Shown one piece after another: positions 1-64,000 of a stretch of 64,000 nt of DNA. Numbering within the stretch: position 1 is the stretch's first letter; every line of letters starts with the position of its first letter. The DNA is from Myxococcales bacterium (GTDB taxonomy: Bacteria; Myxococcota_A; UBA9042): positions 1,287 through 65,286 of the forward strand of contig CANMNA010000002.1 in assembly GCA_947499075.1 (NCBI GenBank). Direction: 5' to 3'. The translations under genes were made by a program, and so were the position numbers. The notes beneath the pieces are model-generated. The model worked only from the letters and a program-made list of their open reading frames with translations, ran no database searches and had not been told where the DNA came from.

Positions 1-1770
1 GCCGCCGAGACGCCGAGCAAGAAGCAAAACCCTGGGCGCCAGCAGCAAGCCCAAGGCGAAGGCAACAGCGAGGCTGATGAATTCAAGCAGGAGCTCGAAG
101 AACTGAACAAGCAGATCGCCGACAAGGGCCTGCCGGACGAAGCCAAAGACAAGATGGAGCGCGAGTTCAAGAAGCTCAAGATGATGAACCCGATGTCGGC
201 CGAAGCGGGCGTGGTGCGGACCTACATCGAGTGGGTGCTGTCGCTGCCGTGGAGCACGACCAGTCAAGACAAGCTCGACGTGACCGAGGCCCGCAGCGTG
301 CTCGATGCCGATCACTATGGTCTGGAAAAGCCCAAGGAGCGCATTGTCGAGTACTTGGCGGTTCAGCAGCTGCGCGGCGAGATCGGCAAGGGTCCCGTGC
401 TGTGCCTGGTCGGGCCGCCGGGTGTGGGCAAGACCAGCTTGGCCAAGAGCGTGGCCAAGGCGCTGGGCCGCAAGTTCGTGCGCATCTCACTGGGCGGCGT
501 GCGCGACGAAGCGGAGATCCGTGGCCACCGCCGGACCTACGTGGGCGCGCTCCCGGGCAAGATCATCGCGGCGCTCAAGCGAGCCGGAACTTCTAACCCT
601 GTGTTGTTGCTCGACGAAATCGACAAAATGAGCCAAGACTTCCGCGGCGATCCGGCAAGCGCCTTGCTCGAAGTGCTCGATCCTGAGCAGCACCACGCCT
701 TTGTCGACCACTACATCGATCTGGACTACGACCTGAGCAAAGTGCTGTTCATCACCACGGCCAACAACTTGCCCAACATCCCGTGGCCGCTGCAAGACCG
801 GCTGGAGATTTTGGAACTGGGCGGCTACACCGAGCACGACAAGCTGCAGATCGCCAAGCAATACCTGATTGTGCGCCAGTTGGAGGAAACCGGTCTGGGC
901 AAGGCGGCTGAGGTCAAGTTCAACGACGAAGCGGTGCAGACCGTGATCCGCAGCTACACCCGCGAAGCTGGCGTGCGCAACTTAGAGCGCCAACTCGGCG
1001 CGGTGCTGCGCAAGCTGGGCACCCAGCACCTGCTGGCCAAAGAGGGCAAGCAGAAGAGCGGCTACAAGGTCACTGCCAAGCAGGTCATCGAGCTGCTGGG
1101 GCCGGAGAAGTTTCGCAAGAACGATGCCGAGGGCCAGGACCGCGTGGGCGTGACCAATGGCCTGGCGGTCACGGCGACGGGCGGCGACTTGCTGCTGGTC
1201 GAAGTGGCGCTGGTGCCGGGCAAAGGCAAGATGACGGTGACCGGCAAGCTCGGCGACGTCATGAAAGAGTCGGTCGAAGCGGCGATGACGTATGTGCGGT
1301 CGCGCGCCCACTTGCTGGGTCTGGGCCGCGATTTTTCGAGCAAGATCGATGTGCACGTGCACTTTCCCGAAGGGGCGATCCCCAAGGATGGCCCGTCGGC
1401 GGGCATCGCAATTGCGACGGCGCTGTGCTCGGCCGTTACCCAAATTCCGGCGCGGCACGATGTGGCGATGACAGGCGAGATCACTTTGCGCGGCCGGGTG
1501 TTGCCGATTGGCGGCCTCAAGGAGAAGATCATCGCGGCCCATCGCTCGGGCATCAAGCGGGTGATCATTCCGCGCGACAACGAGCGCGATCTGCCGGAGA
1601 TCCCCAAGGACGTGCTCAAGGACATCGAGATCGTGGCCGTCGATCACGCCGATCAGGTGCTGCAAGCGGCGCTGCGGCTGGACGACCCCAAGGCGTTTCT
1701 GGCCAACCCGACGGCGCTGTCGCGCGACGATCTGGGCCTGCACGACACGCCGGTGGCGACCACGCACTAG
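1..1770 (+). CDS. lon: ATP-dependent protease Lon, 5'-truncated at the window edge
   Basis: The frame is open from nt 1. It carries the Walker A motif GPPGVGKTS and a protease domain with catalytic [10 protein letters not shown]. The C-terminal half of Lon is recognisable. Confidence 0.9.
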
Positions 1771-1873
1771 CCGTCTGGTGGGCATTTGGCCCCTTGAAAT
1801 TCCACGCCTCGCGGCTTAGTCTGCCGCCCGTTTTGCGCGACGCAGCTGGTCTGCGCGGGCCAAGGATTTCAAG

Positions 1874-3544
1874 ATGTTAGAGACAATCACCAAAGGCTTC
1901 CGCTCGGCTCGCCACCGCCTGCAGGGCTACCGCGAGCTAGACGAAGACACGCTCGAAGAAGTGCTGGGTGACATCCGCACCTCGCTGCTGGAAGCCGACG
2001 TCGAATTGGGCGTGGTCAAGCGGTTCCTGGCCGAGGTCAAGACCAAGGCATTGGGCGAAGTCGTCCAAGTCCGAGCCAAAGACATCGCCGGCAAGTCGCT
2101 CCAAGTCTCGCCGCAAGACCACTTCGTCAAGATTTGCCACGACGAGTTGATGGCGCTGATGGACCCGGGCGAGCCGGGGCTGCAGTTCAAGCCCAAGGGC
2201 ATCACCACGCTGATGATGGTCGGCCTGCAGGGCTCGGGCAAGACGACTAGCGCAGGTAAGCTCGCCAATCTGTACAAGAATGACGGCAAGAAGGTGATGC
2301 TGGTCGCGGCTGACATCTACCGGCCGGCGGCCATCGATCAGCTGCAGGTGCTGGGTCAGCGCTTGGGCGTGCCCGTGTTCTCGGTGCCGGGGCTGCAGCC
2401 GCCCGATCTGTGCGAAAAAGGCCTGGCCGAAGCCAAGAAACAGGGATGCGACGTGGTGATCTTCGACACCGCGGGCCGGCTGTCGATCGACGAGCAGTTG
2501 ATGAACGAGCTGGCGGAGATTCGCCGCCGTTCGCCGCCTGATCACGTGCTGCTGGTCATCGACGCCATGATCGGCCAAGACGCGGTCACCACTGCCAAGC
2601 ACTTCAACGAAAAAGTCGGCATCGACGGCGTGGTCCTGACCAAGCTCGATGGCGACGCCCGCGGTGGCGCGGCGTTGTCGGTCAAGATGGTCACCGGCGC
2701 GCCGGTCAAGTTCGTCGGCATGGGCGAAGGGCTCGACAAGCTCGAGCCGTTCCGGGCCGAAGGCATGGCCAGCCGGATTTTGGGCATGGGCGACGTGGTC
2801 AGCCTGATGACCGACTTCGCCAAGCATGTCGACGAGAAGAAGGCCGAGCAAGACGCCAAGCGCATGCTCAGCGGCAAGTTCACGCTGACGGACTTCCTCG
2901 ACCAGATTCGCATGCTCAAGAAAATGGGCAGCCTGCGCGATGTCATGGAGAAGCTGCCGTTCTTCTCCGATGCCCTGGCCGATGGCATGAAGTTCGACGA
3001 CAAGGCGCTGGTGGTGGTCGAGTCGATCATCCAGTCGATGACGCCCGGCGAGCGCAAGAAGCCGCAGATCCTCAATGCGCGGCGGGTGCAGCGCATCGCC
3101 CGCGGATCAGGGCGCAAGCCGCAAGATGTGCTGGACTTGATGCAGCGGTTTGACGTGATGCGCCAGATGATGGCGCGGATCGGCCAAGCGCCTGGGCTGC
3201 TGTCGCGGCTGCCGGGGTTCGGACAGATGGGCCAACTGGCCAAGATGAAGGGCATGGGCGTCGATGGCTTTTTCGACGAGGTCGAGAAGCTCGCGCCAGG
3301 TGGGCAGCGCTCAGGTCAGGGCGGTCAGCTGCCGATGGCCAATTTTGGCGGGATGCCTGGCATGGGTGGCTTTGGCGGCGGCATGGCGGGCATGCCTGGC
3401 ATGGACGCGATGGGCGGCTTGGCCATGCCGGGATGGGGCACTACGGGACCCAAGCTGCCGCCGCGACACGACATCGACCGCGACAAGCGCAAGCAGAAGA
3501 ACAAGCAGGCGGCGACTGCTCGCAAGAAGAATCGAAAAAAATAA
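1874..3544 (+). CDS. ffh: Signal recognition particle protein Ffh with a Gly/Met-rich and polybasic C-terminal extension
   Basis: An NG domain with GLQGSGKTT, DTAGR and TKLDGD motifs is followed by a Met-rich M domain. AAGGA lies upstream of the ATG. Confidence 0.9.
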   Translation: MLETITKGFRSARHRLQGYRELDEDTLEEVLGDIRTSLLEADVELGVVKRFLAEVKTKALGEVVQVRAKDIAGKSLQVSPQDHFVKICHDELMALMDPGEPGLQFKPKGITTLMMVGLQGSGKTTSAGKLANLYKNDGKKVMLVAADIYRPAAIDQLQVLGQRLGVPVFSVPGLQPPDLCEKGLAEAKKQGCDVVIFDTAGRLSIDEQLMNELAEIRRRSPPDHVLLVIDAMIGQDAVTTAKHFNEKVGIDGVVLTKLDGDARGGAALSVKMVTGAPVKFVGMGEGLDKLEPFRAEGMASRILGMGDVVSLMTDFAKHVDEKKAEQDAKRMLSGKFTLTDFLDQIRMLKKMGSLRDVMEKLPFFSDALADGMKFDDKALVVVESIIQSMTPGERKKPQILNARRVQRIARGSGRKPQDVLDLMQRFDVMRQMMARIGQAPGLLSRLPGFGQMGQLAKMKGMGVDGFFDEVEKLAPGGQRSGQGGQLPMANFGGMPGMGGFGGGMAGMPGMDAMGGLAMPGWGTTGPKLPPRHDIDRDKRKQKNKQAATARKKNRKK

Positions 3545-3550
3545 GCGCGG

Positions 3551-4393
3551 TTACTTGCTGTTGCGCAGCTTGATGACCATATTGGACGCCTGCTGCATCA
3601 GCGGGTCCTTGTGGTCGAGCACGCCGTGGGCTTGGGCCAGAAACGTGCGCAGTGCCTGAATCGCCGCGTCTTTGTCGCCCAGTTGCAACAGCGCCCCCGC
3701 CAGCGAGAAGCTCACTTGGGGCCGGGCGCGCGGCATTTGCTGAGCCGCCTCAAGCTCGATGCGCGCCTTGTCAGGCCGACCCAGATCGAGCATCACCAGA
3801 CCCAGCGCCTCGCGCAGCTCAACAGCTTCTGGATTGAATTTGAGACCTTGCTGCAGCACGAGCCGGGCCGAGTCATAGGCACCCACTTCGACGTACAGTT
3901 GTGACAGCATCTGAAAGGCCGGCACAAAGCCAGCGTCGCCAGCGACCGCCGCGCGCAGGGCCTTGTCGGCGATCGTCCGGTCTTTGGCGTCCAGGGCGAT
4001 GCGTGCAGCCAGAAAATGGCCTTGCGGATGCCCGATGTCGACCTTGAACAGCCCCTGCAGGGCCTCCAGCGCCGCCTTGGGCTGGTGCAGCTCGTACTGG
4101 GCCTTGGCCAGCGTCAGGTGCGCTTCAGGCCGACTAGGGTCGGCGGCAATGCTGGTCTGGAGGTTGTCTGAGGCTTCTTGAAACTGTCCGCCGCGCAACG
4201 CGATAATCCCCAAGTAGTAACGCACATCGGCATCGGCGGGCTTGAGCTTGAGCGCGTCGCGCAGGATCGCGTCGGCCCGCACGTAGTCTTCGCCGTCCAG
4301 GGCCTCGATCCCTTGGTTGCTCAGCTCGACAAAGCGCTTGTCGGCCTCGTTGCATCCGGACAGCAGCAATACCAGCACCAACGTCAGCAGCAT
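3551..4393 (-). CDS. TPR-repeat lipoprotein
   Basis: An internal ATG at 4393 precedes MLLTLVLVLLLSGC, a lipobox signal peptide. Repeated TPR-like A/L/Y-rich helices follow. The longer ORF starting at 4660 lacks signal features. Confidence 0.6.
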   Translation of the reverse strand: MLLTLVLVLLLSGCNEADKRFVELSNQGIEALDGEDYVRADAILRDALKLKPADADVRYYLGIIALRGGQFQEASDNLQTSIAADPSRPEAHLTLAKAQYELHQPKAALEALQGLFKVDIGHPQGHFLAARIALDAKDRTIADKALRAAVAGDAGFVPAFQMLSQLYVEVGAYDSARLVLQQGLKFNPEAVELREALGLVMLDLGRPDKARIELEAAQQMPRARPQVSFSLAGALLQLGDKDAAIQALRTFLAQAHGVLDHKDPLMQQASNMVIKLRNSK

Positions 4394-4428
4394 GGTGCGG
4401 GCGCGTGGCTGTACCAACGGAGGAGCGC

Positions 4429-6297
4429 TCAACTCGACTTGAACTGGAAGGTCTTGTTGACCTTGGTGTTGCCGCCGCCCTTGGCTTGGGGGAAGCGCCA
4501 CGACTTGATGTTGTCGACGATGCAGTTTTCGACCTGCACGTTGTCGATTGACGAACTCTCGATCTTGACGCCGACCACTTTGCCATCGGCGCCGATCATG
4601 AACGCGACCTTGATCGCGCCCGACAGATCGGGGTTCTTCTGGAGTTCTTTTTGGTAACACGCCTTGACAGCGCCGGCTTTGTCCGCCATGACTTTCTTGA
4701 TGATGTCGGGTGACAGTTCGCCATCAGCGGTGGGCGCGCCGCCCTTGATCGAGATGACCTTCTGGTCGCGCTTGCCCAAGTCGGCACCGATGGCGGGGTT
4801 CTTGCCGTCGCCGCCGACCGCGACTTTCTTGTCCAAACCGCCGGCCTGCGCTCTCGCGTCGTCCGCACTGCCGACGTCGGGTCCCGCGCGCCCGTTGCCC
4901 GGCGTGTCCGGACCGTCGCCAACGTTGGCGATGACAGCCGGGCCACCAGCAACGGCCGCAGCACTGTCATCGACTTCGCCAAACATCTTGGTGGTCGGCA
5001 AGTTGTTGAGCGCCTCATCAACCTTGGCGGTGGCCTTGTCGGCCTCGTTTTTGACGATCGCCTCGATCTTGGCCTGCTGTTCAGCGGTCGGCGCTTCCTT
5101 GATGACCTTGACCAGTTCGTCCTGTTTCTTGACGATGTCGTTGCGCTGAATCGGCACTTCGTTCTTGGGCGCCTCGGCCTTTTCCTCTTTCTTGTCCTCG
5201 GCCTTTTCTTCCTTTTTCTCCTCGATTTTTTCGACTTCGATGATCTCCGCCGTGCGCTCGTCCATCTCTTCCATGTAGGTCTTGGCGCGCCGATCGCGCG
5301 GATCAGTCAACTGAAAGCTGGCGATCACCGGCCCCAGGATAAAGGCCGCGGCGAGCAGCGCACACACCAAGAGCACCGAGTTTTCCCGGTCCCACAGAGC
5401 GGGCGGGGCCATCGGCGGGACTGCGCCGCGCGAGACCACAAACGTAAAGGTCCCAAACTCTAGGAACGCTTGGGTCTTGTTGCCCAGTGGCACCTTGTCT
5501 TTGTTCAGCGGAGTCTTGCCAGCTTTGATATCGGCGATGGCATAGACTTCGCTGCCCATGATCAACTGCCCGCTGATGGCGGCGTTGGCCAGCACCAAGG
5601 CAAATCCATCTTTGGCGTCCGGCACGACCAGGGTGTCTATGTCTCTGTTGCCCATGACATCTTCGGGCATGACGAAGGTGCCGTTTTTGCCGATCGTGAC
5701 CACAGCGGGCCGGGCGAAAAACCGCGCCTTGTGCAGTTCGCCTGACCAGCGCATCACAATGTCCAAGCCCAACGGGCCTTTGGATACTTCCGCTGGCTTG
5801 GCCGGCGGCGCGACAGCCATCGTCCGCACGTCCAAGGTCTTGTCAGCCAAGCTGTTGGTTGGCGGCGCGGCAGGTGCCCGCAGCGGCGCGGGCGCGGCAC
5901 CACCAGAAGGCGGGCGCGGCGCGTGGCCGGCGGATGGCGGTGGCGCCGGCACGGCCTTGACGAGCGTAGGCGGTACCTTGGGCTGGCTTGGAGGGTCATC
6001 GGCCAGACCCAGCGCAGCGACGTCGATCATGGCAGTGGGCGCATCGTCGCTGGATTTCGGCTCGCTCGGCCGGTGCAAACCGGCTGCAGGCGGGTCGACG
6101 CGCGACACCAGCGTGCCTTCGGGATCGCGGGGGGTCAGCGACGTGGCGTCACCACTGGTGTTCAAGCGACTGGAAGGCCCTAGCCGTAGCGTCGGTCCTT
6201 CGACAACGGTGACTTGGTCCCGGTCGGACTCAGAAGATGGCATCCGCTCGGTATTGTCGGCCGGGCCCTTGCCCGATCGGCTCTTTTTCGAGGACAT
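4429..6297 (-). CDS. Bitopic membrane protein with a C-terminal TonB-C-like domain and a degenerate FHA-like region. It resembles GltG/NfsG (or GltJ).
   Basis: The N-terminal part is cytoplasmic with a VTIGKNGTFV...NGT-like segment. One TM helix (VLLVCALLAAAFILGPVIASF) is followed by a Lys/Glu-rich coiled region and a C-terminal domain resembling TonB-C (AVKACYQKEL...VKIESSS...WRFPQ). The start lies 3 nt from the stop of the upstream small gene. Confidence 0.5.
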   Translation of the reverse strand: MSSKKSRSGKGPADNTERMPSSESDRDQVTVVEGPTLRLGPSSRLNTSGDATSLTPRDPEGTLVSRVDPPAAGLHRPSEPKSSDDAPTAMIDVAALGLADDPPSQPKVPPTLVKAVPAPPPSAGHAPRPPSGGAAPAPLRAPAAPPTNSLADKTLDVRTMAVAPPAKPAEVSKGPLGLDIVMRWSGELHKARFFARPAVVTIGKNGTFVMPEDVMGNRDIDTLVVPDAKDGFALVLANAAISGQLIMGSEVYAIADIKAGKTPLNKDKVPLGNKTQAFLEFGTFTFVVSRGAVPPMAPPALWDRENSVLLVCALLAAAFILGPVIASFQLTDPRDRRAKTYMEEMDERTAEIIEVEKIEEKKEEKAEDKKEEKAEAPKNEVPIQRNDIVKKQDELVKVIKEAPTAEQQAKIEAIVKNEADKATAKVDEALNNLPTTKMFGEVDDSAAAVAGGPAVIANVGDGPDTPGNGRAGPDVGSADDARAQAGGLDKKVAVGGDGKNPAIGADLGKRDQKVISIKGGAPTADGELSPDIIKKVMADKAGAVKACYQKELQKNPDLSGAIKVAFMIGADGKVVGVKIESSSIDNVQVENCIVDNIKSWRFPQAKGGGNTKVNKTFQFKSS

Positions 6298-6300
6298 GGA

Positions 6301-6615
6301 TCACAGATCCTCGGCCGAGCGGATCAACTCGGCGAAGAAGTTGGTGCGGATGCGGATCAGGCTGGCGCGCTTGTTCTTGTTGATGCCTTCGACATTGGCG
6401 GTGTCCGGTCGCAAATACGAGGTCTCGATGACGTCGTCCTCAAAGCTGTACTCTTTGGACTTCTTCTTGGCCCCAGCGCCGGCGGCTGCGGGCTTGTCTT
6501 TGCCCTGAGCCAGCGCCTCGGTCGGCAGCGCGGTCGCCGCAAACGCCAACACGGTGACCGTCGCCGTCAAGAATAATCCTGACTTCTTACAAAGTTGGGA
6601 CAGCAAAGCAGGCAT
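6301..6615 (-). CDS. Small secreted protein (104 aa), paralogous to the 18205..18462 product
   Basis: The ATG at 6615 is preceded by GGAGG. The signal peptide is MPALLSQLCKKSGLFLTATVTVLAFAATALPTEALA. The mature region KSKEYSFEDDVIE...RASLIRIRTNFFAELI aligns with KSKFYDFSDQLIDGE...RAKFDKLLRLKKSF of the other small protein. Confidence 0.5.
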   Translation of the reverse strand: MPALLSQLCKKSGLFLTATVTVLAFAATALPTEALAQGKDKPAAAGAGAKKKSKEYSFEDDVIETSYLRPDTANVEGINKNKRASLIRIRTNFFAELIRSAEDL

Positions 6616-6746
6616 AAACACCTCCGGGACCCAAAAGCCCGATGAAGTATAAGGCCAAGCGGCCGCGGGCCGCAATCTGAAGCCGTGGACGCGCCACAAC
6701 GCGCTTCGATCTAGGCCAAAACAGCCAGACGCGCTCGGGAGAGAAA

Positions 6747-8234
6747 TCACGTCACCCCGCCGATTCGGCTCGGATCGCCTCCCACAGCCCGCGCTAGCGC
6801 CGCCAAGACAGCCTGTTGCTCCGTGTCACTGGTGGCGTGGGCCCCCAGCGTGCGCACATCGAGCAACCACTGGTCGCCCTTGGCGCGACCGAGCACCGGT
6901 GGCAGCGCTGCCATGCCCATCCGCGCCAGGTCGGCACCGTCGCGATCGGGCAACTGCAGCGCCAGCGCCCGCGAAGGCAGGACATAGAGCGGATGGGTCC
7001 CGCCGCCGACCGCACAAGTCGAAGCGACGACCGTCACGGTGCCGCCGACCGGCAGCGCGGGCCCCAGCAGTGCCGCCCAATGCGCAGCCAATTGCGCAAT
7101 CTGAGCCGGGGTGATCGTCATCTGGCGCAAGGCGGGCAGGACAGCCGGGGCCTGCCCAAGTGCGTGCACGCGCAAAACCGCGGCCAAGCCAGCTAGCACA
7201 AGGCCACCGGGCCGCAGCGCCCGCAGCAGCGGATCGCGGTGCATGGGCGCCAGCAGGTCGCGCCGGCCGACCAGCAGCCCGGCTTGGGGTCCGCCGACCA
7301 GCTTGTCCCCAGAAAACGTCACGACGTCGGCACCTTGCGCCAGCGTTTGGGCCACGGTTGGCTCGATCGCTGCCCGCGATCCGTCCGGCAGCTCGGCTGG
7401 GGCAACCGGCAGCGGCACAAACGCGCCCGAGCCCAAGTCCACCACCAGCGCGGCACCGTGGTCGTGGGCCAGTTGGGCGAGATCGGACAGGGCGGGCTGA
7501 CCGGCAAACCCGATGATCGCAAAGTTACTGCGGTGCACGACCAGCACCGCGGCGGCGGGCCGACCCTGGGCCTGCAGGTCCTGCAGCGCCGCCGCATAGT
7601 CGTGCAGGTGCGTGCGGTTGGTCGCGCCCACTTCGACCAGCGTGCACCCTGCTTCGGCCATGACCTCGTGGACGCGAAAGCCGCCACCGATCTCGACCAG
7701 CTCGCCGCGCGACACCACCACGGGCCGGCCGCGCGCCACTGACCGCAGCGCCAAGAGCGCCGCGGCCGCGCCGTTATTGACGACCAGGGCGTCCTGCGCG
7801 CCCGTCAGCCAGCGCAGCAGCGGCGCACAATGATTTTGGCGCGAGCCGCGCTGGCCAGTGGCGATGTCCAGTTCCAGCGTGTTGTAGCCACTGGTCGCCG
7901 CTACCAGCTCTTGCTGCGCCGCTTGCGGCAGGGGCGCCCGACCGGCGTTGGTGTGCAGCAGCACGCCGGAGCCATTGAGCAGCGGCTGCAGCGTCGGGCC
8001 AGCCAGCACCACGACGCGGCTGCGCAGCGCAGTCGCTACCGCCACTTGCACGGCTACGACCGTGTCGACAGACCCTGCCGCAACCGCCGCGCGGACCTCG
8101 GCCACGACTTCTCGGCACACCGCCACCCGCAGGGCCTCTGGCGCAGCCACGCCGTGCCACGCCGCATCGCTGCACAGCGCCGCGATGGCGGGCAAGTGGC
8201 GAAGCAGGGCAGATGGGGCGGAAGGTGTCGGCAT
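6747..8234 (-). CDS. selA: L-seryl-tRNA(Sec) selenium transferase (selenocysteine synthase)
   Basis: An N-terminal LPAI motif matches the SelA N-terminus. A PLP fold carries the FSGDKLVGGPQAG lysine motif. Length is 495 aa. Confidence 0.8.
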   Translation of the reverse strand: MPTPSAPSALLRHLPAIAALCSDAAWHGVAAPEALRVAVCREVVAEVRAAVAAGSVDTVVAVQVAVATALRSRVVVLAGPTLQPLLNGSGVLLHTNAGRAPLPQAAQQELVAATSGYNTLELDIATGQRGSRQNHCAPLLRWLTGAQDALVVNNGAAAALLALRSVARGRPVVVSRGELVEIGGGFRVHEVMAEAGCTLVEVGATNRTHLHDYAAALQDLQAQGRPAAAVLVVHRSNFAIIGFAGQPALSDLAQLAHDHGAALVVDLGSGAFVPLPVAPAELPDGSRAAIEPTVAQTLAQGADVVTFSGDKLVGGPQAGLLVGRRDLLAPMHRDPLLRALRPGGLVLAGLAAVLRVHALGQAPAVLPALRQMTITPAQIAQLAAHWAALLGPALPVGGTVTVVASTCAVGGGTHPLYVLPSRALALQLPDRDGADLARMGMAALPPVLGRAKGDQWLLDVRTLGAHATSDTEQQAVLAALARAVGGDPSRIGGVT

Positions 8235-8276
8235 GGCGCGCGGCGATTGTGGAGCCCAAACCGGGTCGGCGCAAAT

Positions 8277-9329
8277 TCAGTCGGCGCGCAGACCGGCGAC
8301 CACGTCGATGACGGGGACGCCAGCGCCACCGCATACGTTGACCGCGGCGCGCACCTGCGCCAAAAAGGCTGCGGCATCAATGGCAGCGCCGGGCTGACGC
8401 CACGGGTTGCTGACCACGGCGCGAACAGGCACGGCGTGGCTGGCGACCACGGTGATGCCTTGCCGATCGGCCGCAGCCCAGCCGGCTTGCGACAACAGAA
8501 TTCGGCTGCTGTCGCGGACGAGCACGCTTTTGCTGCGACATCGTGCCAAAACAGTGTCAGTCAGCGCCCCACTGACGACGTAGGTGGCGGCTGATTCGGG
8601 CTGATCGCCCGCAAGGCCAACCAGCAGCGCACGCAAAGTCGGCACAGCCAAGGCCACTGCGTCTTGATCGCTGGGGGCAGCAATGGCCCCGACCGCGACG
8701 ACGATGGCCTGAGCCACCTGCGGATGCGCCGCCATCTGGCGGTGATAGGCGCCATCGACAAGCACCAGCGGCACCTGGGCAGCCAGCGCGGCAATGGCGG
8801 CAAGCAGGTCCTGGCGGTGCCCGATGCCGCACAGTTGGACGTGCAGCGGGGCCCGCGCCCGCGCCAGCACCGTGGGGCCCAGCGCAGTCGCGATCGGCAG
8901 GGTCGCCACGATTTGCAGCGCCCGGCCCGCTGCCGTGGCGAACGGCAGCGCCGTCACCATCCATCCGTCTTTTTCGAGCCTGACCTGCGGCTTGGATGCG
9001 TCGGACCAGGCGTCGCGCGCCTCGCCGTCCAGACCGACTGACACCAGGCCTACGGCCATCGCTTCGACCGAGGCCGCAGCACACAGCGCCAGCAGCGCCG
9101 TGGTCTTGCCGGCATTCTTGCCGGCGCCAATGACAGCCACCCGGCGCACGCCCGCGACCAGCACCGCTTGGCCCAGCAGGCGGCTGCCGGCAGCACTTGG
9201 ATGCTTGGGCAGATCGACTTCAGCGGGCAGATCGAGTTTAGCGGGCAGATCGAGTTTAGCGGGCAGAGCGACTTCAGCGGGCAGAGCGACTTCAGCGGGC
9301 AGAGCGACTTCAGCGGGCAGATCAACCAT
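8277..9329 (-). CDS. P-loop NTPase of unknown function (GAGKNAGKTT motif; CbiA/DRTGG-like N-terminus?). The start is uncertain.
   Basis: The Walker A motif is VIGAGKNAGKTTALLAL. The ATG ORF would encode an N-terminal (LPAEVA)n repeat from the 18-bp tandem array. Alternative GTG starts at 9164, 9149 or 9140 would leave the array intergenic. Confidence 0.4.
   Translation of the reverse strand: MVDLPAEVALPAEVALPAEVALPAKLDLPAKLDLPAEVDLPKHPSAAGSRLLGQAVLVAGVRRVAVIGAGKNAGKTTALLALCAAASVEAMAVGLVSVGLDGEARDAWSDASKPQVRLEKDGWMVTALPFATAAGRALQIVATLPIATALGPTVLARARAPLHVQLCGIGHRQDLLAAIAALAAQVPLVLVDGAYHRQMAAHPQVAQAIVVAVGAIAAPSDQDAVALAVPTLRALLVGLAGDQPESAATYVVSGALTDTVLARCRSKSVLVRDSSRILLSQAGWAAADRQGITVVASHAVPVRAVVSNPWRQPGAAIDAAAFLAQVRAAVNVCGGAGVPVIDVVAGLRAD
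9207..9327. repeat. Tandem repeat of 18 bp x ~6.7 (gggcagatcgacttcagc and variants)
   Basis: Direct reading shows two unit variants (atcgagttt / agcgacttc) arranged in blocks. Confidence 0.9.
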
Positions 9330-9416
9330 CGCCGCCAGACGCTACCACAAACACAGCATTGCGCTATGCTGCGGGCATGCCGGCTGCCCGGCGCGCCGAC
9401 CATGCCCAGCCCATCG

Positions 9417-9500
9417 CCCGCTATCACAGTGCCCGCTATCACAGTGCCCGCCGTCGCAGTGCCCGCCGTCGCAGTGCCCGCCGTCGCAGTGCCCGTGTCG
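9417..9500. repeat. Tandem repeat of 15 bp x ~5.6 (cccgctatcacagtg x2, cccgccgtcgcagtg x3)
   Basis: Direct reading. It lies 90 bp from the 18-bp array, between the divergent P-loop and ABC genes. Confidence 0.9.
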
Positions 9501-9512
9501 TCTGGTCGCCAG

Positions 9513-11324
9513 ATGGTCGCGGCTTTTGCCCAGCGCTACGCCTTGCGCTACCTGCCGTACTACCTGGCTGGCCTGATTTTTTTGGCCCTGACCAACTACT
9601 TGACGGTGGCCATTCCGCGCCTGCAAAAAGAAGTGTTTGACGAGCTCGCCGGGGCCCGCAATGCCGAAGTGGTCCACACCAACGCGCTGTGGATTGCGGT
9701 GGCGGCGGTGGCGGTCATCGTGGTGCGCTGGCTGTCGCGCATCCTGTTCTTCAACCCTGGACGCACCATCGAGTTTCGCCTGCGCAACGACATGCTGTCC
9801 AAGCTTTTGGCCATGTCGCCGGCATTTTACCGCACGTGGCCGATCGGCGACTTGATGGCCCGCGCCACCGACGATGCCGCGTTTGTGCGCGCGCTGGTGG
9901 GGTTTGCCGTCATCATGGCCCTAAACATGGTCATCGCCGCCAGCATGGCGCTGTGGCAGATGTGGCACACCGACGCTTGGCTGACGGTGTACTGCGTGCT
10001 GCCGGCGCTGGCGGCAGTCTTGATCCTGCGCAAGGGCGTGATGTGGGCGATGGCCTACATCAAGCAGACCCAAGTGGCGCTGGGCAAAGTCAGCGCGTCG
10101 GTACTTGAAGCGTACAAAGGCATCAGCGTGGTCCAGGGCGCGGCCGCCGAGCAAGCATTTCTGGCCCGTTTCGATGCGGCCAATAGCAACTACACCCAAC
10201 TGAACCTGCGGCAGGCTGCGATTCGGACATTCTTGATGCCGGTGGTGGGCGTGGTCGGCAACCTGTGTATCTTCTTGCTGTTGTGGCAAGGCGGCCAGCA
10301 TGTGGTGGCGCGCCAGATTACGCTGGGCGACATGGCGGCCTACGCCAGCTACGTCGCGGTGCTCGTGGGTGCGCTGGCTTCGGGGGGATGGGTCGTCGGC
10401 GTGCTGCAGCGCGGCATGGTCTCGCTGCAGCGCTGCTGGGACATCGCTGAACTGCAACCTGATTTGGGCGATGGCCCCGAGCAGATGCCCCAGCGGCCGG
10501 GCGGCGTCCACCTGCGGGTCAACAACCTGACGGTGTTTCAGCCGGGCGCTGCCTGCGATACCTTGCCGGTGCTGCGCGACGTCAGTTTTGACCTGCCGCC
10601 CGGCCACGTGCTGGGCGTGTATGGCGCGGTGGGCTCCGGCAAGTCGACGCTGGTGGCGGCGCTGGCGCGGATGCTGCCCGTGGCGTCCGGCAGCATCACG
10701 CTCGACGGGGTGGCGCTGCCTGACGTGCGCGACGCCGACCTGCGGCGTGCGGTGGCGGTGGTTCCCCAAGAACCCTTTCTGTTTTCGCGCAGCCTCTGCG
10801 ACAACATTGGGTTTGACGATGCGGCCGCCGATGTCGACTTGGCGCGGGTGCAGGCAGCGGCCGACGACGCCCAGCTGACCGCCGAAATCGCGCGCATGCC
10901 GCAGGGCTTGGCGACGGTGGTCGGCGAGCGCGGCTTGCTGCTTTCAGGCGGCCAGCGCCAGCGGGCGCAGCTGGCCCGGGCGCTGTACCGCGGCGGCCGC
11001 TTGTTGATCCTCGATGACGTGCTCTCGGCGGTCGACCATGAGACAGAAGAGCGCTTGCTGGCGGTCATCCGCCGACGGGTGGCAGCGCAAGGCATGTCGG
11101 CGGTCGTCATCTCGCACCGGCTATCGGCGCTGGCCCAAGCCGATGAAATCCTGGTGTTGGGCGACCCGGCATCGGACCAGCGCGGTACGGTGGTCCAGCG
11201 CGGCAGCCATGGGCAATTGCTGGCACAGGCCGGCCTGTACGCCCAAGTCTGGGCGGCGCAAAAGCAGGCAGAGTCGGGTCTGGATCAGCCCAATTCTGAG
11301 GTCTTGTCGGCGGCTGCGGCCTAA
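9513..11324 (+). CDS. Fused permease/ATPase ABC exporter (MsbA/ABCB-like)
   Basis: An N-terminal 6-TM domain is followed by an NBD with Walker A GAVGSGKST, the signature LSGGQRQRAQLARAL and Walker B LLILDD. The ATG at 9513 sits just before TM1. Longer starts at 9168 or 9361 would translate the repeat arrays. Confidence 0.8.
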   Translation: MVAAFAQRYALRYLPYYLAGLIFLALTNYLTVAIPRLQKEVFDELAGARNAEVVHTNALWIAVAAVAVIVVRWLSRILFFNPGRTIEFRLRNDMLSKLLAMSPAFYRTWPIGDLMARATDDAAFVRALVGFAVIMALNMVIAASMALWQMWHTDAWLTVYCVLPALAAVLILRKGVMWAMAYIKQTQVALGKVSASVLEAYKGISVVQGAAAEQAFLARFDAANSNYTQLNLRQAAIRTFLMPVVGVVGNLCIFLLLWQGGQHVVARQITLGDMAAYASYVAVLVGALASGGWVVGVLQRGMVSLQRCWDIAELQPDLGDGPEQMPQRPGGVHLRVNNLTVFQPGAACDTLPVLRDVSFDLPPGHVLGVYGAVGSGKSTLVAALARMLPVASGSITLDGVALPDVRDADLRRAVAVVPQEPFLFSRSLCDNIGFDDAAADVDLARVQAAADDAQLTAEIARMPQGLATVVGERGLLLSGGQRQRAQLARALYRGGRLLILDDVLSAVDHETEERLLAVIRRRVAAQGMSAVVISHRLSALAQADEILVLGDPASDQRGTVVQRGSHGQLLAQAGLYAQVWAAQKQAESGLDQPNSEVLSAAAA

Positions 11325-11405
11325 GGTGCGCTTGCTCAACTGCGGGCAAATGCGGTAAGTGAACTGTCAACGCAGGTCTGCACTTGCGGCGAACCGGGAG
11401 AGACG

Positions 11406-13640
11406 ATGCGGTCAGCAGCAATAGGGTTGGCAGCGCTGTGCACAGCACTGTGGTGCGCGGCCTGTGACCAAGCGGGACCCACTGGACCAACGGTTGGCGC
11501 AGGGACAACCGGTGCAGATGGCGCGGCCGCGGTGGGCGCTGACAGCCAAGCGCGCACGGACGGTGCCGAGCCACCGCTCGACCAAGTGGACGCCGCAGAA
11601 CCGTTGGACACGGCACCAGCAGAAACTGTCGACACGGTGGTCGAGGCTGCGGCCGAAGTTGGACCCAAGCCCACGGGATGTGCCAGCGACTTTGACTGCG
11701 GCGCCGCGGGCGCCCATTGCGTGGCTGGCCAGTGCCTGTTTCACACCAAGTGCCAAAGCGACAAGCAGTGCCAAAGCGTCGGCCAAGTCTGCGACCCCAT
11801 CCTGGGCGAATGCGTGCCTTGTGCCGGCGACGCCGACTGCGCCAAAGGCACTACCTGCAAGGGCCATGTCTGCCTGCCGCTGCCGCAAAGCTGCGCCAGC
11901 ACCAAGGAGTGCCCCAACGGCCTGGTCTGCAACAAGGCCACCAGCCAGTGCGTGCTGTGCGCCACTTCGGCCGACTGCAGCAGCAACCAGGGCTGCCTCG
12001 ACACTGTGTGCGTGCCCAAGGTGTGCAAGACGGCCGAGACCAAGTGCATCGGGCTGATGACCGTGGGGACCTGCAACGGCGAGGGCACCGCATTTGAGGT
12101 CAGCGAGTGTGGCGCCGGCAAGCACTGCGCGGAGGGCAAGTGTGCGGTCCAAGCGTGCACCCCAGACAAGCTCGACTGCCTGGCCGCCAAGGTCACCAAG
12201 TGCAACTCAGCGGGCACCGCCACCACTGTCGTCAAAGATTGTAGCCAGCAAGGCCAGTTGTGCAACGCCGGCCAGTGCCAGGCCACCCAGGTTTGCTCGC
12301 CGGGCAGTGCCAACTGCAAAGACAGCCAACTGCAAGTGTGCGAAGCCGACGGCACCAGCTTTAAGAAGATCGCCTGCGCCAAGGGTCAGGTCTGCATCGG
12401 CCAAGCCTGCGTCGAACCCGTATGCTTGCCCGGCGCGGTGACCTGCACCGGCGACAAGGTGATGCAGTGCGATGCGGTCGGCAGCCAGTGGAGCATGGCC
12501 AAGAACTGCGCGGACAGCGGCCTGGTCTGCAAGGCCGGATTTTGCGCGGCGGGGTGCACGGCGGGCATGGTCACGGCGGCCAAGAATTACCCAGCGACCA
12601 GCCCGTTCAACCTGTCAGCTGTGGCGGCGTGCAGCGACGGCGGATGGGCCATGGGCGGCGCGATCGAGGGCGGCAAGGCCCTGTTGGTGCGCGCCGACTC
12701 GGGCGGCACCAAGCTGTGGGAGAAGGACTTTGGCTGGACAGGTGGCTACTTCACCGCCGTGGCCGCCACTGCCAATGGTGGCATCGCCGCCGTCGGCAGC
12801 TTGGTCGACAAGAACCTGCTGACCTGCGGCGCGCTGGTCCTGGCCAACGCCGACGGCAGCAGCATCGCCGACTTACCCCAATGTGAGAGTGCCAACCCGA
12901 GCGCCGGCAATTGGGTGTTTTTGGGCATCACCAAACGCCCAGACGGCGGCCTGTACTTGATCGGCTTTCGACGGGTCGGCAGTGTGTTCACCACCGAGGA
13001 CTTTCTGGTCGTGCGCGTCGACGCAGCGGGCAAGCAGATCTGGCAAAAAACTGCGGGCGGCACGCTGTCTGACCGGGCAACCGATGCAGTGGTGCTCGCC
13101 GATGACTCGGTCGTCGCGGTTGGCTACTCGACCGTGCCGGTAGCCGGCACGAGCACGACGCTGGGCGCGATGCTGACGCGCTTGGACGCCGCGGGAGGGC
13201 CGATGTGGACCAAGACCGTCGGCACCTACTTGAACAGCAACGCCAGCGCGGTGACATTGACCAAAGGCGGCGACCTACTGGTGGTCGGCCAAGCCCAAGC
13301 CAAAGACGCCAAGTCGCAGTCGTGGGTGGCGCAGTACGCCATCGATGGCACGCTGAAGTGGCAGACGGTGGTCGGCACCACGCTCAACGCGCTGCTGGTC
13401 GATGTGGTCACGCTGCCCGACGGGACGTTTGCGGCCTACCAGTTCATGACCGAGGCCGCACCCAACGTCTTGCACCTCGACGCCAGCGCAGCGATTCTGC
13501 ACACGGTGGCGTTGCCGGGGACCAAGGACCAGCAGGCCACCCAGCTGGCGGCGGCAGCGTCTGGCGATATGGCGGCTGCGGTCTATAGCCAGTATGCGCT
13601 GAAACAACCGGGCAAGCTGATGCTGCTGTGCGGTTGGTAA
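11406..13640 (+). CDS. Secreted cysteine-rich repeat protein (myxobacterial Cys-rich-repeat type) with a C-terminal beta-rich domain
   Basis: A signal peptide is followed by more than 12 tandem CxxxxC...C modules (GQC, GEC, KVC spacing), then a Gly/Thr/Val-rich region. GGAGAG lies upstream of the ATG. Confidence 0.7.
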   Translation: MRSAAIGLAALCTALWCAACDQAGPTGPTVGAGTTGADGAAAVGADSQARTDGAEPPLDQVDAAEPLDTAPAETVDTVVEAAAEVGPKPTGCASDFDCGAAGAHCVAGQCLFHTKCQSDKQCQSVGQVCDPILGECVPCAGDADCAKGTTCKGHVCLPLPQSCASTKECPNGLVCNKATSQCVLCATSADCSSNQGCLDTVCVPKVCKTAETKCIGLMTVGTCNGEGTAFEVSECGAGKHCAEGKCAVQACTPDKLDCLAAKVTKCNSAGTATTVVKDCSQQGQLCNAGQCQATQVCSPGSANCKDSQLQVCEADGTSFKKIACAKGQVCIGQACVEPVCLPGAVTCTGDKVMQCDAVGSQWSMAKNCADSGLVCKAGFCAAGCTAGMVTAAKNYPATSPFNLSAVAACSDGGWAMGGAIEGGKALLVRADSGGTKLWEKDFGWTGGYFTAVAATANGGIAAVGSLVDKNLLTCGALVLANADGSSIADLPQCESANPSAGNWVFLGITKRPDGGLYLIGFRRVGSVFTTEDFLVVRVDAAGKQIWQKTAGGTLSDRATDAVVLADDSVVAVGYSTVPVAGTSTTLGAMLTRLDAAGGPMWTKTVGTYLNSNASAVTLTKGGDLLVVGQAQAKDAKSQSWVAQYAIDGTLKWQTVVGTTLNALLVDVVTLPDGTFAAYQFMTEAAPNVLHLDASAAILHTVALPGTKDQQATQLAAAASGDMAAAVYSQYALKQPGKLMLLCGW

Positions 13641-13785
13641 GCGCACAGCGGTCGCGACAGTGGTTGCGCTGTAAGTTCAAGGCCGTGAACAATGGGTGCG
13701 TCCAATCGGACAACCTTGACCCCGCCCGCCCTAGAGCGTATCGTCCGCGGTTGGCCGATCGCTCAAAACCGGCTGCGGAGCCCCC

Positions 13786-15201
13786 TTGAAGAACTTCGTG
13801 CTCGACACCAATGTGCTGTTGCATGACAGCAACGCGCTGCGCAGCTTCACCGACAATGTGGTCAATGTCCCGATCTACGTGATCGAGGAGATGGACACCT
13901 TCAAGCGCGATCAGTCCGAGCTGGGTCGCAACGCCCGCCGCATCGCCCGAGAGCTGGACGAGTACCGGGCGCTGGGCAACCTGCGCGAAGGGGTGCCGCT
14001 GCCCAATGGCGGCATCATCCGGGTGGTGATGGCGCGCGCCGACATGCCCGGCCACTTCTCGGTCGGCCACACCATGGACGACGCGATCCTGTCGGCGGCG
14101 CTGTTCCTGCACCGCGACGAGCCGCACCGGCCAGCGGTGTTTGTGACCAAAGACGTCAATTTGCGCATCCGCGCCGACGCCTTGGGCCTACATGCCGAGG
14201 ACTACGACCGCCAAGAAATCGAAATGAACGACATGTACACGGGCAACGCCGAGCTGTCGGTGCCGGTTTCGCTCATCGATGCCCTGTATGCCGAAGGCGG
14301 CTTCGATGTGCGAGAGCTGGAGGACCTCAAGGGCAAATTTTGGCCCAATCAGTACCTGATCCTGCGCGGCGAGACCAACCACGGCAAGATGGCCTACGCG
14401 CGGGTCAGCAACGGTCGGGTCGAGCACCTGCGCGGCGCCAAACAAACGGTATGGGGGATCCAGCCTAAGAATTCCGAGCAGATGTATGCGCTGGACATGC
14501 TGATGCGCGACGATCTGCAGCTGTGCACCCTGGTCGGCAAGGCGGGTACCGGCAAGACGCTGCTGGCGCTGGCGGCCGGCCTGCAGTCGGTCACCGATCG
14601 CGAGGTGTACCGCAAGCTCTTGGTGAGTCGTCCAATTTTCCCATTCGGCCGCGACATTGGCTTTCTGCCGGGCGGCATCGAAGACAAGCTCAACCCGTGG
14701 ATGCAGCCGATCCACGACAACATCGACTTTTTGGTGTCCGCCCAGTTCGGTGGCAAGGACGCCAAAGAGGCCGACAAGAAAGAGCGCGACAAGGGTGACA
14801 AGGGTGACAAGGGCGACAAGGGCGACAAGGGTGACAAGATCAATGGCCTGCGCGGGGGCAAGGTCTGGAGCTACGACGAGCTGTCGAGCTCGGGCGTGCT
14901 CGAAGTCGAGCCGCTGACCTACATCCGCGGCCGCAGCCTGCCCGGCGTGTTCATGATCGTCGATGAAGCCCAGAACTTGACACCGCTGGAGATCAAAACC
15001 GTGTTGACCCGGGTCGGCCACGGCACCAAGATCGTGTTCACCGGCGACCCGTACCAGATCGACCAACCGTACCTCGACAGCCTGAACAATGGCCTGACCT
15101 ATGTGGTCGAGCGCTTCAAGAATCAGCCGATCGCCGCCCACATGACCCTGACCAAGGGCGAGCGCAGCCCGCTGGCCGAGCTGGCCGCCAACCTTCTGTA
15201 A
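13786..15201 (+). CDS. PhoH2 (N-terminal PIN domain fused to a PhoH-like ATPase)
   Basis: The PIN domain begins VLDTNVLLHD. The PhoH Walker A is GKAGTGKTLLALAAG. The start is TTG. An internal (KGD)n low-complexity insertion is present. Confidence 0.8.
   Translation: MKNFVLDTNVLLHDSNALRSFTDNVVNVPIYVIEEMDTFKRDQSELGRNARRIARELDEYRALGNLREGVPLPNGGIIRVVMARADMPGHFSVGHTMDDAILSAALFLHRDEPHRPAVFVTKDVNLRIRADALGLHAEDYDRQEIEMNDMYTGNAELSVPVSLIDALYAEGGFDVRELEDLKGKFWPNQYLILRGETNHGKMAYARVSNGRVEHLRGAKQTVWGIQPKNSEQMYALDMLMRDDLQLCTLVGKAGTGKTLLALAAGLQSVTDREVYRKLLVSRPIFPFGRDIGFLPGGIEDKLNPWMQPIHDNIDFLVSAQFGGKDAKEADKKERDKGDKGDKGDKGDKGDKINGLRGGKVWSYDELSSSGVLEVEPLTYIRGRSLPGVFMIVDEAQNLTPLEIKTVLTRVGHGTKIVFTGDPYQIDQPYLDSLNNGLTYVVERFKNQPIAAHMTLTKGERSPLAELAANLL
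14788..14838 (+). repeat. 9-bp tandem repeat (gacaagggy) x ~5.7 encoding DKGDKGDKGDKGDKGDK inside PhoH2
   Basis: Direct reading. The array is in frame with the CDS. Confidence 0.9.
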
Positions 15202-15227
15202 CTCAAACACATCACTTGGATATCCCC

Positions 15228-15953
15228 ATGCCACGCTTGATTTCGCGCGTTGTAGGCACAGCGGTCGCCACGCTGTTGATCTCGACTTGGACCGCGCCGG
15301 CCTGGGCGGGCAGCAAGGCCGTCAAGGCCCCGTCGGGCCACCCGATCGTGCGACTGGTTGCCGAGAGCCAGTCGGCCTCGCCCAAAGACATCACCCTGCT
15401 GGCAGTCGCCAACCCGCTGGATCGCGAAAACTTGGCCGGCTCGGCAGCTGTGGTGCGCTTAGACGATGGCCGCGACGGTGGCGTGCCGATTTGTTGGCTG
15501 ATCGAACTCGCGGGCAAAGCCTATGGTCCCGGCAAGATCGACAGCCAGTTCCAGCTGTCGGTCTGCCCCGCCGGCCCAGCCAAAGGTGTCCAACTGGCGC
15601 GCGTGGCGATCTCGGGACGCCACGAAGCCTGGCAAGTGCGGATCGAGTCGGCGCGCTATGACAGCAAGGCCCAAGGTGTCGAATCGGCCGCGCTGTGGGG
15701 CCTGTACGGCAAGTATGGCACCACCGAGACGCGCGCCCTGTGGGAGCGGACCTCGACCACGTTCAAGTCCAAGACCGATGTCACGATGAACCAAGCCGAG
15801 ACCTGCGGCACGCCAGAGATCACCGCAGGCAGCCAGGAGCCCGAAGCAGTCACGGTGCACTGTGACACCGAGACCATGCTGGGCAAACTGCCCAAGCGCG
15901 CCAAGCAGAGTTTTCGCTCGGCGTGGATGGGCGACCGCTATTCGATGAATTGA
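15228..15953 (+). CDS. Secreted hypothetical protein
   Basis: The signal peptide is MPRLISRVVGTAVATLLISTWTAPAWA. The TGA stop is supplied by the first unit of the 19-bp repeat array. Confidence 0.5.
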   Translation: MPRLISRVVGTAVATLLISTWTAPAWAGSKAVKAPSGHPIVRLVAESQSASPKDITLLAVANPLDRENLAGSAAVVRLDDGRDGGVPICWLIELAGKAYGPGKIDSQFQLSVCPAGPAKGVQLARVAISGRHEAWQVRIESARYDSKAQGVESAALWGLYGKYGTTETRALWERTSTTFKSKTDVTMNQAETCGTPEITAGSQEPEAVTVHCDTETMLGKLPKRAKQSFRSAWMGDRYSMN

Positions 15954-16041
15954 GGCGTGGGCTAGGAATTGAGGCGTGGGCTAGGAATTGAGGCGTGGGC
16001 TAGGAATTGAGGCGTGGGCTAGGAATTGAGGCGTGGGCTAG
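15947..16041. repeat. Perfect 19-bp tandem repeat x5 (gaattgaggcgtgggctag) lying between convergent genes
   Basis: Direct reading. It contains TGA/TAG in several frames. Its first unit gives the stop of the upstream gene and its last unit gives the TAG of the minus-strand HAD gene. Confidence 0.95.
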
Positions 16042-16700
16042 CCGGACCCAAAGCCGCCGGAGCTGGGTCCGAGCACCAAAAGCGGCAGTCGGGCGACGTC
16101 TTCCAGCACGTAGTCGGCGCCCAGACCGTGGGCCATGCGGCTGTTGTCGTGATCGATAAGCGCACACCGCAGCCCGGCATAGCGTGCGGTATCGCGGTCA
16201 ATGCCGGAACTGCCAAACAGCAACGTATCCTGCGTCGTGCCACCGCAGCGCTGCATCAGCTCTTCGGCCCCGGCCGGGTCGGGCTTGCGCGGCACCTCGC
16301 CATCACCGGCCAGCAAGAACAGCAGCCACTTGTCGATGCCCATCTTCTGGACCAGCCGCAGTGACGGCTCCTGAGGCTTGTTGGTCAAGATCGCCAGCTT
16401 GGCGCCGCCGCGCACCAATGTCTCCAGCACTTCGGCGATCCCCGGAAAAAGCTTAGCTTTGGCGCCCAGTCGTGCTTCGTAGCGCTCGCGAAAGGCGTGC
16501 AGGATATCGTTGATCTCGAGATCTGTCGGCACCGGCCCGGTGGCCACCAACGCCGCCTTGAGCAGTGACCGCAGGTTCTCGCCGGGCCACTCAGCCACCT
16601 GGGCCCGGGTCAGGGTCGGCCGCGCCATCGCCAGCAATTGGTCATTGAGGGCATCGGTCAGGTCGTCGAGCGTATCGACCAAGGTGCCGTTGAGGTCCAT
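16038..16700 (-). CDS. HAD-superfamily hydrolase (phosphoglycolate phosphatase-like)
   Basis: Motif I is DLNGTLVD at the N-terminus. ILTNKP and GDG...D motifs follow. The start is assigned to the internal ATG at 16700, just before motif I. Confidence 0.7.
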   Translation of the reverse strand: MDLNGTLVDTLDDLTDALNDQLLAMARPTLTRAQVAEWPGENLRSLLKAALVATGPVPTDLEINDILHAFRERYEARLGAKAKLFPGIAEVLETLVRGGAKLAILTNKPQEPSLRLVQKMGIDKWLLFLLAGDGEVPRKPDPAGAEELMQRCGGTTQDTLLFGSSGIDRDTARYAGLRCALIDHDNSRMAHGLGADYVLEDVARLPLLVLGPSSGGFGSG

Positions 16701-16757
16701 GATAACGACTGAGAATCTCACCGGCGCCTCGGGGCGCAGTGGGCACCCGCCCAAGCA

Positions 16758-17852
16758 GTGTGGAACAATGCCCTGCGATTGCCAAGCGGCGCAGGCCGCG
16801 CTAACGTGCGGGTGCGCCGAATGCTTGCCGACGCGGCTATCACGCACCCCTACGTATCCGATTTTGGCAGCAGCTCTGGAATGCGAGGCAAAAGCCCGAT
16901 GGTGCAAGGCTCCGGCGCAACCCATCACAGCTGCGGACCACTTCGTGACAATTTGGGGCACCGGGGCGCTGCCACGGCGCTGCTGCGCGCCCCGCATCTG
17001 GTCGGCCTGACGCTGACGTGCCTCGCGCTACTCGCCGTGCGCGCGGTACCGGCAGGGGCGTTGCCGGCTGGCACCCGCATCGAGACAAGCGACGACGGCA
17101 AGATCGTGCAGATCCCCGGTGAACCGCTGCCACAGCCCGGCGCCAAATTGCCGGTGCCCAAGGTCAAGCGCACCGCAGCCGACAAGCCGATTGCGACCAA
17201 GGCCCCTGAGGCGGCCAAGCCCGTCGCAGGTCCGCGCGAAGTAGAGACGATCGCACAGCCTGCCGTCGAGTTTGGCGGCGGCTACATCGTGTTGCCGGAC
17301 AGCGTGCTGCGCCTCATCGCAACCGCGCGCAACCCGGGTAAAGGACAACGCGATCAGCACCCTACGCTGCAGGGCCTGGTCATCGAAGGCGGCTACCGGA
17401 TGCCCGTGTCGCCGCGCAGCTGGATCGTGGTGCGCGGGGGCCTGATTCTGCCGATGGTCCCCGACCAGAATTGGTGGGCGGCCAAAGGCAGCCCCGCGCC
17501 GCTGTACACTGCGATCAGCGTGGTCGGTATCGACATCACGGCCGATTACCTGCGCCGATTTGAAGTCAACGCGGTGCTCGGCGTGCTGCTCCGCGGGGGC
17601 CTCGGTCTGCAAGTGGTGGCCGGTGGCGCGACCCAAACGGAGACGCTGCCCAACTGCGCGGCGAGCAAGGCCGCAACCTGTGCGACGTGGCGCACCTTGG
17701 GCAAGACTGAGGTGTGGCTGCCGCCGGTGCTGCCTGCGCTGCGGGCCACCGCTGGCCTTGATCTGCGGCTGAGCAAGGAACTGGCGCTTCAGGTCGAAGG
17801 CGGACTGCGCAGCGCCCCGTACCTGGGCGGTGGCTTTGCCTACTCGTTCTGA
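16758..17852 (+). CDS. Putative outer-membrane beta-barrel protein (start uncertain)
   Basis: There is an internal signal-like segment LTLTCLALLAVRAVPAGA. Amphipathic beta-strand segments alternate, and the C-terminus is GGGFAYSF with a terminal aromatic residue. Confidence 0.4.
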   Translation: MWNNALRLPSGAGRANVRVRRMLADAAITHPYVSDFGSSSGMRGKSPMVQGSGATHHSCGPLRDNLGHRGAATALLRAPHLVGLTLTCLALLAVRAVPAGALPAGTRIETSDDGKIVQIPGEPLPQPGAKLPVPKVKRTAADKPIATKAPEAAKPVAGPREVETIAQPAVEFGGGYIVLPDSVLRLIATARNPGKGQRDQHPTLQGLVIEGGYRMPVSPRSWIVVRGGLILPMVPDQNWWAAKGSPAPLYTAISVVGIDITADYLRRFEVNAVLGVLLRGGLGLQVVAGGATQTETLPNCAASKAATCATWRTLGKTEVWLPPVLPALRATAGLDLRLSKELALQVEGGLRSAPYLGGGFAYSF

Positions 17853-18204
17853 GCGCTTGCGGTAGCAGGATAACGAAAACGCCGAACCCGGAGAAGTTTT
17901 CCCCAGCGTCACCGGGTCCGGCGCCGTCCGTTCCCGCAAGTCCCAGCGGCCGGCTGGGCAACAGTGCGGTGAGTCTGGCGAGCGCAGCGCTCATAGCCCA
18001 AGCGCGCGGTCGGCAGAGCGGCCACCGTGGCGCACTGCAAAGAACCGTACAGTGGCTAGTTCAAGAGCCGTGCCAACGCAGTGATCCTTAATTTTCTATG
18101 GTTTTTTCAGAATTCGCACCGCGAACACCTGGCCACAGGCGTCGGGCGGACACTGGTCGGACACAAGCGCGTCGGCAATCAGACTGCGTCGGTTCAGACG
18201 ACGA

Positions 18205-18462
18205 CTACTTGAGCAATCGCTCTTTGGCAGTCTCTAACATCGCAGGGCGAAACGACTTCTTCAGGCGCAACAGCTTGTCGAATTTGGCGCGCTGCCGGGT
18301 CTCGAGCACTACGGTCATCGGCTTTTTGATTTCGCCATCGATCAACTGGTCGCTAAAATCGTAGAACTTCGACTTTTCTTCGCCAAAAGCCGCGCCCGCC
18401 GGGGCCAGAAAGGCCAGCGCAGTGGCGCCCAGAATTGCGGCTCGGACAGTCTTGCGGGTCAT
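18205..18462 (-). CDS. Small secreted protein (85 aa), GltF/NfsF-position gene, paralogous to 6301..6615
   Basis: The signal peptide is MTRKTVRAAILGATALAFLAPAGAAFG. It is the last gene of the TPR operon. Confidence 0.5.
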   Translation of the reverse strand: MTRKTVRAAILGATALAFLAPAGAAFGEEKSKFYDFSDQLIDGEIKKPMTVVLETRQRAKFDKLLRLKKSFRPAMLETAKERLLK

Positions 18463-18538
18463 GATCGGTTCCTCGGGTGGCGCGCTGCCGCCAACAGTCT
18501 AGGTCTTTGTCGCCAAAGTGCAACTGCCATGCAAGGTG

Positions 18539-20644
18539 CTACGGTTTGGGTGTGGGCGCCGCGCCGTCCTTGGGCTGCGGTTCTTTGGCCTGCTTCTCCA
18601 ACGTCTTGGCCGCATCGATTTCTTGGATGCGCGACACAATCGCGACCAGGTTCTTCCACTTGACGTCGAGCTCCCGGGTCGCCTTGATCAACTCGGTCTT
18701 CTTCTGGACCCAGTCGGGGCCACCCTTCTTGGGCGCCGGTGTGGCCTGACAAATCGCCAGCACTTTGTCCCACTCCAGCGGCCCTTTCTTGGCGTCAACG
18801 GGCGGTTTCTTCATACCGACGTGGGCCTTGATCGCCTCGCGCGCCGCGTCACGGGCAACCTTGAGCTTGTCGGCCTCGGCCTGCGCGGTGTCCGGATCGG
18901 TGTTCAGCGCATCTTTGAGGTACTGCTTCCAGTACTTCGACGCCTTGTCCGAGTCGTTGAAGTGCTTGTAGTAAATGATCGCCAACCGCACCAAGATCGC
19001 GTAGCGCTTGGGATCTTTGATCAGCACCCGCTCGTAGATTTCAGCCGCCTTCTTGGGATCGCGCATGCCTTCCAGGGCCAGGGCATAGCCGGTCAGGCCT
19101 TCCAGATTCTCATTTTCTAGTTCGATGGCCTGCTTGTAGATGCGCACTGCGTCACGGTAATTCAAGTACTCCAAGTAGATAGCGCCCAAGTTCAGCCGCG
19201 CCGACACGCTGGACTTGTTCAGCTGTACGGCGTTCTTGAACGCCACGACTGCGCGCGGCAAGTCGTGCAGGTTGACGTAAACCATGCCCAAGTTGGCCCA
19301 CCCTTCAGCGTTGGCCGGGTCGATCGACAGCACCTTCTCTTCCAAAATCCAGCGCGCGATGTCGTACTTGCCCTGCTTGAGGTTGATGAGACCTCGGATA
19401 TTGAGCGCAATCGTGTCCTCTCGGTTGACGCGCAGCGCCTTGCGCAAGAACTCTTCGGCCAGCTTGAGGTCGTTTTGATGTAGCCAGTACAGCGACAACG
19501 CCACGTTGTTCATGGCGTTGTCTGGGTCTTGGCCCAGGATCGAGTCGCAGATGCCCTTGGCTTGCTCGGCCAGCGCATTGGCCTTGGCACTCTCGCCGGC
19601 TTCGACAAAGCGCTGCGCTTGGGCCAGCAGGGACCGGGCGATGTAGGCCTGAGCCGACAGCTGCAAGCCGCGCTCACGATCGTCTTTGGGCTCGATGGCT
19701 TTGGCCGTCTCGTAGGCCTTGCGGGCGTTGTCGTACTTGCCCAAGCGCTCGTAGGCCATGCCCAAGTTGAAGTAGGCCTCGTAGAAGCGCTTGTCCTGAT
19801 CGATGGCCTTTTGGAATTCTTGGGCGGCCGAAGTGTAGTCGGGCTCGCACTTGCTGCAGCGACCGTCGGCGGCCTTGCAGACTTGCGGGCACTCGTACTT
19901 GCTGCACTTGCCGCTGGACGTGTCGATGTATTCGCCGATTTTGCACGGGCCGGCGCCATCGGAGCTGCCCGACTCGAGCTCCTTTTCGCTGCACTCGCGG
20001 GCCACCAGATCGCACCCCTCGCTGCCGGCCTTACACCGGATGTAGCGGTCGTTGGGTGCGCCAGCTACGGGCTTGCTGGCTTCGTCAGCGGCGGGCGGGG
20101 CCTCGACCTTCTTGATCCAGTCGGCACACCAGCGCGATCCGCCGGCGATGAGCTTTTTGTCGCAGGCCTTGGTGTCTTGCTCACAGGCCAAATCGCGCAC
20201 GCCGCCCACCCACGGCTCGCACGGCACTTCAATGTCTTTCTCGACCTCTTCTTCTTTGCCGTCTTCGGTCTTGATCTTCTCTTTCTTTTTCTCGGTGCGG
20301 ACATAGGTGGCGCAACGATCGAGCACGCAGCCGTCGGGGTTGTCGATCGCCATTTCCGCGCATTGGTTGGGCGCGATCCGGGCACATGACCTACCCAGGC
20401 TGACAAAGCCGCCGGGGCAGCATTGGCCGTCTTCGAGCATCCGGTAGGGGCTGCACTTGGGCACAGAGCGCAGCGCTGAGGCGATGCCGGAGCGCATGGC
20501 GTCTTGGGCCTTGGTGTCGATGCCGGGCACGTATTCCTGGGCGAGGGCGGGGCTGGCCCACAGCAGGGCGATCACGCTGAGGCAGCCGACCGTGCGGGCG
20601 ACAAGGGCGGTTGGGTTCGATACGCTGGTGTTCGGGTGGCTCAC
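18539..20644 (-). CDS. Secreted TPR protein with an N-terminal Cys-rich domain (GltE/NfsE-position)
   Basis: A signal peptide is followed by ~17 Cys in the first 250 aa, then multiple TPRs (AYFNLGMAY..., GWANLGMVY...). The GTG start overlaps the stop of the upstream gene (GTGA). Confidence 0.6.
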   Translation of the reverse strand: MSHPNTSVSNPTALVARTVGCLSVIALLWASPALAQEYVPGIDTKAQDAMRSGIASALRSVPKCSPYRMLEDGQCCPGGFVSLGRSCARIAPNQCAEMAIDNPDGCVLDRCATYVRTEKKKEKIKTEDGKEEEVEKDIEVPCEPWVGGVRDLACEQDTKACDKKLIAGGSRWCADWIKKVEAPPAADEASKPVAGAPNDRYIRCKAGSEGCDLVARECSEKELESGSSDGAGPCKIGEYIDTSSGKCSKYECPQVCKAADGRCSKCEPDYTSAAQEFQKAIDQDKRFYEAYFNLGMAYERLGKYDNARKAYETAKAIEPKDDRERGLQLSAQAYIARSLLAQAQRFVEAGESAKANALAEQAKGICDSILGQDPDNAMNNVALSLYWLHQNDLKLAEEFLRKALRVNREDTIALNIRGLINLKQGKYDIARWILEEKVLSIDPANAEGWANLGMVYVNLHDLPRAVVAFKNAVQLNKSSVSARLNLGAIYLEYLNYRDAVRIYKQAIELENENLEGLTGYALALEGMRDPKKAAEIYERVLIKDPKRYAILVRLAIIYYKHFNDSDKASKYWKQYLKDALNTDPDTAQAEADKLKVARDAAREAIKAHVGMKKPPVDAKKGPLEWDKVLAICQATPAPKKGGPDWVQKKTELIKATRELDVKWKNLVAIVSRIQEIDAAKTLEKQAKEPQPKDGAAPTPKP

Positions 20645-23600
20645 TTGGCACCTGCCTTCTTGGCGTCGCTAACAGTCTTGGGCTTGTAAGAAACGGTGAA
20701 CTTGCCGCGGCGCACGCTGGTCACAAACGCCGCCGACGTCGCAGGGTCGGTCGACTCATTGGCCGACACGGTGGCCGCCGCTTTGGGCAAGTTGGGGTCC
20801 TTTTCGACAGTTGGGTACGCGTCCGGGCTGACCTTGGCCGCGTAGTCGCCGGCTTCTTTGGACCACTTGTTGTACACGCCCAGATTGTGCGCAATCTTGA
20901 TGGCGCTGCCCAACGCGGCCAGCGACTGCTCTTCAATCGGCACTGCTTTCTGCTCGATCGCCAGCTTGTACTGGTCGGCCAGCTCGGGGAAGCGCTCGAC
21001 CTCTGGCGGCACCGGGGCCTTGAACAGGTCTTCCTTGAAGTTGAAGTACAACAAGCCGATCTTGAACATGGCCGCCGCAGCCCAGCCACGGCCACCGCCG
21101 GCCGCCGCTTGGTCAAATACTTTGAAATACTCGGCCTCTGCCCGCTTGAGTGCTTCGGCTTTCTTTTGCAGCGTCGGCAGCAGCATCTTCATGTTCTTGA
21201 CGGTCTTGAGCGTGAGCACGTCAAAGTCATCGAACAGGTACTCGGTCTTGTAAAACATCGCCTGAGCCGCAAACACCGAAGCGCGGCCGGCCTTGCCCTT
21301 GCCATCGGGCCGATCAAAGGCCTTTTGGGCATCATCGGCGGCGCGCACCGCGTCTTTGCGGTTCTTGCCGGCATCAGACAGGCGCAGGTTTTCGACCTTG
21401 CGGCCCAACGCTTCGACGTGCAAATCCGGGCGATCTGGGTACTTGCCGACCACTGCGGCATAGGCACCGGCGGCGAGCTTGGCGCCTTCGCTGCCCATTT
21501 TTTCGTAGACGTGGCCTTTCTCCATCTCAGCGTCGGCGACCAAGCCCTTCAAGCGCTTGGTCTTGTCGTCATCGCCCTTCAGGTTGTTGGCCACGGTGAT
21601 GAACTTGTCGTAAGCAGCGGTGGCATCTTTGTACTGCTGCAGCGCGACCAGGATGGTGCCGGCGTTGATAAGGGCTTGAGCCGCATCGGCATTGTCGCGG
21701 AACTTGGCCATGTCCAGGAACGCATCGGCGGCTTCACGGAAGCTCGTCATCGCCTCATAGAGCATACCGACGTTGAACTTGGCTTCCGGCGCCACTTTGG
21801 CCTTGGGGAATTCTTTGACGACGCGCTCATAGGTGTCGATCGCGGTCTTGTCCTGCTGCTGCAGCTCGTACAGCGTGGCCTTGTTGTACAGCGCCGTCGC
21901 CGCCAGCTCAGGCTCGTCGGACTTGAAGCGCGCCAGGATCTTGTCGTACTTGGCGTGCGCACCGTCGTAATCTTTCTTTTCAGCCAGTTCGCTCGCCTGC
22001 TCGGCGACGGCCACCGCCACATACTTCTTGAGGTCTTTGACCTCGAGCACGATGTGAACCTTGCGCTTGATCATCAGCTCCGCCCACTCCTCGATCTTGG
22101 GCCACTCTTTGAGCCGGGCGTAGATGTCGATGAGAGTCTTGGCGGCGATTTCAGCAACCTTGTGATCTTCTTGGTACTTGTGCACCCGCTCGAAGCCACT
22201 GATGGCCTCTTTGTACTGACCGCGGTCGTAAAATGATGCTGCCGCCAAATACATGATTTCAGGTACTTTTTTGCCTTTGTTGCACTGCTTCTTCTTGCCC
22301 GCTGCGCAGTCTGTCTTGGCTTTCTCCATGAGCTCGACGTACTTGTCGGCGGCCTGCACGTAGCTCTTTTCGAGCACGTGCAACTCTTGGCGCGGCTTGG
22401 GCAGGTTGGCGTTCTTGATCTGCTCGTCGGTGAGCTCGGCTTTTTTGTCCTTCTTGAACGTGTGGGTCTTGACGCCGTCGCCTTCGACCGACGCCACCAG
22501 CGGCGCACAGTCGGCACGCTCGACCCACTTCTGATCTTTGTCGATCCAGCAGGCCTTGGTGTGGCGCATCAGCTCTTCGGTGGCGTAAATCACGCCGAGC
22601 GCCGAGTCTTCGACAAACTCGCCTTCTGGATCGCGGCGAATGGTCTCTTCGTAGCAAATCCGGGCCTTGTCGAACTCTTTGAGCTGGTCGTAGTAGATTT
22701 CAGCCAAGTAGAAGTTGACCAGGTACGCCTTCTTGGCGGTCGGCCAGCGGCGCAGGAACTCTTTGTAGTCTTCAGCAGCGCGGGCGTAGAACTGGCGCGC
22801 CTTGGCCTGATCCTTGGTCTCTTCTTCGGTCTTTTGAGCCAACTGGTGATAGTAGTTGGAGACGAACAGCAGGTAGTTCTCGCCCATCCGGTCGGCCTTC
22901 TCCAGCGCTTCTTTGGCCTTGGCATCGCCTTTGCTCTTCAGGGCCTGAATCCACGGCGAGGTGCGGTTGTCCGAAAACGCCAAGAACTTGCGCATCGCCG
23001 CTTCGATGTCGGGGAAGGCACCGAGCTTCTTGTAGATGTCGGTGATCGACTCATGCCAGTCGACGCAGCGCGGATCGGTCGGGCGCTTGTCGATGAAGTG
23101 CTGGTGCAGGTCGACCGCGTCTTTGTCCTTGTCGATCGAGATGTAGATCTCGGCCAGCTTGAACAGGCGGTCCCACATCTTGGCCTCGCCTTCGACGCTG
23201 GTGAAGTACTCCTCGGCTTTGGGCCACGCACCGTCGAGTTCGGCGTAGGCTTGGACCAAGTCCTTGAGCGCCTGATCGCGGAACTCGATCTTGCCGCGCT
23301 CTTTGCCGACGCCGATTTCCTTGACCACCATCTGGAAGGTATCGATCGTACGCTGGAATTCGCGCAAGTTGTAGTAGACCCATCCCAGCTTGTACAGCGC
23401 GTAGTTGAACAGTTCGCTGGTCTTGTAATTCTGGGTGATCTTTTCGTAGTTCATCTTGGCCAGCGTCAAGTTGTTGGCTTCGAAGAAGTATTCGGCCAAC
23501 GCCAAGTGCGCCTTGGGGATCAGCGGGCTGGTCTGGTGGTTCTGGATCAGGCGGTTGAGGTACTGCACGCCTTTTTGCGACAGCACTTTGTCGCCCAGCG

Positions 23601-24207
23601 CCTTGCCCTGCATCATGGCGGCTTTGCCCAAGCGGTACAGCACTTCAGCCATGCGGCCGTAGTTGGGGTGCTGCTGCAGGATTTTTTCGTAAAACGTAAT
23701 CGATTTCTGGTAGTTCTCGACCGGCTGCACCGGCTTCTCTTTGAGCAAGCCCTTTTCGAACTGCTCCACCTTGCGATCGTAGTCGCTGCGCTCCATCAGG
23801 TAGGCGAACTTGGTCGACTCCCACCACGCTTCGGCCAGCCGAAAGTAGTACTCCGGCCGATTCGGATCTTGGGGCACGGCCCGCTCCAGCAGGTCTTCCA
23901 GCGTCTTGATTGTGCGATCGCGGATCTTTTGCTTCTCGATCTGCAGCTTGCGCTCAGCCTCGGTAAAGCCCATCTGTTCCAGCTTGTCGACCTGAAATTG
24001 CCCCGTCGCCAGCTTGTCTTCGTCACGCTTGGGCTTGACCGGGCCCACCGGCTTCTTGTCGTCCTCGACCAGCGTGCCCTTCTTGTCGACCTTCTTGGTC
24101 GCCGCACCGGCCTCAATGTCCTCTTCTTGGGCGTGGACGGTCGGCGCCAGCAGCGTGACGATCAGCGCAAAGGCCTGCAAACCTTGGAGACGGGCAAATT
24201 TTCGCAT
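20641..24207 (-). CDS. Large secreted TPR protein (~1189 aa; GltD/AgmU/NfsD-like)
   Basis: The ATG at 24207 is followed by the signal peptide MRKFARLQGLQAFALIVTLLAPTVHA. There are more than 15 TPR-like repeats. Size and position match GltD-type proteins. Confidence 0.6.
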   Translation of the reverse strand: MRKFARLQGLQAFALIVTLLAPTVHAQEEDIEAGAATKKVDKKGTLVEDDKKPVGPVKPKRDEDKLATGQFQVDKLEQMGFTEAERKLQIEKQKIRDRTIKTLEDLLERAVPQDPNRPEYYFRLAEAWWESTKFAYLMERSDYDRKVEQFEKGLLKEKPVQPVENYQKSITFYEKILQQHPNYGRMAEVLYRLGKAAMMQGKALGDKVLSQKGVQYLNRLIQNHQTSPLIPKAHLALAEYFFEANNLTLAKMNYEKITQNYKTSELFNYALYKLGWVYYNLREFQRTIDTFQMVVKEIGVGKERGKIEFRDQALKDLVQAYAELDGAWPKAEEYFTSVEGEAKMWDRLFKLAEIYISIDKDKDAVDLHQHFIDKRPTDPRCVDWHESITDIYKKLGAFPDIEAAMRKFLAFSDNRTSPWIQALKSKGDAKAKEALEKADRMGENYLLFVSNYYHQLAQKTEEETKDQAKARQFYARAAEDYKEFLRRWPTAKKAYLVNFYLAEIYYDQLKEFDKARICYEETIRRDPEGEFVEDSALGVIYATEELMRHTKACWIDKDQKWVERADCAPLVASVEGDGVKTHTFKKDKKAELTDEQIKNANLPKPRQELHVLEKSYVQAADKYVELMEKAKTDCAAGKKKQCNKGKKVPEIMYLAAASFYDRGQYKEAISGFERVHKYQEDHKVAEIAAKTLIDIYARLKEWPKIEEWAELMIKRKVHIVLEVKDLKKYVAVAVAEQASELAEKKDYDGAHAKYDKILARFKSDEPELAATALYNKATLYELQQQDKTAIDTYERVVKEFPKAKVAPEAKFNVGMLYEAMTSFREAADAFLDMAKFRDNADAAQALINAGTILVALQQYKDATAAYDKFITVANNLKGDDDKTKRLKGLVADAEMEKGHVYEKMGSEGAKLAAGAYAAVVGKYPDRPDLHVEALGRKVENLRLSDAGKNRKDAVRAADDAQKAFDRPDGKGKAGRASVFAAQAMFYKTEYLFDDFDVLTLKTVKNMKMLLPTLQKKAEALKRAEAEYFKVFDQAAAGGGRGWAAAAMFKIGLLYFNFKEDLFKAPVPPEVERFPELADQYKLAIEQKAVPIEEQSLAALGSAIKIAHNLGVYNKWSKEAGDYAAKVSPDAYPTVEKDPNLPKAAATVSANESTDPATSAAFVTSVRRGKFTVSYKPKTVSDAKKAGAK

Positions 24208-24297
24208 GGGACTTCCTGCTAGCAAATCAAGGCGGTGGTCGACCACCCGAACAAACGAAACCTGAGCCGGCGCACGCGGGGCGTGGCGGACGACCGA

Positions 24298-26271
24298 CTA
24301 CGGCCCAGCGGGCTTTTCGCCACCCAGACCATGGTCTTCGCCGGTTTTGCACTTCGACTTGAGGTACGAGCGGTAGGCGCCAATTTCGTCCTTCCAGAAC
24401 TCGCCTTCAAACGGCCACGACATCGAATCCGATCCGGCGATCGCCACCGCGCCTTCTTTGGCGACCGCGTCGCCCAACTCCTTGGCGCGACCTGCCTGCT
24501 CCTCTTCGATCTCCTGGGTGCGAATTTCGTCGAGATCCAGCCGCAGCTGCGCCAGCTTGTCGAAGTACAGGTCGAGCTCCTTTTGGGCCTGACGCAGCGT
24601 TTGCTGAATCACTACGCCCGCTTCGGACACGCGCTCGGTGCGACGCTGGCCGAGTTTTTGCAGCAATTCCTGACCAGTCGGACCCAGCGCAGCCAAGTTG
24701 GCGCGGATGATCTTGTCCTCCTTGTCGATTTGCTTGACGGTCTGGTGCAGGTTGTAGAATTCGACGTTGCTCAGCACCGGGGCTTGCAGCTGCTTGGGCA
24801 GACCCGCGCCGGCCTTGGGGCTGTTCACCGTGGCCAAAAAGTTGTTGTAAAACTCTTCGGGGCGCTTGCTGCGCTTGAGGAAGTCACGCAGCGGCGGTCC
24901 GAGCACAAAGATCTTCTCTTCGAACATCTTCATGGCCAATTCGGCCTTGTCGGCGTGGCATAGGTTGACGTAGGCCGTGGCTTCGAGCACCCACAGCTCC
25001 GGATAAAACTGGTGCGAGAAGTACGGGCTGTGCAGGGCGTGGAAGGTGCCAAGCGCGCGCGAGGTGTCGCCTTTCAAGAAGTAGGTCCATCCGGACTCGT
25101 AAAATGCAGTTGCGAGCTTGGGCGAGTTCTTGCTGATCTTCTTGTAGTAGTAGATCGCCGCATCGAACTGCTGGATGTCATAGGCCAAGCGCGCCAGAGC
25201 CAGGTAGGCCAGATCGACCACAGGCCTGCCGTCGAGTTGCTGTTCGGCGGCGAGTACGGCCTTTTGAAACGCTTCGGAGGCATCTTTGACCTGGCCGCCC
25301 ACCAGCTTCTCTTCGGGGTTCTCCGGAATCGACATCAGGCCGATGAGGTACTGGGCACGCGCGTAGTCCGACGCTTTGGCTGAGACTTTCTCCAGGTAGG
25401 GTCGCGCCGCGTCCTTGACGCCAAAGTCGTTGAGCGCTTCACCCACGAAGTAGAAGTAGCCGTCTTGAAACGGTTGCTCAAACGACGACACCGCGATCTT
25501 GGTCAGCTCTTCGAGCTCAGGCGGACGGTAGATGATCTGCTTGCGCAGCTCGCGCAGTTGGTCAAAGGCTTGGACAAAGAACAGCTTGTCAGAGCCCGCG
25601 CGCACCACGTCGAGCAGCGTGTCCGCAGCCGATTGGACCAGGCCGGCCCGAGCCAGCGCGTTGGCGATGCCATACTTGGCGCTGTAGGCCTCAGCCGAGT
25701 CGGGGGCAAAGGCCACGCCATCGACACCCTCTTCGACAAACTCGGTAAACGTCTGAACCGCTTTGACGAATTCGCCATTGTTGGCATAGGCTTGTCCAGC
25801 AGCCAACACTTTGCCGGCGAACATGCGGCGACCCGCTTCTTCGCGCTTCTTCTGCTCTTCCAAAATCCGCAGCGACTCTTCTTTGAGCCGGGCCTCTTCG
25901 GCGGCTTTTTCGGCCTCAGACAGCTCGCGCTCCGGCCTTTTGACTTCCTTGGGCTTGTCCGCTTCGCCACCGCCCGCTGGCGCCTTGGCCCCAGAAGCCG
26001 TTCCGATCAAGAACTGGATGAGCTTTTGCGACGCCCCCCGCCGCTTGAGCTCCATGATCTCCTTGGGCCCCAGCGTGAATTTGCTGGCGTCTTTTTGGAC
26101 CTTTTTGATGATCGTCTCGTCGGGCACTTCGGACTCGAGCAGGACGAACACTTGGTCTAGCGTGATCGCCAGCACAGGTGTGGCGTAGCCCAAGGCCAGC
26201 GCCAGCACTGACGCAAAGGCCCCGGTGGTCAGGCGCCGCGCCAAGGGCGTGTGCGGTGTGTAGGTATCCAT
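24298..26271 (-). CDS. Secreted TPR-like protein (~657 aa; GltC/NfsC-like)
   Basis: The ATG at 26271 is preceded by GGAGG. A signal peptide is followed by a coiled Lys/Glu region and TPR-like helices (YYYKKISKNSPKLATAFYESGWTYF). Confidence 0.55.
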   Translation of the reverse strand: MDTYTPHTPLARRLTTGAFASVLALALGYATPVLAITLDQVFVLLESEVPDETIIKKVQKDASKFTLGPKEIMELKRRGASQKLIQFLIGTASGAKAPAGGGEADKPKEVKRPERELSEAEKAAEEARLKEESLRILEEQKKREEAGRRMFAGKVLAAGQAYANNGEFVKAVQTFTEFVEEGVDGVAFAPDSAEAYSAKYGIANALARAGLVQSAADTLLDVVRAGSDKLFFVQAFDQLRELRKQIIYRPPELEELTKIAVSSFEQPFQDGYFYFVGEALNDFGVKDAARPYLEKVSAKASDYARAQYLIGLMSIPENPEEKLVGGQVKDASEAFQKAVLAAEQQLDGRPVVDLAYLALARLAYDIQQFDAAIYYYKKISKNSPKLATAFYESGWTYFLKGDTSRALGTFHALHSPYFSHQFYPELWVLEATAYVNLCHADKAELAMKMFEEKIFVLGPPLRDFLKRSKRPEEFYNNFLATVNSPKAGAGLPKQLQAPVLSNVEFYNLHQTVKQIDKEDKIIRANLAALGPTGQELLQKLGQRRTERVSEAGVVIQQTLRQAQKELDLYFDKLAQLRLDLDEIRTQEIEEEQAGRAKELGDAVAKEGAVAIAGSDSMSWPFEGEFWKDEIGAYRSYLKSKCKTGEDHGLGGEKPAGP

Positions 26272-26364
26272 CAATCCTCCATTCGGGGGCTGCGCGGTCC
26301 GGGCCAAAACCCCGGGCGCCATCAGCCCAAGACGCGTTGGCAGCGCCAACGGTCTACGTTGCGG

Positions 26365-27294
26365 CTATTGTGGGGGCGCGGTGAACCATGTCAGCGCGGC
26401 GGTCACGGCCAGCGGCCGCGCCAGACCACCACTGCTGTCGTTCTTGGCGTCGTCAAAGGCCGGGTAAAACAGGTGGTGGTAATCCAGGCGCAGGGCGAAG
26501 CGCTCCGACAGGTAAAACTGCAGGTAGCCGCCGACGTTACCGGCAGCGTCGATCCGCATGATGCCGGCCGGAAACTGCTGCGTGGTGACCTTGGTCGAGA
26601 CCGCGCCCACGCCAAAGCACAGCGCCATGTCGAACTCACCCAGCTTGGTGCCGAAAAAGCCAATCTTGCCGTGCAGCAAGTTCCAGTCGATGCCTGCCGA
26701 GGTGTAACCGACCAAAGTTTGCGGCAAGCGCACTTGCAGCTCATAGCCCTCTGGCCGATTGCTCTCCAGCTTGGTGCGCAGCGAGGTCGCCTTGTCGTAG
26801 GTGTAGACGGCGTGGACGTTTAAGGCCAAGTCCTCTGAAAAGTAGTAGTTGTAGCCCAAGCCGCCGGAGATGTAGGTCCAGAAGTCGTCGTTGGGGACCA
26901 CGCCGGCGAGCACCGACAGGCCGTGGCGACCTTCCTTGACCACCTCGCGCTTCTGCACGACCCGAATGTCGCGGCGCTTGGCCCAATCCATCCGCGAGCC
27001 CGGCGGGACCAAGTCGTCGCCAATGCCGTACACGTCGACCTCGCCACCGCTGGCGCCGCCCAAATCCGGCATCGCTTCCTTGGTCTTTTTGGCCTTGGGC
27101 TCCGGTTTCGGCTGGGGCTTGGGCTCTGGCTTGGGTTCTTCGGCGGGTGGCGCCTCTGCCGGCACATCTGCCTGGGGCTCGGCTGGCTTGGCATCGCCGC
27201 CAGCTTCCTGGGCCAGCACAGGCAGGGCCAATCCCAGAGCGCCCGCCACCAGCGATAGCGCCATCGTAGTCCAAATCTTCGTACTATTTCGCAT
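26365..27294 (-). CDS. Outer-membrane beta-barrel protein (GltB/NfsB-like), paralogue of 27331..28065
   Basis: A signal peptide is followed by a Pro/Glu/Lys-rich linker and a beta-barrel region. The LHGKIGFFGTKLGEFDMALCFGVGA block is shared with the neighbouring gene. Confidence 0.55.
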   Translation of the reverse strand: MRNSTKIWTTMALSLVAGALGLALPVLAQEAGGDAKPAEPQADVPAEAPPAEEPKPEPKPQPKPEPKAKKTKEAMPDLGGASGGEVDVYGIGDDLVPPGSRMDWAKRRDIRVVQKREVVKEGRHGLSVLAGVVPNDDFWTYISGGLGYNYYFSEDLALNVHAVYTYDKATSLRTKLESNRPEGYELQVRLPQTLVGYTSAGIDWNLLHGKIGFFGTKLGEFDMALCFGVGAVSTKVTTQQFPAGIMRIDAAGNVGGYLQFYLSERFALRLDYHHLFYPAFDDAKNDSSGGLARPLAVTAALTWFTAPPQ

Positions 27295-27330
27295 ATCTAC
27301 CTCGCACGGCAGCCTGGGCCGCGGCGCGCG

Positions 27331-28065
27331 TTATTTGCTCAGGAAGGCCAAGCCGGCGGTGAACTGGACGGGCGCCAAGAACGTGATGCTCTCTTGGGGC
27401 TTGTAGATGTACTGCTTGTAGTCGATGCGGATGTTGAGAAACCGCGTCAAGTAGAAGCGAAAGCCGAGGCCCCAGCTGCCGCCGGCTTTGAGTCCGTTGA
27501 CCGGCGTCTTGTTGCCCAGCGACTCATCGATGTCGGCATTGATAAACGCCGCGCCGACCGAGCAATTCATGTCAAACGAACTGATTTTTTTGTCGAAAAT
27601 GCCGATTTTGCCGTGCAGCGGGCTGTAGGCGACGCCCAGCGTGCTGACCCAATGCAGCTTGGGGGCGTGCTGGGCGCCAATCGTCAGCGAGGCCGGCTCT
27701 TTGCCGGGACCGGCTGGCACGTGGCCCAAGAAGTTCAAGATCTTGGATTCTGACGACAACAGGTACGAGAAGTCGCCTTCCAGGGCCACCGTGTCGGTCA
27801 AGAAGAACCCGACCCGGCCGCCGATCGACTTGAACAGGTAGAAATTGTCGTTGGGAATGGCGCCACCGTGGATGGTGCCCTCGACGCCGTGCTTGCGCTC
27901 AAACAGCGGGTTGGTCAGCGACGGCACCGCCAATTCGGTGTTCCAGTACTTCTGCAGCTCGCGGTCGATCGGCTCATTGTCGGCGGCTGTGGCCGACAAT
28001 GGCACGGCCAACGTGGCAACAGTTGCCAGCGCGGACCACCAAGCGGCGATTGTCTTGAGTTGCAT
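27331..28065 (-). CDS. Outer-membrane beta-barrel protein (GltA/NfsA-like)
   Basis: The ATG at 28065 is preceded by GGAGAA. The signal peptide is MQLKTIAAWWSALATVATLAVPLSATA. The LHGKIGIFDKKISSFDMNCSVGAA block is paralogous to the adjacent gene. The C-terminus is AFLSK. Confidence 0.55.
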   Translation of the reverse strand: MQLKTIAAWWSALATVATLAVPLSATAADNEPIDRELQKYWNTELAVPSLTNPLFERKHGVEGTIHGGAIPNDNFYLFKSIGGRVGFFLTDTVALEGDFSYLLSSESKILNFLGHVPAGPGKEPASLTIGAQHAPKLHWVSTLGVAYSPLHGKIGIFDKKISSFDMNCSVGAAFINADIDESLGNKTPVNGLKAGGSWGLGFRFYLTRFLNIRIDYKQYIYKPQESITFLAPVQFTAGLAFLSK

Positions 28066-28112
28066 GATCTTCTCCAAACGGGTCGCTGCGTTGTCGCAGG
28101 AGGATGCCGGCA

Positions 28113-30098
28113 TCACTTGCACAGACCTTCGCACTTGGCCTCGCAGGTGCCCTTGCAGCACACGCTCTTGCCGTTGGGGCCGCACGGCAGGCCGTCGGGC
28201 GCAGGCGCGTTGCGGCACAGCCCGCCGGGCGTGCAGGAGTTGAGGCCGCACTCTTTGGCGCCCGCATCGCAGTCGGTGTCGACGGCGCAGGCGCGGCGGA
28301 ACGTCAGGCGGGTGTCGCGCTCGTTGTCGAGCTCTTCAAACCGGTAGTCGATCTCGGCGGTGCCGACAAAAATGTTCTCCAGGCTCTGAAACAGGTTGTT
28401 TTGATATTTCATGCGGCCGCGCATCGCCCGCATTTGGCCAATCGGCTCGCTCTTGACGTTGTTGTCGACAAAGCCGACGCGCCAAGTGCCGGCCAAGGCA
28501 TAGCGCACCTTGAGGATGGCGCGGCTCATGCTGTCGCTCCACTTCTCCGCGTCGCTGCGGTTAAACGAGGCGGTGCTGATCAGCTGGTAGGTGCCTTCGG
28601 ACCGGCACGCCAACTCTTGCAGGGTCTCGTCGGGCTCAGTGTGGCCTTTGGACTGAATCTGGATGACGTGGATATGAATGGGAAAGCCGTCTTGGGCCAT
28701 TTTGTGCAGCAGTTCTTTGTAGCGCACGGTCGTGAACGAGCACTCTTTGCGGCACTGGCCGCCGGCCTTGAACGGCTGGACGAATGTGAAATTGTCGTTG
28801 GGTGTGCAGGTGTCCGGACCGTCGGTTAGCAGCACAATGTGCTTGGCGTTGCCCTTGGTTTCAGGGTGGACAGGCCCGGCGGGGAACGCCTTGAGGAAGT
28901 CGTAGCCTGCTTGGATGGCCTCATACACCGGCGATCGGCCGTTGCCTTCGTACTTGGCCAAGGCTTCGATGCCGTACTTGTTGAAGGCTTTTTTCTGGGC
29001 ATTGGCGCCGTAGCAAAAGCTCAACTGGTCGTTGGGCGCACGATTGGGTACGGTTGCCTTGGTTTGGTCTGGGCGCGGCCCGCAGCGAAAATTTGAGCCG
29101 GCCTTGCTGCTGGTGATGCAGTCGGTGTCGCTGGTGCAGGCCAAGCCTTCGACGATGGTATAGCTGCCCGCACCATCGTCGGCTTGGCAGACCACATCAT
29201 CGGTGCACGCGGCGTAGACCTGCTCTTTTTCGGAGTAGCCCAGCGCGACAACGCGGTCCTGGGCGTTGAGCGAGTCGATGAGCTGGCGCGCGCCATCGAC
29301 GAGCACGTAGCGCGGATCTGAGGCGCACTCAATGAAGTCGCCGGGCGGCTTCAAGGTGCCCGGGGTGTCTTCAGCGAAGTTGCTGGCGTTCTTGCACAGC
29401 GGCTGATCGGTGGCCATAAAGCCCGACACTGAGCCGGTGTGGTCGACGATCACAGCGACGTTTTGGAAGGTATCGGACTTGTCCTTGTCGCAGCGCAGGG
29501 CATCGCGCCGGAAATTCACTGCTTTGGCCTTCTGGGAGGACTTGGTGCCGCCGCCCGCGCATCCGCCGCTGCCTTGGGTACCGGCGTGCTGCTCGTAACA
29601 ATCGAGCTCAAGGGTAAAGTGACCGGGGGCGACGGTGCTGAACTCTTTGCTGGTCGACAGCGACTGGAATTCGATGCGCTCGCCCTCCTTGATGCCGAAG
29701 TCCTTCTCGTTTGCGCACTTGGGCTTGTTCTTGCGGTTGTTGGGGTCAGACGACACCAAGTTGACGGTCAACTCCATGCCATTGGGATCGGCCTCAGTCT
29801 GGCCGGGCAACAGGTCGCCCGCCTCGTCGCGCAGCGGCGCACCGCACACGCGCTTGATCGCGCCGGTCTGGGTGTTGATGATCGCCGGAAACGCCGACAC
29901 CACCTGCACAGTCTGAAACGCGATCTGGTCCAAACTAAACCGGGCGGAGTAATCACAGGAGGCTAAGCCGCCGGTGATCGTCCAGACCGTGGCCGCGGTG
30001 CCAGCCAGCATCGCCCAAGGCAAAACTACGCGACGGGCGCCAGTGGCGGCGGCCGACTGGGTGCGGGCGGCCGAAGATTTGGGATGCAATTGTGCCAT
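28113..30098 (-). CDS. Cysteine-rich lipoprotein with a von Willebrand factor A domain (CglB-like adhesin?)
   Basis: The lipobox is LASC after a hydrophobic segment. A VWA core (VAVIVDHTGS ... HIVLLTDGPD) is present and more than 40 Cys are spread through the protein. It is the first gene of the Glt/Nfs-like operon. The start is ambiguous (ATG 30098, ATG 30011 or TTG 30125). Confidence 0.55.
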   Translation of the reverse strand: MAQLHPKSSAARTQSAAATGARRVVLPWAMLAGTAATVWTITGGLASCDYSARFSLDQIAFQTVQVVSAFPAIINTQTGAIKRVCGAPLRDEAGDLLPGQTEADPNGMELTVNLVSSDPNNRKNKPKCANEKDFGIKEGERIEFQSLSTSKEFSTVAPGHFTLELDCYEQHAGTQGSGGCAGGGTKSSQKAKAVNFRRDALRCDKDKSDTFQNVAVIVDHTGSVSGFMATDQPLCKNASNFAEDTPGTLKPPGDFIECASDPRYVLVDGARQLIDSLNAQDRVVALGYSEKEQVYAACTDDVVCQADDGAGSYTIVEGLACTSDTDCITSSKAGSNFRCGPRPDQTKATVPNRAPNDQLSFCYGANAQKKAFNKYGIEALAKYEGNGRSPVYEAIQAGYDFLKAFPAGPVHPETKGNAKHIVLLTDGPDTCTPNDNFTFVQPFKAGGQCRKECSFTTVRYKELLHKMAQDGFPIHIHVIQIQSKGHTEPDETLQELACRSEGTYQLISTASFNRSDAEKWSDSMSRAILKVRYALAGTWRVGFVDNNVKSEPIGQMRAMRGRMKYQNNLFQSLENIFVGTAEIDYRFEELDNERDTRLTFRRACAVDTDCDAGAKECGLNSCTPGGLCRNAPAPDGLPCGPNGKSVCCKGTCEAKCEGLCK

Positions 30099-30296
30099 GT
30101 CGCAACTCAGTTGGCGGCGGGTCAACCCGGCAGGTTCTTCAACCGTGTCGTGCAGTTCCAGCCAGTTCGGGCCCGGTGGGGCGTCACACCGCTACAGCGC
30201 AACCGGCAGTACCGGCGCACAAAAACGGGCCCGTAATGTTTCCCGCAAGGGGGCGGCAAGTCAAGCACAGGTCGACAGCTCCAGTGGGACCACCCA

Positions 30297-30446
30297 AATT
30301 CCCCACAGAAATCAACCGATGCCCCCGATTTGAGATGCAGATCAAGGAACAAGGAGCTGAAAGAGCGAGGCGTACTCTGGTACGCCGCAGCGAGAGAAGC
30401 GACGCAGTGACGCAGAGATGTGCTCAAAGCGGGGGATCGCGGGCCA
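30297..30446 (+). repeat. 150-bp dispersed repeat, copy 1 (upstream of uvrA)
   Basis: It is ~93% identical to 33452..33601 and contains a GGCGTAC-tctg-GTACGCC hairpin. It produces homologous spurious ORFs on the minus strand. Confidence 0.9.
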
Positions 30447-30517
30447 GGCCAGCACTGGACATGCGTTCAGGTCTGACATAGGCTGCGGCGCCGCGCCGGT
30501 GCGCAAATGCCTGTGCC

Positions 30518-33430
30518 ATGCCTGCTTCACCCCCAGCCGACCCACAAATTGTGCCTGCCGACACCTCAAGTGCCACGGGCATTGCGCCCCAGCCCAAGGA
30601 CTGGCTGACCGTGACGGGCGCTGCGCAGCACAACCTGCAGCACGTCAGCCTGCGTTTGCCCAAGAACAAGCTGCTGGTGTTTTCGGGGCCATCGGGCTCG
30701 GGCAAGTCGTCGCTGGCGTTTGACACGCTGTACGCAGAGGGCCAGCGCCGCTACGTCGAGTCGTTGTCGGCTTATGCCCGGCAGTTTCTGGGCCAGCTGG
30801 ACAAGCCGATCTACGACAAGATCTCGGGCCTGTCGCCGACCATTGCCATCGAGCAGAAGTCGGCCGGCAGCAACCCGCGGTCAACCGTGGGCACGGTGAC
30901 TGAGATCGCGGACTACCTGCGGGTGCTGTACGCACGGATCGGCGTGCAGCACTGCCCAACCTGCGATGCCACGGTGGGCAGCCAAGAGCCCACGCAAATC
31001 GTCCGCGAAATCCTAACATTGCCGCCAGGTGCGCGGATCTTGGTGCTGGCGCCCCTGTGCCGGCAGCGCAAGGGCACGTTTAAGGAAGAGTTTGCCCAAG
31101 CGCTGGCTGATGGCTTCGTGCGGGTCCGCCTGGGCGGTCAAGTACAAGAAATCACAGCGGGCATGGCCCTTGACAAGCACGGCAAGCACGACATCGATCT
31201 GGTGATCGATCGCGCGACCGTGCAACCCGAGGAGGCGCGGCGGCTGCAGGACAGTGTGGAGCAGGCCCTCAAGCGCGGTGGCGGCAAGTGCATCGTCGCA
31301 GTGGCGAGCACCGAGCCAGCGCCGCCGTGGACCGAAAAATCCTTCAGCGAAGAGCGGTTCTGCGACACTTGCAACCGCAGTTTTGGCGAATTGAGCCCGC
31401 TGGCGTTCTCGTTCAACAGCCCGGTCGGGGCCTGTGAAGCGTGCAAGGGCTTGGGCTTTGCCATGCAGGTCGATCCGGCGCTGGTCGTGCCCGATCCAGC
31501 GCTGACGCTGCGGCAGGGTGCCGTGGTGCCGTGGAAGGGCGTAGCCGATCTGGGCGGCATGACGTTTAAGATCTTGGAGAGCATGGCCAAGTCCCAAGGC
31601 ATTGCCCTGGATACGCCGTGGCGCGAGCTACCCGAGGCCGATCGTGAAAAAGTGTTGTACGGCAGCGACGGCCGCTTTCAGATCAGCTGGTCGGGTCAGC
31701 ACGGCCAAGGGACGTGGGGCGCACGCTTTGAGGGCGTGGTACCGCAGCTGCAGCGGCGGTGGAAGGACACCAAGAGCCAGGACCAGCGCGATTTTTACCA
31801 GGGCTTTTTCGTGCAGGCAGACTGCGCGGAGTGCAAGGGCGTGCGCTTGCGGGCCGATAGCCGCGCGGTGCGGGTGGCCGGGGTGTCGCTGCCGGAGCTG
31901 GGCGGTTGGTCGATCGCCCGGGCCCGGGCTTTTCTGGCAGACATGCCACTTGTCGGCGCAGCAGCCCAAATTGCCTTAGAGGTGCAAAAAGAGCTGCTGT
32001 CGCGGTTGGGCTTTCTGGAGCAAGTGGGCCTGGAGTACCTGACTTTGGATCGCGGCTCGGCCACGCTGTCGGGCGGCGAGGCCCAGCGCATTCGGCTGGC
32101 CAGCCAAGTCGGCTCTGAGTTGACCGGCGTGTTGTACATTCTGGACGAACCTTCGATTGGGCTACACCCGCGGGATAGCCGCCGGCTGGTCCAGACCCTT
32201 TTGCGCCTGCGCGATCTCGGCAACACCGTGCTGGTGGTCGAGCACGACGAAGACACCCTGCGCAGCGCCGATTACCTGGTCGATTTTGGGCCGGGCGCGG
32301 GTCGCCTTGGCGGCCACGTGGTGGCCCAAGGCACGCCGCAGGCGGTGATGGCCGATGTGGCATCGCGGACCGGTGGCTACCTCAGCGGGCGGCTGCAGAT
32401 CGCGCGACCGGCCCAGCGGCGGTCGCCCAAGGGATGGCTGGAGATCGCGCGCGCGACGAGCCACAACCTGCGCGACTTGTCGCTGCGGATGCCGATCGGG
32501 TGCATGGTGGCGGTCACTGGTGTGTCGGGCGCCGGCAAGTCCACGCTGGTTCACGACGTGCTGCTGCCCAACCTGCACGGTGTGCTCAACCGCTCGCGCG
32601 ATGGGTGGCTGCGCTGCCAATCGATCACCGGACTTGCGGCGTTCGACAAAGTCATCGAGGTCGATCAGCAACCGATCGGCCGCACGCCACGCAGCAACCC
32701 GGCGACCTACACCAAGGCTTGGGATCTGGTCCGGCAGGTGTTTGCCGAGCTACCCGAAGCCAGGGTCGCGGGTTATGGCCCGGGGCGCTTCAGCTTTAAC
32801 GTCAAGGGTGGTCGCTGCGAGCACTGCCAAGGCGATGGCGTGCTGCAGATCGAGATGCACTTTCTGGCCGATGTCTACGTGCCATGCGAGGTGTGCCAGA
32901 GCCGCCGCTTCAACGCCGCGACGCTGGCGGTGACCTACAAGGGCAAGTCGATCGCCGATGTATTGGAGATGACGATCGACGAGGCCGCCGAACTGTTCAA
33001 GGCCCACCCTGCAATTCTCAAGGTACTGTCGACGCTGCAGCAAGTCGGCCTGGGCTACATGGCACTGGGTCAATCGGCCACGACGCTGTCGGGCGGCGAA
33101 GCCCAGCGGGTCAAGCTCGCGCGCGAGCTGGCGCGGCCCGGAACCGGCAAGACCCTGTATATGTTTGACGAGCCTACGACTGGGCTGCACTACGACGACG
33201 TGGCCAAGCTGCTCGGCGTGCTCCAACGGCTGACTGACCGGGGCAACACCGTGCTGGTCATTGAGCACAACCTCGATGTGGTGCGCGCGGCCGACTGGGT
33301 CATCGATCTGGGCCCAGAAGGCGGCGGCGGCGGCGGCAAGCTCGTCGCCGAGGGCACACCGGAGCAAGTCGCAGGCGTGGCTGCCAGCCACACTGGGCAG
33401 GCCTTGGCCCAACACGCTGGCGGGCGGTGA
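30518..33430 (+). CDS. uvrA: Excinuclease ABC subunit A
   Basis: Two ABC ATPase modules (GPSGSGKSS; GVSGAGKST) and LSGGE signatures are present, with zinc-finger Cys pairs. Length is 970 aa. Confidence 0.9.
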   Translation: MPASPPADPQIVPADTSSATGIAPQPKDWLTVTGAAQHNLQHVSLRLPKNKLLVFSGPSGSGKSSLAFDTLYAEGQRRYVESLSAYARQFLGQLDKPIYDKISGLSPTIAIEQKSAGSNPRSTVGTVTEIADYLRVLYARIGVQHCPTCDATVGSQEPTQIVREILTLPPGARILVLAPLCRQRKGTFKEEFAQALADGFVRVRLGGQVQEITAGMALDKHGKHDIDLVIDRATVQPEEARRLQDSVEQALKRGGGKCIVAVASTEPAPPWTEKSFSEERFCDTCNRSFGELSPLAFSFNSPVGACEACKGLGFAMQVDPALVVPDPALTLRQGAVVPWKGVADLGGMTFKILESMAKSQGIALDTPWRELPEADREKVLYGSDGRFQISWSGQHGQGTWGARFEGVVPQLQRRWKDTKSQDQRDFYQGFFVQADCAECKGVRLRADSRAVRVAGVSLPELGGWSIARARAFLADMPLVGAAAQIALEVQKELLSRLGFLEQVGLEYLTLDRGSATLSGGEAQRIRLASQVGSELTGVLYILDEPSIGLHPRDSRRLVQTLLRLRDLGNTVLVVEHDEDTLRSADYLVDFGPGAGRLGGHVVAQGTPQAVMADVASRTGGYLSGRLQIARPAQRRSPKGWLEIARATSHNLRDLSLRMPIGCMVAVTGVSGAGKSTLVHDVLLPNLHGVLNRSRDGWLRCQSITGLAAFDKVIEVDQQPIGRTPRSNPATYTKAWDLVRQVFAELPEARVAGYGPGRFSFNVKGGRCEHCQGDGVLQIEMHFLADVYVPCEVCQSRRFNAATLAVTYKGKSIADVLEMTIDEAAELFKAHPAILKVLSTLQQVGLGYMALGQSATTLSGGEAQRVKLARELARPGTGKTLYMFDEPTTGLHYDDVAKLLGVLQRLTDRGNTVLVIEHNLDVVRAADWVIDLGPEGGGGGGKLVAEGTPEQVAGVAASHTGQALAQHAGGR

Positions 33431-33451
33431 AGTCTTGGGGCGCCGTTTCCC

Positions 33452-33601
33452 CAATTCCCCACAGAAATCTCCCGCGGCCTCCGATTTGAGATGCAGATCA
33501 AGGAACAAGGAGCTGAAAGAGCGAGGCGTACTCAGGTACGCCGCAGCGAGACAAGCGACGCAGTGACGCAGAGATGCGCTCAAAGTGGGGGATCGCGGGC
33601 C
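33452..33601 (+). repeat. 150-bp dispersed repeat, copy 2 (22 nt downstream of the uvrA stop)
   Basis: It is in direct orientation with copy 1 and has the same hairpin. Confidence 0.9.
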
Positions 33602-33695
33602 ATTTGCCCATTGTCCGCCGCCCATTGTCCCGCTACACTACTGGCCTCCGCGCTGCCCACTTGGGTACTCACTTTGCGCGACTACAGGACCCTCC

Positions 33696-34589
33696 ATGCT
33701 GCAATTTTCCCTTGTTGCCCTCGCTTGTTGCGCGGCGCTCGCCAACGGATGTGCCCAGACCACCAATGGCGGCGGCGGCTCAGTCGTTGCCGACACCGGT
33801 GGCACCGCGGCCGCTGACACCACCGGCGCCAAGACCGACACCGTCGCTGCCGGCGAAACTGCTGGCGGCGACAGCAGCACGGTCGGTGCCGAGAAAAACA
33901 TCATCGACTTGCAGAAGGCTTCGGCGGCGTGCCCGACGCCCAACCCAGACTTTTATGGCGCCTCGCTGGGCGTGACCATCCGCAACGCCATCGTGACCTC
34001 GCCCGGTCGCGACGAGGGCAATGCCAAGCCGGCGACCCTGATTGGCCTGTTTGTGCAGCAGAAGAGCGGTGGCCAATGGTCGGGGATGTACGTCACCGGC
34101 AAGAAGAGCGACGAGTTGGGCCAAGTCAAGGTCGGCGACGTCATCACCATGACCGGCGATGTCAAAGATTTTTACTGCTTTACCCAGATCCAGAGCAAGT
34201 TTACAACGATCGAGACGCTGGGCAAAGAGCTTGCGGTGGCCCTGACGGTGACCACCGCCGACTTGGGTGACATCGCAGGCCTGGAAAAAACCGAACCCTA
34301 CGAGAGTGTACTGGTCCAGTTGCACGACGTCGTCGTCGGCGAGGATGCGCTGGGCAGCGACGGCAAGGCCCATGGCGATGTCTACATCGGCAAGGACGAC
34401 AAAGACAAGGCCCTGCGCATGGGCTCAGGGTTCTACGGCGTGTACATGTCCGACAAGAAGGACGGCACGTTTACGCCGAAGTATCCCAAGGGTACCAAGT
34501 TGGGCACGGTGACCGGCGTCGTGGAATACAGCTTCAACACATTCCGTTTGGTGATCACCCGCGACCCAGAAGGCGTGGTCAAGCCGTAG
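33696..34589 (+). CDS. Secreted lipoprotein of unknown function
   Basis: The internal ATG at 33696 gives MLQFSLVALACCAALANGC, a signal/lipobox-like N-terminus. A Gly/Thr/Ala-rich linker precedes a beta-rich domain. Confidence 0.5.
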   Translation: MLQFSLVALACCAALANGCAQTTNGGGGSVVADTGGTAAADTTGAKTDTVAAGETAGGDSSTVGAEKNIIDLQKASAACPTPNPDFYGASLGVTIRNAIVTSPGRDEGNAKPATLIGLFVQQKSGGQWSGMYVTGKKSDELGQVKVGDVITMTGDVKDFYCFTQIQSKFTTIETLGKELAVALTVTTADLGDIAGLEKTEPYESVLVQLHDVVVGEDALGSDGKAHGDVYIGKDDKDKALRMGSGFYGVYMSDKKDGTFTPKYPKGTKLGTVTGVVEYSFNTFRLVITRDPEGVVKP

Positions 34590-34639
34590 GTGATCACCCG
34601 CGACCCAGAAGGCGTGGTCAAGCCGTAGTCAAGCCGCAG
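34551..34639 (+). repeat. Tandem duplication of 39 bp (x2.3) covering the last 12 codons plus the stop of the lipoprotein gene
   Basis: The unit gtgatcacccgcgacccagaaggcgtggtcaagccgtag is repeated exactly, then followed by tcaagccgcag. Confidence 0.9.
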
Positions 34640-34690
34640 TACTTGTCCCAATCTCGCCTGCTTTTGGCAGTGTTATTCTGAGGAACCACC

Positions 34691-35653
34691 ATGGAAAAGA
34701 GCAATCTGTACGCGCTGGCCGTTGTGCTAGCCGTGTCTGGCTTCGTTGTCGGCAAGCTCGACGTCGCGAGCCGTTCTGGGGCCAGCGCCCCAGCGGCTGC
34801 GCCCGCCACGTTGTCGCCCGGTGCCGTGGTTGTGGCGGCGCCATCGCCCGTGGCCGAAACTGCGCCAGCCCCTGCTGCGGCGGCACCGAGCGCGCCGATG
34901 CCGGCCGCCGCTGCTGCGGCCGAGGCGCCCAAGCAGCCGAGCTTGCTTGACTCGCAAAGCGATGAGGGGGCCGGCAAAGGCGTCGACGTCGCCAAAGCCG
35001 GCGTGTCTCCCAAAGGTATGGCCAGCCCGTACATTGGCGTCAAAGACGCGCTGGTCGTCGTCAATGTCTACAGTGACTTCCAGTGCCCGGTCTGCAAGCG
35101 ATCGGGCGATCCGATCAAGCAGTTGGCGGTCGATTTTCCTGGCAAGGTCCGGGTCTACTTCCGCAACAATGCGCTGGCGATGCACGGCCGCAGCAAGCCG
35201 GCAGCGCTGGCGGCGTGGGCCGCCAAAAATCAGGGCAAGTTCTGGCAATACCACGACAAGCTTTTTGCCACCGGCTTGCTCGACGACGGCAGCCTAGAGG
35301 CCGCCGCCAAGGACCTAGGCCTGAACATCGACCAGTTCAAGAAAGACATCGCTGATCCCGCCAATTCAGCGCGCCTGGATCAGGAAGCCAAGTGGGCCGA
35401 AGAAATGGGTGCGTCGGGCACCCCCGGCTTTTTCGTCAACGGCATTCGTCAGGTCGGATGGGGTTCGTACATGGCCCTGAAGTCGATGGTCGCGGGCGAA
35501 ATCAGCAAGGCCGAAGAGGCGTTGGCGCAAGGCGCACCCAAAGGCGAGGTCGTCAAGCGTCGCGTTCTGGCGGGCGCGCCCCAAAATACCAAGAATGAAG
35601 GCGAAAAGGGCATCTCGGCCGACACGTGGGCCAAGAACCTGACCGCGGAGTAG
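34691..35653 (+). CDS. DsbA-family thiol:disulfide oxidoreductase with an N-terminal membrane anchor and Ala/Pro-rich linker
   Basis: The CPVC active site lies in a thioredoxin-fold context (VVNVYSDFQCPVCKR). An N-terminal hydrophobic segment is present. Confidence 0.7.
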   Translation: MEKSNLYALAVVLAVSGFVVGKLDVASRSGASAPAAAPATLSPGAVVVAAPSPVAETAPAPAAAAPSAPMPAAAAAAEAPKQPSLLDSQSDEGAGKGVDVAKAGVSPKGMASPYIGVKDALVVVNVYSDFQCPVCKRSGDPIKQLAVDFPGKVRVYFRNNALAMHGRSKPAALAAWAAKNQGKFWQYHDKLFATGLLDDGSLEAAAKDLGLNIDQFKKDIADPANSARLDQEAKWAEEMGASGTPGFFVNGIRQVGWGSYMALKSMVAGEISKAEEALAQGAPKGEVVKRRVLAGAPQNTKNEGEKGISADTWAKNLTAE

Positions 35654-35657
35654 CCCG

Positions 35658-36068
35658 ATGCGACCGATTGCCTTGCCGATGGCTGTTGTGGCGCTGTTGG
35701 TGGCCGCGAGCACCAGCGCGGGCGCTGCCCCCAAGTCCACGCTGCTCGGGCGCTACACCTGCGCGCTGTCACAAGGCGAGTTCAAGTACCCAGCGCAGCC
35801 GTGCAGCATCACCGTCAAGCAGGCCAAAGACGGCAGTGGGCGCACCCTGTGGTTCGCCAAGAGCGGCGGGTCGCAGCGCCTCAGCGGTTGGGTCGCGCCA
35901 AAAGAGGACGGTTTTGAGGTCGATGGCCAGCTGCACTGCCCGAAAGGCGCTTGTGATCAGCCCATCCAAATTCGATTCGTGGCCGTGCCGGGCGGCTTCG
36001 ATGGCGCGTTCGACAGCAACCCCGGCGGCGAAGTCAAAGTCGTGATGCGCGCCCGCAGTTCGAAATAA
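35658..36068 (+). CDS. Small secreted Cys-containing hypothetical protein
   Basis: The signal peptide is MRPIALPMAVVALLVAASTSAGA, and six Cys are present. Confidence 0.45.
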   Translation: MRPIALPMAVVALLVAASTSAGAAPKSTLLGRYTCALSQGEFKYPAQPCSITVKQAKDGSGRTLWFAKSGGSQRLSGWVAPKEDGFEVDGQLHCPKGACDQPIQIRFVAVPGGFDGAFDSNPGGEVKVVMRARSSK

Positions 36069-36073
36069 GCCGC

Positions 36074-36102
36074 TAGGAGGCTGTCGGAGAACCTCCTTTT
36101 TG
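36074..36102. terminator. Putative bidirectional intrinsic terminator
   Basis: A GGAGG-ctgtcggagaa-CCTCC hairpin is followed by TTTTT. It lies between convergent genes in a low-GC gap. Confidence 0.5.
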
Positions 36103-36175
36103 AGCCATTTCTGCCGCGCAACTTATTGATAGCATTAATTCGAAAAACCAGAAACTGGAGTATTCCGACACCCAC

Positions 36176-38752
36176 CTAGGCCGCCAGCGTCACCGCCGCA
36201 GGCTCACTATTGGGCGCCAGCACCACCTCGACACAGTGGTCAATGTCCAAGAACCGCTGGGCGACATCGCGAATTTGCTCTTTGGTCACCGCAAGCAGCG
36301 AGTCGATTTGCCCGCGGTAGGCTTCGCGGCCCAGCCCGTACAGTTCGTTCAGGCACAGCGTTGCCGCCCGAGACGAGCGGTGCTGCAGGCCAATCGCGAA
36401 GCTGCCGGCCAGGCTCTGCTTGGCGCGATCGAGCTCTTCATCGCCCACGCCACCCTGCCGCAGCTTGTCGATCTCGTGGTACAGGCCAGCCAAAGCCTGA
36501 TCGACCTTGTCCGGCGAAGTGCCCATGTACAGGGTAAAGTAGCCCTCGTCCAAGCCTTCGACATGCATGCCACTGACACTGTAGGCCAGCGACTGCTTGT
36601 CGCGCAGCTCTAGGAACAACCGCCCCGACTGGCCCGACATGATGGTCGCTAACACGTCCAGGGCAAACCGCGCCGGGTCGTGCAGCCGCGCGCCGAGAAA
36701 GCCGACCGCCAAATGCGCCTGCTGCTTGGCGGCGTTGGGCCGCACGCTGAGGCGGCGGGCCGGCCGCGGCACCGGGCGATGCTGCGGCAGCGGCAACATC
36801 ACGCGATCGCTCGGACTGCGCGCCGTCAGCGTCGCCACCAACTGGTCAACATCGATGTCTCCCGCCGCTGCAAACACCAGCCGCCCTGGAGCCAGCTGAC
36901 CGCGGACGTACTGCAACAAGTCGTCGCGCTGTAGCCCGGTCACGCTGGGGATATTGCCCAACAAGTCCAAGGCGTACGGATGCTCGCCATACAGCGCCGT
37001 CGCCATCGCGCGGATGGTCTGCCGCGACGGTGCATCGGCTTGGTGGCGCAGGTCTTCGAGTTGGCTTTGGCGCTCTTGTTCGAGATCGCCTTCGGGTAAC
37101 ATGCACTCGAACAGCGAATCACAAAACAGATCGAGCACCTCGGTCTGGTGGCGCGCCAAGCCCATCGCTTGCAGGCCCAGCGAATTGCGGCCAGCCGAGC
37201 CGGCCAGCCCAGCTGCCAAGCTCTCGATCTCGTGGGCGATCATGTCCGAAGTGCGCCGCGTCGTCCCGCGTGTCAGCAGGTTGCCCAGCAGGTGGGTCCG
37301 GCCATTGTTGGCCACGCTTTCAGCCCGCAGGCCGCCCAGCGCCGCCACGCGCACCGCAAAAAGCGCGACTGAGCGGTCCGGTTGCACCACCAGCACGTCA
37401 CCCGAAGGCAGCTCGATGCGCTCGATGCCGTCGAGCACGTCGGGCGTGCGGATGGCCAGCGTAGGCCCCACCGGATGCAGGGCCTTGCGCACATCGTCCA
37501 TCAGCGTGTGTTGCAGCTGCAAGTCGGTGGCGTCCTGTCCAAAAAGCGAGACAATTTGCACGGTATCTGCGTTGAGCCAGCGCTGGGCCACCCGCACTAC
37601 GTCGGCGCGCGTGACTTCAGCGACACGCTGGGCGTAGGTGCGATCCCAGTGTGGATCGCCCGCCGCTACGGCGAAATAGCCCAGCGAGTTGGCCAGGCCT
37701 TGCATCGTTTCTTGCTTGTACGTCGACTCGGCGATCACGTTGTGCTTGGCCTTCTCGAGCTCCGCCTGATCGATGCCCTCGCGGCGCACAGTAGCGATTT
37801 CTTCGAGCGCGGCCTGCCACGCTGGCGGGATCCGCTCGGCCGAAGTCAGGATCGTCGCTGCGAACAGGCCACCGCGCTGCGGGGTCCAACTGGAAGCGCC
37901 AATGTCGTTGGCCAGCAGCAGCTCGCGCTCGACCCGCCGGACCATGCGCGACGAGTCGCCTTGGCCCAGGGCAATCGCCAGCACGTCGAGCGCGGGCACG
38001 TCCGGGTGCAGCATGTCCGGGATCGGCCACGCAATCAGCGACCGGCTCTCGCTAAACGTGCTGCGCTGGGTCGTCTCGCGCGCCGGATGGGTCGCGGCCA
38101 GACCGGCCGGCCGCTTGGGCGCCAGGCTGGTGCCCTGACTGGCAAACGCGGCCGCCACTGCCGTCTTGACGTCTTCGGCGTCGACATCGCCCGCCACCAC
38201 TACGGTGGTGTTGGGTGCGGTGTAGTGCTTGCGCCAGAAGGCCCGCATGCGCTGCGGTGTCATCGACCTGACGCTCTCGGCAGTGCCCAGCACCGGCAGC
38301 GCGTACGGATGCCCAGCGAACGCCTGCTCAAACAGCAGCCGCCAGCTGACTTGGCCCGGACTATCGGCGGCGCGCCGGATCTCCTCGATCACCACTTCGA
38401 TCTCGCGCGCCAGTTCTTCGGCATCGAACAGAGAGTGGCAGACCGCGTCGGCCAGCACATCCAGGCCTTGGTGCCAGGCATGGGCCGGCATGACGACGTG
38501 GTAGCAAGTCGCGTCGTTGCTCGTCCAAGCGTTGATTTGGCCGCCCACGCGCTCGACGCCGGCGGCAATTTCGCCCACGCCACGGCTCGGCGTGCCCTTA
38601 AACAGCATGTGCTCGTGCAAGTGGGCCAGGCCCGCTTCGTCGGGCAATTCGTCAAAACCGCCGGTCGAAATCCAGATCTGAACGGCGACAACCGGCGCGC
38701 CGGCCACCGGCTCGACCAAAAGGCGCAAGCCAGACTGCAAAACTGTATCCAT
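36176..38752 (-). CDS. Tandem M16-family zinc peptidase (pitrilysin-like, two M16 modules)
   Basis: The inverted zinc motif HLHEHMLFKGT (HxxEH) is near the N-terminus. A second inactive-type M16 repeat follows. Length is 858 aa. Confidence 0.75.
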   Translation of the reverse strand: MDTVLQSGLRLLVEPVAGAPVVAVQIWISTGGFDELPDEAGLAHLHEHMLFKGTPSRGVGEIAAGVERVGGQINAWTSNDATCYHVVMPAHAWHQGLDVLADAVCHSLFDAEELAREIEVVIEEIRRAADSPGQVSWRLLFEQAFAGHPYALPVLGTAESVRSMTPQRMRAFWRKHYTAPNTTVVVAGDVDAEDVKTAVAAAFASQGTSLAPKRPAGLAATHPARETTQRSTFSESRSLIAWPIPDMLHPDVPALDVLAIALGQGDSSRMVRRVERELLLANDIGASSWTPQRGGLFAATILTSAERIPPAWQAALEEIATVRREGIDQAELEKAKHNVIAESTYKQETMQGLANSLGYFAVAAGDPHWDRTYAQRVAEVTRADVVRVAQRWLNADTVQIVSLFGQDATDLQLQHTLMDDVRKALHPVGPTLAIRTPDVLDGIERIELPSGDVLVVQPDRSVALFAVRVAALGGLRAESVANNGRTHLLGNLLTRGTTRRTSDMIAHEIESLAAGLAGSAGRNSLGLQAMGLARHQTEVLDLFCDSLFECMLPEGDLEQERQSQLEDLRHQADAPSRQTIRAMATALYGEHPYALDLLGNIPSVTGLQRDDLLQYVRGQLAPGRLVFAAAGDIDVDQLVATLTARSPSDRVMLPLPQHRPVPRPARRLSVRPNAAKQQAHLAVGFLGARLHDPARFALDVLATIMSGQSGRLFLELRDKQSLAYSVSGMHVEGLDEGYFTLYMGTSPDKVDQALAGLYHEIDKLRQGGVGDEELDRAKQSLAGSFAIGLQHRSSRAATLCLNELYGLGREAYRGQIDSLLAVTKEQIRDVAQRFLDIDHCVEVVLAPNSEPAAVTLAA

Positions 38753-38761
38753 GTTGAACTC

Positions 38762-39868
38762 CTAACAGCCGTCGCGCCGCAGTTGCGCTGCAAGCACCAT
38801 CTGGCGCAGCGTTTCGGCAAACGGTGGCCGTGCCACGCCCTGCTCGGTAATGATGCCGGCGATGAGCTCCGCCGGCGCCACGTCAAATGCAGGGTTGAAC
38901 ACTGCCACGCCGTTGGGCGCGAATTGCGCCCCCTGTGGGCAAGTCACTTCACTGGGATGGCGCTCTTCGATGGGGATCGCCTGCCCATCTGGGCAAGTCA
39001 GATCGATCGTCGAGGTCGGCGCCGCAATGTAAAACGGAATCTTGTGGTACGCGCACAGGATCGCCACGCTGTAGGTGCCGATCTTGTTGGCGGAGTCGCC
39101 GTTGGCGGCGATGCGGTCTGCGCCGACAATCGCGGCTTGGATCAAGCCCTTGCCCATCACATGGCCGGCCATGTTGTCGCAGATGAGCGTCGCTTGCATG
39201 CCGTCCTTGGCGCACTCCCAAGCGGTCAGACGCGCGCCCTGCAGCAGCGGCCGGGTCTCATCCATCCACACGTGCAGCTGCTTGCCTTGGGCGTGCGCCG
39301 TGCGGATCACGCCCAGCGCCGTACCGATGCCACCGGTCGCCAGCGCCCCTGTGTTGCAGTGGGTCAGCACGCCACCCTTGTCCGGCAGCAGCGGCGCGCC
39401 GTGGCGGCCGATGTCGACACAGCACTGGGCGTCATCGGCGTGGATCGCCTGGGCTTCGCCGACCAGCGCCGCCTGCCGGTCAACCAGTGACTTGCCCGCG
39501 CTGTGCTGGCCTGCCGCCCACATCCGATCGATGGCCCAAAACAGGTTGACCGCGGTCGGCCGCGTCGCGGCAAATCGCGCACAGGCTTGGGTCAGCACGT
39601 CGTCGAATTCGCCGTCGGGGTAGACCAGCAAGTACTGCGCCACGCCATAGGCTGCCGCAATGCCGATCGCCGGCGCGCCGCGCACGGTCAGCGTCTTGAT
39701 GGCGTCCATCACCTGCTCAGGGCGCGCGCAGTCCAGATACTGTTCACTGCCGGGCAGTTGCCGCTGATCGAGCAGGCGCACGATCGGCGGCGGCCCGGGC
39801 AGCCAGAGCACCGCGGTGATGCCGGTGGTGGGGGTCACAAGGGCCTCATCGAATCTGCAAGTGGCCAA
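38762..39868 (-). CDS. mtnA: S-methyl-5-thioribose-1-phosphate isomerase / eIF-2B-like family
   Basis: LLDQRQLP, TVRGAPAIGIAAAYG and GADRIAANGD motifs are present. The start is TTG. Confidence 0.7.
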   Translation of the reverse strand: MATCRFDEALVTPTTGITAVLWLPGPPPIVRLLDQRQLPGSEQYLDCARPEQVMDAIKTLTVRGAPAIGIAAAYGVAQYLLVYPDGEFDDVLTQACARFAATRPTAVNLFWAIDRMWAAGQHSAGKSLVDRQAALVGEAQAIHADDAQCCVDIGRHGAPLLPDKGGVLTHCNTGALATGGIGTALGVIRTAHAQGKQLHVWMDETRPLLQGARLTAWECAKDGMQATLICDNMAGHVMGKGLIQAAIVGADRIAANGDSANKIGTYSVAILCAYHKIPFYIAAPTSTIDLTCPDGQAIPIEERHPSEVTCPQGAQFAPNGVAVFNPAFDVAPAELIAGIITEQGVARPPFAETLRQMVLAAQLRRDGC

Positions 39869-42800
39869 TGGTGGCCCGGTTGTCGCCGTGTTTGATCACC
39901 CCTGGGCCCGTCGCTGCAAGCACGGCCAAGCGCTGATCATTGCTCGGATTGTAGTAGCCGATGATGATCTCGTTGGGGCCCGAGTTGGTGCCCAGCGGCA
40001 CCTCCTGCTCGAACTCGTCGGCGATCAGGTCGCCCGGCATCCAGTGGTTGGTCTGAAAACAGCCGTTGCACGGCTTGTTTTCGTCTTCGCTGGGGTCAGG
40101 CTGGGTCAGCGGCCAGCGATCGAGGTGCAGCGGATGCGGGTGCATGAACAGCTTCCAGCTGGTCGGCGTGGCTTTGACGACCTTCCAATACAGCGTCATC
40201 TTGTACTTCTGCGACCGCGACACGCTGTGATCAGCCAGCTTGTAGCCAATCAGGTGGATGCAGTTGTCAAAGTTGACGAAAATCTTGCGCAGCGTCTTTT
40301 CCTTGGCCAGATCCACCTGAGTAATCAGGGCCTTTTTCAGCCAATTCTGATCCGGTTGGGTCGTCTGCAAGAAGTTGGTGGCGAGCACCAGCCGTGACGA
40401 GCTGGCATCGACTAGCGCGATGTGCTGACCGCCCTGGTGCTGCCGCATGGCGTGGTTGAGCTCGGAGAACGTGTCCTTGGGCAGCACGACGAACCGCTGC
40501 AGTGGCCCCGGCGCGGCAAATAGCTCTGGCTGCACGCCTTGTGGTCGGGCGGCAGACCACTTGTCCAGGGTCAGCCATCCGCGGGTTGCGTCATCGGCGG
40601 TGAGCAGCAGCGTGGCCGATAGCGTCAGCGTGTCCGCCGTGTTGTCGACCACCGTCGCTGTTTGGCCTTGGGGTGCGTACACCGCTGCACCTTGCCAGAC
40701 GCCGACGCTCCACCCAGCCTTGTCGACGCGCACCTTGGCGCCGTCGGCGGCCGACACCACGCCAAACCACGCAGATGCGTCGCGCTGCCCCGCTTTCTTG
40801 GTGTCCAGACCCGCGTGCCAACCTGGCACGGCCACCACGCGGCTGGTGCCACCTTGGCCCCCTTCGCTGATCCGCGCCGCGGCATTGGCGCCTGCCAGTA
40901 ACTGCAGGGTCGCTTGGCGATCTTCAAGCAACGGCATCGACTGCGTGTAGAAATTGTTGTCGTTGCCAGCCTTGGCAGCCCCGTGGGCAAAGGCGCGCGG
41001 CACACCGCGGTCATCGCTGGTGGTGCCGCCCGACTCGGCGATCCGCGCAACCAGATGCTTTTGCGAGAAGTGCACCGACAAGCCAGGCAACAGTGTCCAG
41101 GCGTAGCCGCCTGAGAAGCACACACCCGCCACCACAAGTGCTGTCGCCGCCCAGCGCGGCTGCTCGATGTGCCCGGCCAGGGCCAGCCCGCGATCGACCC
41201 ACCCGGCGACCACGGTTCGGCCAGCTACCCACCGATTGAGCGCGACCACCACTGCGGCGCCGACCAGCAGACCGCTATCCGGCGCGGCGATCAGCACTTT
41301 TGCCAAGTACTTGTAAGGTTCGGCTTGCGGGGTGACTTCGGTCACGTAGCGGCCAGCCAGTGGCCCAAACAGCACGAACAGCGCAAAGGCGCCGGCAGCC
41401 ACGGCTGGCCACGCATAGCCAGCGGCGTTCGCTTGCGCCCGGCCCACGACCGTGAGCACCGCCACTGCAGCCAGCCACCACGTGCCGATCAGGAACAGTG
41501 GAAAGCTCCACGTCCCCGCGGCTTGCGAGGCGCCAATGCCCAAACCCGCAACAGCCAGCAGCCCGACCATGCCAAAAACCAGCGGCGTGCGCTGGCGGGC
41601 CCCAGCGACCAGCGGCGCCCACAGCGAGTCTGTGTCTTGCAGCGGCTTGCCGACGACCAGGACCAGACCCACGGCGATCAGCAGGACCAGCGGTGTTAGA
41701 AATGCCGCCGAGCCCGCGCCTGCTGCCAGCGCACCGCCATAGCCCACCTCTGGGTGCAGCTGCACCAAGACGCCCAAGCCGCTGCCCAGCACCATCAGCA
41801 CGCCGATCGACCACGCGATCAGCGCCACCAGATCGCTGTGCAACGACTTGGCCAGCGTCAGCGTCAGCCGGTACCCGCGCTGGGTCGCCAGCCGCTCGCC
41901 CAGCACGGTGGTCAGCCCGGCCAGCGCCAGCAGCGTGGCGAACACGGCGGCTGCCGCCAGCACTTCGGGTCGGGTGTCCTGGATGACCACCCACAGGCGA
42001 TCATAGTTGTAACCAGTTGTCTGCGCTTGGGTCTTGAGCAACACGTCGAGTTTGCTGCCCAGAGACGCCAGCGCATCGATGGCCCAAATCAAGCCAATCG
42101 CGGCCAAGGTCCACGCCGCAGCCGTACGCGTCCGCAGCCACTGCACCGCGCGCTCGATCGTCGCCATCGGCTTGGCAGTACCCACCGCAAAGGCCAAAAC
42201 GGCCAATAGGGCCAGCACATGGGCTGGACGCGGCATGGCCAGCTCGGCCGGCCACGACGGATCACTGGTGGCACCGACCGCGGCAATCGGCGGGTCAAAG
42301 GCCAGAAACCGCGTTAAAGCATCGCCATTTTTGGAAATCTCCCGGTGCAGCAACAGCGTCGACAGGGCCACGAACGCCGCGGCGAGCCGCCCCGAGACCT
42401 TGCCCCGCAGCAGGTCCGCCAACAGCGCTGCCGCAGCGACCGCGCTCACGCCGGCAATCGGGACAACCAAGTGGTGAAAAGTCCGAATCAGCGTCGCGAC
42501 TACCGCAAACGGCACCACCACGCCGATGAGCAATGCGGCACCGACGTGGGCTGCCCGATCCGTGCTGCCTTCGTCTTGATCGCCGGCGAGCAAACGGCCC
42601 AAACCCAGGGCCACGGCCGCACCCCACGGGAACAGACCAAAGCCGGCTTGGCCGACGAACCAGGCAAAGTCACGGTGGTACTGATCGGGGCCGGCAGAAA
42701 ATGCGCCTTGGGTAAACCGCAGGCCGCGCAGCACCTGGCTATCGGGCTCGCCGAGCACCACGTACGCTGCGCCGCCGAGCAGGGCCAATGTGGCTACGGC

Positions 42801-44063
42801 CAGACTTACCGGTGCCGGTCGCCAGTCCGCGGCCGCCAGCACGTACGCCACGCACATGCCCGCGGCCATGGTCGCGCCGCCCAAGCCGCGGCCCAGCAAC
42901 AGGACTAGTGCGCCAGTCACGACCCACAGCGGCCAGTCGCGGCCGACTTGGACTGGCTTGCGGGCGGCCCCTTGGGCCAACCCCAACGCCACCAGCGTCA
43001 CCCCGAGCATGGGTGACACTTCCAGCGTCAAGATCCGGCCAAAGCCCATCGACATCGGCAACGTGGCGTAGACCGCCAGCGCGCACCACCCACCCGTCGC
43101 GCCAAACAGGCGGCGACTGCCCAGCACCACCAGCAGGCCAGTCAGAAGCGTCAGCAGTGCGCCACCCAAGCGGGCGCCGAACTCAGTTGGTCCGGCCGCG
43201 CTCAAACCGACAGCGGCCACCGCGGCATCAAGCCACGCGATCGGCAGGTTGTTGCCCTCGCGCTTGTGCACCGGCCATGCCCACGGCGATGGCACCGCGG
43301 TGGCCACCGCTCGGATCAACTGGGCCACTGGCACCACTTCGTCGCGGCCGCCCAGCAGCGGCCACAGCCCGGCCGCATCGCTGTCGCTGTCCAGCCAACC
43401 TGCGGTAGCTGCGTTCTTGTTGCCCTGCGCCAGCGCCTTGGCCCGCGCTTGCTGCACTGCCTTGCGCAAGCCCGCAGCGTCGCTGTCGCTGACCAACACC
43501 ATCCGCATGCCGCGGTTCTGGGCCTCGATGGCGCCCAGTTGGCTGGCCACTTCGGTCCATCCGCCGCCTTGCTGCTGACGCACGGCATCGGCATCGACCA
43601 CCAGCAAGTGCGCGACCTCGCGGCCCAACCGCTGCGCCGCACCTTGGAGCGAGGCCAAGGCCCCGGCGTCGAGCTTGGCCGAAGCGCGCACCAGCGCATA
43701 TTGGCCCGAAGCTTGTTTTTCTAGCGTTGCCAGCAGCTTGTCGCCGCTGCTCTCGGCCACCACCACCCGCGGTAGGCCCGCCATCCGCCGCGCGACTGCG
43801 GCGCGGTCCATCTCCCACGGGTCGAGCAACCCAGGCTTGCCCAGTCCGGGCAACAGCGCCGCGGCAAAAACAGCTGCTGCAAGCGCGAGCTGCCACGGGC
43901 GCAGCCGGGTTTCGAGGCGCTGCAGCGGGCTTGCAGGAGGGTCGGGCGCGGGCGGCATCATCGGCGGCTTGCCTCGCCGGCATGGCCGGCCGGAAGGGGG
44001 CGGCAATTTAGCAGGAAACGGCCACGGGGCAAGCGCACATTGCGCGCGCTCAGACGGCACCAA
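39846..44063 (-). CDS. Very large polytopic membrane protein (1405 aa), putative GT-C-type glycosyltransferase or polyprenyl-linked glycan processing protein
   Basis: More than 25 predicted TM segments are present, with a ~330-aa C-terminal soluble domain. It overlaps uppS by 14 nt in the same operon. The functional call is by inference only. Confidence 0.35.
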   Translation of the reverse strand: MVPSERAQCALAPWPFPAKLPPPSGRPCRRGKPPMMPPAPDPPASPLQRLETRLRPWQLALAAAVFAAALLPGLGKPGLLDPWEMDRAAVARRMAGLPRVVVAESSGDKLLATLEKQASGQYALVRASAKLDAGALASLQGAAQRLGREVAHLLVVDADAVRQQQGGGWTEVASQLGAIEAQNRGMRMVLVSDSDAAGLRKAVQQARAKALAQGNKNAATAGWLDSDSDAAGLWPLLGGRDEVVPVAQLIRAVATAVPSPWAWPVHKREGNNLPIAWLDAAVAAVGLSAAGPTEFGARLGGALLTLLTGLLVVLGSRRLFGATGGWCALAVYATLPMSMGFGRILTLEVSPMLGVTLVALGLAQGAARKPVQVGRDWPLWVVTGALVLLLGRGLGGATMAAGMCVAYVLAAADWRPAPVSLAVATLALLGGAAYVVLGEPDSQVLRGLRFTQGAFSAGPDQYHRDFAWFVGQAGFGLFPWGAAVALGLGRLLAGDQDEGSTDRAAHVGAALLIGVVVPFAVVATLIRTFHHLVVPIAGVSAVAAAALLADLLRGKVSGRLAAAFVALSTLLLHREISKNGDALTRFLAFDPPIAAVGATSDPSWPAELAMPRPAHVLALLAVLAFAVGTAKPMATIERAVQWLRTRTAAAWTLAAIGLIWAIDALASLGSKLDVLLKTQAQTTGYNYDRLWVVIQDTRPEVLAAAAVFATLLALAGLTTVLGERLATQRGYRLTLTLAKSLHSDLVALIAWSIGVLMVLGSGLGVLVQLHPEVGYGGALAAGAGSAAFLTPLVLLIAVGLVLVVGKPLQDTDSLWAPLVAGARQRTPLVFGMVGLLAVAGLGIGASQAAGTWSFPLFLIGTWWLAAVAVLTVVGRAQANAAGYAWPAVAAGAFALFVLFGPLAGRYVTEVTPQAEPYKYLAKVLIAAPDSGLLVGAAVVVALNRWVAGRTVVAGWVDRGLALAGHIEQPRWAATALVVAGVCFSGGYAWTLLPGLSVHFSQKHLVARIAESGGTTSDDRGVPRAFAHGAAKAGNDNNFYTQSMPLLEDRQATLQLLAGANAAARISEGGQGGTSRVVAVPGWHAGLDTKKAGQRDASAWFGVVSAADGAKVRVDKAGWSVGVWQGAAVYAPQGQTATVVDNTADTLTLSATLLLTADDATRGWLTLDKWSAARPQGVQPELFAAPGPLQRFVVLPKDTFSELNHAMRQHQGGQHIALVDASSSRLVLATNFLQTTQPDQNWLKKALITQVDLAKEKTLRKIFVNFDNCIHLIGYKLADHSVSRSQKYKMTLYWKVVKATPTSWKLFMHPHPLHLDRWPLTQPDPSEDENKPCNGCFQTNHWMPGDLIADEFEQEVPLGTNSGPNEIIIGYYNPSNDQRLAVLAATGPGVIKHGDNRATIGHLQIR

Positions 44064-44829
44064 AGCGGCGCTGGCGACGGGAGAATTCGGTCACCGCAGC
44101 CTGAAATTGCGGCTCGCCAAATTCCGGCCAGTCGCAGGCGGCGAAGACGAATTCGGCATAAGCTGCGTCCCACAGCAAGAAATTGGAGACGCGCTGCTCG
44201 CCCGAGGTGCGGATCACCAGATCAGGATCGCAGCCGACCTGCGAAGTCCACAGGGCGTTGGCCATGGCCCGCTCGTCGATGGCCGCTGGCTCCAGCGTGC
44301 CGGCCTTGACCTGTTCGGCCAGCGCCCGCGCCGCCTGCACCAGGTCTTCGCGTCCGCCATACGACAGGCACAGCGCCAGCGTCATGCCGCGGTGGTGGCG
44401 GGTGTCGGCGATCACGGCTTGCAGCGCCAACCGGGCCGGCAGCGGCAAGCGCGCCAGATTGCCCAGCGCCACCAGCCGGATGTGCTGCTTGTGCAGCTCC
44501 TGGCGCTCACTGGTCAAGAAGTCGACCAGCAGGGTGAACAGCCCTTGGACTTCAGCCTGCGGCCGGGCCCAGTTCTGCTCTGAAAAGGCATACAGCGTCA
44601 ACGCTTCGATGCCAAGCTTGCGGGCAGTGCGGGTCACGGCACGCACCGACTCGGCGCCAGCGCGGTGGCCGTCACTGCGACTCAGTCCCCGTTTTTTGGC
44701 CCAGCGGCCGTTGCCGTCCATGATGATCGCCACGTGGCGGGGCACCCGGGCAGCTTGCGTCGCCAGGTTCGACGATGGTGGCATGTGCGCGTTGCCCAGC
44801 ACGCTCGCGGTGGCTTCAGGGTGCAACAT
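44050..44829 (-). CDS. uppS: Undecaprenyl diphosphate synthase
   Basis: HVAIIMDGNGRWA, ALTLYAFSEQNW and RTSGEQRVSNFLLW motifs are present. The start is taken at ATG 44829 (alternatives are 44784 or 44865). Confidence 0.8.
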   Translation of the reverse strand: MLHPEATASVLGNAHMPPSSNLATQAARVPRHVAIIMDGNGRWAKKRGLSRSDGHRAGAESVRAVTRTARKLGIEALTLYAFSEQNWARPQAEVQGLFTLLVDFLTSERQELHKQHIRLVALGNLARLPLPARLALQAVIADTRHHRGMTLALCLSYGGREDLVQAARALAEQVKAGTLEPAAIDERAMANALWTSQVGCDPDLVIRTSGEQRVSNFLLWDAAYAEFVFAACDWPEFGEPQFQAAVTEFSRRQRRFGAV

Positions 44830-45802
44830 GGGTGACCTCCGGACGGGGCACAGCAGAAACCACAACCGGCCAGGCTTTGCCGCGCCACAGCACCCACGCC
44901 GACCCCAGCAACAACGGCACGCTGATCAACTGCGAGGTCGAGAACAGCCCGCCCAGCCACAGGCCGCGGTCGTCGGCACGCAGGTACTCCACGCCAAACC
45001 GAAAAAGGGCGTACAGCAGCATGAACAGAAAAAAGCCTTCCCCGTCGAAGCGCACGCCCTTGCGCACCCTGCGGTAACACACCACGCTGATGATCAAGCA
45101 GGCGATGGCTTCGTACAGCTGCGTCGCGTGCACTGGCAACGACGCGGTGGCGTAGTGGCTGATGCGGTGGTCGGCCAAGTGCTTGTCCCACGCTGGTGAA
45201 TACTTCGGAAAGGGCAGGCCGACCGCGGCATCGGTCACCGCGCCAAAGCAGCAGCCCGCGAGCAGACATCCGACGCGACCCCAGACCAAGCCTTGGGCGA
45301 TCCCAAAGCTGGCGAGGTCGGCCACGCGCCACATCGGCATGTTCTTCTTGCGCAAAAACCAGATCCCGGTCGGGACTGCCAGCAAAAAGCCGCCGTAGTA
45401 GGCGTAGCCGCCGTACCAAATCTTGAGCACCCGCAGGCAGTCTTGGCTTTGGCGGCACAGGCCGCTGGCACGCTCGCACACGTCGCCTAGCCCGGCTTCG
45501 AGACACTGGCTGTCGCTGGCGCACTTGATGCCGGGTCCAAGTGATAGGGCTGGGACTTGGCTGGGATCGGTGCACAAATGGACATAGTCCCAAAACATGC
45601 CGTCGGCAACGATGTGCAGCGCGCGCGCGCCAATCAAGCCACATGCCAGCATCAGCAGGCCGAGGTCCAAGATCGGGTTGCCGGCCATGCCCTGCTGCAC
45701 GCCCAGCTTGTGGGCCCACAAAATAGCGATCGTAAAGCCGATCATCAGCAGCGTGAAATACGCTGGCAGCGTGGCAAAGCCAAGATCAAACGAAGGGTGC
45801 AC
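44816..45802 (-). CDS. lgt: Prolipoprotein diacylglyceryl transferase with a Cys-rich periplasmic loop insertion
   Basis: The conserved Lgt N-terminus is HPSFDLGFATLPAYF...W. The G-rich signature is GRVGCLLAGCCFG. The GTG start is placed just after the lspA stop. An extra ~50-aa loop carries 7 Cys. Confidence 0.75.
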   Translation of the reverse strand: MHPSFDLGFATLPAYFTLLMIGFTIAILWAHKLGVQQGMAGNPILDLGLLMLACGLIGARALHIVADGMFWDYVHLCTDPSQVPALSLGPGIKCASDSQCLEAGLGDVCERASGLCRQSQDCLRVLKIWYGGYAYYGGFLLAVPTGIWFLRKKNMPMWRVADLASFGIAQGLVWGRVGCLLAGCCFGAVTDAAVGLPFPKYSPAWDKHLADHRISHYATASLPVHATQLYEAIACLIISVVCYRRVRKGVRFDGEGFFLFMLLYALFRFGVEYLRADDRGLWLGGLFSTSQLISVPLLLGSAWVLWRGKAWPVVVSAVPRPEVTHVAP

Positions 45803-45809
45803 GCGCGGC

Positions 45810-46766
45810 TCAGGTCGCCGGTTTGGCGGCAACAGTCGGCACTGGTTGCTTGCGGAACAACGACTCACCGGCGATGAGGATCACGCCAACGGTGATGCCA
45901 ATGTCGGCTACGTTGTAGACGGGCCAGCCGTGGGTCTTGCCGTCGATGATAATGAAGTTGTAGATGAAATCCATGACGACATGGTAATGCAGGCGATCCA
46001 CGACGTTGCCGACGGCGCCACCTAAAATGCCAGCCAACGCATACGATGACATGGCCGAGCCGAGTTGTCCTTTCCACAGCCACCACGACAGTGCCAGCGC
46101 CGCCAAACTCGAGATGACGGTAAACAGCAAGTGGCGCACCAGCGGCGGCGCGTCGGACAAAAAGCTGAACGCGGCCCCCGGGTTCTCGGCGTAGACAAAG
46201 TGAAACCACTTGGGGATCAACACGATCTGGCGCTCCATGACCGCCAGCGCTTGCCCCTCGGCCAGCGGCTTGTCCAGCGCGATGCCCTCGTCGGCCGGCT
46301 GCCAAGCCGTCTCGAGCAAGCCCTGTACGGTGCTTGGGTCGATGCGCCACACGTCGGCGATGACCTGCTGCAGTGGCTTGCCCAGATCACGGGGGCGCAG
46401 GTGCAGCGCCCGCGGGTTGGCAAAACCGGTGCCGTCGCTGACGACGATCTCACGGCCGACCTGATCGGCTGTGACTGCAGCAGTGCCCTGCCACTTGCCG
46501 CGCTGCAGCCGGACCAGTGCCATGTTATCTTTAATTTTTTGCGCTTCCTGACCGTCAATGCCACGCGCCGCCAGCAGTGCCGCCACACTCTGACCCGCCG
46601 CCGCATGCAGCAGCATCGGGTGGACGGGACTCGCCAGGTTGTCGGTCGCCCACGCCTTGGTGCCGAGATCGCCCGCGACCACCAGCAACGCGAAACCAAA
46701 CAGCAGCGCCGGGCGCATGTGGCGGGGCCGTGCCGGTAAGATGTCTTGTGATTCTAAGATGTTCAT
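45810..46766 (-). CDS. lspA: Lipoprotein signal peptidase II with a ~190-aa periplasmic insertion
   Basis: The C-terminal part has NPGAAFSF, LGGAVGNVVDRL and VYNVADIGI motifs. The ATG at 46766 is followed by TM1 (LLFGFALLVVAGDLGTK). A long non-LspA segment lies between TM1 and the NPGAAFSF region. Confidence 0.7.
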   Translation of the reverse strand: MNILESQDILPARPRHMRPALLFGFALLVVAGDLGTKAWATDNLASPVHPMLLHAAAGQSVAALLAARGIDGQEAQKIKDNMALVRLQRGKWQGTAAVTADQVGREIVVSDGTGFANPRALHLRPRDLGKPLQQVIADVWRIDPSTVQGLLETAWQPADEGIALDKPLAEGQALAVMERQIVLIPKWFHFVYAENPGAAFSFLSDAPPLVRHLLFTVISSLAALALSWWLWKGQLGSAMSSYALAGILGGAVGNVVDRLHYHVVMDFIYNFIIIDGKTHGWPVYNVADIGITVGVILIAGESLFRKQPVPTVAAKPAT

Positions 46767-46943
46767 GGCGTGATCGGGTTGCCTCAGGCGGTGACCAAGG
46801 GGGCAAAATTGTAAAACCAATCGCCGGTTGCCGTCAACGCATTTCTGCGGCGAGCACGCGGCCTCCAACACCACTGGCGTCGCCACATTCCCAAGCGAGC
46901 CAGCGTGCTTTTTCAGCCTCGAAAGTGCTAGCTTAGGCGCTCG

Positions 46944-47924
46944 GTGCCGCCGCGCCTGTGCCCCAACACCGTGCCAACCACTCCAGTCGTCAGCACATTG
47001 GCCATCGAGACAGGCGCGATCTGTCCCCACCCTTGGCCGCGCTTGGTGTGCCCCCTGTGCGGGCCAGCGGCCGAGCCCAACCTGACCGGCCGGATGGCCC
47101 ACAGCGCCGACGCAGCGACGGTCGCCGTGCTGGTCCAGCAGGCACTGCGCCTGCATCCGCAAAGTGTGGTGCTGCGCGGCGGCGAGACGTTGCTGCGCGA
47201 AGAGGCGCTGCAGATTCTGGCGATGGTCCGCGCTGGCAGCGTGGTTCAGTTGGCGGTGTGGACAGCCGGGCCTCTGCTGGCCCGGCCGGGACTAGCGGAC
47301 GCCGTGCGCAGCGCAGGTGCCACTGATGTCGCAGTCGTGCTGTTTGGCGAGACCGCGGCGGGCCATGATTATGTTGCGCAAACCCCTGGCCATTTCCAGC
47401 GGACGCTGGCGGGCGTGCAACTGGCTCGGCGCGCCGGGCTGCGCGTGCAAGCGGTGGTGCCGGTGCTGCGGCCAAGTTTTCGCGGGCTATCCGCGCTGGT
47501 GCAAAAGGCCGTGCCAGCTGGGATCGGCGCGCTGCGATTTTGGGTGCCACCGGGACCGGACCGGCCCGATCATCCGTTGCTGGCGCCGCTGCCGATGGTG
47601 GCGCCGTACCTGCAGGCGGCGCTGCATCTGGCGCGGACTGCCAACTTGGTGGTGCAGGTCGACGGGGTGCCGGCGTGCCAGCTCGGCCTGCACGCTTCGC
47701 TGGCCGATGCTGCGCACGCGGCGATCGCCGCCAGCTCGCCCGCAGACGATCCGCCTGAGTTTGGGTCACCTTGTGGCGCATGCACCTGGGGGTCGCGCTG
47801 TGTCGGCGTGCCGGCATCGCGGGTCAAGGCCCACGGCTGGGTCGGCGTCGCCGCCCGCAGCGACCCGCCAGCGTCTGCCAACTTGCCGGCGCTTGTGCCG
47901 GCCGGCGCAGTCAAATCGGACTAG
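46944..47924 (+). CDS. Radical-SAM-fold protein with a non-canonical Cys motif (C-x8-C-x2-C) and a C-terminal twitch/SPASM-like CxxC...C
   Basis: The spacing from CPLCG to LRGGETLL (39 aa) matches the spacing from CxxxCxxC to GGE in the neighbouring rSAM genes. The C-terminus carries SPCGACTWGSRC. The start is GTG. Confidence 0.45.
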   Translation: MPPRLCPNTVPTTPVVSTLAIETGAICPHPWPRLVCPLCGPAAEPNLTGRMAHSADAATVAVLVQQALRLHPQSVVLRGGETLLREEALQILAMVRAGSVVQLAVWTAGPLLARPGLADAVRSAGATDVAVVLFGETAAGHDYVAQTPGHFQRTLAGVQLARRAGLRVQAVVPVLRPSFRGLSALVQKAVPAGIGALRFWVPPGPDRPDHPLLAPLPMVAPYLQAALHLARTANLVVQVDGVPACQLGLHASLADAAHAAIAASSPADDPPEFGSPCGACTWGSRCVGVPASRVKAHGWVGVAARSDPPASANLPALVPAGAVKSD

Positions 47925-47948
47925 TTTGGTCTGGTTTGGACTGCAGGC

Positions 47949-50003
47949 GTGCAACGCGCGGCACTTTCTGCGATGCTGCCCGCAGCGACTGGCACCCGAC
48001 CCCTCGGTGCGATCGCCCAAACGTGCATGGCCAACCCTACAGACACCTTGAGCCTAAGTATCGACGGCATCGACATCGATGATCTGGTGCGTCAGGGCAT
48101 CTTGAACCGCGATGAAGCCTTGGCGCTGGCGTCCAGCCACCAAAACGAGACGGGGACCGCGCGGTTAGAGGCGATGCCCCAGACCGCGGGCGACACCAGC
48201 GACAGCGAAAACAAGGATCTGGTCAAAGAAGCCGCCGCCCACCACAAGCGGCACTGGGTCCGCGTGACCCGGTTGTGCAACCAGCGCTGCACGTTTTGCC
48301 TGGACTCGATGAACCAAGACGGCACCATGATCGACGTCGAGTCGCTCAAGGCCTACATCCTGCTGGGTCGCAAAATGGGCCGCGAGCGCCTGATCCTGTC
48401 GGGCGGCGAGGCCAGCGTTCACCCCAAGTACATTGAGTTGATTCGCTACGGGCGGCAGGTCGGCTACGACTGGGTCCAAACTGTGACCAACGGCATGATG
48501 TTCAGCTACGGCCGGTTCGCCAAAGCGGCTGCCGAGGCGGGCCTGAACGAAGCCACCGTGTCGATGCACGGCCACACCGCGCAATTGCACGACAAGCTGA
48601 CGGGCACCCCCGGCGCGTTCGTGACCGGCATCAAGGGCATCACCAACTTGCAGGCCACCGGCAAGGTCGTGGTCAACGTCGATGTGGTGATCAACAAGCA
48701 GAACTACAAGTATCTGCACGAAATCATTGGCTACTACTACAAGCTCGGCATCCGCGAGTTTGATCTTTTGCACATCGTGCCCTTTGGCCGCGGCTTTGAT
48801 GAGCACCGCCATTCGCTGTTTTTCGACTTGAACGACGCGGTGCCCTACTTCCGCAAAGCGTTTCAGTGGGCCAACCAGCCCGATCTGTACATTTGGACCA
48901 ACCGCCTGCCGGTGACGTACTTGGAGGGTGCCGAGCGTCTGATTCAGGATCCGCACAAGTTGGCCAGCGAGTTTGACGGCGGCCGCCACAATTTTGAGGG
49001 CTTTCTCAAAAAGGGCCTCAAGCCCGATTGTCACGGCGAGCGCTGCGACTACTGCTTTTTGGACGGCCCGTGCCGCCAGACCATGTTTCCGTACCGCGAG
49101 ATGCTGCAAGCGGGCACTTTTCCCAACCTACGGCTCGACAGCCAGCAAGGATGGGCGGGCACGCTGGCCCAGGACAAATTTGCGGCCCAGCATCCGCAGC
49201 GCGTGGTGCTCAGCGCGCCCTCGGGTACCGAAGCTGTTCAGGCTGTGGACCAATTGGGATTTGCCGATGTGCCGGTCACGGTGCGGCTCGCTGCCGGCGC
49301 GCGCTGGGAGCCTTTGTTTGGCCGGCCGACCGGTCGGCAGGTCGATCGGCTAGCGGTCAGTACCTTGGCCGACGCCCATGCGGCGCTGGTCGGCGCGACC
49401 GCGGTGCCTGCGCCCACCATCGTACAGATCGACCTCGACCAGTTGGTGGCGCAGTGGCTGCTGCAGCACCCCGAAGTGGCGCAAGCGGCAGGCGACCGGT
49501 TGGTGGCGATGCTGCCCAACCACGAGACGCTGTCGGCTTCTAAGGACAATGACCCCAGTCCCCAAACGCTGCGGCAGCTGGCGGCGCAGGGCATCCGGCT
49601 CAAAAACGTGCCCAAGTGTGTGGCGGGCGCCGAGACTGAGCCGGGCGATCACAACACGCTGCACGCCAATCTGCTCGACGCTGCCGGCGATCTGAGCCTG
49701 GATCGCTATGTGCAACACTATGTTGCGCAAGAGTATTATGCCAAGAGCGTGCGCTGTGGGCTGTGTGCTGAAGCCGATCGCTGCAAGGGCCTGCACATCA
49801 ACTACGTGCGCAATTTTGGCTTTGCCCAGATGACGCCGCTTGATGCCGATGGTGTGCCAATTGCCGATGCGGCCGGCTTTGATCAGTTGACCGATCGCCT
49901 CAAAGAGGCCAACGCCGCGCGGTCCAAGCGCGAGCAGCAAAAGGTCTACGGCCTGCACAAGCCGCTGGTTGCTACCGAATTGTCGATCGGGCGCCAGGCG
50001 TAG
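47949..50003 (+). CDS. Radical SAM enzyme (CNQRCTFC) with a ~95-aa N-terminal extension and a ~280-aa C-terminal Cys-containing domain
   Basis: CxxxCxxC and GGE are present with rSAM core spacing. A TGTPG motif is shared with the next gene. The C-terminal segment contains CGLCAEADRC. Alternative ATG at 48027. Confidence 0.7.
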   Translation: MQRAALSAMLPAATGTRPLGAIAQTCMANPTDTLSLSIDGIDIDDLVRQGILNRDEALALASSHQNETGTARLEAMPQTAGDTSDSENKDLVKEAAAHHKRHWVRVTRLCNQRCTFCLDSMNQDGTMIDVESLKAYILLGRKMGRERLILSGGEASVHPKYIELIRYGRQVGYDWVQTVTNGMMFSYGRFAKAAAEAGLNEATVSMHGHTAQLHDKLTGTPGAFVTGIKGITNLQATGKVVVNVDVVINKQNYKYLHEIIGYYYKLGIREFDLLHIVPFGRGFDEHRHSLFFDLNDAVPYFRKAFQWANQPDLYIWTNRLPVTYLEGAERLIQDPHKLASEFDGGRHNFEGFLKKGLKPDCHGERCDYCFLDGPCRQTMFPYREMLQAGTFPNLRLDSQQGWAGTLAQDKFAAQHPQRVVLSAPSGTEAVQAVDQLGFADVPVTVRLAAGARWEPLFGRPTGRQVDRLAVSTLADAHAALVGATAVPAPTIVQIDLDQLVAQWLLQHPEVAQAAGDRLVAMLPNHETLSASKDNDPSPQTLRQLAAQGIRLKNVPKCVAGAETEPGDHNTLHANLLDAAGDLSLDRYVQHYVAQEYYAKSVRCGLCAEADRCKGLHINYVRNFGFAQMTPLDADGVPIADAAGFDQLTDRLKEANAARSKREQQKVYGLHKPLVATELSIGRQA

Positions 50004-50015
50004 GGGCGGGCACAG

Positions 50016-51284
50016 ATGGCCAACATCGGCTACATCCAAATGGTTCGCCACTGTAACCAGAATTGCGGGTTTTGTAGCAACCCGGAGACGCCGTTTTTTC
50101 ACGATCTTGGTCAAGTCCATCAAATCGTAGATGACTTCGTGGCGCGCGACTATTTTGGCGTGATCATGACCGGCGGCGAGCCGACGCTGTCGCCCATCTT
50201 GCCCGACGCGATCCGCTATGCCCGCGAGCACGGTCTGCACGTGCGCATGATCACCAACGGCCAAAAACTCGCGGACTGGGACTACTGTGAATCGCTGTGG
50301 AAAGCCGGGCTGCAGCACGTCCACGTCTCGATCCACAGTTACAAGCACAAGCTCGAAGATTTTCTGACCGGCACGCCAGGTTCGCTGGCTTGGGCTGAAA
50401 AAGCTTTGGAAAATCTGGGCAAGACCGACATCGCGGTCAACATCAACACGGTCATCAACCGCTACAACTGCGATCACTTGCACGAGACGATCGACTGGTT
50501 TATCGAGAAATTTCCCTTTATTCGGCACTTTGTGTGGAACAACCTCGATCCGTCGATCGGTCGGGCTACGACCAACAACTACTTTACGGCGCGGCTGGGC
50601 GACATCGAAGTCAGCCTGAGCCAAGCCATGCGCCGCCTGCACCAGACTGGACGCAGCTTTCGGGTCGAGCGGGTGCCACTGTGCTATATGGCTGAATTTG
50701 CACATTGTTCGACTGAGACCCGCAAGATCGTCAAGAGCGAAGAGCGCATCGTGCACTTCCTGGACAACAAGGGCACGGTGCGCCAGACCGAGTGGGGCCA
50801 CCTGTATGCCGATGTCTGCGCTGCCTGCAGCCTGCGTGCGATCTGCGGCGGCCTATTTGATCGCGGCGATGCTTATGATCCCAAAGAGCTTTCTCCGGTA
50901 TTTGTCGATGCCCGGCCGATCGTGCAGCGCATCGTCAACGACTTGCAAAGCGACCCGGCGTGGCGGGTGGCCAAGTTCAAGAATTTGGCAACTTTGCCGG
51001 CTGCGCACCAAGGTCGCTCCGATCAAGGCGAATACCGCGCTGGCAAGGTGCAGGCACCCAGCGGCGATCGGTTGGTCGAGCCTGCCTTTGATCCGCGACG
51101 CCGCAGCGATGCGACGGCCAAAGACTGGACACCAGGAGAGAATTGGCATCCAGCTGACGATGAAGACGAAGTCGACGTCGGTCTGGCCGTGCCCGCTGAG
51201 CCTGTGGCGACCGCCAAGCTTGCTGTGTCACGATTGCGTCTTGGCGGCCGCCTTGGCCTTGAAACCAGCGCCGACCTCAAGTAG
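50016..51284 (+). CDS. Radical SAM enzyme (CNQNCGFC), a paralogue of the preceding gene, with SPASM/twitch-like CAACSLRAIC
   Basis: CxxxCxxC, TGGEP and TGTPG motifs are present. There is a 12-nt gap from the upstream gene. Confidence 0.7.
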   Translation: MANIGYIQMVRHCNQNCGFCSNPETPFFHDLGQVHQIVDDFVARDYFGVIMTGGEPTLSPILPDAIRYAREHGLHVRMITNGQKLADWDYCESLWKAGLQHVHVSIHSYKHKLEDFLTGTPGSLAWAEKALENLGKTDIAVNINTVINRYNCDHLHETIDWFIEKFPFIRHFVWNNLDPSIGRATTNNYFTARLGDIEVSLSQAMRRLHQTGRSFRVERVPLCYMAEFAHCSTETRKIVKSEERIVHFLDNKGTVRQTEWGHLYADVCAACSLRAICGGLFDRGDAYDPKELSPVFVDARPIVQRIVNDLQSDPAWRVAKFKNLATLPAAHQGRSDQGEYRAGKVQAPSGDRLVEPAFDPRRRSDATAKDWTPGENWHPADDEDEVDVGLAVPAEPVATAKLAVSRLRLGGRLGLETSADLK

Positions 51285-51328
51285 AAGCCGCACACCCCGC
51301 CGCCCCTGACTGTGGAGCATTTTTTGCC

Positions 51329-51802
51329 ATGAGCCTACCCCATATCGAGAACCTGGACGCCGCCGCGAGCCGCATGACACTGGCTCTGGACATCGGCCTG
51401 TACCCCACCGACGTGCTGTACGGCGCGGCCTACATCTTCATCGACCGCGCCTACGTGCTGTTGGACAAAGATGAAGGCGAGGGCCGCTCAGGTCGCTACT
51501 TGGTCCACCTGCGCGGCAAGACGGCGCTGTCTGAAGATCAGCTGCGCGCGCTTTCCGGCGAATTCGCCAACGAACTGCTGAGCCAAGCGCTGCGGCGCAA
51601 AGTCGTCAAAGCCAATCAGAAAATCATTGAAGAGATCGCGACCCAAGCGATCTCGGGCGCGGCTGGCGGCTCGCTGCCCAACGACTTTCTGGCGGCAGAC
51701 GACGACGGTCTGGATTTCTTGGACGATCCGCTCGGCATTGCGGTGCCGTGGGAAGAGAAGTTTAAGAAAAAGAAAGACGAACCGGCTGGCGATAAAGCGT
51801 AG
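51329..51802 (+). CDS. Hypothetical cytoplasmic protein (157 aa) in the rSAM cluster
   Basis: No signal peptide or Cys motifs are present. An acidic C-terminus is followed by a KKKK tail. Any HxsD-like relationship is speculative. Confidence 0.4.
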   Translation: MSLPHIENLDAAASRMTLALDIGLYPTDVLYGAAYIFIDRAYVLLDKDEGEGRSGRYLVHLRGKTALSEDQLRALSGEFANELLSQALRRKVVKANQKIIEEIATQAISGAAGGSLPNDFLAADDDGLDFLDDPLGIAVPWEEKFKKKKDEPAGDKA

Positions 51803-51811
51803 GGGGCGACC

Positions 51812-52057
51812 ATGAGCGAGACGACGCCAACTGCGCCTGTGGTGATAAAGCTCCATCGGGCGCTGTACATGCAGCAAGCGATCAAGGATGCCGCGGAAAC
51901 GTTTGCTGATTTCGCGAGCTTTTCGATCAAGCGTGACGGCGGGCACTACGCGGTCGCCATGACCGACATTTCGACCGAGTCCGATGGCGATGTCGTCGCC
52001 GAGTTTTGCAACTTCGCGCTGTTCAACACCATGCAACGCAAGCGCAAACGCCTGTAG
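51812..52057 (+). CDS. Hypothetical small protein (81 aa), possible RRE/PqqD-like or precursor partner
   Basis: It lies 9 nt after the preceding ORF. The C-terminus SDGDVVAEFCNFALFNT resembles a PqqD C-terminal helix. Confidence in this resemblance is low. Confidence 0.35.
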   Translation: MSETTPTAPVVIKLHRALYMQQAIKDAAETFADFASFSIKRDGGHYAVAMTDISTESDGDVVAEFCNFALFNTMQRKRKRL

Positions 52058-52111
52058 CCGCTCCATTGTACTGCTCTTGGTCCGTACCAACGCCCCCACT
52101 GTGAGGTTTGC

Positions 52112-53611
52112 GTGCAACTGTCTGATGTCGTAACGCTTGGCAAAGTCAAAGCCGATGCGCTGGTGCCGTTCAACCACCGCTGGGTCGGCAACCGCTTTCT
52201 GATTTCGAATGACTTGGGCGACCACCTGTTCGTGACGCCAGATGAGCTGCGCACCTATGTCGAAGGGCGGACCGTGCCGGGCGAGACGCTGCACGAGCAG
52301 CTGATGGCCAAGAATTTTCTGGCCGCTGGCGTCAACATCCAGGTCGAGGCGGCGCGGTGGCGGCGCAAGCGCAGCTTTCTGTTCTACGGCCCAACGTTGC
52401 ACGCTTTCGTGTTGACCCACCGCTGCAACCACGGCTGCCAGTACTGCCACAGCAGCATCGTCGGCATGGAGCGCACCGACACCGACATGTCGATCGAGAC
52501 GGCAGAGCGCGCGGTCGATCTGGTGTTTCAGACCACAAGCCCCGGCGTGACCATCGAGTTTCAGGGCGGCGAGCCGCTGGCGAACTGGGAGGTTTTGCAG
52601 CACATCGTCGAGTATTCGCGCCAGAAGAATGCCCTTGCCGGCAAAGCGCTGTCGTTCTCGCTGGTGACCAACTTGAGCCTGATGGACGACGAAAAGCTCG
52701 ACTACCTGCTCGACCGCAAGGTGCAGTTGTGCACCTCGCTCGATGGTCCGGCCGACTTGCACGACAAGATCCGCATCTACAAGCAGGGCTCGTCGCACGA
52801 GCTGGTGACCGGGTGGATGCGCAAAATCAATCAGCGTTACAAGGATATGGGGCTAGATCCGAATCTGTACCGCGTCGAAGCCTTGCCCACGATAACGCGG
52901 CCGGCTTTGGGTCGTTGGAAGGACGTGGTCGATACCTACATTGATGTTGGGTGCCGCGCGGTGTTTCTGCGCAAGCTCGATCCGTTTGGGTTTGCGGCGC
53001 GCTCGGCCAAGACGTTGGGCTACTCGATGGACGACTTCCTGACGTTTTACATCAACGCGGTCGAGTACATCCTCGAGCTCAACAAGCAGGGCACCCAAGT
53101 GATGGAGCGCCACGCGGCCATCATGCTGTCCAAGATCTTGGCCGATCAGGAGCCGAACTACCTGGACTTGCGGACGCCCGGCGGCGCTTGCATCGGCCAA
53201 ATGGGCTATGCCCCAGACGGCGCGATCTACAGCTCGGACGAAGGGCGGTTCGTGGCGGCGATGGGCGACGAGATGTTCCGCATCGGCGACGTCAACAGCA
53301 GCTACGTGCAGCTGATGACCAACGCGCAGACCCGCGCCTTGGTGATGGCGGGCATCAACGACGGCCAGCCCGACTGTGTCAACTGCACCTACAAGCCGTG
53401 GTGCGGGCAGCAGACTGAGTACAACTACAAGACCCAAGGCTCGCTGTCCGGGCGCATGCGCGACAGCGTGTGGTGCAAAAAGCACAAGTCGATTTTCGAC
53501 TACCTGATGGCCAAGGTCGAGAAGGCCGATCCGGTCGAGATGGCGATTTTTGAGCGGTGGACCACCAATCGGACGCTAGATCACTTTCTGCAGGAGCGCG
53601 GGGCGCTGTAG
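52112..53611 (+). CDS. Radical SAM / SPASM-domain enzyme (CNHGCQYC ... CVNCTYKPWCG) with a ~100-aa N-terminal extension
   Basis: CxxxCxxC and FQGGEP are present. C-terminal SPASM Cys clusters are GGACIGQ and CVNCTYKPWC. The architecture is anSME/peptide-maturase-like. Confidence 0.75.
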   Translation: MQLSDVVTLGKVKADALVPFNHRWVGNRFLISNDLGDHLFVTPDELRTYVEGRTVPGETLHEQLMAKNFLAAGVNIQVEAARWRRKRSFLFYGPTLHAFVLTHRCNHGCQYCHSSIVGMERTDTDMSIETAERAVDLVFQTTSPGVTIEFQGGEPLANWEVLQHIVEYSRQKNALAGKALSFSLVTNLSLMDDEKLDYLLDRKVQLCTSLDGPADLHDKIRIYKQGSSHELVTGWMRKINQRYKDMGLDPNLYRVEALPTITRPALGRWKDVVDTYIDVGCRAVFLRKLDPFGFAARSAKTLGYSMDDFLTFYINAVEYILELNKQGTQVMERHAAIMLSKILADQEPNYLDLRTPGGACIGQMGYAPDGAIYSSDEGRFVAAMGDEMFRIGDVNSSYVQLMTNAQTRALVMAGINDGQPDCVNCTYKPWCGQQTEYNYKTQGSLSGRMRDSVWCKKHKSIFDYLMAKVEKADPVEMAIFERWTTNRTLDHFLQERGAL

Positions 53612-53683
53612 TCGCTGGCCAGACTAGACCAGACTAAGTATGTTTGCTAGATTGCCCCTGCGGCTCATTCGCCGGGCCTTGGG

Positions 53684-53932
53684 GTGGCCATGCAAACAGT
53701 CAACATGCTCGAGGCCAAATCGTCGCTGTCCAAGCTCGTTGCCGCTATCGAAAGCGGCGATGAGACAGAGGTGGTGCTCGCCCGCAATGGCCGACCCGTG
53801 GCCCGGATTGTGCCGCTCGCAGCATCTGCGGCAGGTGCCCGCATCGGCATTGCCAAGGGCCATTTTGTGGTGCCTGCGGGTCTCGACCGGCAAGACCCCG
53901 AGATGGTTGCCTTATTTGAAGAGGGCGCTTGA
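53684..53932 (+). CDS. vapB: Type II antitoxin (Phd/YefM- or VapB-type)
   Basis: It is 82 aa with N-terminus MQTVNMLEAKSSLSKLV. It overlaps the downstream PIN gene by 4 nt. Confidence 0.7.
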   Translation: MAMQTVNMLEAKSSLSKLVAAIESGDETEVVLARNGRPVARIVPLAASAAGARIGIAKGHFVVPAGLDRQDPEMVALFEEGA

Positions 53933-54315
53933 ACTACCTGCTCGATACCCACATGGCGATTTGGGCGATTGCCGACAGCCCAGAATTACCGCCAGCTGCC
54001 CGGGCAGCCATCGGTCACCCACGCAACCAGATTTGGGTCAGCGCCGCTTCGATTTGGGAAATCGCGATCAAGCACGCCAAGCGCCCTAGCGAGATGCCGA
54101 TTACCGGTCACCAAGCGTTGGCGTACTTTGCGGGGGCAGGCTTCACCCTGTTGCCGATTGAGGGGCTGCACGCCGCCGCTGTCGATGGACTGCCCGGGGT
54201 CCACCGCGACCCGTTTGACCGCCTTTTGGTGGCCCAAGCTGTTGCTGAGTCGCTTCAATTGCTGACCCATGATGGCCTGTTGGCGGCGTATGGCCCCAGC
54301 GTTAGCGTCGTGTAG
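53929..54315 (+). CDS. vapC: PIN-domain toxin VapC
   Basis: The TTG start overlaps the antitoxin stop. The PIN motif is LLDTHMAIW, with the acidic residues ...D...E...D. Confidence 0.75.
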   Translation: MNYLLDTHMAIWAIADSPELPPAARAAIGHPRNQIWVSAASIWEIAIKHAKRPSEMPITGHQALAYFAGAGFTLLPIEGLHAAAVDGLPGVHRDPFDRLLVAQAVAESLQLLTHDGLLAAYGPSVSVV

Positions 54316-54602
54316 CCAGGTGCCTATGAACGCAGGCGCTGGCAGCTCCTGCGGGATCCGATGCGCGCACCCCGCTTCTTGCCAAAATGGCAAGCTCTAC
54401 CCTTGCCGACGCCGCTAGTCTGACCGCTGCGCCGATCTGGCATGGCATCTCAACGGACGCATTCCAGAAGTTTCGAGCAGTTGTGCCCGAAGCGATCTGG
54501 CACAACCCTTGCTTATGGAACAACGGTGGGCCCGACCGCGTTTGCTGCGGCCGGTCGCCTCGCCCACCGTCGTTGCCCAAGTCGGGCTCAGGCCAGCTGC
54601 TG

Positions 54603-55607
54603 ATGGAAACGCTGCTCAAGCGCCACTTCTGGATCCTGGCCCTCTTGGGCCTGGCGGTGTTGGCGTACCTGGCCGCGGGCTCGGTCAGCGCGCTGATTGG
54701 CGTTCAGTTGGCCAAAGGCTCGCGCGGCGACGAGAAGCCCCAGCTTGCCGCCGCCGGTGGCGAGTCGGGGCTGGCCAAGCGCCTGCGCGATGGTCGGCTG
54801 CGCGACGAGTCGGGCGCGGTCATGGCCGGCCGCTCAATGTTTCTGCTCGAAGAGCCGCCGCCGCCGCCCGAAGAAGGCACTGACGAAGAGCCTTCCGGCA
54901 GCGATGAAGCGGCAGCGCCACCGCCCGATCCGACTTACGAGCCGACAACGCTGCCGATCAAACTGATGGGCACGCTGGTCGTCACGCCGGATACGTGGTC
55001 GAGCGCCACCATCGAGTTGGAGAAGACCACCCAAAAGATTGTCACGGTCGGCATGGAGCTGCTGGACGGCAAGGCCACCGTGGTGGCGATCCGCCGCAAT
55101 TACCTGGTGCTGCGCGAAGGCGACAAGCTGACGACCGCGCGGATGTTCCAAAACGAAGGCGGCGACAAGACCGCGGGCGGCGAAAACCCGGGCGGTCGCC
55201 CGCCACCCGCGGAACCGCGCCCGACGCCGGCTCCTGCGCGCACCGCCGATGCAGAGCCGGCTGTCCAAGGCGTCAAGAAAGTCGGTGAGGGCACCTACAA
55301 CCTGGACCGCAGCCACGTCAACGACAAGCTCAAGGATGTCACGACGCTGGGCACCCAGGTCCGGGTAGTGCCCAACTACAAGGGCGGCAAATACGAAGGC
55401 TTTCGCATGATCGGCATGGGCGGCGAGAGTCTGTTCAAAGACATCGGCTTTAACAACGGCGACATCGTGCAGGCCATCAACGGCGAGCGCATCGACAGCC
55501 CGAACAAGGCGCTGGCGCTGTATGAGGCCCTGAAGAACAAGGCGCGGGTCACGGTGCTCATTGAGCGCGATGGCCAGCCCAAAACGTTGCGGTACACGAT
55601 CAAGTAA
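54603..55607 (+). CDS. gspC: Type II secretion system protein GspC-like (TM segment, Pro-rich linker, C-terminal PDZ)
   Basis: The internal ATG at 54603 is followed by a TM helix (WILALLGLAVLAYLAAG). A PDZ-like segment GFRMIGMGGESLFKDIGFNNGDIVQAINGERI is present. It lies immediately upstream of gspD. Confidence 0.6.
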   Translation: METLLKRHFWILALLGLAVLAYLAAGSVSALIGVQLAKGSRGDEKPQLAAAGGESGLAKRLRDGRLRDESGAVMAGRSMFLLEEPPPPPEEGTDEEPSGSDEAAAPPPDPTYEPTTLPIKLMGTLVVTPDTWSSATIELEKTTQKIVTVGMELLDGKATVVAIRRNYLVLREGDKLTTARMFQNEGGDKTAGGENPGGRPPPAEPRPTPAPARTADAEPAVQGVKKVGEGTYNLDRSHVNDKLKDVTTLGTQVRVVPNYKGGKYEGFRMIGMGGESLFKDIGFNNGDIVQAINGERIDSPNKALALYEALKNKARVTVLIERDGQPKTLRYTIK

Positions 55608-55619
55608 GGCTTAGCTCGC

Positions 55620-58475
55620 ATGAATTGTTCAAGAACCTACTTTCGATTGGCCAGCCTGTGTGGCGCAGCGCTGGCCGTGCTGGTGGCAGTGGCAGCCGAC
55701 GCCCAAGAAGCCGCGCCCGACGATGCCAAAGGTGGCGAGCGCGCCATTCCGGTCTCCGGCGGTGCCGGCAAGGTCAGCAAGAAGGCCAAAGACGGCGCGA
55801 TCAAGGCTGGCGGTGGCGGTGCGGGCGTCATCAAGCGCAAGGGCGGGGCCAAGCTTGATCCGGAGTCGGACCCGGCGGCCGCCAGTCGCCGTGCCGACAA
55901 AGCGGACCCAGCTGAGCCCGGCCTGCCGCCGCGTGCTGGCGACACCAAGCCGGACGCAGCGCCCGGTGGTGCTGGCGGCGGTGCTGGCTCACCCAAAGAC
56001 CTGGAGAAGCTCGAAGACGTCATCACGATCAAAAACAACTTCATGGACATCAAGTGCAAGAAGCTGCCGCTGCACTTCAAGGTCACCGTCGATTTTCAAG
56101 ACGCGCCGCTCGAGTCCGTGACCAAGCTGATGAGCTGCTGGATGGACCGCAACTTTGTGGTCGCCACCCAAAAGCGCGGCGGCAAGATCACCATCCTGTC
56201 GCCCCAGCGCGTCAGCGTCTACGAAGCCTACCGCGCGTTTCTGTCGAGCCTGGCGGTCAACGGCTTGTCGATCACCAAGAAGGGCGAGTTCCACCACATC
56301 GTCGATTCGCCAGACGCCCGCAGCAGCGGAGCGGAAATTTATGGTCCCAAAGGCAATGTCCCCGATTTGGACAACATCGTCACCCGGTTGATTCGCCTCA
56401 AGCACATCGAAGCCAAAGACGCCGAGCCGATCTTGAGCAAATTCAAGTCCAAGGGCGGAGATTTGTTCATCTACGCCCCGACCAACACGATTATCTTGAC
56501 CGATCAGGGCAGCAATATCCGGACCATTTTGAAATTGCTGCAGGAAATCGACCTGCCGCTGGGCTCGGACAAGATCTTTATCCGGCCGGTTCAAAACATG
56601 GATGCCGCGGAATTGGTCGAAAAAATCAACGCCGTGTTTGGCGAAGGCGGCGGCGGCGGCAGTCGGGGTGGCGCGCCTCCCCCTCAAAATGCCGCGTCGG
56701 CTGCCAAAGTCTCGCTGACCAAAGCGATTGCCGACGACCGCAGCAACCAGATCATCCTGATTACCACGCGGTCCAACTACCTCAAGGTCGACGCGCTGAT
56801 CCGGCGGCTAGATGTGCCAATCCCTGGTGAGGGGCAAATTCACATCCACCACTTGGAGAATGCCGACGCCGAAGACGTGTCGCAGACCCTGTCGTCGCTG
56901 ACCGGCGGCGGCGGGGCCAAGGGCGCCAAGGGCGGCAAAGGCGGTGGGGCCAAGGGCGGTGCCTCGACCGCGCTGTTTGGCGGCGAGGTCAAGATCACCG
57001 CACACAAGGCCACCAATGCGCTGGTCATCGAAGCGTCGCTCAAGGACTACATCGCGCTGCAAAAAGTCATCGGTGAGTTGGACCGCCGGCGCAAGCAAGT
57101 CTATGTCGAAGCAGTCATTATGGAAATCTCGACTTCGAAGAGCCGCAAGACCCAGATCGCGGGGTCTGCGGGCACCACGTTCGACATCGGCGGCGCGACC
57201 GTGCCGTTGCTGTTTGGCCTAGGCGGCTTGGGCATGTCCGGCGTATCGCTGCAGCAACTCAATCAGGGTGGCTTCGCGGCCGGCATGCAAGGTCCGCTGC
57301 TGCAGGTCAACGCCGGCAACAGCGGCAACAGTGGCGTGCCTGCTGGGGTGACACTGTCGATTCCAGCGTTTGGTTTTCTGATCCAGGCGATCCAGGAGAA
57401 TAGCGATGTCAACGTGTTGTCAACGCCGCACATCCTGACGCTGAACAACGAAGAGGCCGAGATTCAGGTCGGCCGCAAAGTGCCGTACCGCTCGCAGACG
57501 ATGGGCGGTCTGGGCGGTCTGGGTGGCGCACTCGGTGGTCTGGGCGGCGCCGCGGCAGGCGCGCTGGGCGGACTAGGCGCGCTGGGCGGCCTGGGTGGCC
57601 TGGGCGGAGGCACGGTGCAGTTCCTTGACGTCGACCTGACCCTAAAAATCACGCCGCAGATCAACGAGAGCGATTTCATCAAGCTCAAGATTGACCAGCA
57701 GTTGCAAGAAGTGGAAGGCATCGACCCCAACCTCGGGCCGACGACCAGCAAGCGCAAGGTCGTCAACACCGTGGTGGTGCGCGATCAGCAGCCGGTCGTC
57801 ATCGGCGGCCTGATCACCGACCGCGAGACCACCGGCGTGGCCAAGGTGCCGGTCTTGGGTGATTTGCCGCTGATTGGCATGCTGTTTCGCAAGTCGACCA
57901 AGCTCATCGAGAAGAAGAACCTGCTGCTGATCGTGGTGCCGCACATCATCAAGGATCCCAGCGATCTCGAAAAGATGCACGAGACCAAGATGGAGCAGAT
58001 TCGCCAGTTTGCCGAAGAGCTGGCGACCAAGCACAAGGAATACGAGGGCAAGTTCAACTACGCCAAGAAGAAAGGTTTTCTCGAAACCGTGTTCCAAGCG
58101 GTCGAGAAGAGCGCCAACCAGCGCAAGCAGTTGGAGAAGGCCTACTACGACAACCAGGACGTCGACAAGGTCGGCGCGCCCGACAGCCATGACTTGGAGT
58201 ACGACCCGGCCAAGGCCAAAGCGCCGGACAAGGACGCCAAGAAAGCCGATGGTGCTGGCAAGAAGCCAGACGAGGTCGAAGACACTACCGAGGATGGCCC
58301 CGGCATCGAAGTCATTGAATTGCCCGAAGATGGCACGCCCGGCACCGCACCCGCCACCAAAGACGGGCCAAAGTCGGAGCCCAAGGCCAAGCCAGCCGTC
58401 AAGCCGCCTGTGGTCGCGCCTGCCAAGGGCAAAGCGGCTGTGCCCGTCAAGAAGAAGAAGAAGGGTGCGAAGTGA
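55620..58475 (+). CDS. gspD: Type II secretion secretin GspD with Gly-rich inserts and a Lys/Pro/Ala-rich C-terminal tail
   Basis: A signal peptide and N domains are present. The secretin core is VLSTPHILTLNNEEAEIQVG ... GGLITD ... VPVLGDLPLIG. Confidence 0.85.
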   Translation: MNCSRTYFRLASLCGAALAVLVAVAADAQEAAPDDAKGGERAIPVSGGAGKVSKKAKDGAIKAGGGGAGVIKRKGGAKLDPESDPAAASRRADKADPAEPGLPPRAGDTKPDAAPGGAGGGAGSPKDLEKLEDVITIKNNFMDIKCKKLPLHFKVTVDFQDAPLESVTKLMSCWMDRNFVVATQKRGGKITILSPQRVSVYEAYRAFLSSLAVNGLSITKKGEFHHIVDSPDARSSGAEIYGPKGNVPDLDNIVTRLIRLKHIEAKDAEPILSKFKSKGGDLFIYAPTNTIILTDQGSNIRTILKLLQEIDLPLGSDKIFIRPVQNMDAAELVEKINAVFGEGGGGGSRGGAPPPQNAASAAKVSLTKAIADDRSNQIILITTRSNYLKVDALIRRLDVPIPGEGQIHIHHLENADAEDVSQTLSSLTGGGGAKGAKGGKGGGAKGGASTALFGGEVKITAHKATNALVIEASLKDYIALQKVIGELDRRRKQVYVEAVIMEISTSKSRKTQIAGSAGTTFDIGGATVPLLFGLGGLGMSGVSLQQLNQGGFAAGMQGPLLQVNAGNSGNSGVPAGVTLSIPAFGFLIQAIQENSDVNVLSTPHILTLNNEEAEIQVGRKVPYRSQTMGGLGGLGGALGGLGGAAAGALGGLGALGGLGGLGGGTVQFLDVDLTLKITPQINESDFIKLKIDQQLQEVEGIDPNLGPTTSKRKVVNTVVVRDQQPVVIGGLITDRETTGVAKVPVLGDLPLIGMLFRKSTKLIEKKNLLLIVVPHIIKDPSDLEKMHETKMEQIRQFAEELATKHKEYEGKFNYAKKKGFLETVFQAVEKSANQRKQLEKAYYDNQDVDKVGAPDSHDLEYDPAKAKAPDKDAKKADGAGKKPDEVEDTTEDGPGIEVIELPEDGTPGTAPATKDGPKSEPKAKPAVKPPVVAPAKGKAAVPVKKKKKGAK

Positions 58476-60196
58476 TCGACGCCCGCCCCATCGGCCAAAT
58501 CTTGGTTGCGCGCGGCCACTGCAGCGACGAGCAGGTGCGCAGTGCGCTGTTGACGCAGGGCGACAAGGGCGGCCTGCTGGGCGAGCTGTTGGTGCAGCAA
58601 GGCTCGACCACCAAGCTGCAGGTGCTCGAAAGCTTGGGCGCGCAGTTTGGCTTGTCGGTTCAGCCCAAGGTCGATGAAGAGGCGATTGACGTCAGCCTGG
58701 TCGGGCCGCTGTCGATCTCGTATGCGCGCGAAGCCGAAGTGCTGCCGATCCGCAACGACAATGGCGTGCTGACCGTCGCCATCAGCAATCCGCTGGCGGT
58801 GGGCGCCCTAGACGACCTGCGCGTGCTGTTTGGCGGCGTGCGGATCGACCCGATCTTGGTCACCCAAGACGTGCTCAACGCCGCCATCAACTACAGCTTC
58901 GACCGCCGGGCCCGCGCCGACCAAGTGGTCGACGACATGGAGAAAGGCGACTCGGGCGTGGCCGACATCGCCTTGGAGTTGGAAGACGCCAGCAAAGACA
59001 TTTTGGACGAGGACGACGAAGCGCCGATCATCCGGTTGGTCAATTCGGTGCTCAACCAGGCCGCCAAAGAGCGCGTCAGCGACATCCACATTGAGCCGAT
59101 GGAGAAGCACGTCATCGTGCGCTTCCGCAAAGACGGCGTGCTCAAGGAAGTAGTCAAGACTTCCAAGAAGTTTCAGCCGTCGATCACCTCGCGCGTCAAG
59201 ATCATGGGTGGCCTGAACATTGCCGAGAAGCGCTTGCCGCAAGATGGCCGCATCCGGATCAAGGTGGCCGGTCGCGACATCGACTTGCGCTTGAGCACGA
59301 TTCCGACGGCCCACGGCGAGCGGATCGTGATGCGTCTGCTGGACAAGACCAGCACTACGCTGGATCTCAAAGTGCTGGGTATGCGCGACGAAGTGCGGCT
59401 GGCGATTGACCAAATCGTCCATCGACCCAACGGCATTTTTCTGTGCACGGGCCCTACGGGTTCAGGCAAGACGACCACGCTGTATTCGGCGCTGATGACG
59501 ATCAACAAGCCCGATATCAACATCTTGACCATCGAGGACCCGGTCGAATACCAGCTCGAAGGCATTGGCCAGATGCAGGTCAACCCCAAGATCGAGTTCA
59601 CCTTCGCCCGCGGTCTGCGCGCCACCCTGCGCCAAGATCCGGATGTGGTGCTGGTCGGCGAAATTCGCGATTTGGAAACTGCGGAAATTGCAGTACAAGC
59701 CGCGCTCACCGGCCACTTGGTGCTCAGCACGGTGCACACCAATGACGCCGCCTCAACCTTTACCCGCATGATCGACATGGGCGTCGAGCCGTTTCTGCTG
59801 TCGAGCTCGATCTGCGGCATCTTGGCCCAGCGGCTGATTCGGACCTTGTGCAAGGATTGCCGGCTGCCGCATGTGCCGACCGGGCTCGAAATCGAGCAAC
59901 TAGGCATGGACAAAGGCGATCCTCGCCTGAAGACCGCGACGTTTTACCGCGCCAAGGGTTGTCCGCAGTGCTCGATGTCGGGCTACGCTGGGCGATCGGG
60001 CCTGCATGAACTCTTGATTCCGACAGAAGAAATCAAGCGCCTAGTCGTCAGCCGTGCCGACGCAGGCGCCATCAAGAAGGCGGCGGTCGCCCAAGGCATG
60101 CAGACGCTGCTGACCGACGGCGCCATCAAGTGCATGTTGGGCAAGACCACGGTCGAAGAAGTCATGCGCATCGCCAACGCCGACGAGGCCGAGTAA
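58472..60196 (+). CDS. gspE: Type II secretion ATPase GspE
   Basis: An N-terminal GspE_N-like domain is present. The Walker A is GPTGSGKTTT. The Asp box, His box and the zinc tetracysteine (CKDC...CPQC) are present. The GTG start overlaps the gspD stop. Confidence 0.85.
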   Translation: MIDARPIGQILVARGHCSDEQVRSALLTQGDKGGLLGELLVQQGSTTKLQVLESLGAQFGLSVQPKVDEEAIDVSLVGPLSISYAREAEVLPIRNDNGVLTVAISNPLAVGALDDLRVLFGGVRIDPILVTQDVLNAAINYSFDRRARADQVVDDMEKGDSGVADIALELEDASKDILDEDDEAPIIRLVNSVLNQAAKERVSDIHIEPMEKHVIVRFRKDGVLKEVVKTSKKFQPSITSRVKIMGGLNIAEKRLPQDGRIRIKVAGRDIDLRLSTIPTAHGERIVMRLLDKTSTTLDLKVLGMRDEVRLAIDQIVHRPNGIFLCTGPTGSGKTTTLYSALMTINKPDINILTIEDPVEYQLEGIGQMQVNPKIEFTFARGLRATLRQDPDVVLVGEIRDLETAEIAVQAALTGHLVLSTVHTNDAASTFTRMIDMGVEPFLLSSSICGILAQRLIRTLCKDCRLPHVPTGLEIEQLGMDKGDPRLKTATFYRAKGCPQCSMSGYAGRSGLHELLIPTEEIKRLVVSRADAGAIKKAAVAQGMQTLLTDGAIKCMLGKTTVEEVMRIANADEAE

Positions 60197-60198
60197 CC

Positions 60199-61467
60199 AT
60201 GCCGGTCTTTGAATACAGCGGCAAGGACGCCACCGGGCGCACCGTCAAAGGCACGCTCGACGCCGACAGCGTGCGCGGTCTCAAGACGATCTTGCGCCGC
60301 GACAAGGTGTTCCTGACCGAGTACCGCGAAGCCGCAGCCAAGGGTGCCAAGGGCCAAAAGGTCAAGGCCGGCGGCGAGCAAAAGGCGGGATCGCGCGAGG
60401 TCGACTTCTCCGAGCTCTTCAACGGCATTTCGCCGCAGGACATCGCCGAGATGACGCGCCAGCTGGCGACCTTGCTCAAGGCGACGGTGCCGCTGGTCGA
60501 AGCGCTGGGTGCGATCACCGAGCAGGTCGAAAATCCCAAGCTCAAGCGGGTCATGGCCAAAGTCAGGACCGATGTCAACGAGGGCGCGCCGTTCTGGCGG
60601 TCGTTGGCGGTCCACGACCGGGTGTTTGAGAACACCTATTACAACATGGTCCGCGCCGGTGAGTCGGCCGGCAATCTGGACATTGTGCTGCTGCGGCTGG
60701 CCGACTTTTCGGAGAGCCAGGTCAAGCTGCGCAACAAGCTGATTGGCGCCTTGACCTATCCAATCATCATGTTGTGCATCTCGCTGCTGATTGTGACCGG
60801 CATGATGATCTTCGTGGTGCCCACGATCACCGCGATGTTCACCGACTTGGGCGCCGACTTGCCGTTGATCACCAAGATGTTGATCGCGTTTTCGGCGGCG
60901 CTGACCAAGTTCTGGTGGCTGGGCGTGGTCGGGGCCTTTTTCGCCTGGCGCGGCTTTGTCCGCTGGAAGCGCAGCGAGGCCGGCGCCGAGCGCTGGGACA
61001 AGAGCATCCTGAAAATTCCAGTGCTGGGCGACTTGCTGCGGCGCATTGCGATTGCACGGTTTTCGCGCACGCTGGGGACCCTGCTGAGCTCGGGCGTGCC
61101 GCTGCTGACGGCGCTGGAAATCGTCGAGAACGTGGTCGCCAACCGCATTCTGGCCAAAGTGGTGGCCGAAGCGCGCAACGCGATTCGCGAGGGCGACAAC
61201 ATTGCCGGGCCGCTCAAGCGGTCGGGCGAGTTTCCGCCGATGGTGGTGCACATGGTGGCGATCGGCGAGAAGTCGGGCGAGCTCGAAGGCATGCTGCGCA
61301 ACATTGCCGAGAGCTACGAAAACCAAGTCGATACGCGGGTGCAGGCGCTGACCAGCTTGCTGGAACCGCTGATGATTGTGTTCATGGGTGTCGTGGTTGG
61401 CTTTCTGGTGGCAGCGATTCTGCTGCCGATGATGAAGCTGACCCAAGCAGTGCAACAAGGAGGTTGA
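60199..61467 (+). CDS. gspF: Type II secretion inner-membrane platform protein GspF
   Basis: Two GspF repeats are present, with 3 TM segments. The start is assigned to the ATG 3 nt after the gspE stop (MPVFEYSGKD). Confidence 0.85.
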   Translation: MPVFEYSGKDATGRTVKGTLDADSVRGLKTILRRDKVFLTEYREAAAKGAKGQKVKAGGEQKAGSREVDFSELFNGISPQDIAEMTRQLATLLKATVPLVEALGAITEQVENPKLKRVMAKVRTDVNEGAPFWRSLAVHDRVFENTYYNMVRAGESAGNLDIVLLRLADFSESQVKLRNKLIGALTYPIIMLCISLLIVTGMMIFVVPTITAMFTDLGADLPLITKMLIAFSAALTKFWWLGVVGAFFAWRGFVRWKRSEAGAERWDKSILKIPVLGDLLRRIAIARFSRTLGTLLSSGVPLLTALEIVENVVANRILAKVVAEARNAIREGDNIAGPLKRSGEFPPMVVHMVAIGEKSGELEGMLRNIAESYENQVDTRVQALTSLLEPLMIVFMGVVVGFLVAAILLPMMKLTQAVQQGG

Positions 61468-61468
61468 G

Positions 61469-61918
61469 ATGCAGTTCAACAGCAAGGATTTTCAGCAGAT
61501 TGCCATTTTGGCACAGCGCCAGAGCGGCCCGGCGCAGCCCAATGACCCAGCACAGCGCGGCATGACGCTCATCGAGATCATGGTGGTCATCGTCATCATC
61601 GGCGTGCTCGGATCGGCGCTTGCGTACGGCGTGTTCGGGGCCTTGGGCGAAGCCAAGGAAGACGTGTGCAAGGCCCAGATTGCCAACGTCGGCCAAGTCG
61701 TCGAGGCCTACGAGGCCAAGAACGGCGAGTACCCGCAGAGCTTGCAGATGCTGTCTGAGGGCAAAAAAGCCAAGCTCAAGCCCGACAACCTCAAGGATCC
61801 GTGGAAGCGCGACCTGCAGTACTCGGCCAGCGGCGATGCCTTTACGTTGTGCAGCAGCGGCACCGACAAGAAGTCGGGCACCGAAGACGACATCTGCTAC
61901 GGCGGCAAGGGCAAGTAG
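61469..61918 (+). CDS. gspG: Major pseudopilin GspG (unusually long 31-aa leader)
   Basis: The prepilin site is RG|MTLIEIMVVIVIIGVL with Glu at +5. The Ca-loop-like region is GDAFTLCSSGTDKKSGTEDD. Confidence 0.75.
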   Translation: MQFNSKDFQQIAILAQRQSGPAQPNDPAQRGMTLIEIMVVIVIIGVLGSALAYGVFGALGEAKEDVCKAQIANVGQVVEAYEAKNGEYPQSLQMLSEGKKAKLKPDNLKDPWKRDLQYSASGDAFTLCSSGTDKKSGTEDDICYGGKGK

Positions 61919-61921
61919 GCC

Positions 61922-62554
61922 ATGAAGTCCAGCCGCGGCTTTACGCTGATCGAATTGGTCGCCACCGTGGCGATCATCGGCATCGTCACGGCGGCCGTTG
62001 CGACCGGCGTCAACAACATCCGCGGCGCCTCGGTCCAAGCCGAAGCAGGCAAAATCGCGGTCGCGGTCCGGTACTTGTACAACTTGGCGGTCGTCTCCGG
62101 GCGCAACCAGCGCTTGGTCATCGACATCGATGGCAAGGCGTGGTGGGGCGAAGAGCAGACCAGCGACGACCCGTGCGAAGCGTTCTTGCTGCCCGGCAAG
62201 GACGAAGTCGAGCCCGACAAGCCCAGCGGCAAGGGCGAGACAGTGGAAAAAACTGTTAATTCTGGCGGATTTGAGCCGAGCAAGTCGACACTGTTGCAGA
62301 AGACCGAGCTCGACAAGGGCATCACGTTTTCGGGCGTGATGACCACCCACCAGCAGCAGCCGACCGAAAAAGGCATCGCTTACGTCTACTTTTTTCCCAA
62401 CGGCACCACCGAGCATGCTTACGTGCAGGTCAAGGGCGACGAGGACGACACCACCAGCGTCGAAGTAATTGCCTTACAGGGCACCGCCAAAGTGCACAAC
62501 GAGCCCATCGATCTCAAAGACCTCTACCGCGAATTTCAGCGCGAGGACCAGTAG
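61922..62554 (+). CDS. Minor pseudopilin (GspH-like)
   Basis: The prepilin motif is RG|FTLIELVATVAIIG. Length is 210 aa. Confidence 0.65.
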   Translation: MKSSRGFTLIELVATVAIIGIVTAAVATGVNNIRGASVQAEAGKIAVAVRYLYNLAVVSGRNQRLVIDIDGKAWWGEEQTSDDPCEAFLLPGKDEVEPDKPSGKGETVEKTVNSGGFEPSKSTLLQKTELDKGITFSGVMTTHQQQPTEKGIAYVYFFPNGTTEHAYVQVKGDEDDTTSVEVIALQGTAKVHNEPIDLKDLYREFQREDQ

Positions 62555-63421
62555 ATGCGCAAGGGCTTTACGCTGATGGAAGTGATGGTGGCGATGGCCG
62601 TGCTGGCCTTTGCGCTGACCATTATTACCGGCGCGGCCTCGTCGTCATCGGCCTACTCCAAGCGCGTGTACCGCAGCACGGTGGCGGCTTTGCTGTTGCG
62701 CGGGACCATGCTCGACATCGAGGAGAAGTACCGCAAAGAGGGCTTTCCGACCAACGACCTGCAGGGCCGAGACTGCGAGTTGCCCAAGAGCTACGCCAAG
62801 CAGTTCCGCTGCAAGTACGACTTAATCGGCTTAAACCTGGACGACGCGTCGATCGCCGACATGACGACCCAGGCCAACACCCTGTTGGCCAAAGCCCAGG
62901 AGACCATGGCCCAATCGGGCGCGCTGGACAAGCTCTCCGGCGAAGGTGGGCCCAAGAAAACCGCCGACCTGAGCAACGCGGCGGCGCAGGCCCAGAGTGC
63001 CGGGCTCGACTTGACCGGCATGTCCAAGGGCGGCGACCTGATGAGCCTGCTCACGGTCATCTTGATGTCGGGCGATGCTGGCCTGAACCTGCTGCAACTG
63101 TGCGATATCAACATCAGCGTGCTGCAGATGTCGATGGGCCTGATGATCAGCGAACTCTTGCCGCGGGTGCTCAAGCGCGCCAGCGACCGCACCCGCAAGG
63201 TCATCGTGCGCCTGCAGTGGAAAGACGAAGAGGGCGACCAGCGCACCCTGGAAATGGAGACGTTTTCGACCGCGGTCAGCCAGGAGGAAGCCGAGGCGAT
63301 CCGCGCCATGAAGCAAAACGAGAAGATCGAGAACGCGGTCGACCCCAATGGCACGATGCAGCCGCAGATTCCGGGGTTGAACAAGATTTTGGGCACGCCG
63401 CGGCCGGGGGCACCGCGATGA
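62555..63421 (+). CDS. Minor pseudopilin (GspI/J-like, 288 aa)
   Basis: The prepilin motif is KG|FTLMEVMVAMAVLAF. Confidence 0.6.
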   Translation: MRKGFTLMEVMVAMAVLAFALTIITGAASSSSAYSKRVYRSTVAALLLRGTMLDIEEKYRKEGFPTNDLQGRDCELPKSYAKQFRCKYDLIGLNLDDASIADMTTQANTLLAKAQETMAQSGALDKLSGEGGPKKTADLSNAAAQAQSAGLDLTGMSKGGDLMSLLTVILMSGDAGLNLLQLCDINISVLQMSMGLMISELLPRVLKRASDRTRKVIVRLQWKDEEGDQRTLEMETFSTAVSQEEAEAIRAMKQNEKIENAVDPNGTMQPQIPGLNKILGTPRPGAPR

Positions 63422-63432
63422 GGGCAACCGCG

Positions 63433-64000
63433 ATGTTTGACCGTGATTTCGCCGCTGCGACCTCACCCCCTAACCCCCTCTCCCTGAAGGGAGAGGGGGG
63501 ACCGGACGGGGTATCGGCCGTGACGAATCGGCAGGTAGTTAGCGGCACCAAAGTGGCGCTCGCTAAGAGTTTCCGGAGACTTGCTACAGACGCGGAGGCT
63601 CAGGCTTGGGGAATTCTACGCAATCGGGGCGTTCTGGGTCTCAAGTTTCGTCGACAGCAGGTCATTTGCGGGTTTGTCGTGGATTTCTACTGTGCTGCCT
63701 TGCGACTGGCGCTCGAGATCGACGGCGAGGTTCACGATTCCGCTGAGGCGATGTGCTTCGACCACGCGCGCTCCGACGTCCTGCGTGCCCATGGAATTCG
63801 AGTCGTCCGTGTTCCGAACCACAACGTGACAGAAGCCGGGCTGTCCGCTGTGCTTTCCCTCTCCCTTCAGGGAGAGGGCCGTTCGGTGCCGGAAGGCACC
63901 GAACGGGGTGAGGTCGGGGCGGGGGCCCACCAGCGCGAACTCGGCTTCACCCTCATCGAAATCATGGTCGCCGTCGCGCTCTTGGCCATGTTGGGCATCA
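63433..64000 (+). CDS. 3'-truncated ORF in which a DUF559 (Vsr-like endonuclease) domain is fused in frame upstream of a prepilin leader/cleavage site (G|FTLIEIMVAVALLAML)
   Basis: A manual frame-1 translation from ATG 63433 has no stop codon to the window end (about 189 codons were checked). Residues ~30-140 match the DUF559 pattern (LRNRGVLGLKFRRQQVICGFVVDFYCAALRLALEIDGEVHD...GIRVVRV). The last 25 codons encode RELGFTLIEIMVAVALLAMLGI. This ORF is absent from the supplied ORF track because it has no stop in the window. Confidence 0.6.
   Translation, partial: MFDRDFAAATSPPNPLSLKGEGGPDGVSAVTNRQVVSGTKVALAKSFRRLATDAEAQAWGILRNRGVLGLKFRRQQVICGFVVDFYCAALRLALEIDGEVHDSAEAMCFDHARSDVLRAHGIRVVRVPNHNVTEAGLSAVLSLSLQGEGRSVPEGTERGEVGAGAHQRELGFTLIEIMVAVALLAMLGI
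63474..63499. repeat. Perfect 11-bp-stem hairpin (ccccctctccc-tgaa-gggagaggggg), the left boundary of the DUF559 cassette
   Basis: Direct reading. Its reverse complement recurs at 63857..63878. Confidence 0.9.
63857..63878. repeat. Hairpin (ccctctccc-ttca-gggagaggg), the right boundary of the DUF559 cassette; inverted copy of 63474..63499
   Basis: Direct reading. Confidence 0.9.

Follow-up and report, generated by a model that had tools for sequence, protein, structure and literature searches.

A seven-gene operon encoding predicted GltA-F homologues and a candidate VWA-domain adhesin in an uncultured freshwater lineage of Myxococcota

What machine is encoded by a block of seven co-directional genes whose order recalls both the gliding (Glt) and the spore-coat (Nfs) systems of myxobacteria, and what is the role of the lipoprotein gene at its head? 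The block, V-A-B-C-D-E-F, occupies positions 18205-30098 on the minus strand of the 64-kb stretch of DNA analysed here (the window). The first-pass annotation had described it from its sequence as a seven-gene minus-strand operon with the Glt/Nfs order A-B-C-D-E-F. The ORF calls bear this out, with lengths that agree with the product sizes given there, and the order proved right when each gene was assigned by its best match. The same seven products appear in independent gene calls of two public contigs carrying the same DNA, with the exception of B, which is 299 aa long on one of them. The intergenic gaps along V-A-B-C-D-E-F are 47, 36, 93, 90, -4 and 76 nt. Thus, the tight coupling of starts and stops proposed earlier holds for a single junction, that of D and E, where the D stop and the E start overlap in a GTGA at 20641-20644, and does not hold for the others. 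GC3 ranges from 0.73 to 0.84 across all seven frames, and an N-terminal signal sequence (judged by eye) is present in all seven products. The operon is flanked by a divergent uvrA gene (30518-33430, plus strand) and by a convergent ORF of 317 aa (16899-17852, plus strand). The 419-bp divergent V-uvrA intergenic region (30099-30517) is the presumed location of the operon promoter, although no sigma-70-like site above chance was found in it, and the promoter/terminator scan remained at chance level.

The products were compared with NCBIfam models built from Myxococcus gliding proteins and with one validated glt cluster of Anaeromyxobacter (A. terrae), whose GltC, GltE, GltF, GltG and GltH score above the curated equivalog cutoffs. 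In every case the best match was the positional counterpart, both in the A. terrae cluster and in Persicimonas caeni, a glider available in culture. All equivalog-type matches of the window proteins fall under the curated cutoffs, and these proteins are therefore not close orthologues. Identity to the Anaeromyxobacter Glt proteins is only 23-28%, and to P. caeni 29-42% for C, D, E and F. The P. caeni cluster itself scores much like the window: 211 versus 177 bits for GltC, 88 versus 71.5 for GltE, 34 versus 38.5 for CglF and 84 versus 73-77 for the barrels. The profile matches, together with the alignments with Glt clusters, uphold the earlier assignment to the Glt/Nfs family, which withstood the refutation test proposed with it. 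At the level of homology, the operon is thus shown to encode predicted counterparts of GltA-F, and another gene of GltF type, coupled with one of GltG type, lies 12 kb away.

The first-pass annotation had recognized two adjacent paralogous outer-membrane barrels, and the profile search agrees. A (27331-28065, minus strand; 244 aa; GltA/NfsA-like) and B (26365-27294, minus strand; 309 aa; GltB/NfsB-like, with a Pro/Lys/Glu-rich N-terminal extension) both exceed the curated cutoff of 60 bits of TIGR04565 (OMP_myx_plus), with 76.6 and 73.2 bits, respectively, and are paralogous to one another (23% identity, E 2e-14). Each has its best reciprocal partner in A. terrae and in P. caeni. A pairs with the A. 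terrae barrel in the GltA position (5e-16, versus 3e-3 for the other barrel) and with bb264 of P. caeni, while B pairs with the barrel in the GltB position (8e-15) and with bb267 (1e-30).

Downstream of the barrels lie three genes for secreted TPR proteins. C (24298-26271, minus strand; 657 aa), a GltC/NfsC-like candidate for the connector under the barrels, matches NF033756 (GltC) with 177 bits (E 5e-52; profile positions 59-620 of 622; equivalog cutoff 450), and is 33% identical over its full length to P. caeni C (2e-110) and 24% identical to A. terrae GltC (7e-31). D (20641-24207, minus strand; 1188 aa), the putative GltD/NfsD-like periplasmic pillar, aligns colinearly with P. caeni D (E 2e-135) and, across 1128 residues at 26% identity, with A. 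terrae GltD (E 1e-69). Best hits in families such as YbgF or BamD had been named in advance as grounds for refuting the assignment, and these are indeed the top NCBIfam matches of D (108 bits for YbgF). However, they are also the top matches of GltD from the A. terrae cluster and from Persicimonas. No GltD model matched D or any other GltD-like protein tested, including those of A. terrae and Persicimonas, and the YbgF/BamD matches of D are therefore to be expected. The identification of D as a YbgF or BamD protein was rejected, since genuine GltD yields identical matches. E (18539-20644, minus strand; 701 aa) is GltE-like by its match to NF033758 (71.5 bits; cutoff 225), by its position, which is conserved in relatives, and by its similarity to P. 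caeni E (2e-29). Generic TPR models score alike, other top NCBIfam matches are MamA, PrsT and PilW, and similarity to A. terrae GltE reaches only 1e-4; by sequence alone, E cannot be told apart from generic TPR proteins. It also carries an additional N-terminal region of approximately 230 aa with approximately 21 Cys residues.

The last gene of the operon, F (18205-18462, minus strand), encodes a secreted GltF/CglF-like protein of 85 aa. Its counterpart F2 (6301-6615, minus strand; 104 aa), anticipated by the first-pass annotation as a small paralogous secreted protein beside a distal gene, is 25% identical to F (E 9e-6). Both match NF033764 (CglF, equivalent to GltF) below its cutoff of 90, F with 38.5 bits (E 9e-10) and F2 with 51 bits (E 1e-13). 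F is 42% identical to the 85-aa F protein of P. caeni (1e-18), and F2 is similar to A. terrae GltF (9e-10). Three nucleotides separate F2 from G (4429-6297, minus strand), which encodes a predicted bitopic GltG-like protein of 622 aa (NF033760, 141.5 bits, profile positions 128-648 of 650); the pair lies 12 kb from the main operon. Hydropathy indicates a single transmembrane segment at approximately residues 309-328, followed by a periplasmic linker rich in Glu and Lys and by a TonB-C-like tail of the AgmX/PglI type (NF033768, 94 bits, above the cutoff of 40). The distal protein had been described as a TonB-C/FHA-like bitopic protein. Its tail and single membrane segment stand, but TonB_C was the only Pfam domain found and no FHA domain was detected by Pfam in G even at E<=5; A. 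terrae GltG does show FHA matches.

The likeness to the Agl-Glt machine of M. xanthus extends to protein size: A, B, C, D, F and G measure 244, 309, 657, 1188, 85 and 622 aa, near-identical to the 256, 275, 673, 1191, 89 and 640 aa of their M. xanthus namesakes (PMC3169522, Table 1). Both systems comprise GltA-GltG homologues, with two paralogous OmpA-like barrels adjoining a GltC-like TPR protein, and both have a Cys-rich VWA lipoprotein associated with the machine. They differ in arrangement, since M. xanthus has two clusters (gltK-B-A-C and gltD-E-F-G-H-I-J), whereas A-F form one operon in the window, with the barrels in the order A-B instead of B-A. In the window, GltF is duplicated and GltE has an additional Cys-rich N-terminal region compared with M. 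xanthus. Neither GltH (CglE), GltI, GltJ nor GltK was found among the larger ORFs of high GC3 scanned in the 64 kb, and no MotA_ExbB or ExbD protein, as expected of AglRQS, was found there. With no FHA domain detected on GltG and no H, I, J or K found within 64 kb, the machine of the window looks reduced in comparison with that of Myxococcus.

The gene at the head of the operon, V (28113-30098, minus strand), encodes a lipoprotein of 661 aa with 29 Cys residues. It had been called a VWA lipoprotein, and the fold search, the motifs, the LASC lipobox and weak Pfam matches all point the same way. The lipobox (L-A-S-C, Cys48) is conserved among relatives. The protein has a beta-sandwich in its N-terminal part, followed by the divergent VWA domain and by a C-terminal tail rich in Cys; large Cys-rich insertions are also present, and many disulfides are probable. 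The MIDAS-like motif comprises D219-H-T-G-S223 and T-D426-G-P-D429. Within the V family, D219, G222, S223 and D426 are invariant, as is the whole TDGPD motif, and at position 221 the window copy carries Thr where most relatives have Ser. The AF2 model (pLDDT 79, pTM 0.84) retrieved 12 PDB matches at E<=1e-3 in a Foldseek search, including 4fx5, ITIH1, CaV alpha2-delta and Sec23/24, most of which are of the VWA-type fold; integrin I domains, TEM8 and the vWFA domain of the LapA adhesin followed at E 5e-3 to 2e-2. The sole Pfam match of V, to VWA_3, is weak and sub-threshold, but VWA_3 or VWA is the top Pfam match in four of the five V-family members scanned; no NCBIfam model matched V. An exhaustive search with a V profile found 226 members among 1.84 billion proteins, and the members of ten V-family clusters that were examined bear no informative names. 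For V, the analysis establishes a lipobox, a predicted VWA fold of divergent type and a fixed place in the gene order of the cluster.

V shares its predicted VWA Rossmann fold and DxSxS...D MIDAS-type residues with integrin alpha-I/VWA adhesins such as CglB, CglD, LapA vWFA and TEM8. Like V, CglB and CglD are lipoproteins with many probable disulfides. Unlike in these adhesins, the similarity of V to any VWA model is sub-threshold, and its VWA domain is accompanied by the Cys-rich insertions, the beta-sandwich and the Cys-rich tail. In contrast to CglB (416 aa) and CglD (1130 aa) of M. xanthus, V is a product of the operon, and its domains are arranged differently: the MIDAS lies approximately 170 residues after the lipid Cys in V and approximately 36 residues after it in CglB. 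The segment C-D-S-T-A-R-F that follows the lipid Cys is conserved, yet it is modelled as disordered (pLDDT <50 over residues 1-57). This would fit a tether that becomes ordered on a partner, as predicted for CglB, whose N-terminal strand is placed between GltA and GltB (PMC11761067). The residue at position +2 after the lipid Cys is Asp, and the sorting of V to the outer membrane and the cell surface is therefore an assumption of our model.

Relatives of the locus were sought in a scan of a genome collection, and the following refers to the best 80 of 365 loci; M. xanthus is not among the loci listed. About 60 species share the gene order, and the layout V-barrel(s)-C-D-E-F is kept in 51 species-level loci, down to 34% identity in D and 23% in V. 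V is the first gene of the cluster in all 51 related loci with upstream DNA. In the reverse direction, from V to glt, one short V-family paralogue was found outside any glt cluster. Clade II relatives possess a single barrel only. The hosts of these best 80 loci are mostly represented by planktonic lake-water MAGs; surface gliding is not an obvious lifestyle in lake water, an observation that goes against a gliding function. In a tree of GltD-like proteins, the window D groups next to Bradymonadales and far from Anaeromyxobacter Glt, which places the host, by this tree, in an uncultured freshwater lineage of Myxococcota beside Bradymonadales. A cluster of another type, L077, with MglB/MglA-like genes upstream, no barrels and a C protein scoring 51 bits on GltC, was considered as the nearest relative and rejected, as it forms a separate clade.

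The clusters of Bradymonadales (P. caeni CP042468.1, 5.35 Mb region; Lujinxingia MAGs) have the same composition as the window: a VWA lipoprotein, two barrels and C-D-E-F, with C (657 aa) and F (85 aa) of identical length. The leading lipoprotein, which PGAP names "VWA domain-containing protein", is a remote V homologue in the same position (hhalign 96.9%, E 1.3e-10). It is approximately 100 aa shorter than V, ends without a Cys-rich tail and reads E-N-S-G-S instead of D-H-S-G-S. A word-prefiltered profile search with the alignment of Bradymonadales V-like proteins returned close relatives only, and no match named CglB. In contrast to the window, the barrels of Bradymonadales are in the order B-A, E is short (452 aa versus 701 aa), and a GltJ-like Zn-ribbon/GYF protein directly follows F. 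Table 1 of PMC7188933 lists Persicimonas, Bradymonas and Lujinxingia as gliders.

We consider it reasonably likely, by analogy with M. xanthus, that the genes of this locus specify the periplasmic and outer-membrane parts of a compact gliding transducer of the Glt type, together with an operon-encoded adhesin analogous to CglB/CglD; V is probably this adhesin. On the M. xanthus model (PMC9946355, PMC11761067), A and B would form an outer-membrane barrel pair under which C would dock. D would be the periplasmic pillar, capped by E, that binds the extended periplasmic segment and the TonB-like tail of G, while F and F2 would bridge C and the G tail. The drive for G would come from a TolQR-like proton motor (AglRQS) whose genes lie elsewhere. 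V may be anchored at or by way of the A/B platform and displayed on the outside of the cell, where its MIDAS-containing VWA domain would bind the substratum and turn motor movement into gliding. In doing so it would play the role that CglB (and CglD) has in M. xanthus, but as a product of the operon itself. Weighing against this reading are the sub-cutoff equivalog scores, the likeness of E to generic TPR proteins, the failure to find motor genes or GltH-K among the window ORFs scanned, the departures from the MIDAS consensus (Thr in the window copy, Glu in Bradymonadales), the architecture of V, unlike that of CglB, and the V-family paralogue outside glt clusters.

Could the locus instead be a chance neighbourhood of generic TPR, OmpA-like and VWA genes (BamD/YbgF-like, or Bat-like aerotolerance genes) unrelated to Glt/Nfs? 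The database matches of D and E, and weak BatC TPR matches, are what such a neighbourhood would produce, but bona fide GltD gives the same YbgF/BamD matches, C, F, F2, G and the barrels match Glt-specific or myxobacterial models, and the full-length colinear alignments with Glt proteins and the gene order kept across so many species make this explanation scarcely credible. A Bat-like aerotolerance operon (VWA plus TPR) was rejected, the BatC matches reaching 19-26 bits against a cutoff of 175. Another alternative is an Nfs-type system, in which AglRQS would carry polymer of the spore coat around the sporulating cell instead of propelling it. In its favour, A-B-C-D-E-F in one operon is the order of nfsA-F, while glt clusters have B-A-C (PMC3169522), and NfsA-H, a single operon, is likewise without I, J and K nearby. 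It is nevertheless very improbable. Nfs is the closest, short-distance paralogue of Glt within the fruiting Myxococcales (PMC3169522), and the window lineage lies far outside that group, its D being only about 26% identical to Anaeromyxobacter GltD and grouping with Bradymonadales, which glide and for which sporulation is not reported in the strain description (PMC7188933). Moreover, nfsG and nfsH come after nfsF, whereas G of the window lies at a distance of 12 kb and no H turned up among the ORFs scanned, and the integrin-like, presumed surface lipoprotein heading the operon is without a known Nfs counterpart.

A more serious competitor, which we regard as unlikely but worth keeping in mind, is an envelope conveyor that resembles Glt but serves a purpose other than locomotion (adhesion to prey or particles, or the movement of a surface protein or polymer). 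Glt-like "core complexes" exist in non-gliders, and M. xanthus itself has the non-motility paralogues G4 and G5 (Luciano et al., PMC3169522); the reduced inventory of the window, the single-barrel relatives of clade II and the largely planktonic lake origin of hosts among the best 80 of 365 loci would suit such a role. On the other hand, the group A genes gltA, gltB and gltF, which Luciano et al. tied to gliding lineages (PMC3169522), occur in the window, the closest cultured bacteria with this layout are gliders (PMC7188933), and the MglA/MglB-linked paralogue clade, with its C at 51 bits on GltC, is clearly separate.

A broader scenario can be put forward tentatively, as a possibility that we hold to be somewhat doubtful: the V family may be the original operon-encoded adhesin of Glt-type machines, forming a minimal gliding apparatus with A-F, F2-G and a TolQR motor. 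V would then be conserved as the leading gene both in Bradymonadales and in two large clades of uncultured Myxococcota, and CglB and CglD of Myxococcus would be later, relocated replacements or derivatives. Such an apparatus would consist of about a dozen genes, without GltH, GltI, GltJ, GltK or the FHA-GltI scaffold, and in clade II one barrel would suffice.

The Glt/Nfs envelope machine is already known, and its mechanism is unchanged by our finding; for the linkage of a V-type VWA lipoprotein to the head of a glt cluster, the literature searched gave no precedent. The Glt genes of M. xanthus are spread over several loci, and the adhesins CglB and CglD, found genetically, are encoded far from the glt genes. 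In clusters of the window type, the outer-membrane platform, the predicted periplasmic pillar and the candidate adhesin are gathered in one conserved operon in more than 50 species, and a remote homologue of the candidate adhesin occupies the same slot in the cultured, gliding Bradymonadales. These clusters therefore offer a compact comparative system for asking which parts focal-adhesion gliding truly needs, and the candidate adhesin is testable in the culturable Persicimonas, Bradymonas and Lujinxingia. The combination of V, the barrels and GltC/D may serve as a marker for predicting surface motility in uncultured freshwater Myxococcota.

The first-pass annotation had proposed a seven-gene minus-strand operon of the Glt/Nfs type, led by a VWA lipoprotein gene, and our analysis confirms this observation and supports the Glt/Nfs interpretation. 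All seven ORFs are present on the minus strand of the window: V (28113-30098, 661 aa), A (27331-28065, 244 aa), B (26365-27294, 309 aa), C (24298-26271, 657 aa), D (20641-24207, 1188 aa), E (18539-20644, 701 aa) and F (18205-18462, 85 aa), A to F being named after their GltA-F/NfsA-F counterparts. Independent gene calls on two contigs with identical DNA (ENA ERZ27280213 and Logan ERR5863208) gave the same products, the sole departure being a B of 299 aa in the Logan contig. The intergenic gaps are, from V to F, 47, 36, 93, 90, -4 and 76 nt, the D/E junction reads GTGA, as proposed, and GC3 of all seven frames lies at 0.73-0.84. A divergent uvrA flanks the operon at one end and a convergent ORF at the other. 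Over 18001-30000 the G+C content of the cluster is 0.57-0.62 (0.63-0.68 in the flanks) and AT skew is strongly negative; this composition probably reflects the Lys/Glu-rich TPR proteins, and we do not read it as recent transfer because the synteny of the cluster is clade-wide.

The remainder of the window contains housekeeping genes, a type II secretion block and a His-Xaa-Ser radical-SAM maturase pair (47925-53611). The pair consists of HxsB (52058-53611; 498 bits, cutoff 370) and an HxsC-like protein scoring below cutoff (47925-50003), separated by about 2 kb with no assigned genes, where precursor peptides could reside. The secretion block (54330-63421), with a "delta"-type GspC (241 bits), a secretin, GspE, GspF and three pseudopilins, would fit a Myxococcota-like host. 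A protein resembling the Rcas_1661 thioredoxin-like (seleno)lipoprotein family (34682-35653; 75 bits, sub-cutoff) was also found, as were two ORFs of no clear family, one of 1414 aa (39846-44090; only a weak PMT_2 match) and one of 771 aa (11325-13640; weak TraA, delta-60-repeat and SBBP matches).

The window products were scored with NCBIfam, which includes models made from Myxococcus gliding proteins. Both barrels exceed the curated cutoff (60) of OMP_myx_plus, at 76.6 and 73.2 bits, and are paralogous, as had been suggested (A versus B, E 2e-14); the same holds for F and F2 (E 9e-6), the small protein that forms a distal pair with the GltG-like protein G. selA (6747-8276; 413 bits) lies directly upstream of this pair on the same strand. 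C aligns with nearly the whole GltC model (profile 59-620 of 622; 177 bits, E 5e-52), F and F2 match CglF (=GltF; 38.5 and 51 bits), G matches GltG (141.5 bits, profile 128-648), and E matches GltE (71.5 bits), with generic TPR models scoring equally high. Since every equivalog score is below its cutoff, the products are family members and not close orthologues. The distal protein had been called TonB-C/FHA-like; the first part stands, the tail of G matching the AgmX/PglI tail domain (94 bits, cutoff 40), while no FHA domain was detected on G. No GltD-like protein tested, that of a validated cluster included, matched a GltD model. Best matches to YbgF/BamD, which the first-pass annotation would have held against the proposal, are indeed obtained with D, yet GltD of the validated cluster has them too.

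Two clusters were annotated for calibration, those of Anaeromyxobacter terrae and of Persicimonas caeni, a cultured glider of the Bradymonadales (PMC7188933, Table 1). GltC, GltE, GltF, GltG and GltH of A. terrae all score above their own cutoffs, and the P. caeni scores (GltC 211, GltE 88, CglF 34, barrels 84) are of the same size as those of the window. In both references, the best match of each window protein is its positional counterpart: D shows 26% identity to A. terrae over 1128 aa (E 1e-69) and 29% to P. caeni (E 2e-135), C shows 24% (7e-31) and, over its full length, 33% (2e-110), respectively, and F is 42% identical to an 85-aa P. caeni protein. In both, the 244-aa barrel is closest to the barrel in the GltA position and the 309-aa one to that in the GltB position, so the window order is A-B, then C onward, as claimed, unlike the B-A-C of P. 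caeni and A. terrae (B-A-C-D-E-F-G-H in the latter). Product sizes are almost exactly equal to those of M. xanthus (PMC3169522, Table 1).

The lipobox of V reads L-A-S-C (Cys48), and a conserved segment, C-D-S-T-A-R-F, comes after it; the protein has 29 Cys residues and the invariant pattern D-x-(S/T)-G-S ... T-D-G-P-D. It gave no significant Pfam or NCBIfam match, the only Pfam match being a weak one to VWA_3; three of four relatives scanned have one of VWA and VWA_3 as their best Pfam match. In a confident AF2 model (20 homologues as input; pLDDT 79, pTM 0.84) the N-terminal tether is disordered and is followed by a beta-sandwich, an alpha/beta domain and a tail rich in Cys. Foldseek found 12 PDB matches at E<=1e-3, most of which we take to have the VWA-type fold (4fx5, a bacterial VWA protein; Sec23/24; ITIH1; CaV alpha2-delta), and weaker ones (E 5e-3 to 2e-2) to integrin I domains, TEM8 and the LapA adhesin vWFA. 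Fold, motifs and the weak Pfam evidence together support the designation as a VWA lipoprotein. The family is a small one: a search of 1.84 billion proteins yielded 226 representatives (E<=1e-3). A 393-aa paralogue (P0279; 1574-2755 of locus L085) has the DxSxS and TDGPD motifs without lipobox or Cys-rich tail, and is located outside any glt cluster, adjoining a TTGTED-repeat surface protein.

Relatives were collected by a GltD-based scan with one genome per species; among the best 80 of 365 loci, the closest are mostly from MAGs of lake water (Baikal, Erken, Mendota and others), and further ones are from groundwater, sludge and sediment. Synteny was read with tblastn and with one profile each for V and the barrels. 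Of these 80, the clade I and II loci with upstream DNA number 51, and every one has a V homologue immediately before the barrel(s) in the same orientation. Clade I (53-84% D identity) has the order V-A-B-C-D-E-F; in clade II (34-40%) V is followed by one barrel and then by C-D-E-F. Among the clade II relatives L031-L060, L065, L069 and L071, most clusters have a single OMP_myx_plus barrel separating V from C, and the barrel profile found no second one within +/-10 kb; GltA and GltB of M. xanthus are mutually dependent. An extra N-terminal region of E (residues about 40-270, with 21 of its 23 Cys) is confined to clade I, E being about 450 aa long in clade II, Bradymonadales and Anaeromyxobacter. 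Five loci (L007, L014, L016, L021, L068) bear the record titles "Enterobacteriaceae" or "Klebsiella pneumoniae"; these look wrong, given their Myxococcota-type cluster at 53-64% D identity.

In a neighbour-joining tree of D (midpoint root), clades I and II are sister to Bradymonadales-type clusters; Anaeromyxobacter Glt lies further out, as does a clade of paralogues that lack barrels and are linked to MglA/MglB. Separate barrel-less clusters of Myxococcales MAGs (L077, 5354-6444; L079; L081), in which MglB-like and small-GTPase genes precede GltC/D/E/G-like paralogues, probably correspond to the G4/G5-type clusters of M. xanthus.

The window machine is a variant of the known Glt/Nfs machine. 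New in it are the VWA lipoprotein gene fixed in the operon, the A-B barrel order, the duplication of F together with the separate location of G, and the extension of E that is rich in Cys. A link between a VWA lipoprotein gene and a glt operon was not found in the literature searched. Homology to Glt proteins is established, and function is read by analogy with the M. xanthus model (PMC9946355, PMC11761067, PMC4488436). A/B would form the outer-membrane platform, with C as the connector beneath it; D would be a pillar, capped by E, to which G would attach by its TonB-like tail and the extended part of it in the periplasm; and F/F2 would bridge C and G. G would be powered by a TolQR-type motor encoded elsewhere; the 64-kb window has no TolQR-like motor genes. 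V would be a surface-exposed, disulfide-stabilised VWA adhesin through which the machine grips the substratum, a task that CglB performs with the help of CglD in Myxococcus (10.1101/2023.10.19.562135).

As for the role of this machine, an Nfs-type system, with which the window shares the A-B-C order, appears unlikely on phylogenetic grounds, judging from the D tree. A non-locomotory conveyor is a live alternative: many source MAGs are planktonic, and the part list is reduced, with no FHA domain on G, no GltH, GltI, GltJ or GltK among the larger high-GC3 ORFs scanned in the window, and one barrel in clade II. The gliding of cultured Bradymonadales with the same layout argues against such a conveyor and leads us to favour motility. 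At the V position, Bradymonadales-type loci encode a lipoprotein of about 550 aa (N-terminus C-D-T-V-A-L-I-S-F), named "VWA domain-containing protein" by PGAP, which is a remote homologue of V (hhalign 96.9%, E 1.3e-10, 426 columns). The adhesin-like leader gene thus predates the clade to which the window belongs.

Follow-up and report, generated by a model that had tools for sequence, protein, structure and literature searches.

The described elements against which the repeats considered here can be set are of several kinds. Among the bacterial MITEs, the Correia elements of Neisseria and the pneumococcal RUP duplicate TA, and the 127-bp ERIC or IRU repeats of enterobacteria are intergenic imperfect palindromes. 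The elements moved by Y1 transposases (IS200/IS605 and RAYTs) make no target duplication and insert beside a fixed 4-5-nt target. Finally, the insertion sequences of the IS1380 family are flanked by 4-5-bp direct repeats generated at insertion (PMC12116815).

The repeats that bracket uvrA in the window (the whole 64-kb stretch of DNA that was analyzed) can be compared with each of these, and are very probably two independent, fairly old insertions of a ~150-nt non-autonomous transposable element (MITE). By repeat search and blastn there are exactly two copies in the window, A and B, lying on the same strand at 30293-30446 and 33449-33602 with 93.5% identity over 154 nt. When the limits are set against the other family members, the element proper is 150 nt long; over this length the copies show 10 differences (93.3% identity), with sharp borders and flanks that are unrelated apart from a trailing GCCA. 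The ~93% identical same-strand pair around uvrA reported in the original prediction is thus real, with its borders in need of adjustment: the last 4 nt that it assigned to each copy are this GCCA, which is flank, and the element ends at 30442 and 33598. Likewise, the bracketing of uvrA stands, and the distances to the gene, earlier given as 71 and 22 nt, become the 75 and 18 nt listed among the features below:

30289..30292, no strand: ACCA, the 5′ flank of copy A; degraded target-site duplication, a 3/4 match with 30443-30446
30293..30442, + strand: copy A of the very probable MITE, 150 nt, in the divergent intergenic region upstream of uvrA, ending 75 nt before the ATG
30293..30304, + strand: left terminal motif of copy A, CCCAAATTCCCC, resembling IS1380-family terminal inverted repeats
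30316..30343, + strand: 5′ arm of the basal stem of copy A (subterminal inverted repeat, helix 1)
30369..30386, + strand: apical hairpin of copy A, GGCGTAC-TCTG-GTACGCC
30415..30442, + strand: 3′ arm of the basal stem of copy A, which is also its right end (...CAAAGCGGGGGATCGCGG)
30443..30446, no strand: GCCA, the 3′ flank of copy A; second half of the degraded target-site duplication
30455..30471, + strand: probable LexA (SOS) box, CTGGACATGCGTTCAGG, which lies outside the element, 12 nt past the end of copy A and 47 nt short of the uvrA ATG
30518..33430, + strand: uvrA, 970 aa (Pfam UvrA_inter, UvrA_DNA-bind and ABC_tran), bracketed by the two copies
33449..33598, + strand: copy B of the very probable MITE, 150 nt, starting 18 nt past the uvrA stop, at a synteny breakpoint
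33525..33542, + strand: apical hairpin of copy B, GGCGTAC-TCAG-GTACGCC

The GCCA that follows both copies might be read as the trace of a local segmental duplication or gene conversion, with one copy having been made from the other together with some flank. This is scarcely conceivable: only these 4 nt of flank are shared, the other flank is unrelated, and each copy is closer to the consensus of five copies from the window's lineage (96.7% for A and B each) than to its partner. Both A and B carry 5 private substitutions relative to that consensus, the five copies being otherwise 97-99% alike, which indicates that neither was copied from the other; the derivation of B from A with a 4-nt read-through fails on the same count of distances. 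Moreover, in place of a lone pair duplicated along with its flanks, which the original prediction had named as the outcome that would undo it, we recovered a family of ~27 insertions. Its suggestion of a dispersed intergenic repeat family proved to be correct.

These insertions are spread over three lineages: the window's own (ENA ERZ272802xx), which has at least 8 copies, the Lake Baikal MAG "Myxococcales bacterium Baikal-deep-G136" and a third relative. A search with the exact core gave 9 matches on 9 contigs of one Myxococcales MAG, and a profile search of the 65 kb of those contigs returned ~15 copies. The copies sit between genes, in both sense and antisense orientation relative to their neighbors. 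They come in forms of 100, 150, 174, 206 and 259 nt with a modular interior, the size variants arising at fixed internal sites through a module of 24-34 nt that follows GATGC, one of 22 nt that follows the apical hairpin, or an internal deletion. The ends are conserved (5′ CCCAAATTCCCCAYCGAAATTCCCCGCGGCCCCCGATTTGRGATGC ... GCGCYCAAAGCGGGGGATCGCGG 3′, the right end also being given as ...GGGGGATCGCGG), and an internal block, GATGCAGATCAAGGAACAAGGAGC, which carries two GGA motifs, is invariant. We found no coding capacity: open frames differ between lineages in the 3′ half and none is conserved, a small ORF from an internal ATG being discarded on this ground, and six-frame protein searches returned only fusions of element frames to unrelated genes. 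The 174-nt form was considered as a fuller palindrome and rejected, as its extra module folds on itself; the fragments with only a 5′ end (at loci L006 and L007b) were similarly dismissed as the ends of a longer parent, their continuations being unrelated to each other or to the other sequences compared. Beyond these lineages, the JGI metagenomes scanned with the conserved 3′ 20-mer yielded no more than two matches, both by chance and in a phage-like gene; viral contigs scanned with the core and the 3′ end yielded nothing or this chance match again, and blastn against the PLSDB plasmids gave nothing relevant. Literature searches on the terminal sequences and on myxobacterial MITEs likewise yielded nothing relevant, and a full-text search found no MITE report for this freshwater Myxococcota group. 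The family is apparently undescribed so far, its host being an uncultured freshwater Myxococcota lineage.

The evidence for transposition comes from the flanks. A perfect 4-bp target-site duplication at the exact register is present in 13 of 21 copies, and a further 3 of the 21 match at 3/4 positions, leaving copy B (flanks GTTT/GCCA) and four others without a duplication. Shifted registers give 0-2 such matches, and 10,000 permutations of the flanks give a mean of 0.62 and a maximum of 5. The duplications never extend to 5 bp, and the 13 perfect ones are 13 different tetramers with no conserved target motif. Moreover, at one locus (L014) the element lies within an ISKra4-family transposase gene, between two copies of the duplicated CTAC; removal of the element and one CTAC restores the ORF, with a match to NF033572 running across the site (E=8e-40). 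At another (L017), a gene for a group-II-intron-type reverse transcriptase is truncated by the element. Conversely, an empty site is seen in a relative (L022) with an 87% identical UvrA and three shared upstream genes, where the alignment continues on both sides of the position of copy A; two further relatives (L023 and L030) likewise have no element upstream of uvrA.

Most of the element forms a long imperfect hairpin. The original prediction noted the central palindrome GGCGTAC-N4-GTACGCC, which is indeed present in both window copies, and stated that terminal inverted repeats are lacking, with the implication that the copies are not transposon-like. This needs correcting: besides the 4-bp duplications, the element has subterminal inverted repeats with ~28-nt arms, of which 99% of cells are paired across 12 copies and the 3′ arm reaches the right end. 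Outside the hairpin, the left end has 23 extra nucleotides with the motif AAATTCCCC occurring twice. The inversion is weak at the very ends: over the outermost 12 nt, the complementary strand of the right end, CCGCGATCCCCC, agrees with the left end at 8/12 positions. The covariation in the hairpin that had been proposed as a check is borne out by the same 12 copies, in which 92% of the hairpin is paired, against 34-48% when the partners are slid, and six stem pairs show changes on both sides. These compensatory changes, along with the invariant block, could also reflect a function beyond transposition.

The original prediction also raised a structured UTR element or an sRNA gene, and we accordingly considered whether the repeats are copied for the function of a + strand RNA, such as a 5′/3′ UTR regulator, a terminator or stabilizer, or an sRNA. 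Both window copies are oriented as uvrA and fold far better as RNA on the + strand (z of -3.5 and -3.9) than on the − strand (z of -0.3 and +0.7), and the compensatory stem changes and the block with two GGA motifs would suit such a role. Against this, the copies from the Baikal MAG fold about equally well on both strands, family members are both sense and antisense to genes, and ~9 inner-stem pairs are broken in the window's lineage, though those copies are young. Promoter-like or terminator-like sites were not found in or beside the copies, and Rfam returned no match anywhere in the window at the gathering score, nor on the elements even at E<=1. Given also that the 4-bp duplications and the insertions inside genes show spread by transposition, we regard this explanation as highly improbable. 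Ordinary transposon insertion accounts for the repeats around uvrA, and neither an RNA nor a regulatory hypothesis is needed any longer.

With respect to the mobilizing enzyme, the 4-bp direct duplications on either side of the insertions, which vary in sequence, point to a DDE transposase, which would act in trans through 4-bp staggered cuts; selection would then limit the survivors to intergenic DNA and other mobile elements. The long hairpin with its conserved apical stem-loop and covariation, together with the poor inverted repeats at the very ends, could alternatively suggest a REP/REPIN or IS200/IS605-derived element, whose movement as single-stranded DNA would depend on a Y1 (HUH) transposase recognizing the hairpin. 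However, exact duplications of variable sequence flank most copies, and there is no Y1 transposase among the called genes of the examined loci, making this exceedingly improbable. Returning to a DDE transposase, the 4-bp duplication and the terminal motif would make the IS1380 family its likeliest source, a tentative assignment to which we give a little less than even weight. The 5′ 14-mer of the element agrees at 11/14 positions with the ISEcp1 IRR, at 11/14 with the left repeat of IS1247 and at 10/14 with its right repeat; over four reference ends the range is 9-11/14, the IS1380 family having been chosen after seeing the data. As a chance level, 8 of the 127,972 14-mers of the window reach 11/14 (6e-5), one of them being the element's own end. 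The 3′ end matches IS1380 ends at 7-8/14 at most, and for the IS1247-like reference, the motif that matches may have a subterminal, not a terminal, position. In the 279 kb of the window and related loci, a small fraction of the genomes, tblastn with the ISEcp1 and IS1247 transposases gave no match, and neither an autonomous parent with these ends nor any longer element was seen. The ISKra4-type insertion sequence at L014 was rejected as a parent, its ends being unlike those of the element, which is merely inserted in its gene; the reverse transcriptase in P0002 was also dropped as a functional partner, its gene being truncated by the element in antisense orientation.

At the uvrA locus itself, the probable LexA box is the only match in the window, at <=1 mismatch, to the Myxococcus xanthus consensus CTRHAMRYBYGTTCAGS (PMC9705874), and the box is retained in L022, a relative free of the element. 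Copy A inserted ~12 nt upstream of this probable LexA-box/core-promoter region, which most likely leaves it out of the uvrA mRNA. Copy B has lost its duplication, probably via recombination with another copy, and gene order breaks at its position. The orthologues of uvrA in the relatives are 87-80% identical and the upstream synteny is conserved in all of them; uvrA is in its ancestral position, on which ground a composite transposon carrying it was rejected. That uvrA is bracketed by two like-oriented copies is most readily explained by coincidence, the genome being dense with the element. In another lineage, this intergenic region upstream of uvrA holds an independent insertion of a member from a different subfamily, oriented the opposite way; with insertions upstream of uvrA in two lineages, pure chance fits less comfortably than targeting or selection.

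This second insertion, along with the proximity of copy A to the sole SOS-box match of the window, raises the prospect of a MITE that has been co-opted, such that copy A modulates the SOS-controlled uvrA. Additionally or instead, the direct repeats, with a longest identical stretch of 53 nt in the alignment of A and B, might let uvrA be deleted or amplified, giving rise to mutator variants. Such co-option, which would add to the MITE explanation rather than replace it, strikes us as quite unlikely: the nearest relatives do without any element, deletion or amplification junctions were not seen, the loss of uvrA is normally costly, and the decay of both copies (with the duplication degraded in A and absent in B) suggests neutral ageing. 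The recombination substrates of the original prediction describe a possible consequence of the element and not its identity. It is very unlikely that the family as a whole goes beyond a passive parasite and serves DNA-repair genes as a mobile module for regulation or recombination, the independent insertions upstream of uvrA in two lineages then being due to targeting of, or selection at, its promoter; if so, populations could lose or amplify nucleotide-excision repair through the direct pair around uvrA. In a related and also very unlikely reading, the invariant two-GGA block would be bound by a protein, as RNA or DNA, and would be spread through the genome as such a site. On the preferred reading as plain MITE insertions, the position of copy A beside the probable LexA box still provides a small, testable lead on uvrA regulation in the window's lineage.

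More generally, the element is an ordinary kind of genome parasite, a small non-coding mobile DNA, and our analysis defines a MITE family for an uncultured freshwater Myxococcota lineage known from Lake Baikal and from metagenomes of related lakes. Short-read assemblies are broken by it: at copy B, a public ENA contig (L001) switches to a third copy whose 3′ flank differs, the behavior expected of assemblers at a repeat. It also misleads gene callers, which have fused spurious element peptides onto real genes in seven database proteins; the homologous spurious ORFs noted in the original prediction are, in the window, simply open frames crossing the repeat. The element marks at least one point of rearrangement, and its insertions provide strain-level markers.

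In comparison with the nearest of the known systems, the ends of the IS1380 members ISEcp1 and IS1247 start with CC and carry CCNNNATTYCCC, as do those of the element, and its 5′ 14-mer is nearer to the ISEcp1 IRR and the IS1247 left repeat than those two are to each other (7-9/14). In contrast to them, the element has no transposase gene and its 3′ end matches poorly; hence, the link is a hypothesis on the mobilizing enzyme rather than a demonstrated derivation and, if true, would provide a clear example of a MITE tied to the IS1380 family. With the Correia elements and RUP it shares small size (here 100-260 nt), lack of coding capacity, a dispersed and mostly intergenic distribution, inverted-repeat arms forming a long hairpin, short target-site duplications, presence or absence between relatives, and nesting in other mobile elements. 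It differs in having no sequence similarity to them, in its variable 4-bp duplication, in the extra 23 nt beyond the hairpin at the left end and in its uncultured freshwater Myxococcota host. The ERIC or IRU elements resemble it as intergenic imperfect palindromes of ~130-150 nt that occur in either orientation and have size variants generated by indels at fixed internal sites, with no sequence relationship between the two. Unlike them, the element described here is demonstrably mobile, given its clear target-site duplications and its young, near-identical copies.

Exactly two copies of the repeat were recovered from the 64-kb window by repeat search and blastn, lying on the same strand on either side of uvrA. 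They are 93.5% identical, with an abrupt end of homology at both borders in the alignment, in agreement with the original prediction of two same-strand, ~93% identical copies flanking this gene. The features concerned are:

30293-30446, + strand: repeat copy A (element proper, 30293-30442)
30369-30386: palindrome GGCGTAC-N4-GTACGCC in copy A
30518-33430: uvrA, the ORF between the copies (Pfam UvrA_inter, UvrA_DNA-bind, ABC_tran)
33449-33602, + strand: repeat copy B (element proper, 33449-33598)
33525-33542: the same palindrome in copy B

As was also claimed, there is no transposase or reverse transcriptase among the ten genes neighboring the repeats. The window (G+C 63.5%) is nearly identical to the ENA metagenome contig ERZ27280213 k141_3432700 (locus L001). 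Elsewhere, it contains two in-frame tandem arrays (9207-9323, 18 nt x 6.5; 9416-9495, 15 nt x 5.3) within a 760-aa ORF (9042-11324).

The repeats belong to a dispersed family and are not a local duplication. Scanning one genome per species with an exact 21-mer of the invariant core gave matches in one MAG, “Myxococcales bacterium Baikal-deep-G136”, where they fall on nine contigs, and one chance match in Mesorhizobium; a profile made from full-length copies detected ~15 complete or fragmentary copies in these Baikal contigs (65 kb), as many as four of them within a single 7-kb locus. A protein-database search with all of the element's open frames concatenated as a single query recovered seven “proteins”, each the product of gene calling across a copy. 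Their contigs carry five more copies of the window lineage (L017, L018, L020 and two in L019) and two Baikal-like ones (L014 and L021), with L015 and L016 bearing the same insertion as L014. L024, from a relative at 80% UvrA identity, adds two further copies. Altogether, about 27 distinct insertions were seen, nearly all between genes, and the “dispersed intergenic repeat family” of the original prediction was right. Among the 150-nt copies of the window lineage, identity is 97-99%; copies A and B show 96.7% identity to the lineage consensus and 93.3% to one another, and the five private substitutions in each mark them as separate, relatively old insertions. In the database proteins P0001 (AAA ATPase, L019), P0005 (TonB-dependent receptor, L018) and P0006 (amidohydrolase, L020), 35-50 residues are spurious translations of the element, into which gene calling had prolonged the ORFs. 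A second UvrA-like protein, of 1832 aa, is encoded in this metagenome lineage (L019 1-521), and the UvrA search also gave many double-length homologues (1400-1690 aa), mostly from Planctomycetota.

With borders taken from the alignment, the 4 nt before and the 4 nt after the element were compared in 21 copies. The tetramers are identical in 13 of these (GCCT, GTGC, GTAG, CGGA, CTAC, CAGT, CTGT, CTTG, TCTA, GCTT, TTTA, TAAA and ATCG) and agree at 3 of 4 positions in three more, including copy A (ACCA/GCCA). Any shifted register gave 0-2 matches, and 10,000 permutations of the flanks among copies averaged 0.62 matches and never exceeded 5; none of the copies compared has a 5-bp duplication. At L014, the element interrupts a gene and has CTAC on both sides: removing it along with one CTAC yields a continuous ORF (...RMRYAWLREQGMLIGSGAMES...), which aligns with the ISKra4-family transposase model through the junction and as far as the model end (E=8e-40). 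This transposase gene (L014 144-1960, also L015 and L016) is already split into two ORFs (194 and 326 aa), aside from the interruption by the element, and the same disrupted copy is present in three different samples. At L017 714-2150, a gene for a group-II-intron-type reverse transcriptase (RVT_1) is truncated, with an antisense element replacing its C-terminus. All other copies are intergenic and occur in both orientations relative to the neighboring genes.

The alignments reveal conserved 5′ (CCCAAATTCCCCAYCGAAATTCCCCGCGGCCCCCGATTTGRGATGC) and 3′ (GCGCYCAAAGCGGGGGATCGCGG) ends, an invariant internal block (GATGCAGATCAAGGAACAAGGAGC) and a modular interior: CTGTCGCTCG-like repeats make up a module of 24-34 nt, placed after GATGC, in both lineages, and further variants include a module of 22 nt that follows the apical hairpin, an internally deleted form 100 nt long and a subfamily whose interior differs and reaches 259 nt. 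The last 28 nt pair with nucleotides 24-51, and the long imperfect hairpin is completed by an inner stem and an apical hairpin of 7 bp. Over 12 copies, standard pairs make up 92% of pair cells, versus 34-48% with partners slid by 1-3 columns, and six pairs show both-sided changes, including a basal-stem switch from G-C to A-U between the lineages. About nine inner-stem pairs are broken in the window lineage, with GA-rich sequence on both arms; for this reason the window copies fold well as RNA on the + strand only, whereas those from Baikal fold on either strand. Each of the seven window-lineage copies has, instead of the Baikal inner stem, a GA-rich near-mirror repeat (GAAAGAGCGAG ... GCGAGAGAAGCG; e.g., window 30359-30369 and 30390-30402). 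These copies are young despite the broken pairs, so spread does not require this portion of the stem. The reading of the repeats as an RNA element was not supported, and the element matches no Rfam family. Two copies, each near a contig end (L006 251-346 and L007 5732-5821), break off at the apical hairpin or beside it, which could reflect palindrome-centered deletion or an artefact of assembly.

The loci of the closest UvrA orthologues were taken with their flanks and compared to the window. Three genes upstream of uvrA are common to all these loci, and synteny with the window starts near 26365 and breaks off at the uvrA stop. The orthologous locus L022 (UvrA 87% identical) aligns on both sides of the copy A position, including ACTGGACATNCGTTCAG just downstream, without the element; L023 and L030 have no element there either. 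In L024 (3817-3962, - strand) and at the same position in L025 (UvrA 80% identical), a member of the divergent subfamily occupies the intergenic region upstream of uvrA, 38 nt before the ATG; it has the opposite orientation and a probable CTGC duplication and was thus inserted independently of copy A. Such recurrent insertion could stem from chance, target preference or selection. The adjacent minus-strand genes at 26365-27294 and 27331-28251 are paralogues (71% identical over a 69-nt stretch), one with a weak outer-membrane beta-barrel match, and the pair is kept upstream of uvrA in all relatives.

Downstream of uvrA, the gene order differs in every lineage:

Window: 334-aa ORF and a DsbA-like gene
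L022: two tRNA-Ser genes, then dnaX-recR
L023, L024, L030: convergent PALP-CBS gene

Copy B sits exactly where the gene order departs from all relatives and has no target-site duplication (GTTT/GCCA); we infer that it took part in recombination between element copies. Beyond chance, we offer no explanation for the 3′ flank GCCA being common to copies A and B. A role as recombination substrates, another option originally raised, is at most a side effect. L001 tracks the window to copy B and then continues in another copy, which shows three differences within the element and has an unrelated 3′ flank; hence, at least one further copy exists in the source genome, and short-read assembly is disrupted by the repeat. 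This chimeric contig end (L001 13030-13103, equivalent to window 33550-33620) carries the other copy's 3′ flank (GTTCGGCC...), where the contig stops.

A scan of the whole window with the M. xanthus SOS-box consensus CTRHAMRYBYGTTCAGS (PMC9705874) gave a single match, CTGGACATGCGTTCAGG (30455-30471; one mismatch, 0.18 expected by chance), which lies 47 nt before uvrA and is probably a LexA (SOS) box. The end of copy A is 12 nt upstream of this site. It is kept in L022 and missing before uvrA in L023 and L024; uvrA of M. xanthus itself is reported to be without an SOS box (PMC9705874). A weak -35/-10 pair, TGGACA-N17-TAGGCT, which is our own reading and lies below the promoter-scan threshold, overlaps the box in the window and L022; if this is the promoter, copy A would be just outside the transcript.

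As for mobilization, the IS1380 family is the best candidate, because it makes 4-5-bp direct repeats on insertion (PMC12116815) and its ends look like the 5′ end of the element. Annotated plasmid copies supplied the reference ends:

ISEcp1: CCTAGATTCTACGT and CCTAAATTCCACGT
IS1247: CCCACATTTCCCAA and CCTGCATTCCCCAA

For a family picked after the data had been seen, the element's 5′ end (CCCAAATTCCCCAT) matches the two ISEcp1 ends at 9 and 11 of 14 positions and those of IS1247 at 11 and 10, the motif in the IS1247-like reference copy possibly sitting a few bases inside the true end. Matches of at least 11 of 14 occur in 8 of the 127,972 window 14-mers, one being the element's own end; agreement at the 3′ end is poor (7-8 of 14). 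In the 279 kb examined, no longer parent element with the same ends was found, two IS1380-family transposases used as tblastn queries gave no matches, and two 5′-only fragments run on into unrelated DNA.

No match to the element was found in PLSDB plasmids or IMG/VR, no real match in JGI metagenomes and no report of it in the literature searched. It is very probably a bacterial MITE, of a family without precedent in that literature, agreeing with the working definition on all tested points except that its terminal repeats are imperfect and its parent was not found. In form, it is closest to ERIC, sharing with it imperfect palindromes with fixed-site size variants; however, it has clear target duplications, which ERIC-type palindromes do not.

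Follow-up and report, generated by a model that had tools for sequence, protein, structure and literature searches.

An HxsB- and HxsD-encoding radical-SAM operon of freshwater Myxococcota without a His-Xaa-Ser precursor gene nearby

The Hxs (His-Xaa-Ser) systems have gone from a bioinformatic prediction in 2011 to a proven antiphage mechanism in 2026, in which a +8 Da change is found on an SHRSS motif by a chemistry that is still unsolved. In Escherichia coli, HXS is an antiphage system whose effector, once matured, acts from the periplasm to keep phage DNA from entering (Li et al. 2026, PMC13128918). All four hxs genes are needed for the maturation of HxsA, and a complex of HxsC with HxsD was shown by pull-down; 99.7% of the HXS systems were found in Pseudomonadota, with the gene order D-B-C-A (PMC13128918). 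As the canonical reference we used the models TIGR03976 to TIGR03979 (Haft), exemplified by the hxsD-hxsB-hxsC-hxsA genes of Aeromonas salmonicida pAsa4. A second type, the HxsA4 clusters, is known from NCBIfam models alone (NF038313 for HxsA4, NF038315 for HxsD_rel and NF038332 for HxsC4), and we found no paper on it.

The locus described here lies within a 64-kb stretch of DNA from a Myxococcales bacterium (the window, 64,000 nucleotides), which extends beyond it by 47 kb on the 5' side and by 10 kb on the 3' side. Positions 46944-53611 of the window hold six open reading frames, all intact and all on the plus strand:

g1, 46944-47924, plus strand, 326 aa: HxsC-like radical-SAM paralogue
g2, 47949/48027-50003, plus strand, 684 aa (658 aa if started at the ATG at 48027): long HxsC-like radical-SAM protein
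g3, 50016-51284, plus strand, 422 aa: HxsC-like radical-SAM enzyme
g4, 51329-51802, plus strand, 157 aa: long-form HxsD
g5, 51812-52057, plus strand, 81 aa: HxsD-like small protein (HxsD_rel)
g6, 52112-53611, plus strand, 499 aa: HxsB radical-SAM maturase

The successive gaps from g1 to g6 are 24 or 102 (depending on the start chosen for g2), 12, 44, 9 and 54 nt. For g2, database orthologues use the ATG at 48027, and the GTG at 47949 is also open. The original prediction of a co-oriented radical-SAM maturation cluster agrees with this layout of six plus-strand genes separated mostly by 9 to 54 nt, and the adjacency of HxsB, an HxsC-type radical-SAM protein and HxsD that is expected of a His-Xaa-Ser system is present in this one co-oriented block. 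An Rfam scan of the window gave no match, and a promoter and terminator scan of the locus was uninformative.

By the NCBI equivalog model, g6 is a full-length HxsB. It scored 498.3 bits against TIGR03978 (cut-off 370) over model positions 1-466 of 466, and was 34% identical over 479 aa (E = 2.5e-105) to the annotated HxsB of A. salmonicida pAsa4. The protein has an N-terminal domain of about 100 aa and a radical-SAM domain (PF04055, 51.8 bits) with the motif CNHGCQYC at residues 105-112; it also gave partial matches to the QhpD, PapB and SCIFF maturase models. The full SPASM domain previously ascribed to it was not confirmed: its C-terminal domain is of a partial SPASM type, with five of the seven canonical SPASM cysteines (C360, C422-x2-C425-x5-C431 and C455) and without those of GX4C and CX3C, and Pfam SPASM had no match at E <= 0.1.

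The 157-aa and 81-aa products of g4 and g5 had been described as having no recognisable function. Both are HxsD-family proteins by profile, and because of this they are better regarded as putative adaptors than as candidate unknown substrates. The smaller, g5, passes the HxsD-like model NF038315 (65.2 bits, cut-off 41, model positions 1-61 of 62). The larger, g4, reached 49.4 bits (E = 4.4e-13) against TIGR03976, whose cut-off is 50, and a PF27806 HxsD match is precomputed for a protein identical to it; we consider g4 to be in effect an HxsD, borderline for the older TIGR03976 model. Its HxsD domain spans residues 23-111 and is followed by an acidic linker and, at the C terminus, by the strongly conserved motif DDPLGIAVPWEEKFKK, which was kept in each of the 16 Myxococcota HxsD sequences of an alignment; a WEERY form of this tail occurs in locus L086, and the canonical 96-aa Aeromonas HxsD lacks the tail. 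The two proteins are weakly similar to each other (26% over 76 aa, E = 0.003), and HxsD_rel of the g5 type was always located directly 3' of a long HxsD. In an HMM census, the adjacent pair was found in 30 of 34 close-clade loci, the contigs of the other four stopping before its position, as well as in 10 distant loci, while L045 and L068 had HxsD only.

Judged by their profile matches, g1, g2 and g3 are HxsC-like proteins and not members of the curated HxsC (TIGR03977) or HxsC4 (NF038332) families. One of these two was the top or near-top family for each, and every curated cut-off was missed: g3 scored 95.6 bits against TIGR03977 (cut-off 268), its top NCBIfam match, and 78 against NF038332 (cut-off 500), g2 scored 101.5 against NF038332, its best match, and 78 against TIGR03977, and g1 scored 47 (E = 1.4e-12) and 33 against TIGR03977 and NF038332, respectively. 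Both g1 and g3 align with bona fide HxsC, the C-terminal CX2CX5C region included, and g1 is 26% identical to Aeromonas HxsC over 244 aa by BLASTP (E = 1.6e-13). Of the radical-SAM pair architecture proposed earlier, the mutual paralogy of g2 and g3 stood (31% identity over 188 aa, E = 2e-23, core motifs CNQRCTFC and CNQNCGFC, respectively, and LTGTPG common to both), but the full set has one HxsB beside three HxsC-like paralogues.

The most conserved gene in the block is g3 (PF04055, 74.0 bits), with 79 to 87% identity among close-clade loci and a dN/dS of 0.07 to 0.12, although it is missing in L021, L026, L027, L028 and L031. Its C-terminal cysteine set is C223/C231...C268-x2-C271-x5-C277. 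At the other end stands g1, which has the highest dN/dS of the six genes (0.25 to 0.45) and scored 21.4 bits against PF04055, below the gathering score of 29.5. A degenerate motif had been noted for this protein, and indeed its cysteines form a non-canonical CX8CX2C (C27-x8-C36-x2-C39) where the orthologues in the distant loci L001, L037, L040 and L058 have CNNACRFC; in L020 and L027 all three motif cysteines are gone. The GGE motif and a C-terminal cysteine set (C245...C277-x2-C280-x5-C286) are kept. We take g1 to be probably a weakened or scaffolding paralogue.

The two-domain long form represented by g2 (PF04055, 56.5 bits) is covered by no curated model. Besides the radical-SAM core it has two extra four-cysteine sets, C335-x4-C340-x2-C343-x5-C349 and C531 with C577-x2-C580-x5-C586, and the g2 cysteines are invariant in an alignment of 42 sequences. 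The extra C-terminal domain that had been predicted is real in the sense that its approximately 300 aa are conserved throughout the family, with C531, C577, C580 and C586 invariant. The family is large, with 1148 homologues, and relatives are encoded by at least 504 species genomes. In a whole-chain Foldseek search of the AF2 model (pLDDT 87.9), only the N-terminal radical-SAM core was matched (BlsE 7vob, SkfB 6efn and MoaA). The C-terminal domain modelled alone is predicted to be TIM-barrel-like, and since only generic TIM barrels matched it, no specific function could be assigned to it.

All six genes are under purifying selection, with dN/dS values of 0.07 to 0.45 (below 0.5 throughout) at divergences with dS of about 1. 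The block was found in conserved order in about 30 freshwater Myxococcota metagenome-assembled genomes (MAGs), adjoining lspA-lgt-uppS; L003 to L036 have the same six genes in the same order, and the conservation ends at the operon edges. Thus, the gene set recurs in other genomes with the small HxsD pair included, the co-occurrence that the original prediction proposed to look for. HxsB is 73 to 85% identical across most of these MAGs, 67 to 70% in the subclade L020-L031 and 53% in L018. The enzyme set is not fixed, since g3 or HxsB has been lost from some sister lineages: g2, HxsD and the HxsD-like protein form the constant core, and g1, g3 and HxsB vary in presence. The context is a vertically conserved chromosomal housekeeping setting, not a defence island, and the lgt/lspA synteny is confined to the close clade. 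Directly downstream of the operon lies a toxin-antitoxin pair.

As originally reported, no His-Xaa-Ser precursor accompanies these enzymes. We scanned stop-to-stop segments of at least 20 aa over the whole window for three H-x-S motifs within 80 aa, and neither this regular expression nor a leader HMM detected an HxS-repeat ORF. None was found either within about 10 kb in some 30 close-clade loci, whereas 5 of 10 distant loci with the HxsD pair carry one (one-sided Fisher p of about 3e-4, the loci not being phylogenetically independent). ORFs with HGS repeats adjoin g1, g2 or g3 homologues and/or the HxsD pair in L001, L037, L051, L055, L056, L058 and L071, and the three of them that were scanned, from L001, L055 and L056, scored 82 to 144 bits against the HxsA4 model NF038313 (cut-off 55). 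In these related Myxococcota clusters, the HxsA4 precursor has a leader of about 50 aa followed by HCSHGS(HGS)n-W; they are short peptides with no peptidoglycan-binding domain. Another cluster with several radical-SAM genes, L086, has three HxsB-class radical-SAM proteins, at least three HxsC-like ones, two HxsD and one HxsA4. An HxsA4 profile search of a 5.8-billion-protein set gave 484 matches, many of them on contigs of 1 to 2 kb, and none could be linked to the clade of the window. Two small signal-peptide genes resembling outer membrane proteins, found 3' of hxsB in 17 of 27 close loci, were rejected as substrates because they lack HxS repeats, do not occur in the window and end in a typical beta-barrel YSW signal. 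Insertions between g2 and g3 (L015, L016, L019, L032 and L036) were rejected as precursors as well, being minus-strand zinc-ribbon or ExbD-like ORFs.

The operon shares with canonical HxsABCD an orthologous HxsB (34% identical over its full length), an HxsD-family protein directly 5' of hxsB, and HxsC-like enzymes with a radical-SAM core and a C-terminal CX2CX5C, so that the likeness to HxsBCD noted at the outset is substantiated, with the HxsB and HxsD_rel models passed. It differs in lacking HxsA, in having three divergent, sub-cut-off HxsC-like genes instead of one and two HxsD-type proteins, one of them with a conserved acidic linker and WEEKF tail, in its order C'-C''-C'''-D-D'-B, and in its syntenic chromosomal housekeeping context in Myxococcota rather than Pseudomonadota. 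Resemblance to the HxsA4-type clusters includes the HxsD_rel protein above its cut-off and a multi-radical-SAM architecture as in L086; moreover, orthologous g1, g2 or g3 and HxsD pairs adjoin HxsA4 in L001, L037, L051, L055, L056 and L058. Unlike those clusters, HxsA4 is missing here and throughout the close clade, and all the proteins score below the HxsC4 cut-off of 500 bits (the best at 101.5). Given that g6 is identified as HxsB, that g5 passes NF038315, that g4 has PF27806 and that relatives adjoin HxsA4, the earlier description of a system of unrecognised type no longer applies. With PqqE/PqqD, MftC/MftB and the SPASM maturases, the common ground is a radical-SAM enzyme with auxiliary Fe-S cysteines plus a small partner and a ribosomal peptide; in contrast to PqqE/PqqD-type systems, none of the profiles tested marks HxsD as PqqD-like and an RRE family was undetected, four radical-SAM-fold proteins share one operon, and the substrate of the relatives is a low-complexity His-Gly-Ser repeat.

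We favor, as reasonably probable, the interpretation that the operon is the enzyme-and-adaptor part of a Myxococcota-type Hxs maturation system whose substrate is encoded in trans. By analogy with the HxsC-HxsD complex of E. coli, the HxsD-type proteins would act as adaptors presenting a His-Xaa-Ser repeat peptide to g2 and g3. In the HxsC-like enzymes the CX3CX2C cluster would cleave SAM and the C...CX2CX5C set would bind an auxiliary Fe-S cluster, and HxsB may add a further modification. In the close clade the substrate, most likely an HxsA4-type peptide, would be encoded elsewhere in the genome. Against this count the absence of a precursor from both the window and the close clade, the sub-cut-off scores of g1 to g3 and the variable enzyme set. 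A chance cluster of housekeeping radical-SAM enzymes (MoaA, anSME, HemW, QueE, or heme or PQQ synthesis) deserves hardly any credence. Low-scoring matches to the MoaA, AhbD, NirJ, PqqE and anSME models do occur, because the fold is common to all, but such models, the test on which the prediction of a maturation system had been staked, remained far below cut-off (MoaA at most 62 bits versus 231 to 325, anSME 76 versus 349, PqqE at most 52 versus 381), HxsB and HxsD_rel pass their own cut-offs, and in many genomes the genes are accompanied by HxsD-family proteins and HxsA4; the profile scores effectively refute it. We also regard as very improbable a decaying, non-functional Hxs remnant left after loss of the precursor. 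The missing precursor, the g1 motif altered here and lost in L020 and L027, and the deletion of g3 or HxsB in some lineages would fit decay, but the six ORFs are intact, their dN/dS is 0.07 to 0.45 at dS of about 1, g3 and HxsB stay 79 to 87% and 73 to 85% identical over most of the MAGs, most orthologues are not interrupted by frameshifts or stop codons, and no dN/dS near 1 was observed.

That the locus is an antiphage HXS defence system like the one described by Li et al. 2026 appears unlikely. HxsB, HxsD and HxsC-like families are common to this locus and the experimentally proven E. coli system, the toxin-antitoxin pair is immediately 3', and PADLOC gave weak viperin-model matches, its only ones, for g2, g3 and g6, which reflect the shared radical-SAM fold. 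On the other hand, the HxsA effector, notably a peptidoglycan-binding HxS-repeat protein, is absent and the related HxsA4 precursors are short and lack that domain, HXS systems are almost confined to Pseudomonadota with another gene order (99.7%, D-B-C-A; PMC13128918), and the block is inherited vertically beside lspA-lgt-uppS instead of sitting in a variable island. Retargeting in this clade to a non-HxS substrate, such as the C-terminal tail of long HxsD or an envelope protein, would account for the absence of the precursor, and we hold it to be quite unlikely. That absence is clade-specific, the g1 cluster motif is altered in the same clade, the synteny with lipoprotein-maturation genes is stable, and the DDPLGIAVPWEEKFKK tail is kept across Myxococcota, occurs as WEERY in L086 and is missing from canonical HxsD. 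Yet the tail is also present where HxsA4 adjoins (L037, L051, L055 and L056), and for this reason it is more likely a docking motif; sequence invariance alone is no evidence of modification, and the lgt/lspA synteny is limited to the close clade. The specific proposal that the Hxs machinery acts here on the invariant HxsD tail, or on another protein in trans, and not on an HxsA peptide strikes us as a long shot. If true for the tail, the adaptor would carry its own core peptide, like the PqqA and MftA C-termini that are turned into cofactors, and the operon would amount to a radical-SAM pathway complete in itself, for a modification or a cofactor, and would be neither a RiPP nor a defence system.

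For the Hxs family as a whole, these genomes show a large, vertically inherited Myxococcota branch outside Pseudomonadota, with the g2 relatives spread as described above, which combines several HxsC-like enzymes and paired HxsD adaptors with simple (His-Gly-Ser)n-Trp substrates. Such peptides would be simpler substrates for solving the Hxs chemistry, and the variable gene sets are natural experiments on the dispensability of its enzymes. One clade retains the enzymes under selection with no substrate nearby. Its operon may serve in defence, in metal binding or in something else, and the locus prompts one to ask if Hxs systems have functions other than defence.

The six genes at 46944-53611 are a member of the His-Xaa-Ser (Hxs) family of radical-SAM (rSAM) maturation systems in a new architecture, with three HxsC-like paralogues outside the curated families, paired HxsD adaptors, HxsB and no precursor in cis.

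Genes of the block with their NCBIfam matches and curated cut-offs
46944-47924, + strand: g1, 326 aa; best match TIGR03977 HxsC, E = 1.4e-12, cut-off 268; not a member
47949 or 48027-50003, + strand: g2, 684 or 658 aa; top match NF038332 HxsC4, 101.5 bits, cut-off 500; not a member
50016-51284, + strand: g3, 422 aa; top match TIGR03977 HxsC, 95.6 bits, cut-off 268; not a member
51329-51802, + strand: g4, 157 aa; TIGR03976 HxsD, 49.4 bits, cut-off 50; marginal
51680-51802, + strand: C-terminal tail of g4 (DDPLGIAVPWEEKFKK region), from the alignment of 16 long-form HxsD
51812-52057, + strand: g5, 81 aa; NF038315 HxsD-like (HxsD_rel), 65.2 bits, cut-off 41; member
52112-53611, + strand: g6, 499 aa; TIGR03978 HxsB, 498.3 bits over model positions 1-466 of 466, cut-off 370; member

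The original prediction had described a cluster of unrecognised type, but g6 passes the HxsB cut-off and g5 the HxsD-like one, making the block recognisable as His-Xaa-Ser family. Nor do the two small genes lack a recognisable function, as had been proposed, with g5 above its cut-off and g4 combining a marginal HxsD score with a precomputed Pfam match (PF27806, "HxsD") listed for an identical protein. Against the annotated hxsD-hxsB-hxsC-hxsA of Aeromonas salmonicida plasmid pAsa4, our canonical reference, HxsB shares 34% identity with g6 across 479 aa (E = 2.5e-105). The HxsC alignment with g1 spans 244 aa and takes in the C-terminal CX2CX5C region (E = 1.6e-13), that with g3 is weak (E = 1.4e-6) and that with g2 only marginal. 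The housekeeping rSAM identities raised earlier as the alternative do not apply, since the scores for MoaA, anSME, PqqE and NirJ/AhbD all fall far under the curated NCBIfam cut-offs.

A common layout was found in g1, g2 and g3, consisting of an rSAM core, (V/I)PxC, a variable stretch and CX2CX5CxG. The predicted paralogy of g2 and g3 was borne out (31% identity over 188 aa, E = 2e-23), with the motifs CNQRCTFC and CNQNCGFC and a common LTGTPG. Both, as well as g6, score above the gathering threshold of Pfam Radical_SAM. The motif of g1 had been called degenerate; its Radical_SAM match lies under the gathering score (21.4 versus 29.5 bits), and the motif reads C27-x8-C36-x2-C39. This CX8CX2C form occurs in the subclade of the window, whereas distant orthologues have the canonical CNNACRFC and two close loci (L020 and L027) have no motif. 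Widened spacing between cluster cysteines occurs in some QueE enzymes. In g6, the rSAM motif CNHGCQYC (residues 105-112) is accompanied by a cysteine-rich C terminus, but the full SPASM domain predicted there could not be confirmed, as only five of the seven canonical cysteines are present and Pfam SPASM gives no match.

The extra C-terminal domain of g2 is real and family-wide, and cysteines C84/C88/C91, C335/C340/C343/C349 and C531/C577/C580/C586 are invariant across 42 aligned homologues. Judged from their number, these sets fit a single SAM cluster and as many as two auxiliary ones. The AlphaFold2 model is confident (pLDDT 87.9), and since its Foldseek matches (BlsE, SkfB, MoaA, viperin) are limited to the N-terminal rSAM core, the extra domain has no specific structural relative.

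Intergenic gaps from g1 to g6 are 24 or 102 (the database entry for g2 uses the ATG at 48027 as its start), 12, 44, 9 and 54 nt, and a simple promoter and terminator scan of the locus gave nothing decisive. Co-transcription of all six genes is not obligatory, as in one subclade (L015, L016, L019, L032 and L036) insertions of 0.65-2 kb with minus-strand zinc-ribbon membrane and ExbD-like ORFs split the operon between g2 and g3. The window has a G+C content of about 60-68%. Elsewhere it contains a perfect tandem repeat (15947-16041, 19 bp x 5), an ORF (9168-11324) with repeats of 18 bp x 6.5 (9207-9323) and 15 bp x 5.3 (9416-9495), and a 1405-aa multi-pass membrane ORF (39846-44063, - strand) with no Pfam match at E <= 1e-4.

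We found 1148 homologues of g2 at E <= 1e-5, every named one from Myxococcota or "Deltaproteobacteria" MAGs, and at least 504 loci encoding a g2 relative when one genome per species was scanned; cultured carriers among the matches listed are Polyangium, Chondromyces apiculatus DSM 436 and Archangium. The order g1-g2-g3-HxsD-HxsD_rel-HxsB is kept in the 34 closest loci (g2 60-77% identical), which come from lakes or groundwater where names tell. Exceptions are the absence of g3 (L021, L026, L027, L028 and L031) and the deletion of hxsB (L029 and L030), while g2, HxsD and HxsD_rel are all present in every close locus whose sequence extends that far. All six genes are clearly constrained, with dN/dS values (Nei-Gojobori, window versus five relatives) of 0.25-0.45 for g1 and about 0.07-0.27 for the others, although dS of about 1 throughout makes these values rough and saturation left one g5 comparison unusable.

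Upstream, lgt lies on the opposite strand in 23 of the 34 closest loci, adjoined by uppS in 12 of these and accompanied by a detected lspA homologue in 21. In the window, LspA (45810-46766, - strand) has 318 aa, of which Peptidase_A8 spans only residues 179-304, leaving an N-terminal extension of about 180 aa; the genes in the equivalent slot, flanked by lgt and g1, have 354 aa in L027 and 319 aa in L030. Similarity to the relatives ends at the end of hxsB. Straight after it, the window has a Phd/YefM antitoxin (82 aa) and a PIN-domain toxin (128 aa) overlapping by 4 nt (53684-54315, + strand), probably a local insertion since no related locus conserves the pair, and then a type II secretion cluster (54387-61467, + strand) with GspC-like, GspD secretin (951 aa), GspE ATPase and GspF genes. 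In 17 of 27 close loci (including L007-L011, L013, L017, L027 and L030), hxsB is followed by one or two paralogous ORFs that the window lacks. Where read (L009, L027 and L030) they are about 210-310 aa long, some other segments being shorter, and end in YSW, as outer-membrane beta-barrel proteins do; both ORFs of L009 carry signal peptides.

In an alignment of 16 long-form HxsD proteins from Myxococcota (L003-L076), every sequence has an acidic linker and, after it, a C-terminal DDPLGIAVPWEEKFKK that hardly varies; the canonical 96-aa HxsD of Aeromonas lacks this tail. HxsD of locus L086 ends in ...KLAATWEERYGRK, a WEERY variant. The simplest explanation is that the tail serves as a docking motif; modification of the tail itself has a low probability.

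The absence of a His-Xaa-Ser precursor from the locus, as originally predicted, was corroborated, with no repeat ORF in the 64-kb window or any close locus. Such ORFs do occur in distant loci that carry g1/g2/g3 orthologues, the HxsD pair or both (L001, L037, L051, L055, L056, L058 and L071, the last with two copies). They are short, with a leader of about 50 aa (consensus LPSF...G.LS..E) followed by HCSHGS(HGS)n-W, and the three scanned (L001, L055 and L056) score 82-144 bits on NF038313 "HxsA4" (cut-off 55). Among loci with the HxsD pair, HxsA4 lies within about 10 kb in 5 of 10 distant loci versus 0 of 31 in the clade of the window (one-sided Fisher p of about 3e-4, for phylogenetically non-independent loci), so the missing cis precursor is a real feature of the clade rather than a gap in one assembly. 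Outside Myxococcota, some profile matches named HxsA4 are found in Omnitrophota MAGs; we found no published paper on HxsA4-type systems.

Two HxsA4 loci have further genes. In L086 (GCA_002348085.1, DDYP01000116.1, 6734-19347), HxsA4 belongs to a run of 13 co-oriented genes. Three of them encode HxsB-class rSAMs (TIGR03978 scores of 451, 279 and 434 bits), at least three encode HxsC-like rSAMs and two encode HxsD, with a barnase-barstar pair and PhoH/PIN genes upstream. In L001 (13009-15446), from a 5-Mb genome, g1-g2-g3 are followed by an aKG-HExxH-type peptide beta-hydroxylase (TIGR04267) and an acidic double-disulfide-repeat protein, and a Cu-binding MopE-like protein is immediately upstream of HxsA4.

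Family identities, conservation and the association of the orthologous genes with HxsA4 are established here. In E. coli, HxsA processing requires HxsB, HxsC and HxsD, a +8 Da modification is reported on the SHRSS motif, and HxsC binds HxsD (PMC13128918); the constant g2, HxsD and HxsD_rel set agrees with the HxsC-HxsD core complex obtained there by pull-down (PMC13128918). By analogy, an antiphage defence role is possible for the window block. However, the relatives carry a short HGS peptide and not a peptidoglycan-binding protein, the phylum is Myxococcota whereas 99.7% of HXS systems are in Pseudomonadota (PMC13128918), and the stable housekeeping context speaks against a direct transfer of that function. 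As a maturation system, the block would use g2 and g3 as active HxsC-type catalysts, g1 being a relaxed paralogue that is possibly still active. HxsD and HxsD_rel would each pair with an HxsC-like enzyme and would present a peptide with HxS repeats, HxsB would contribute a further step, and the substrate would be encoded in trans.
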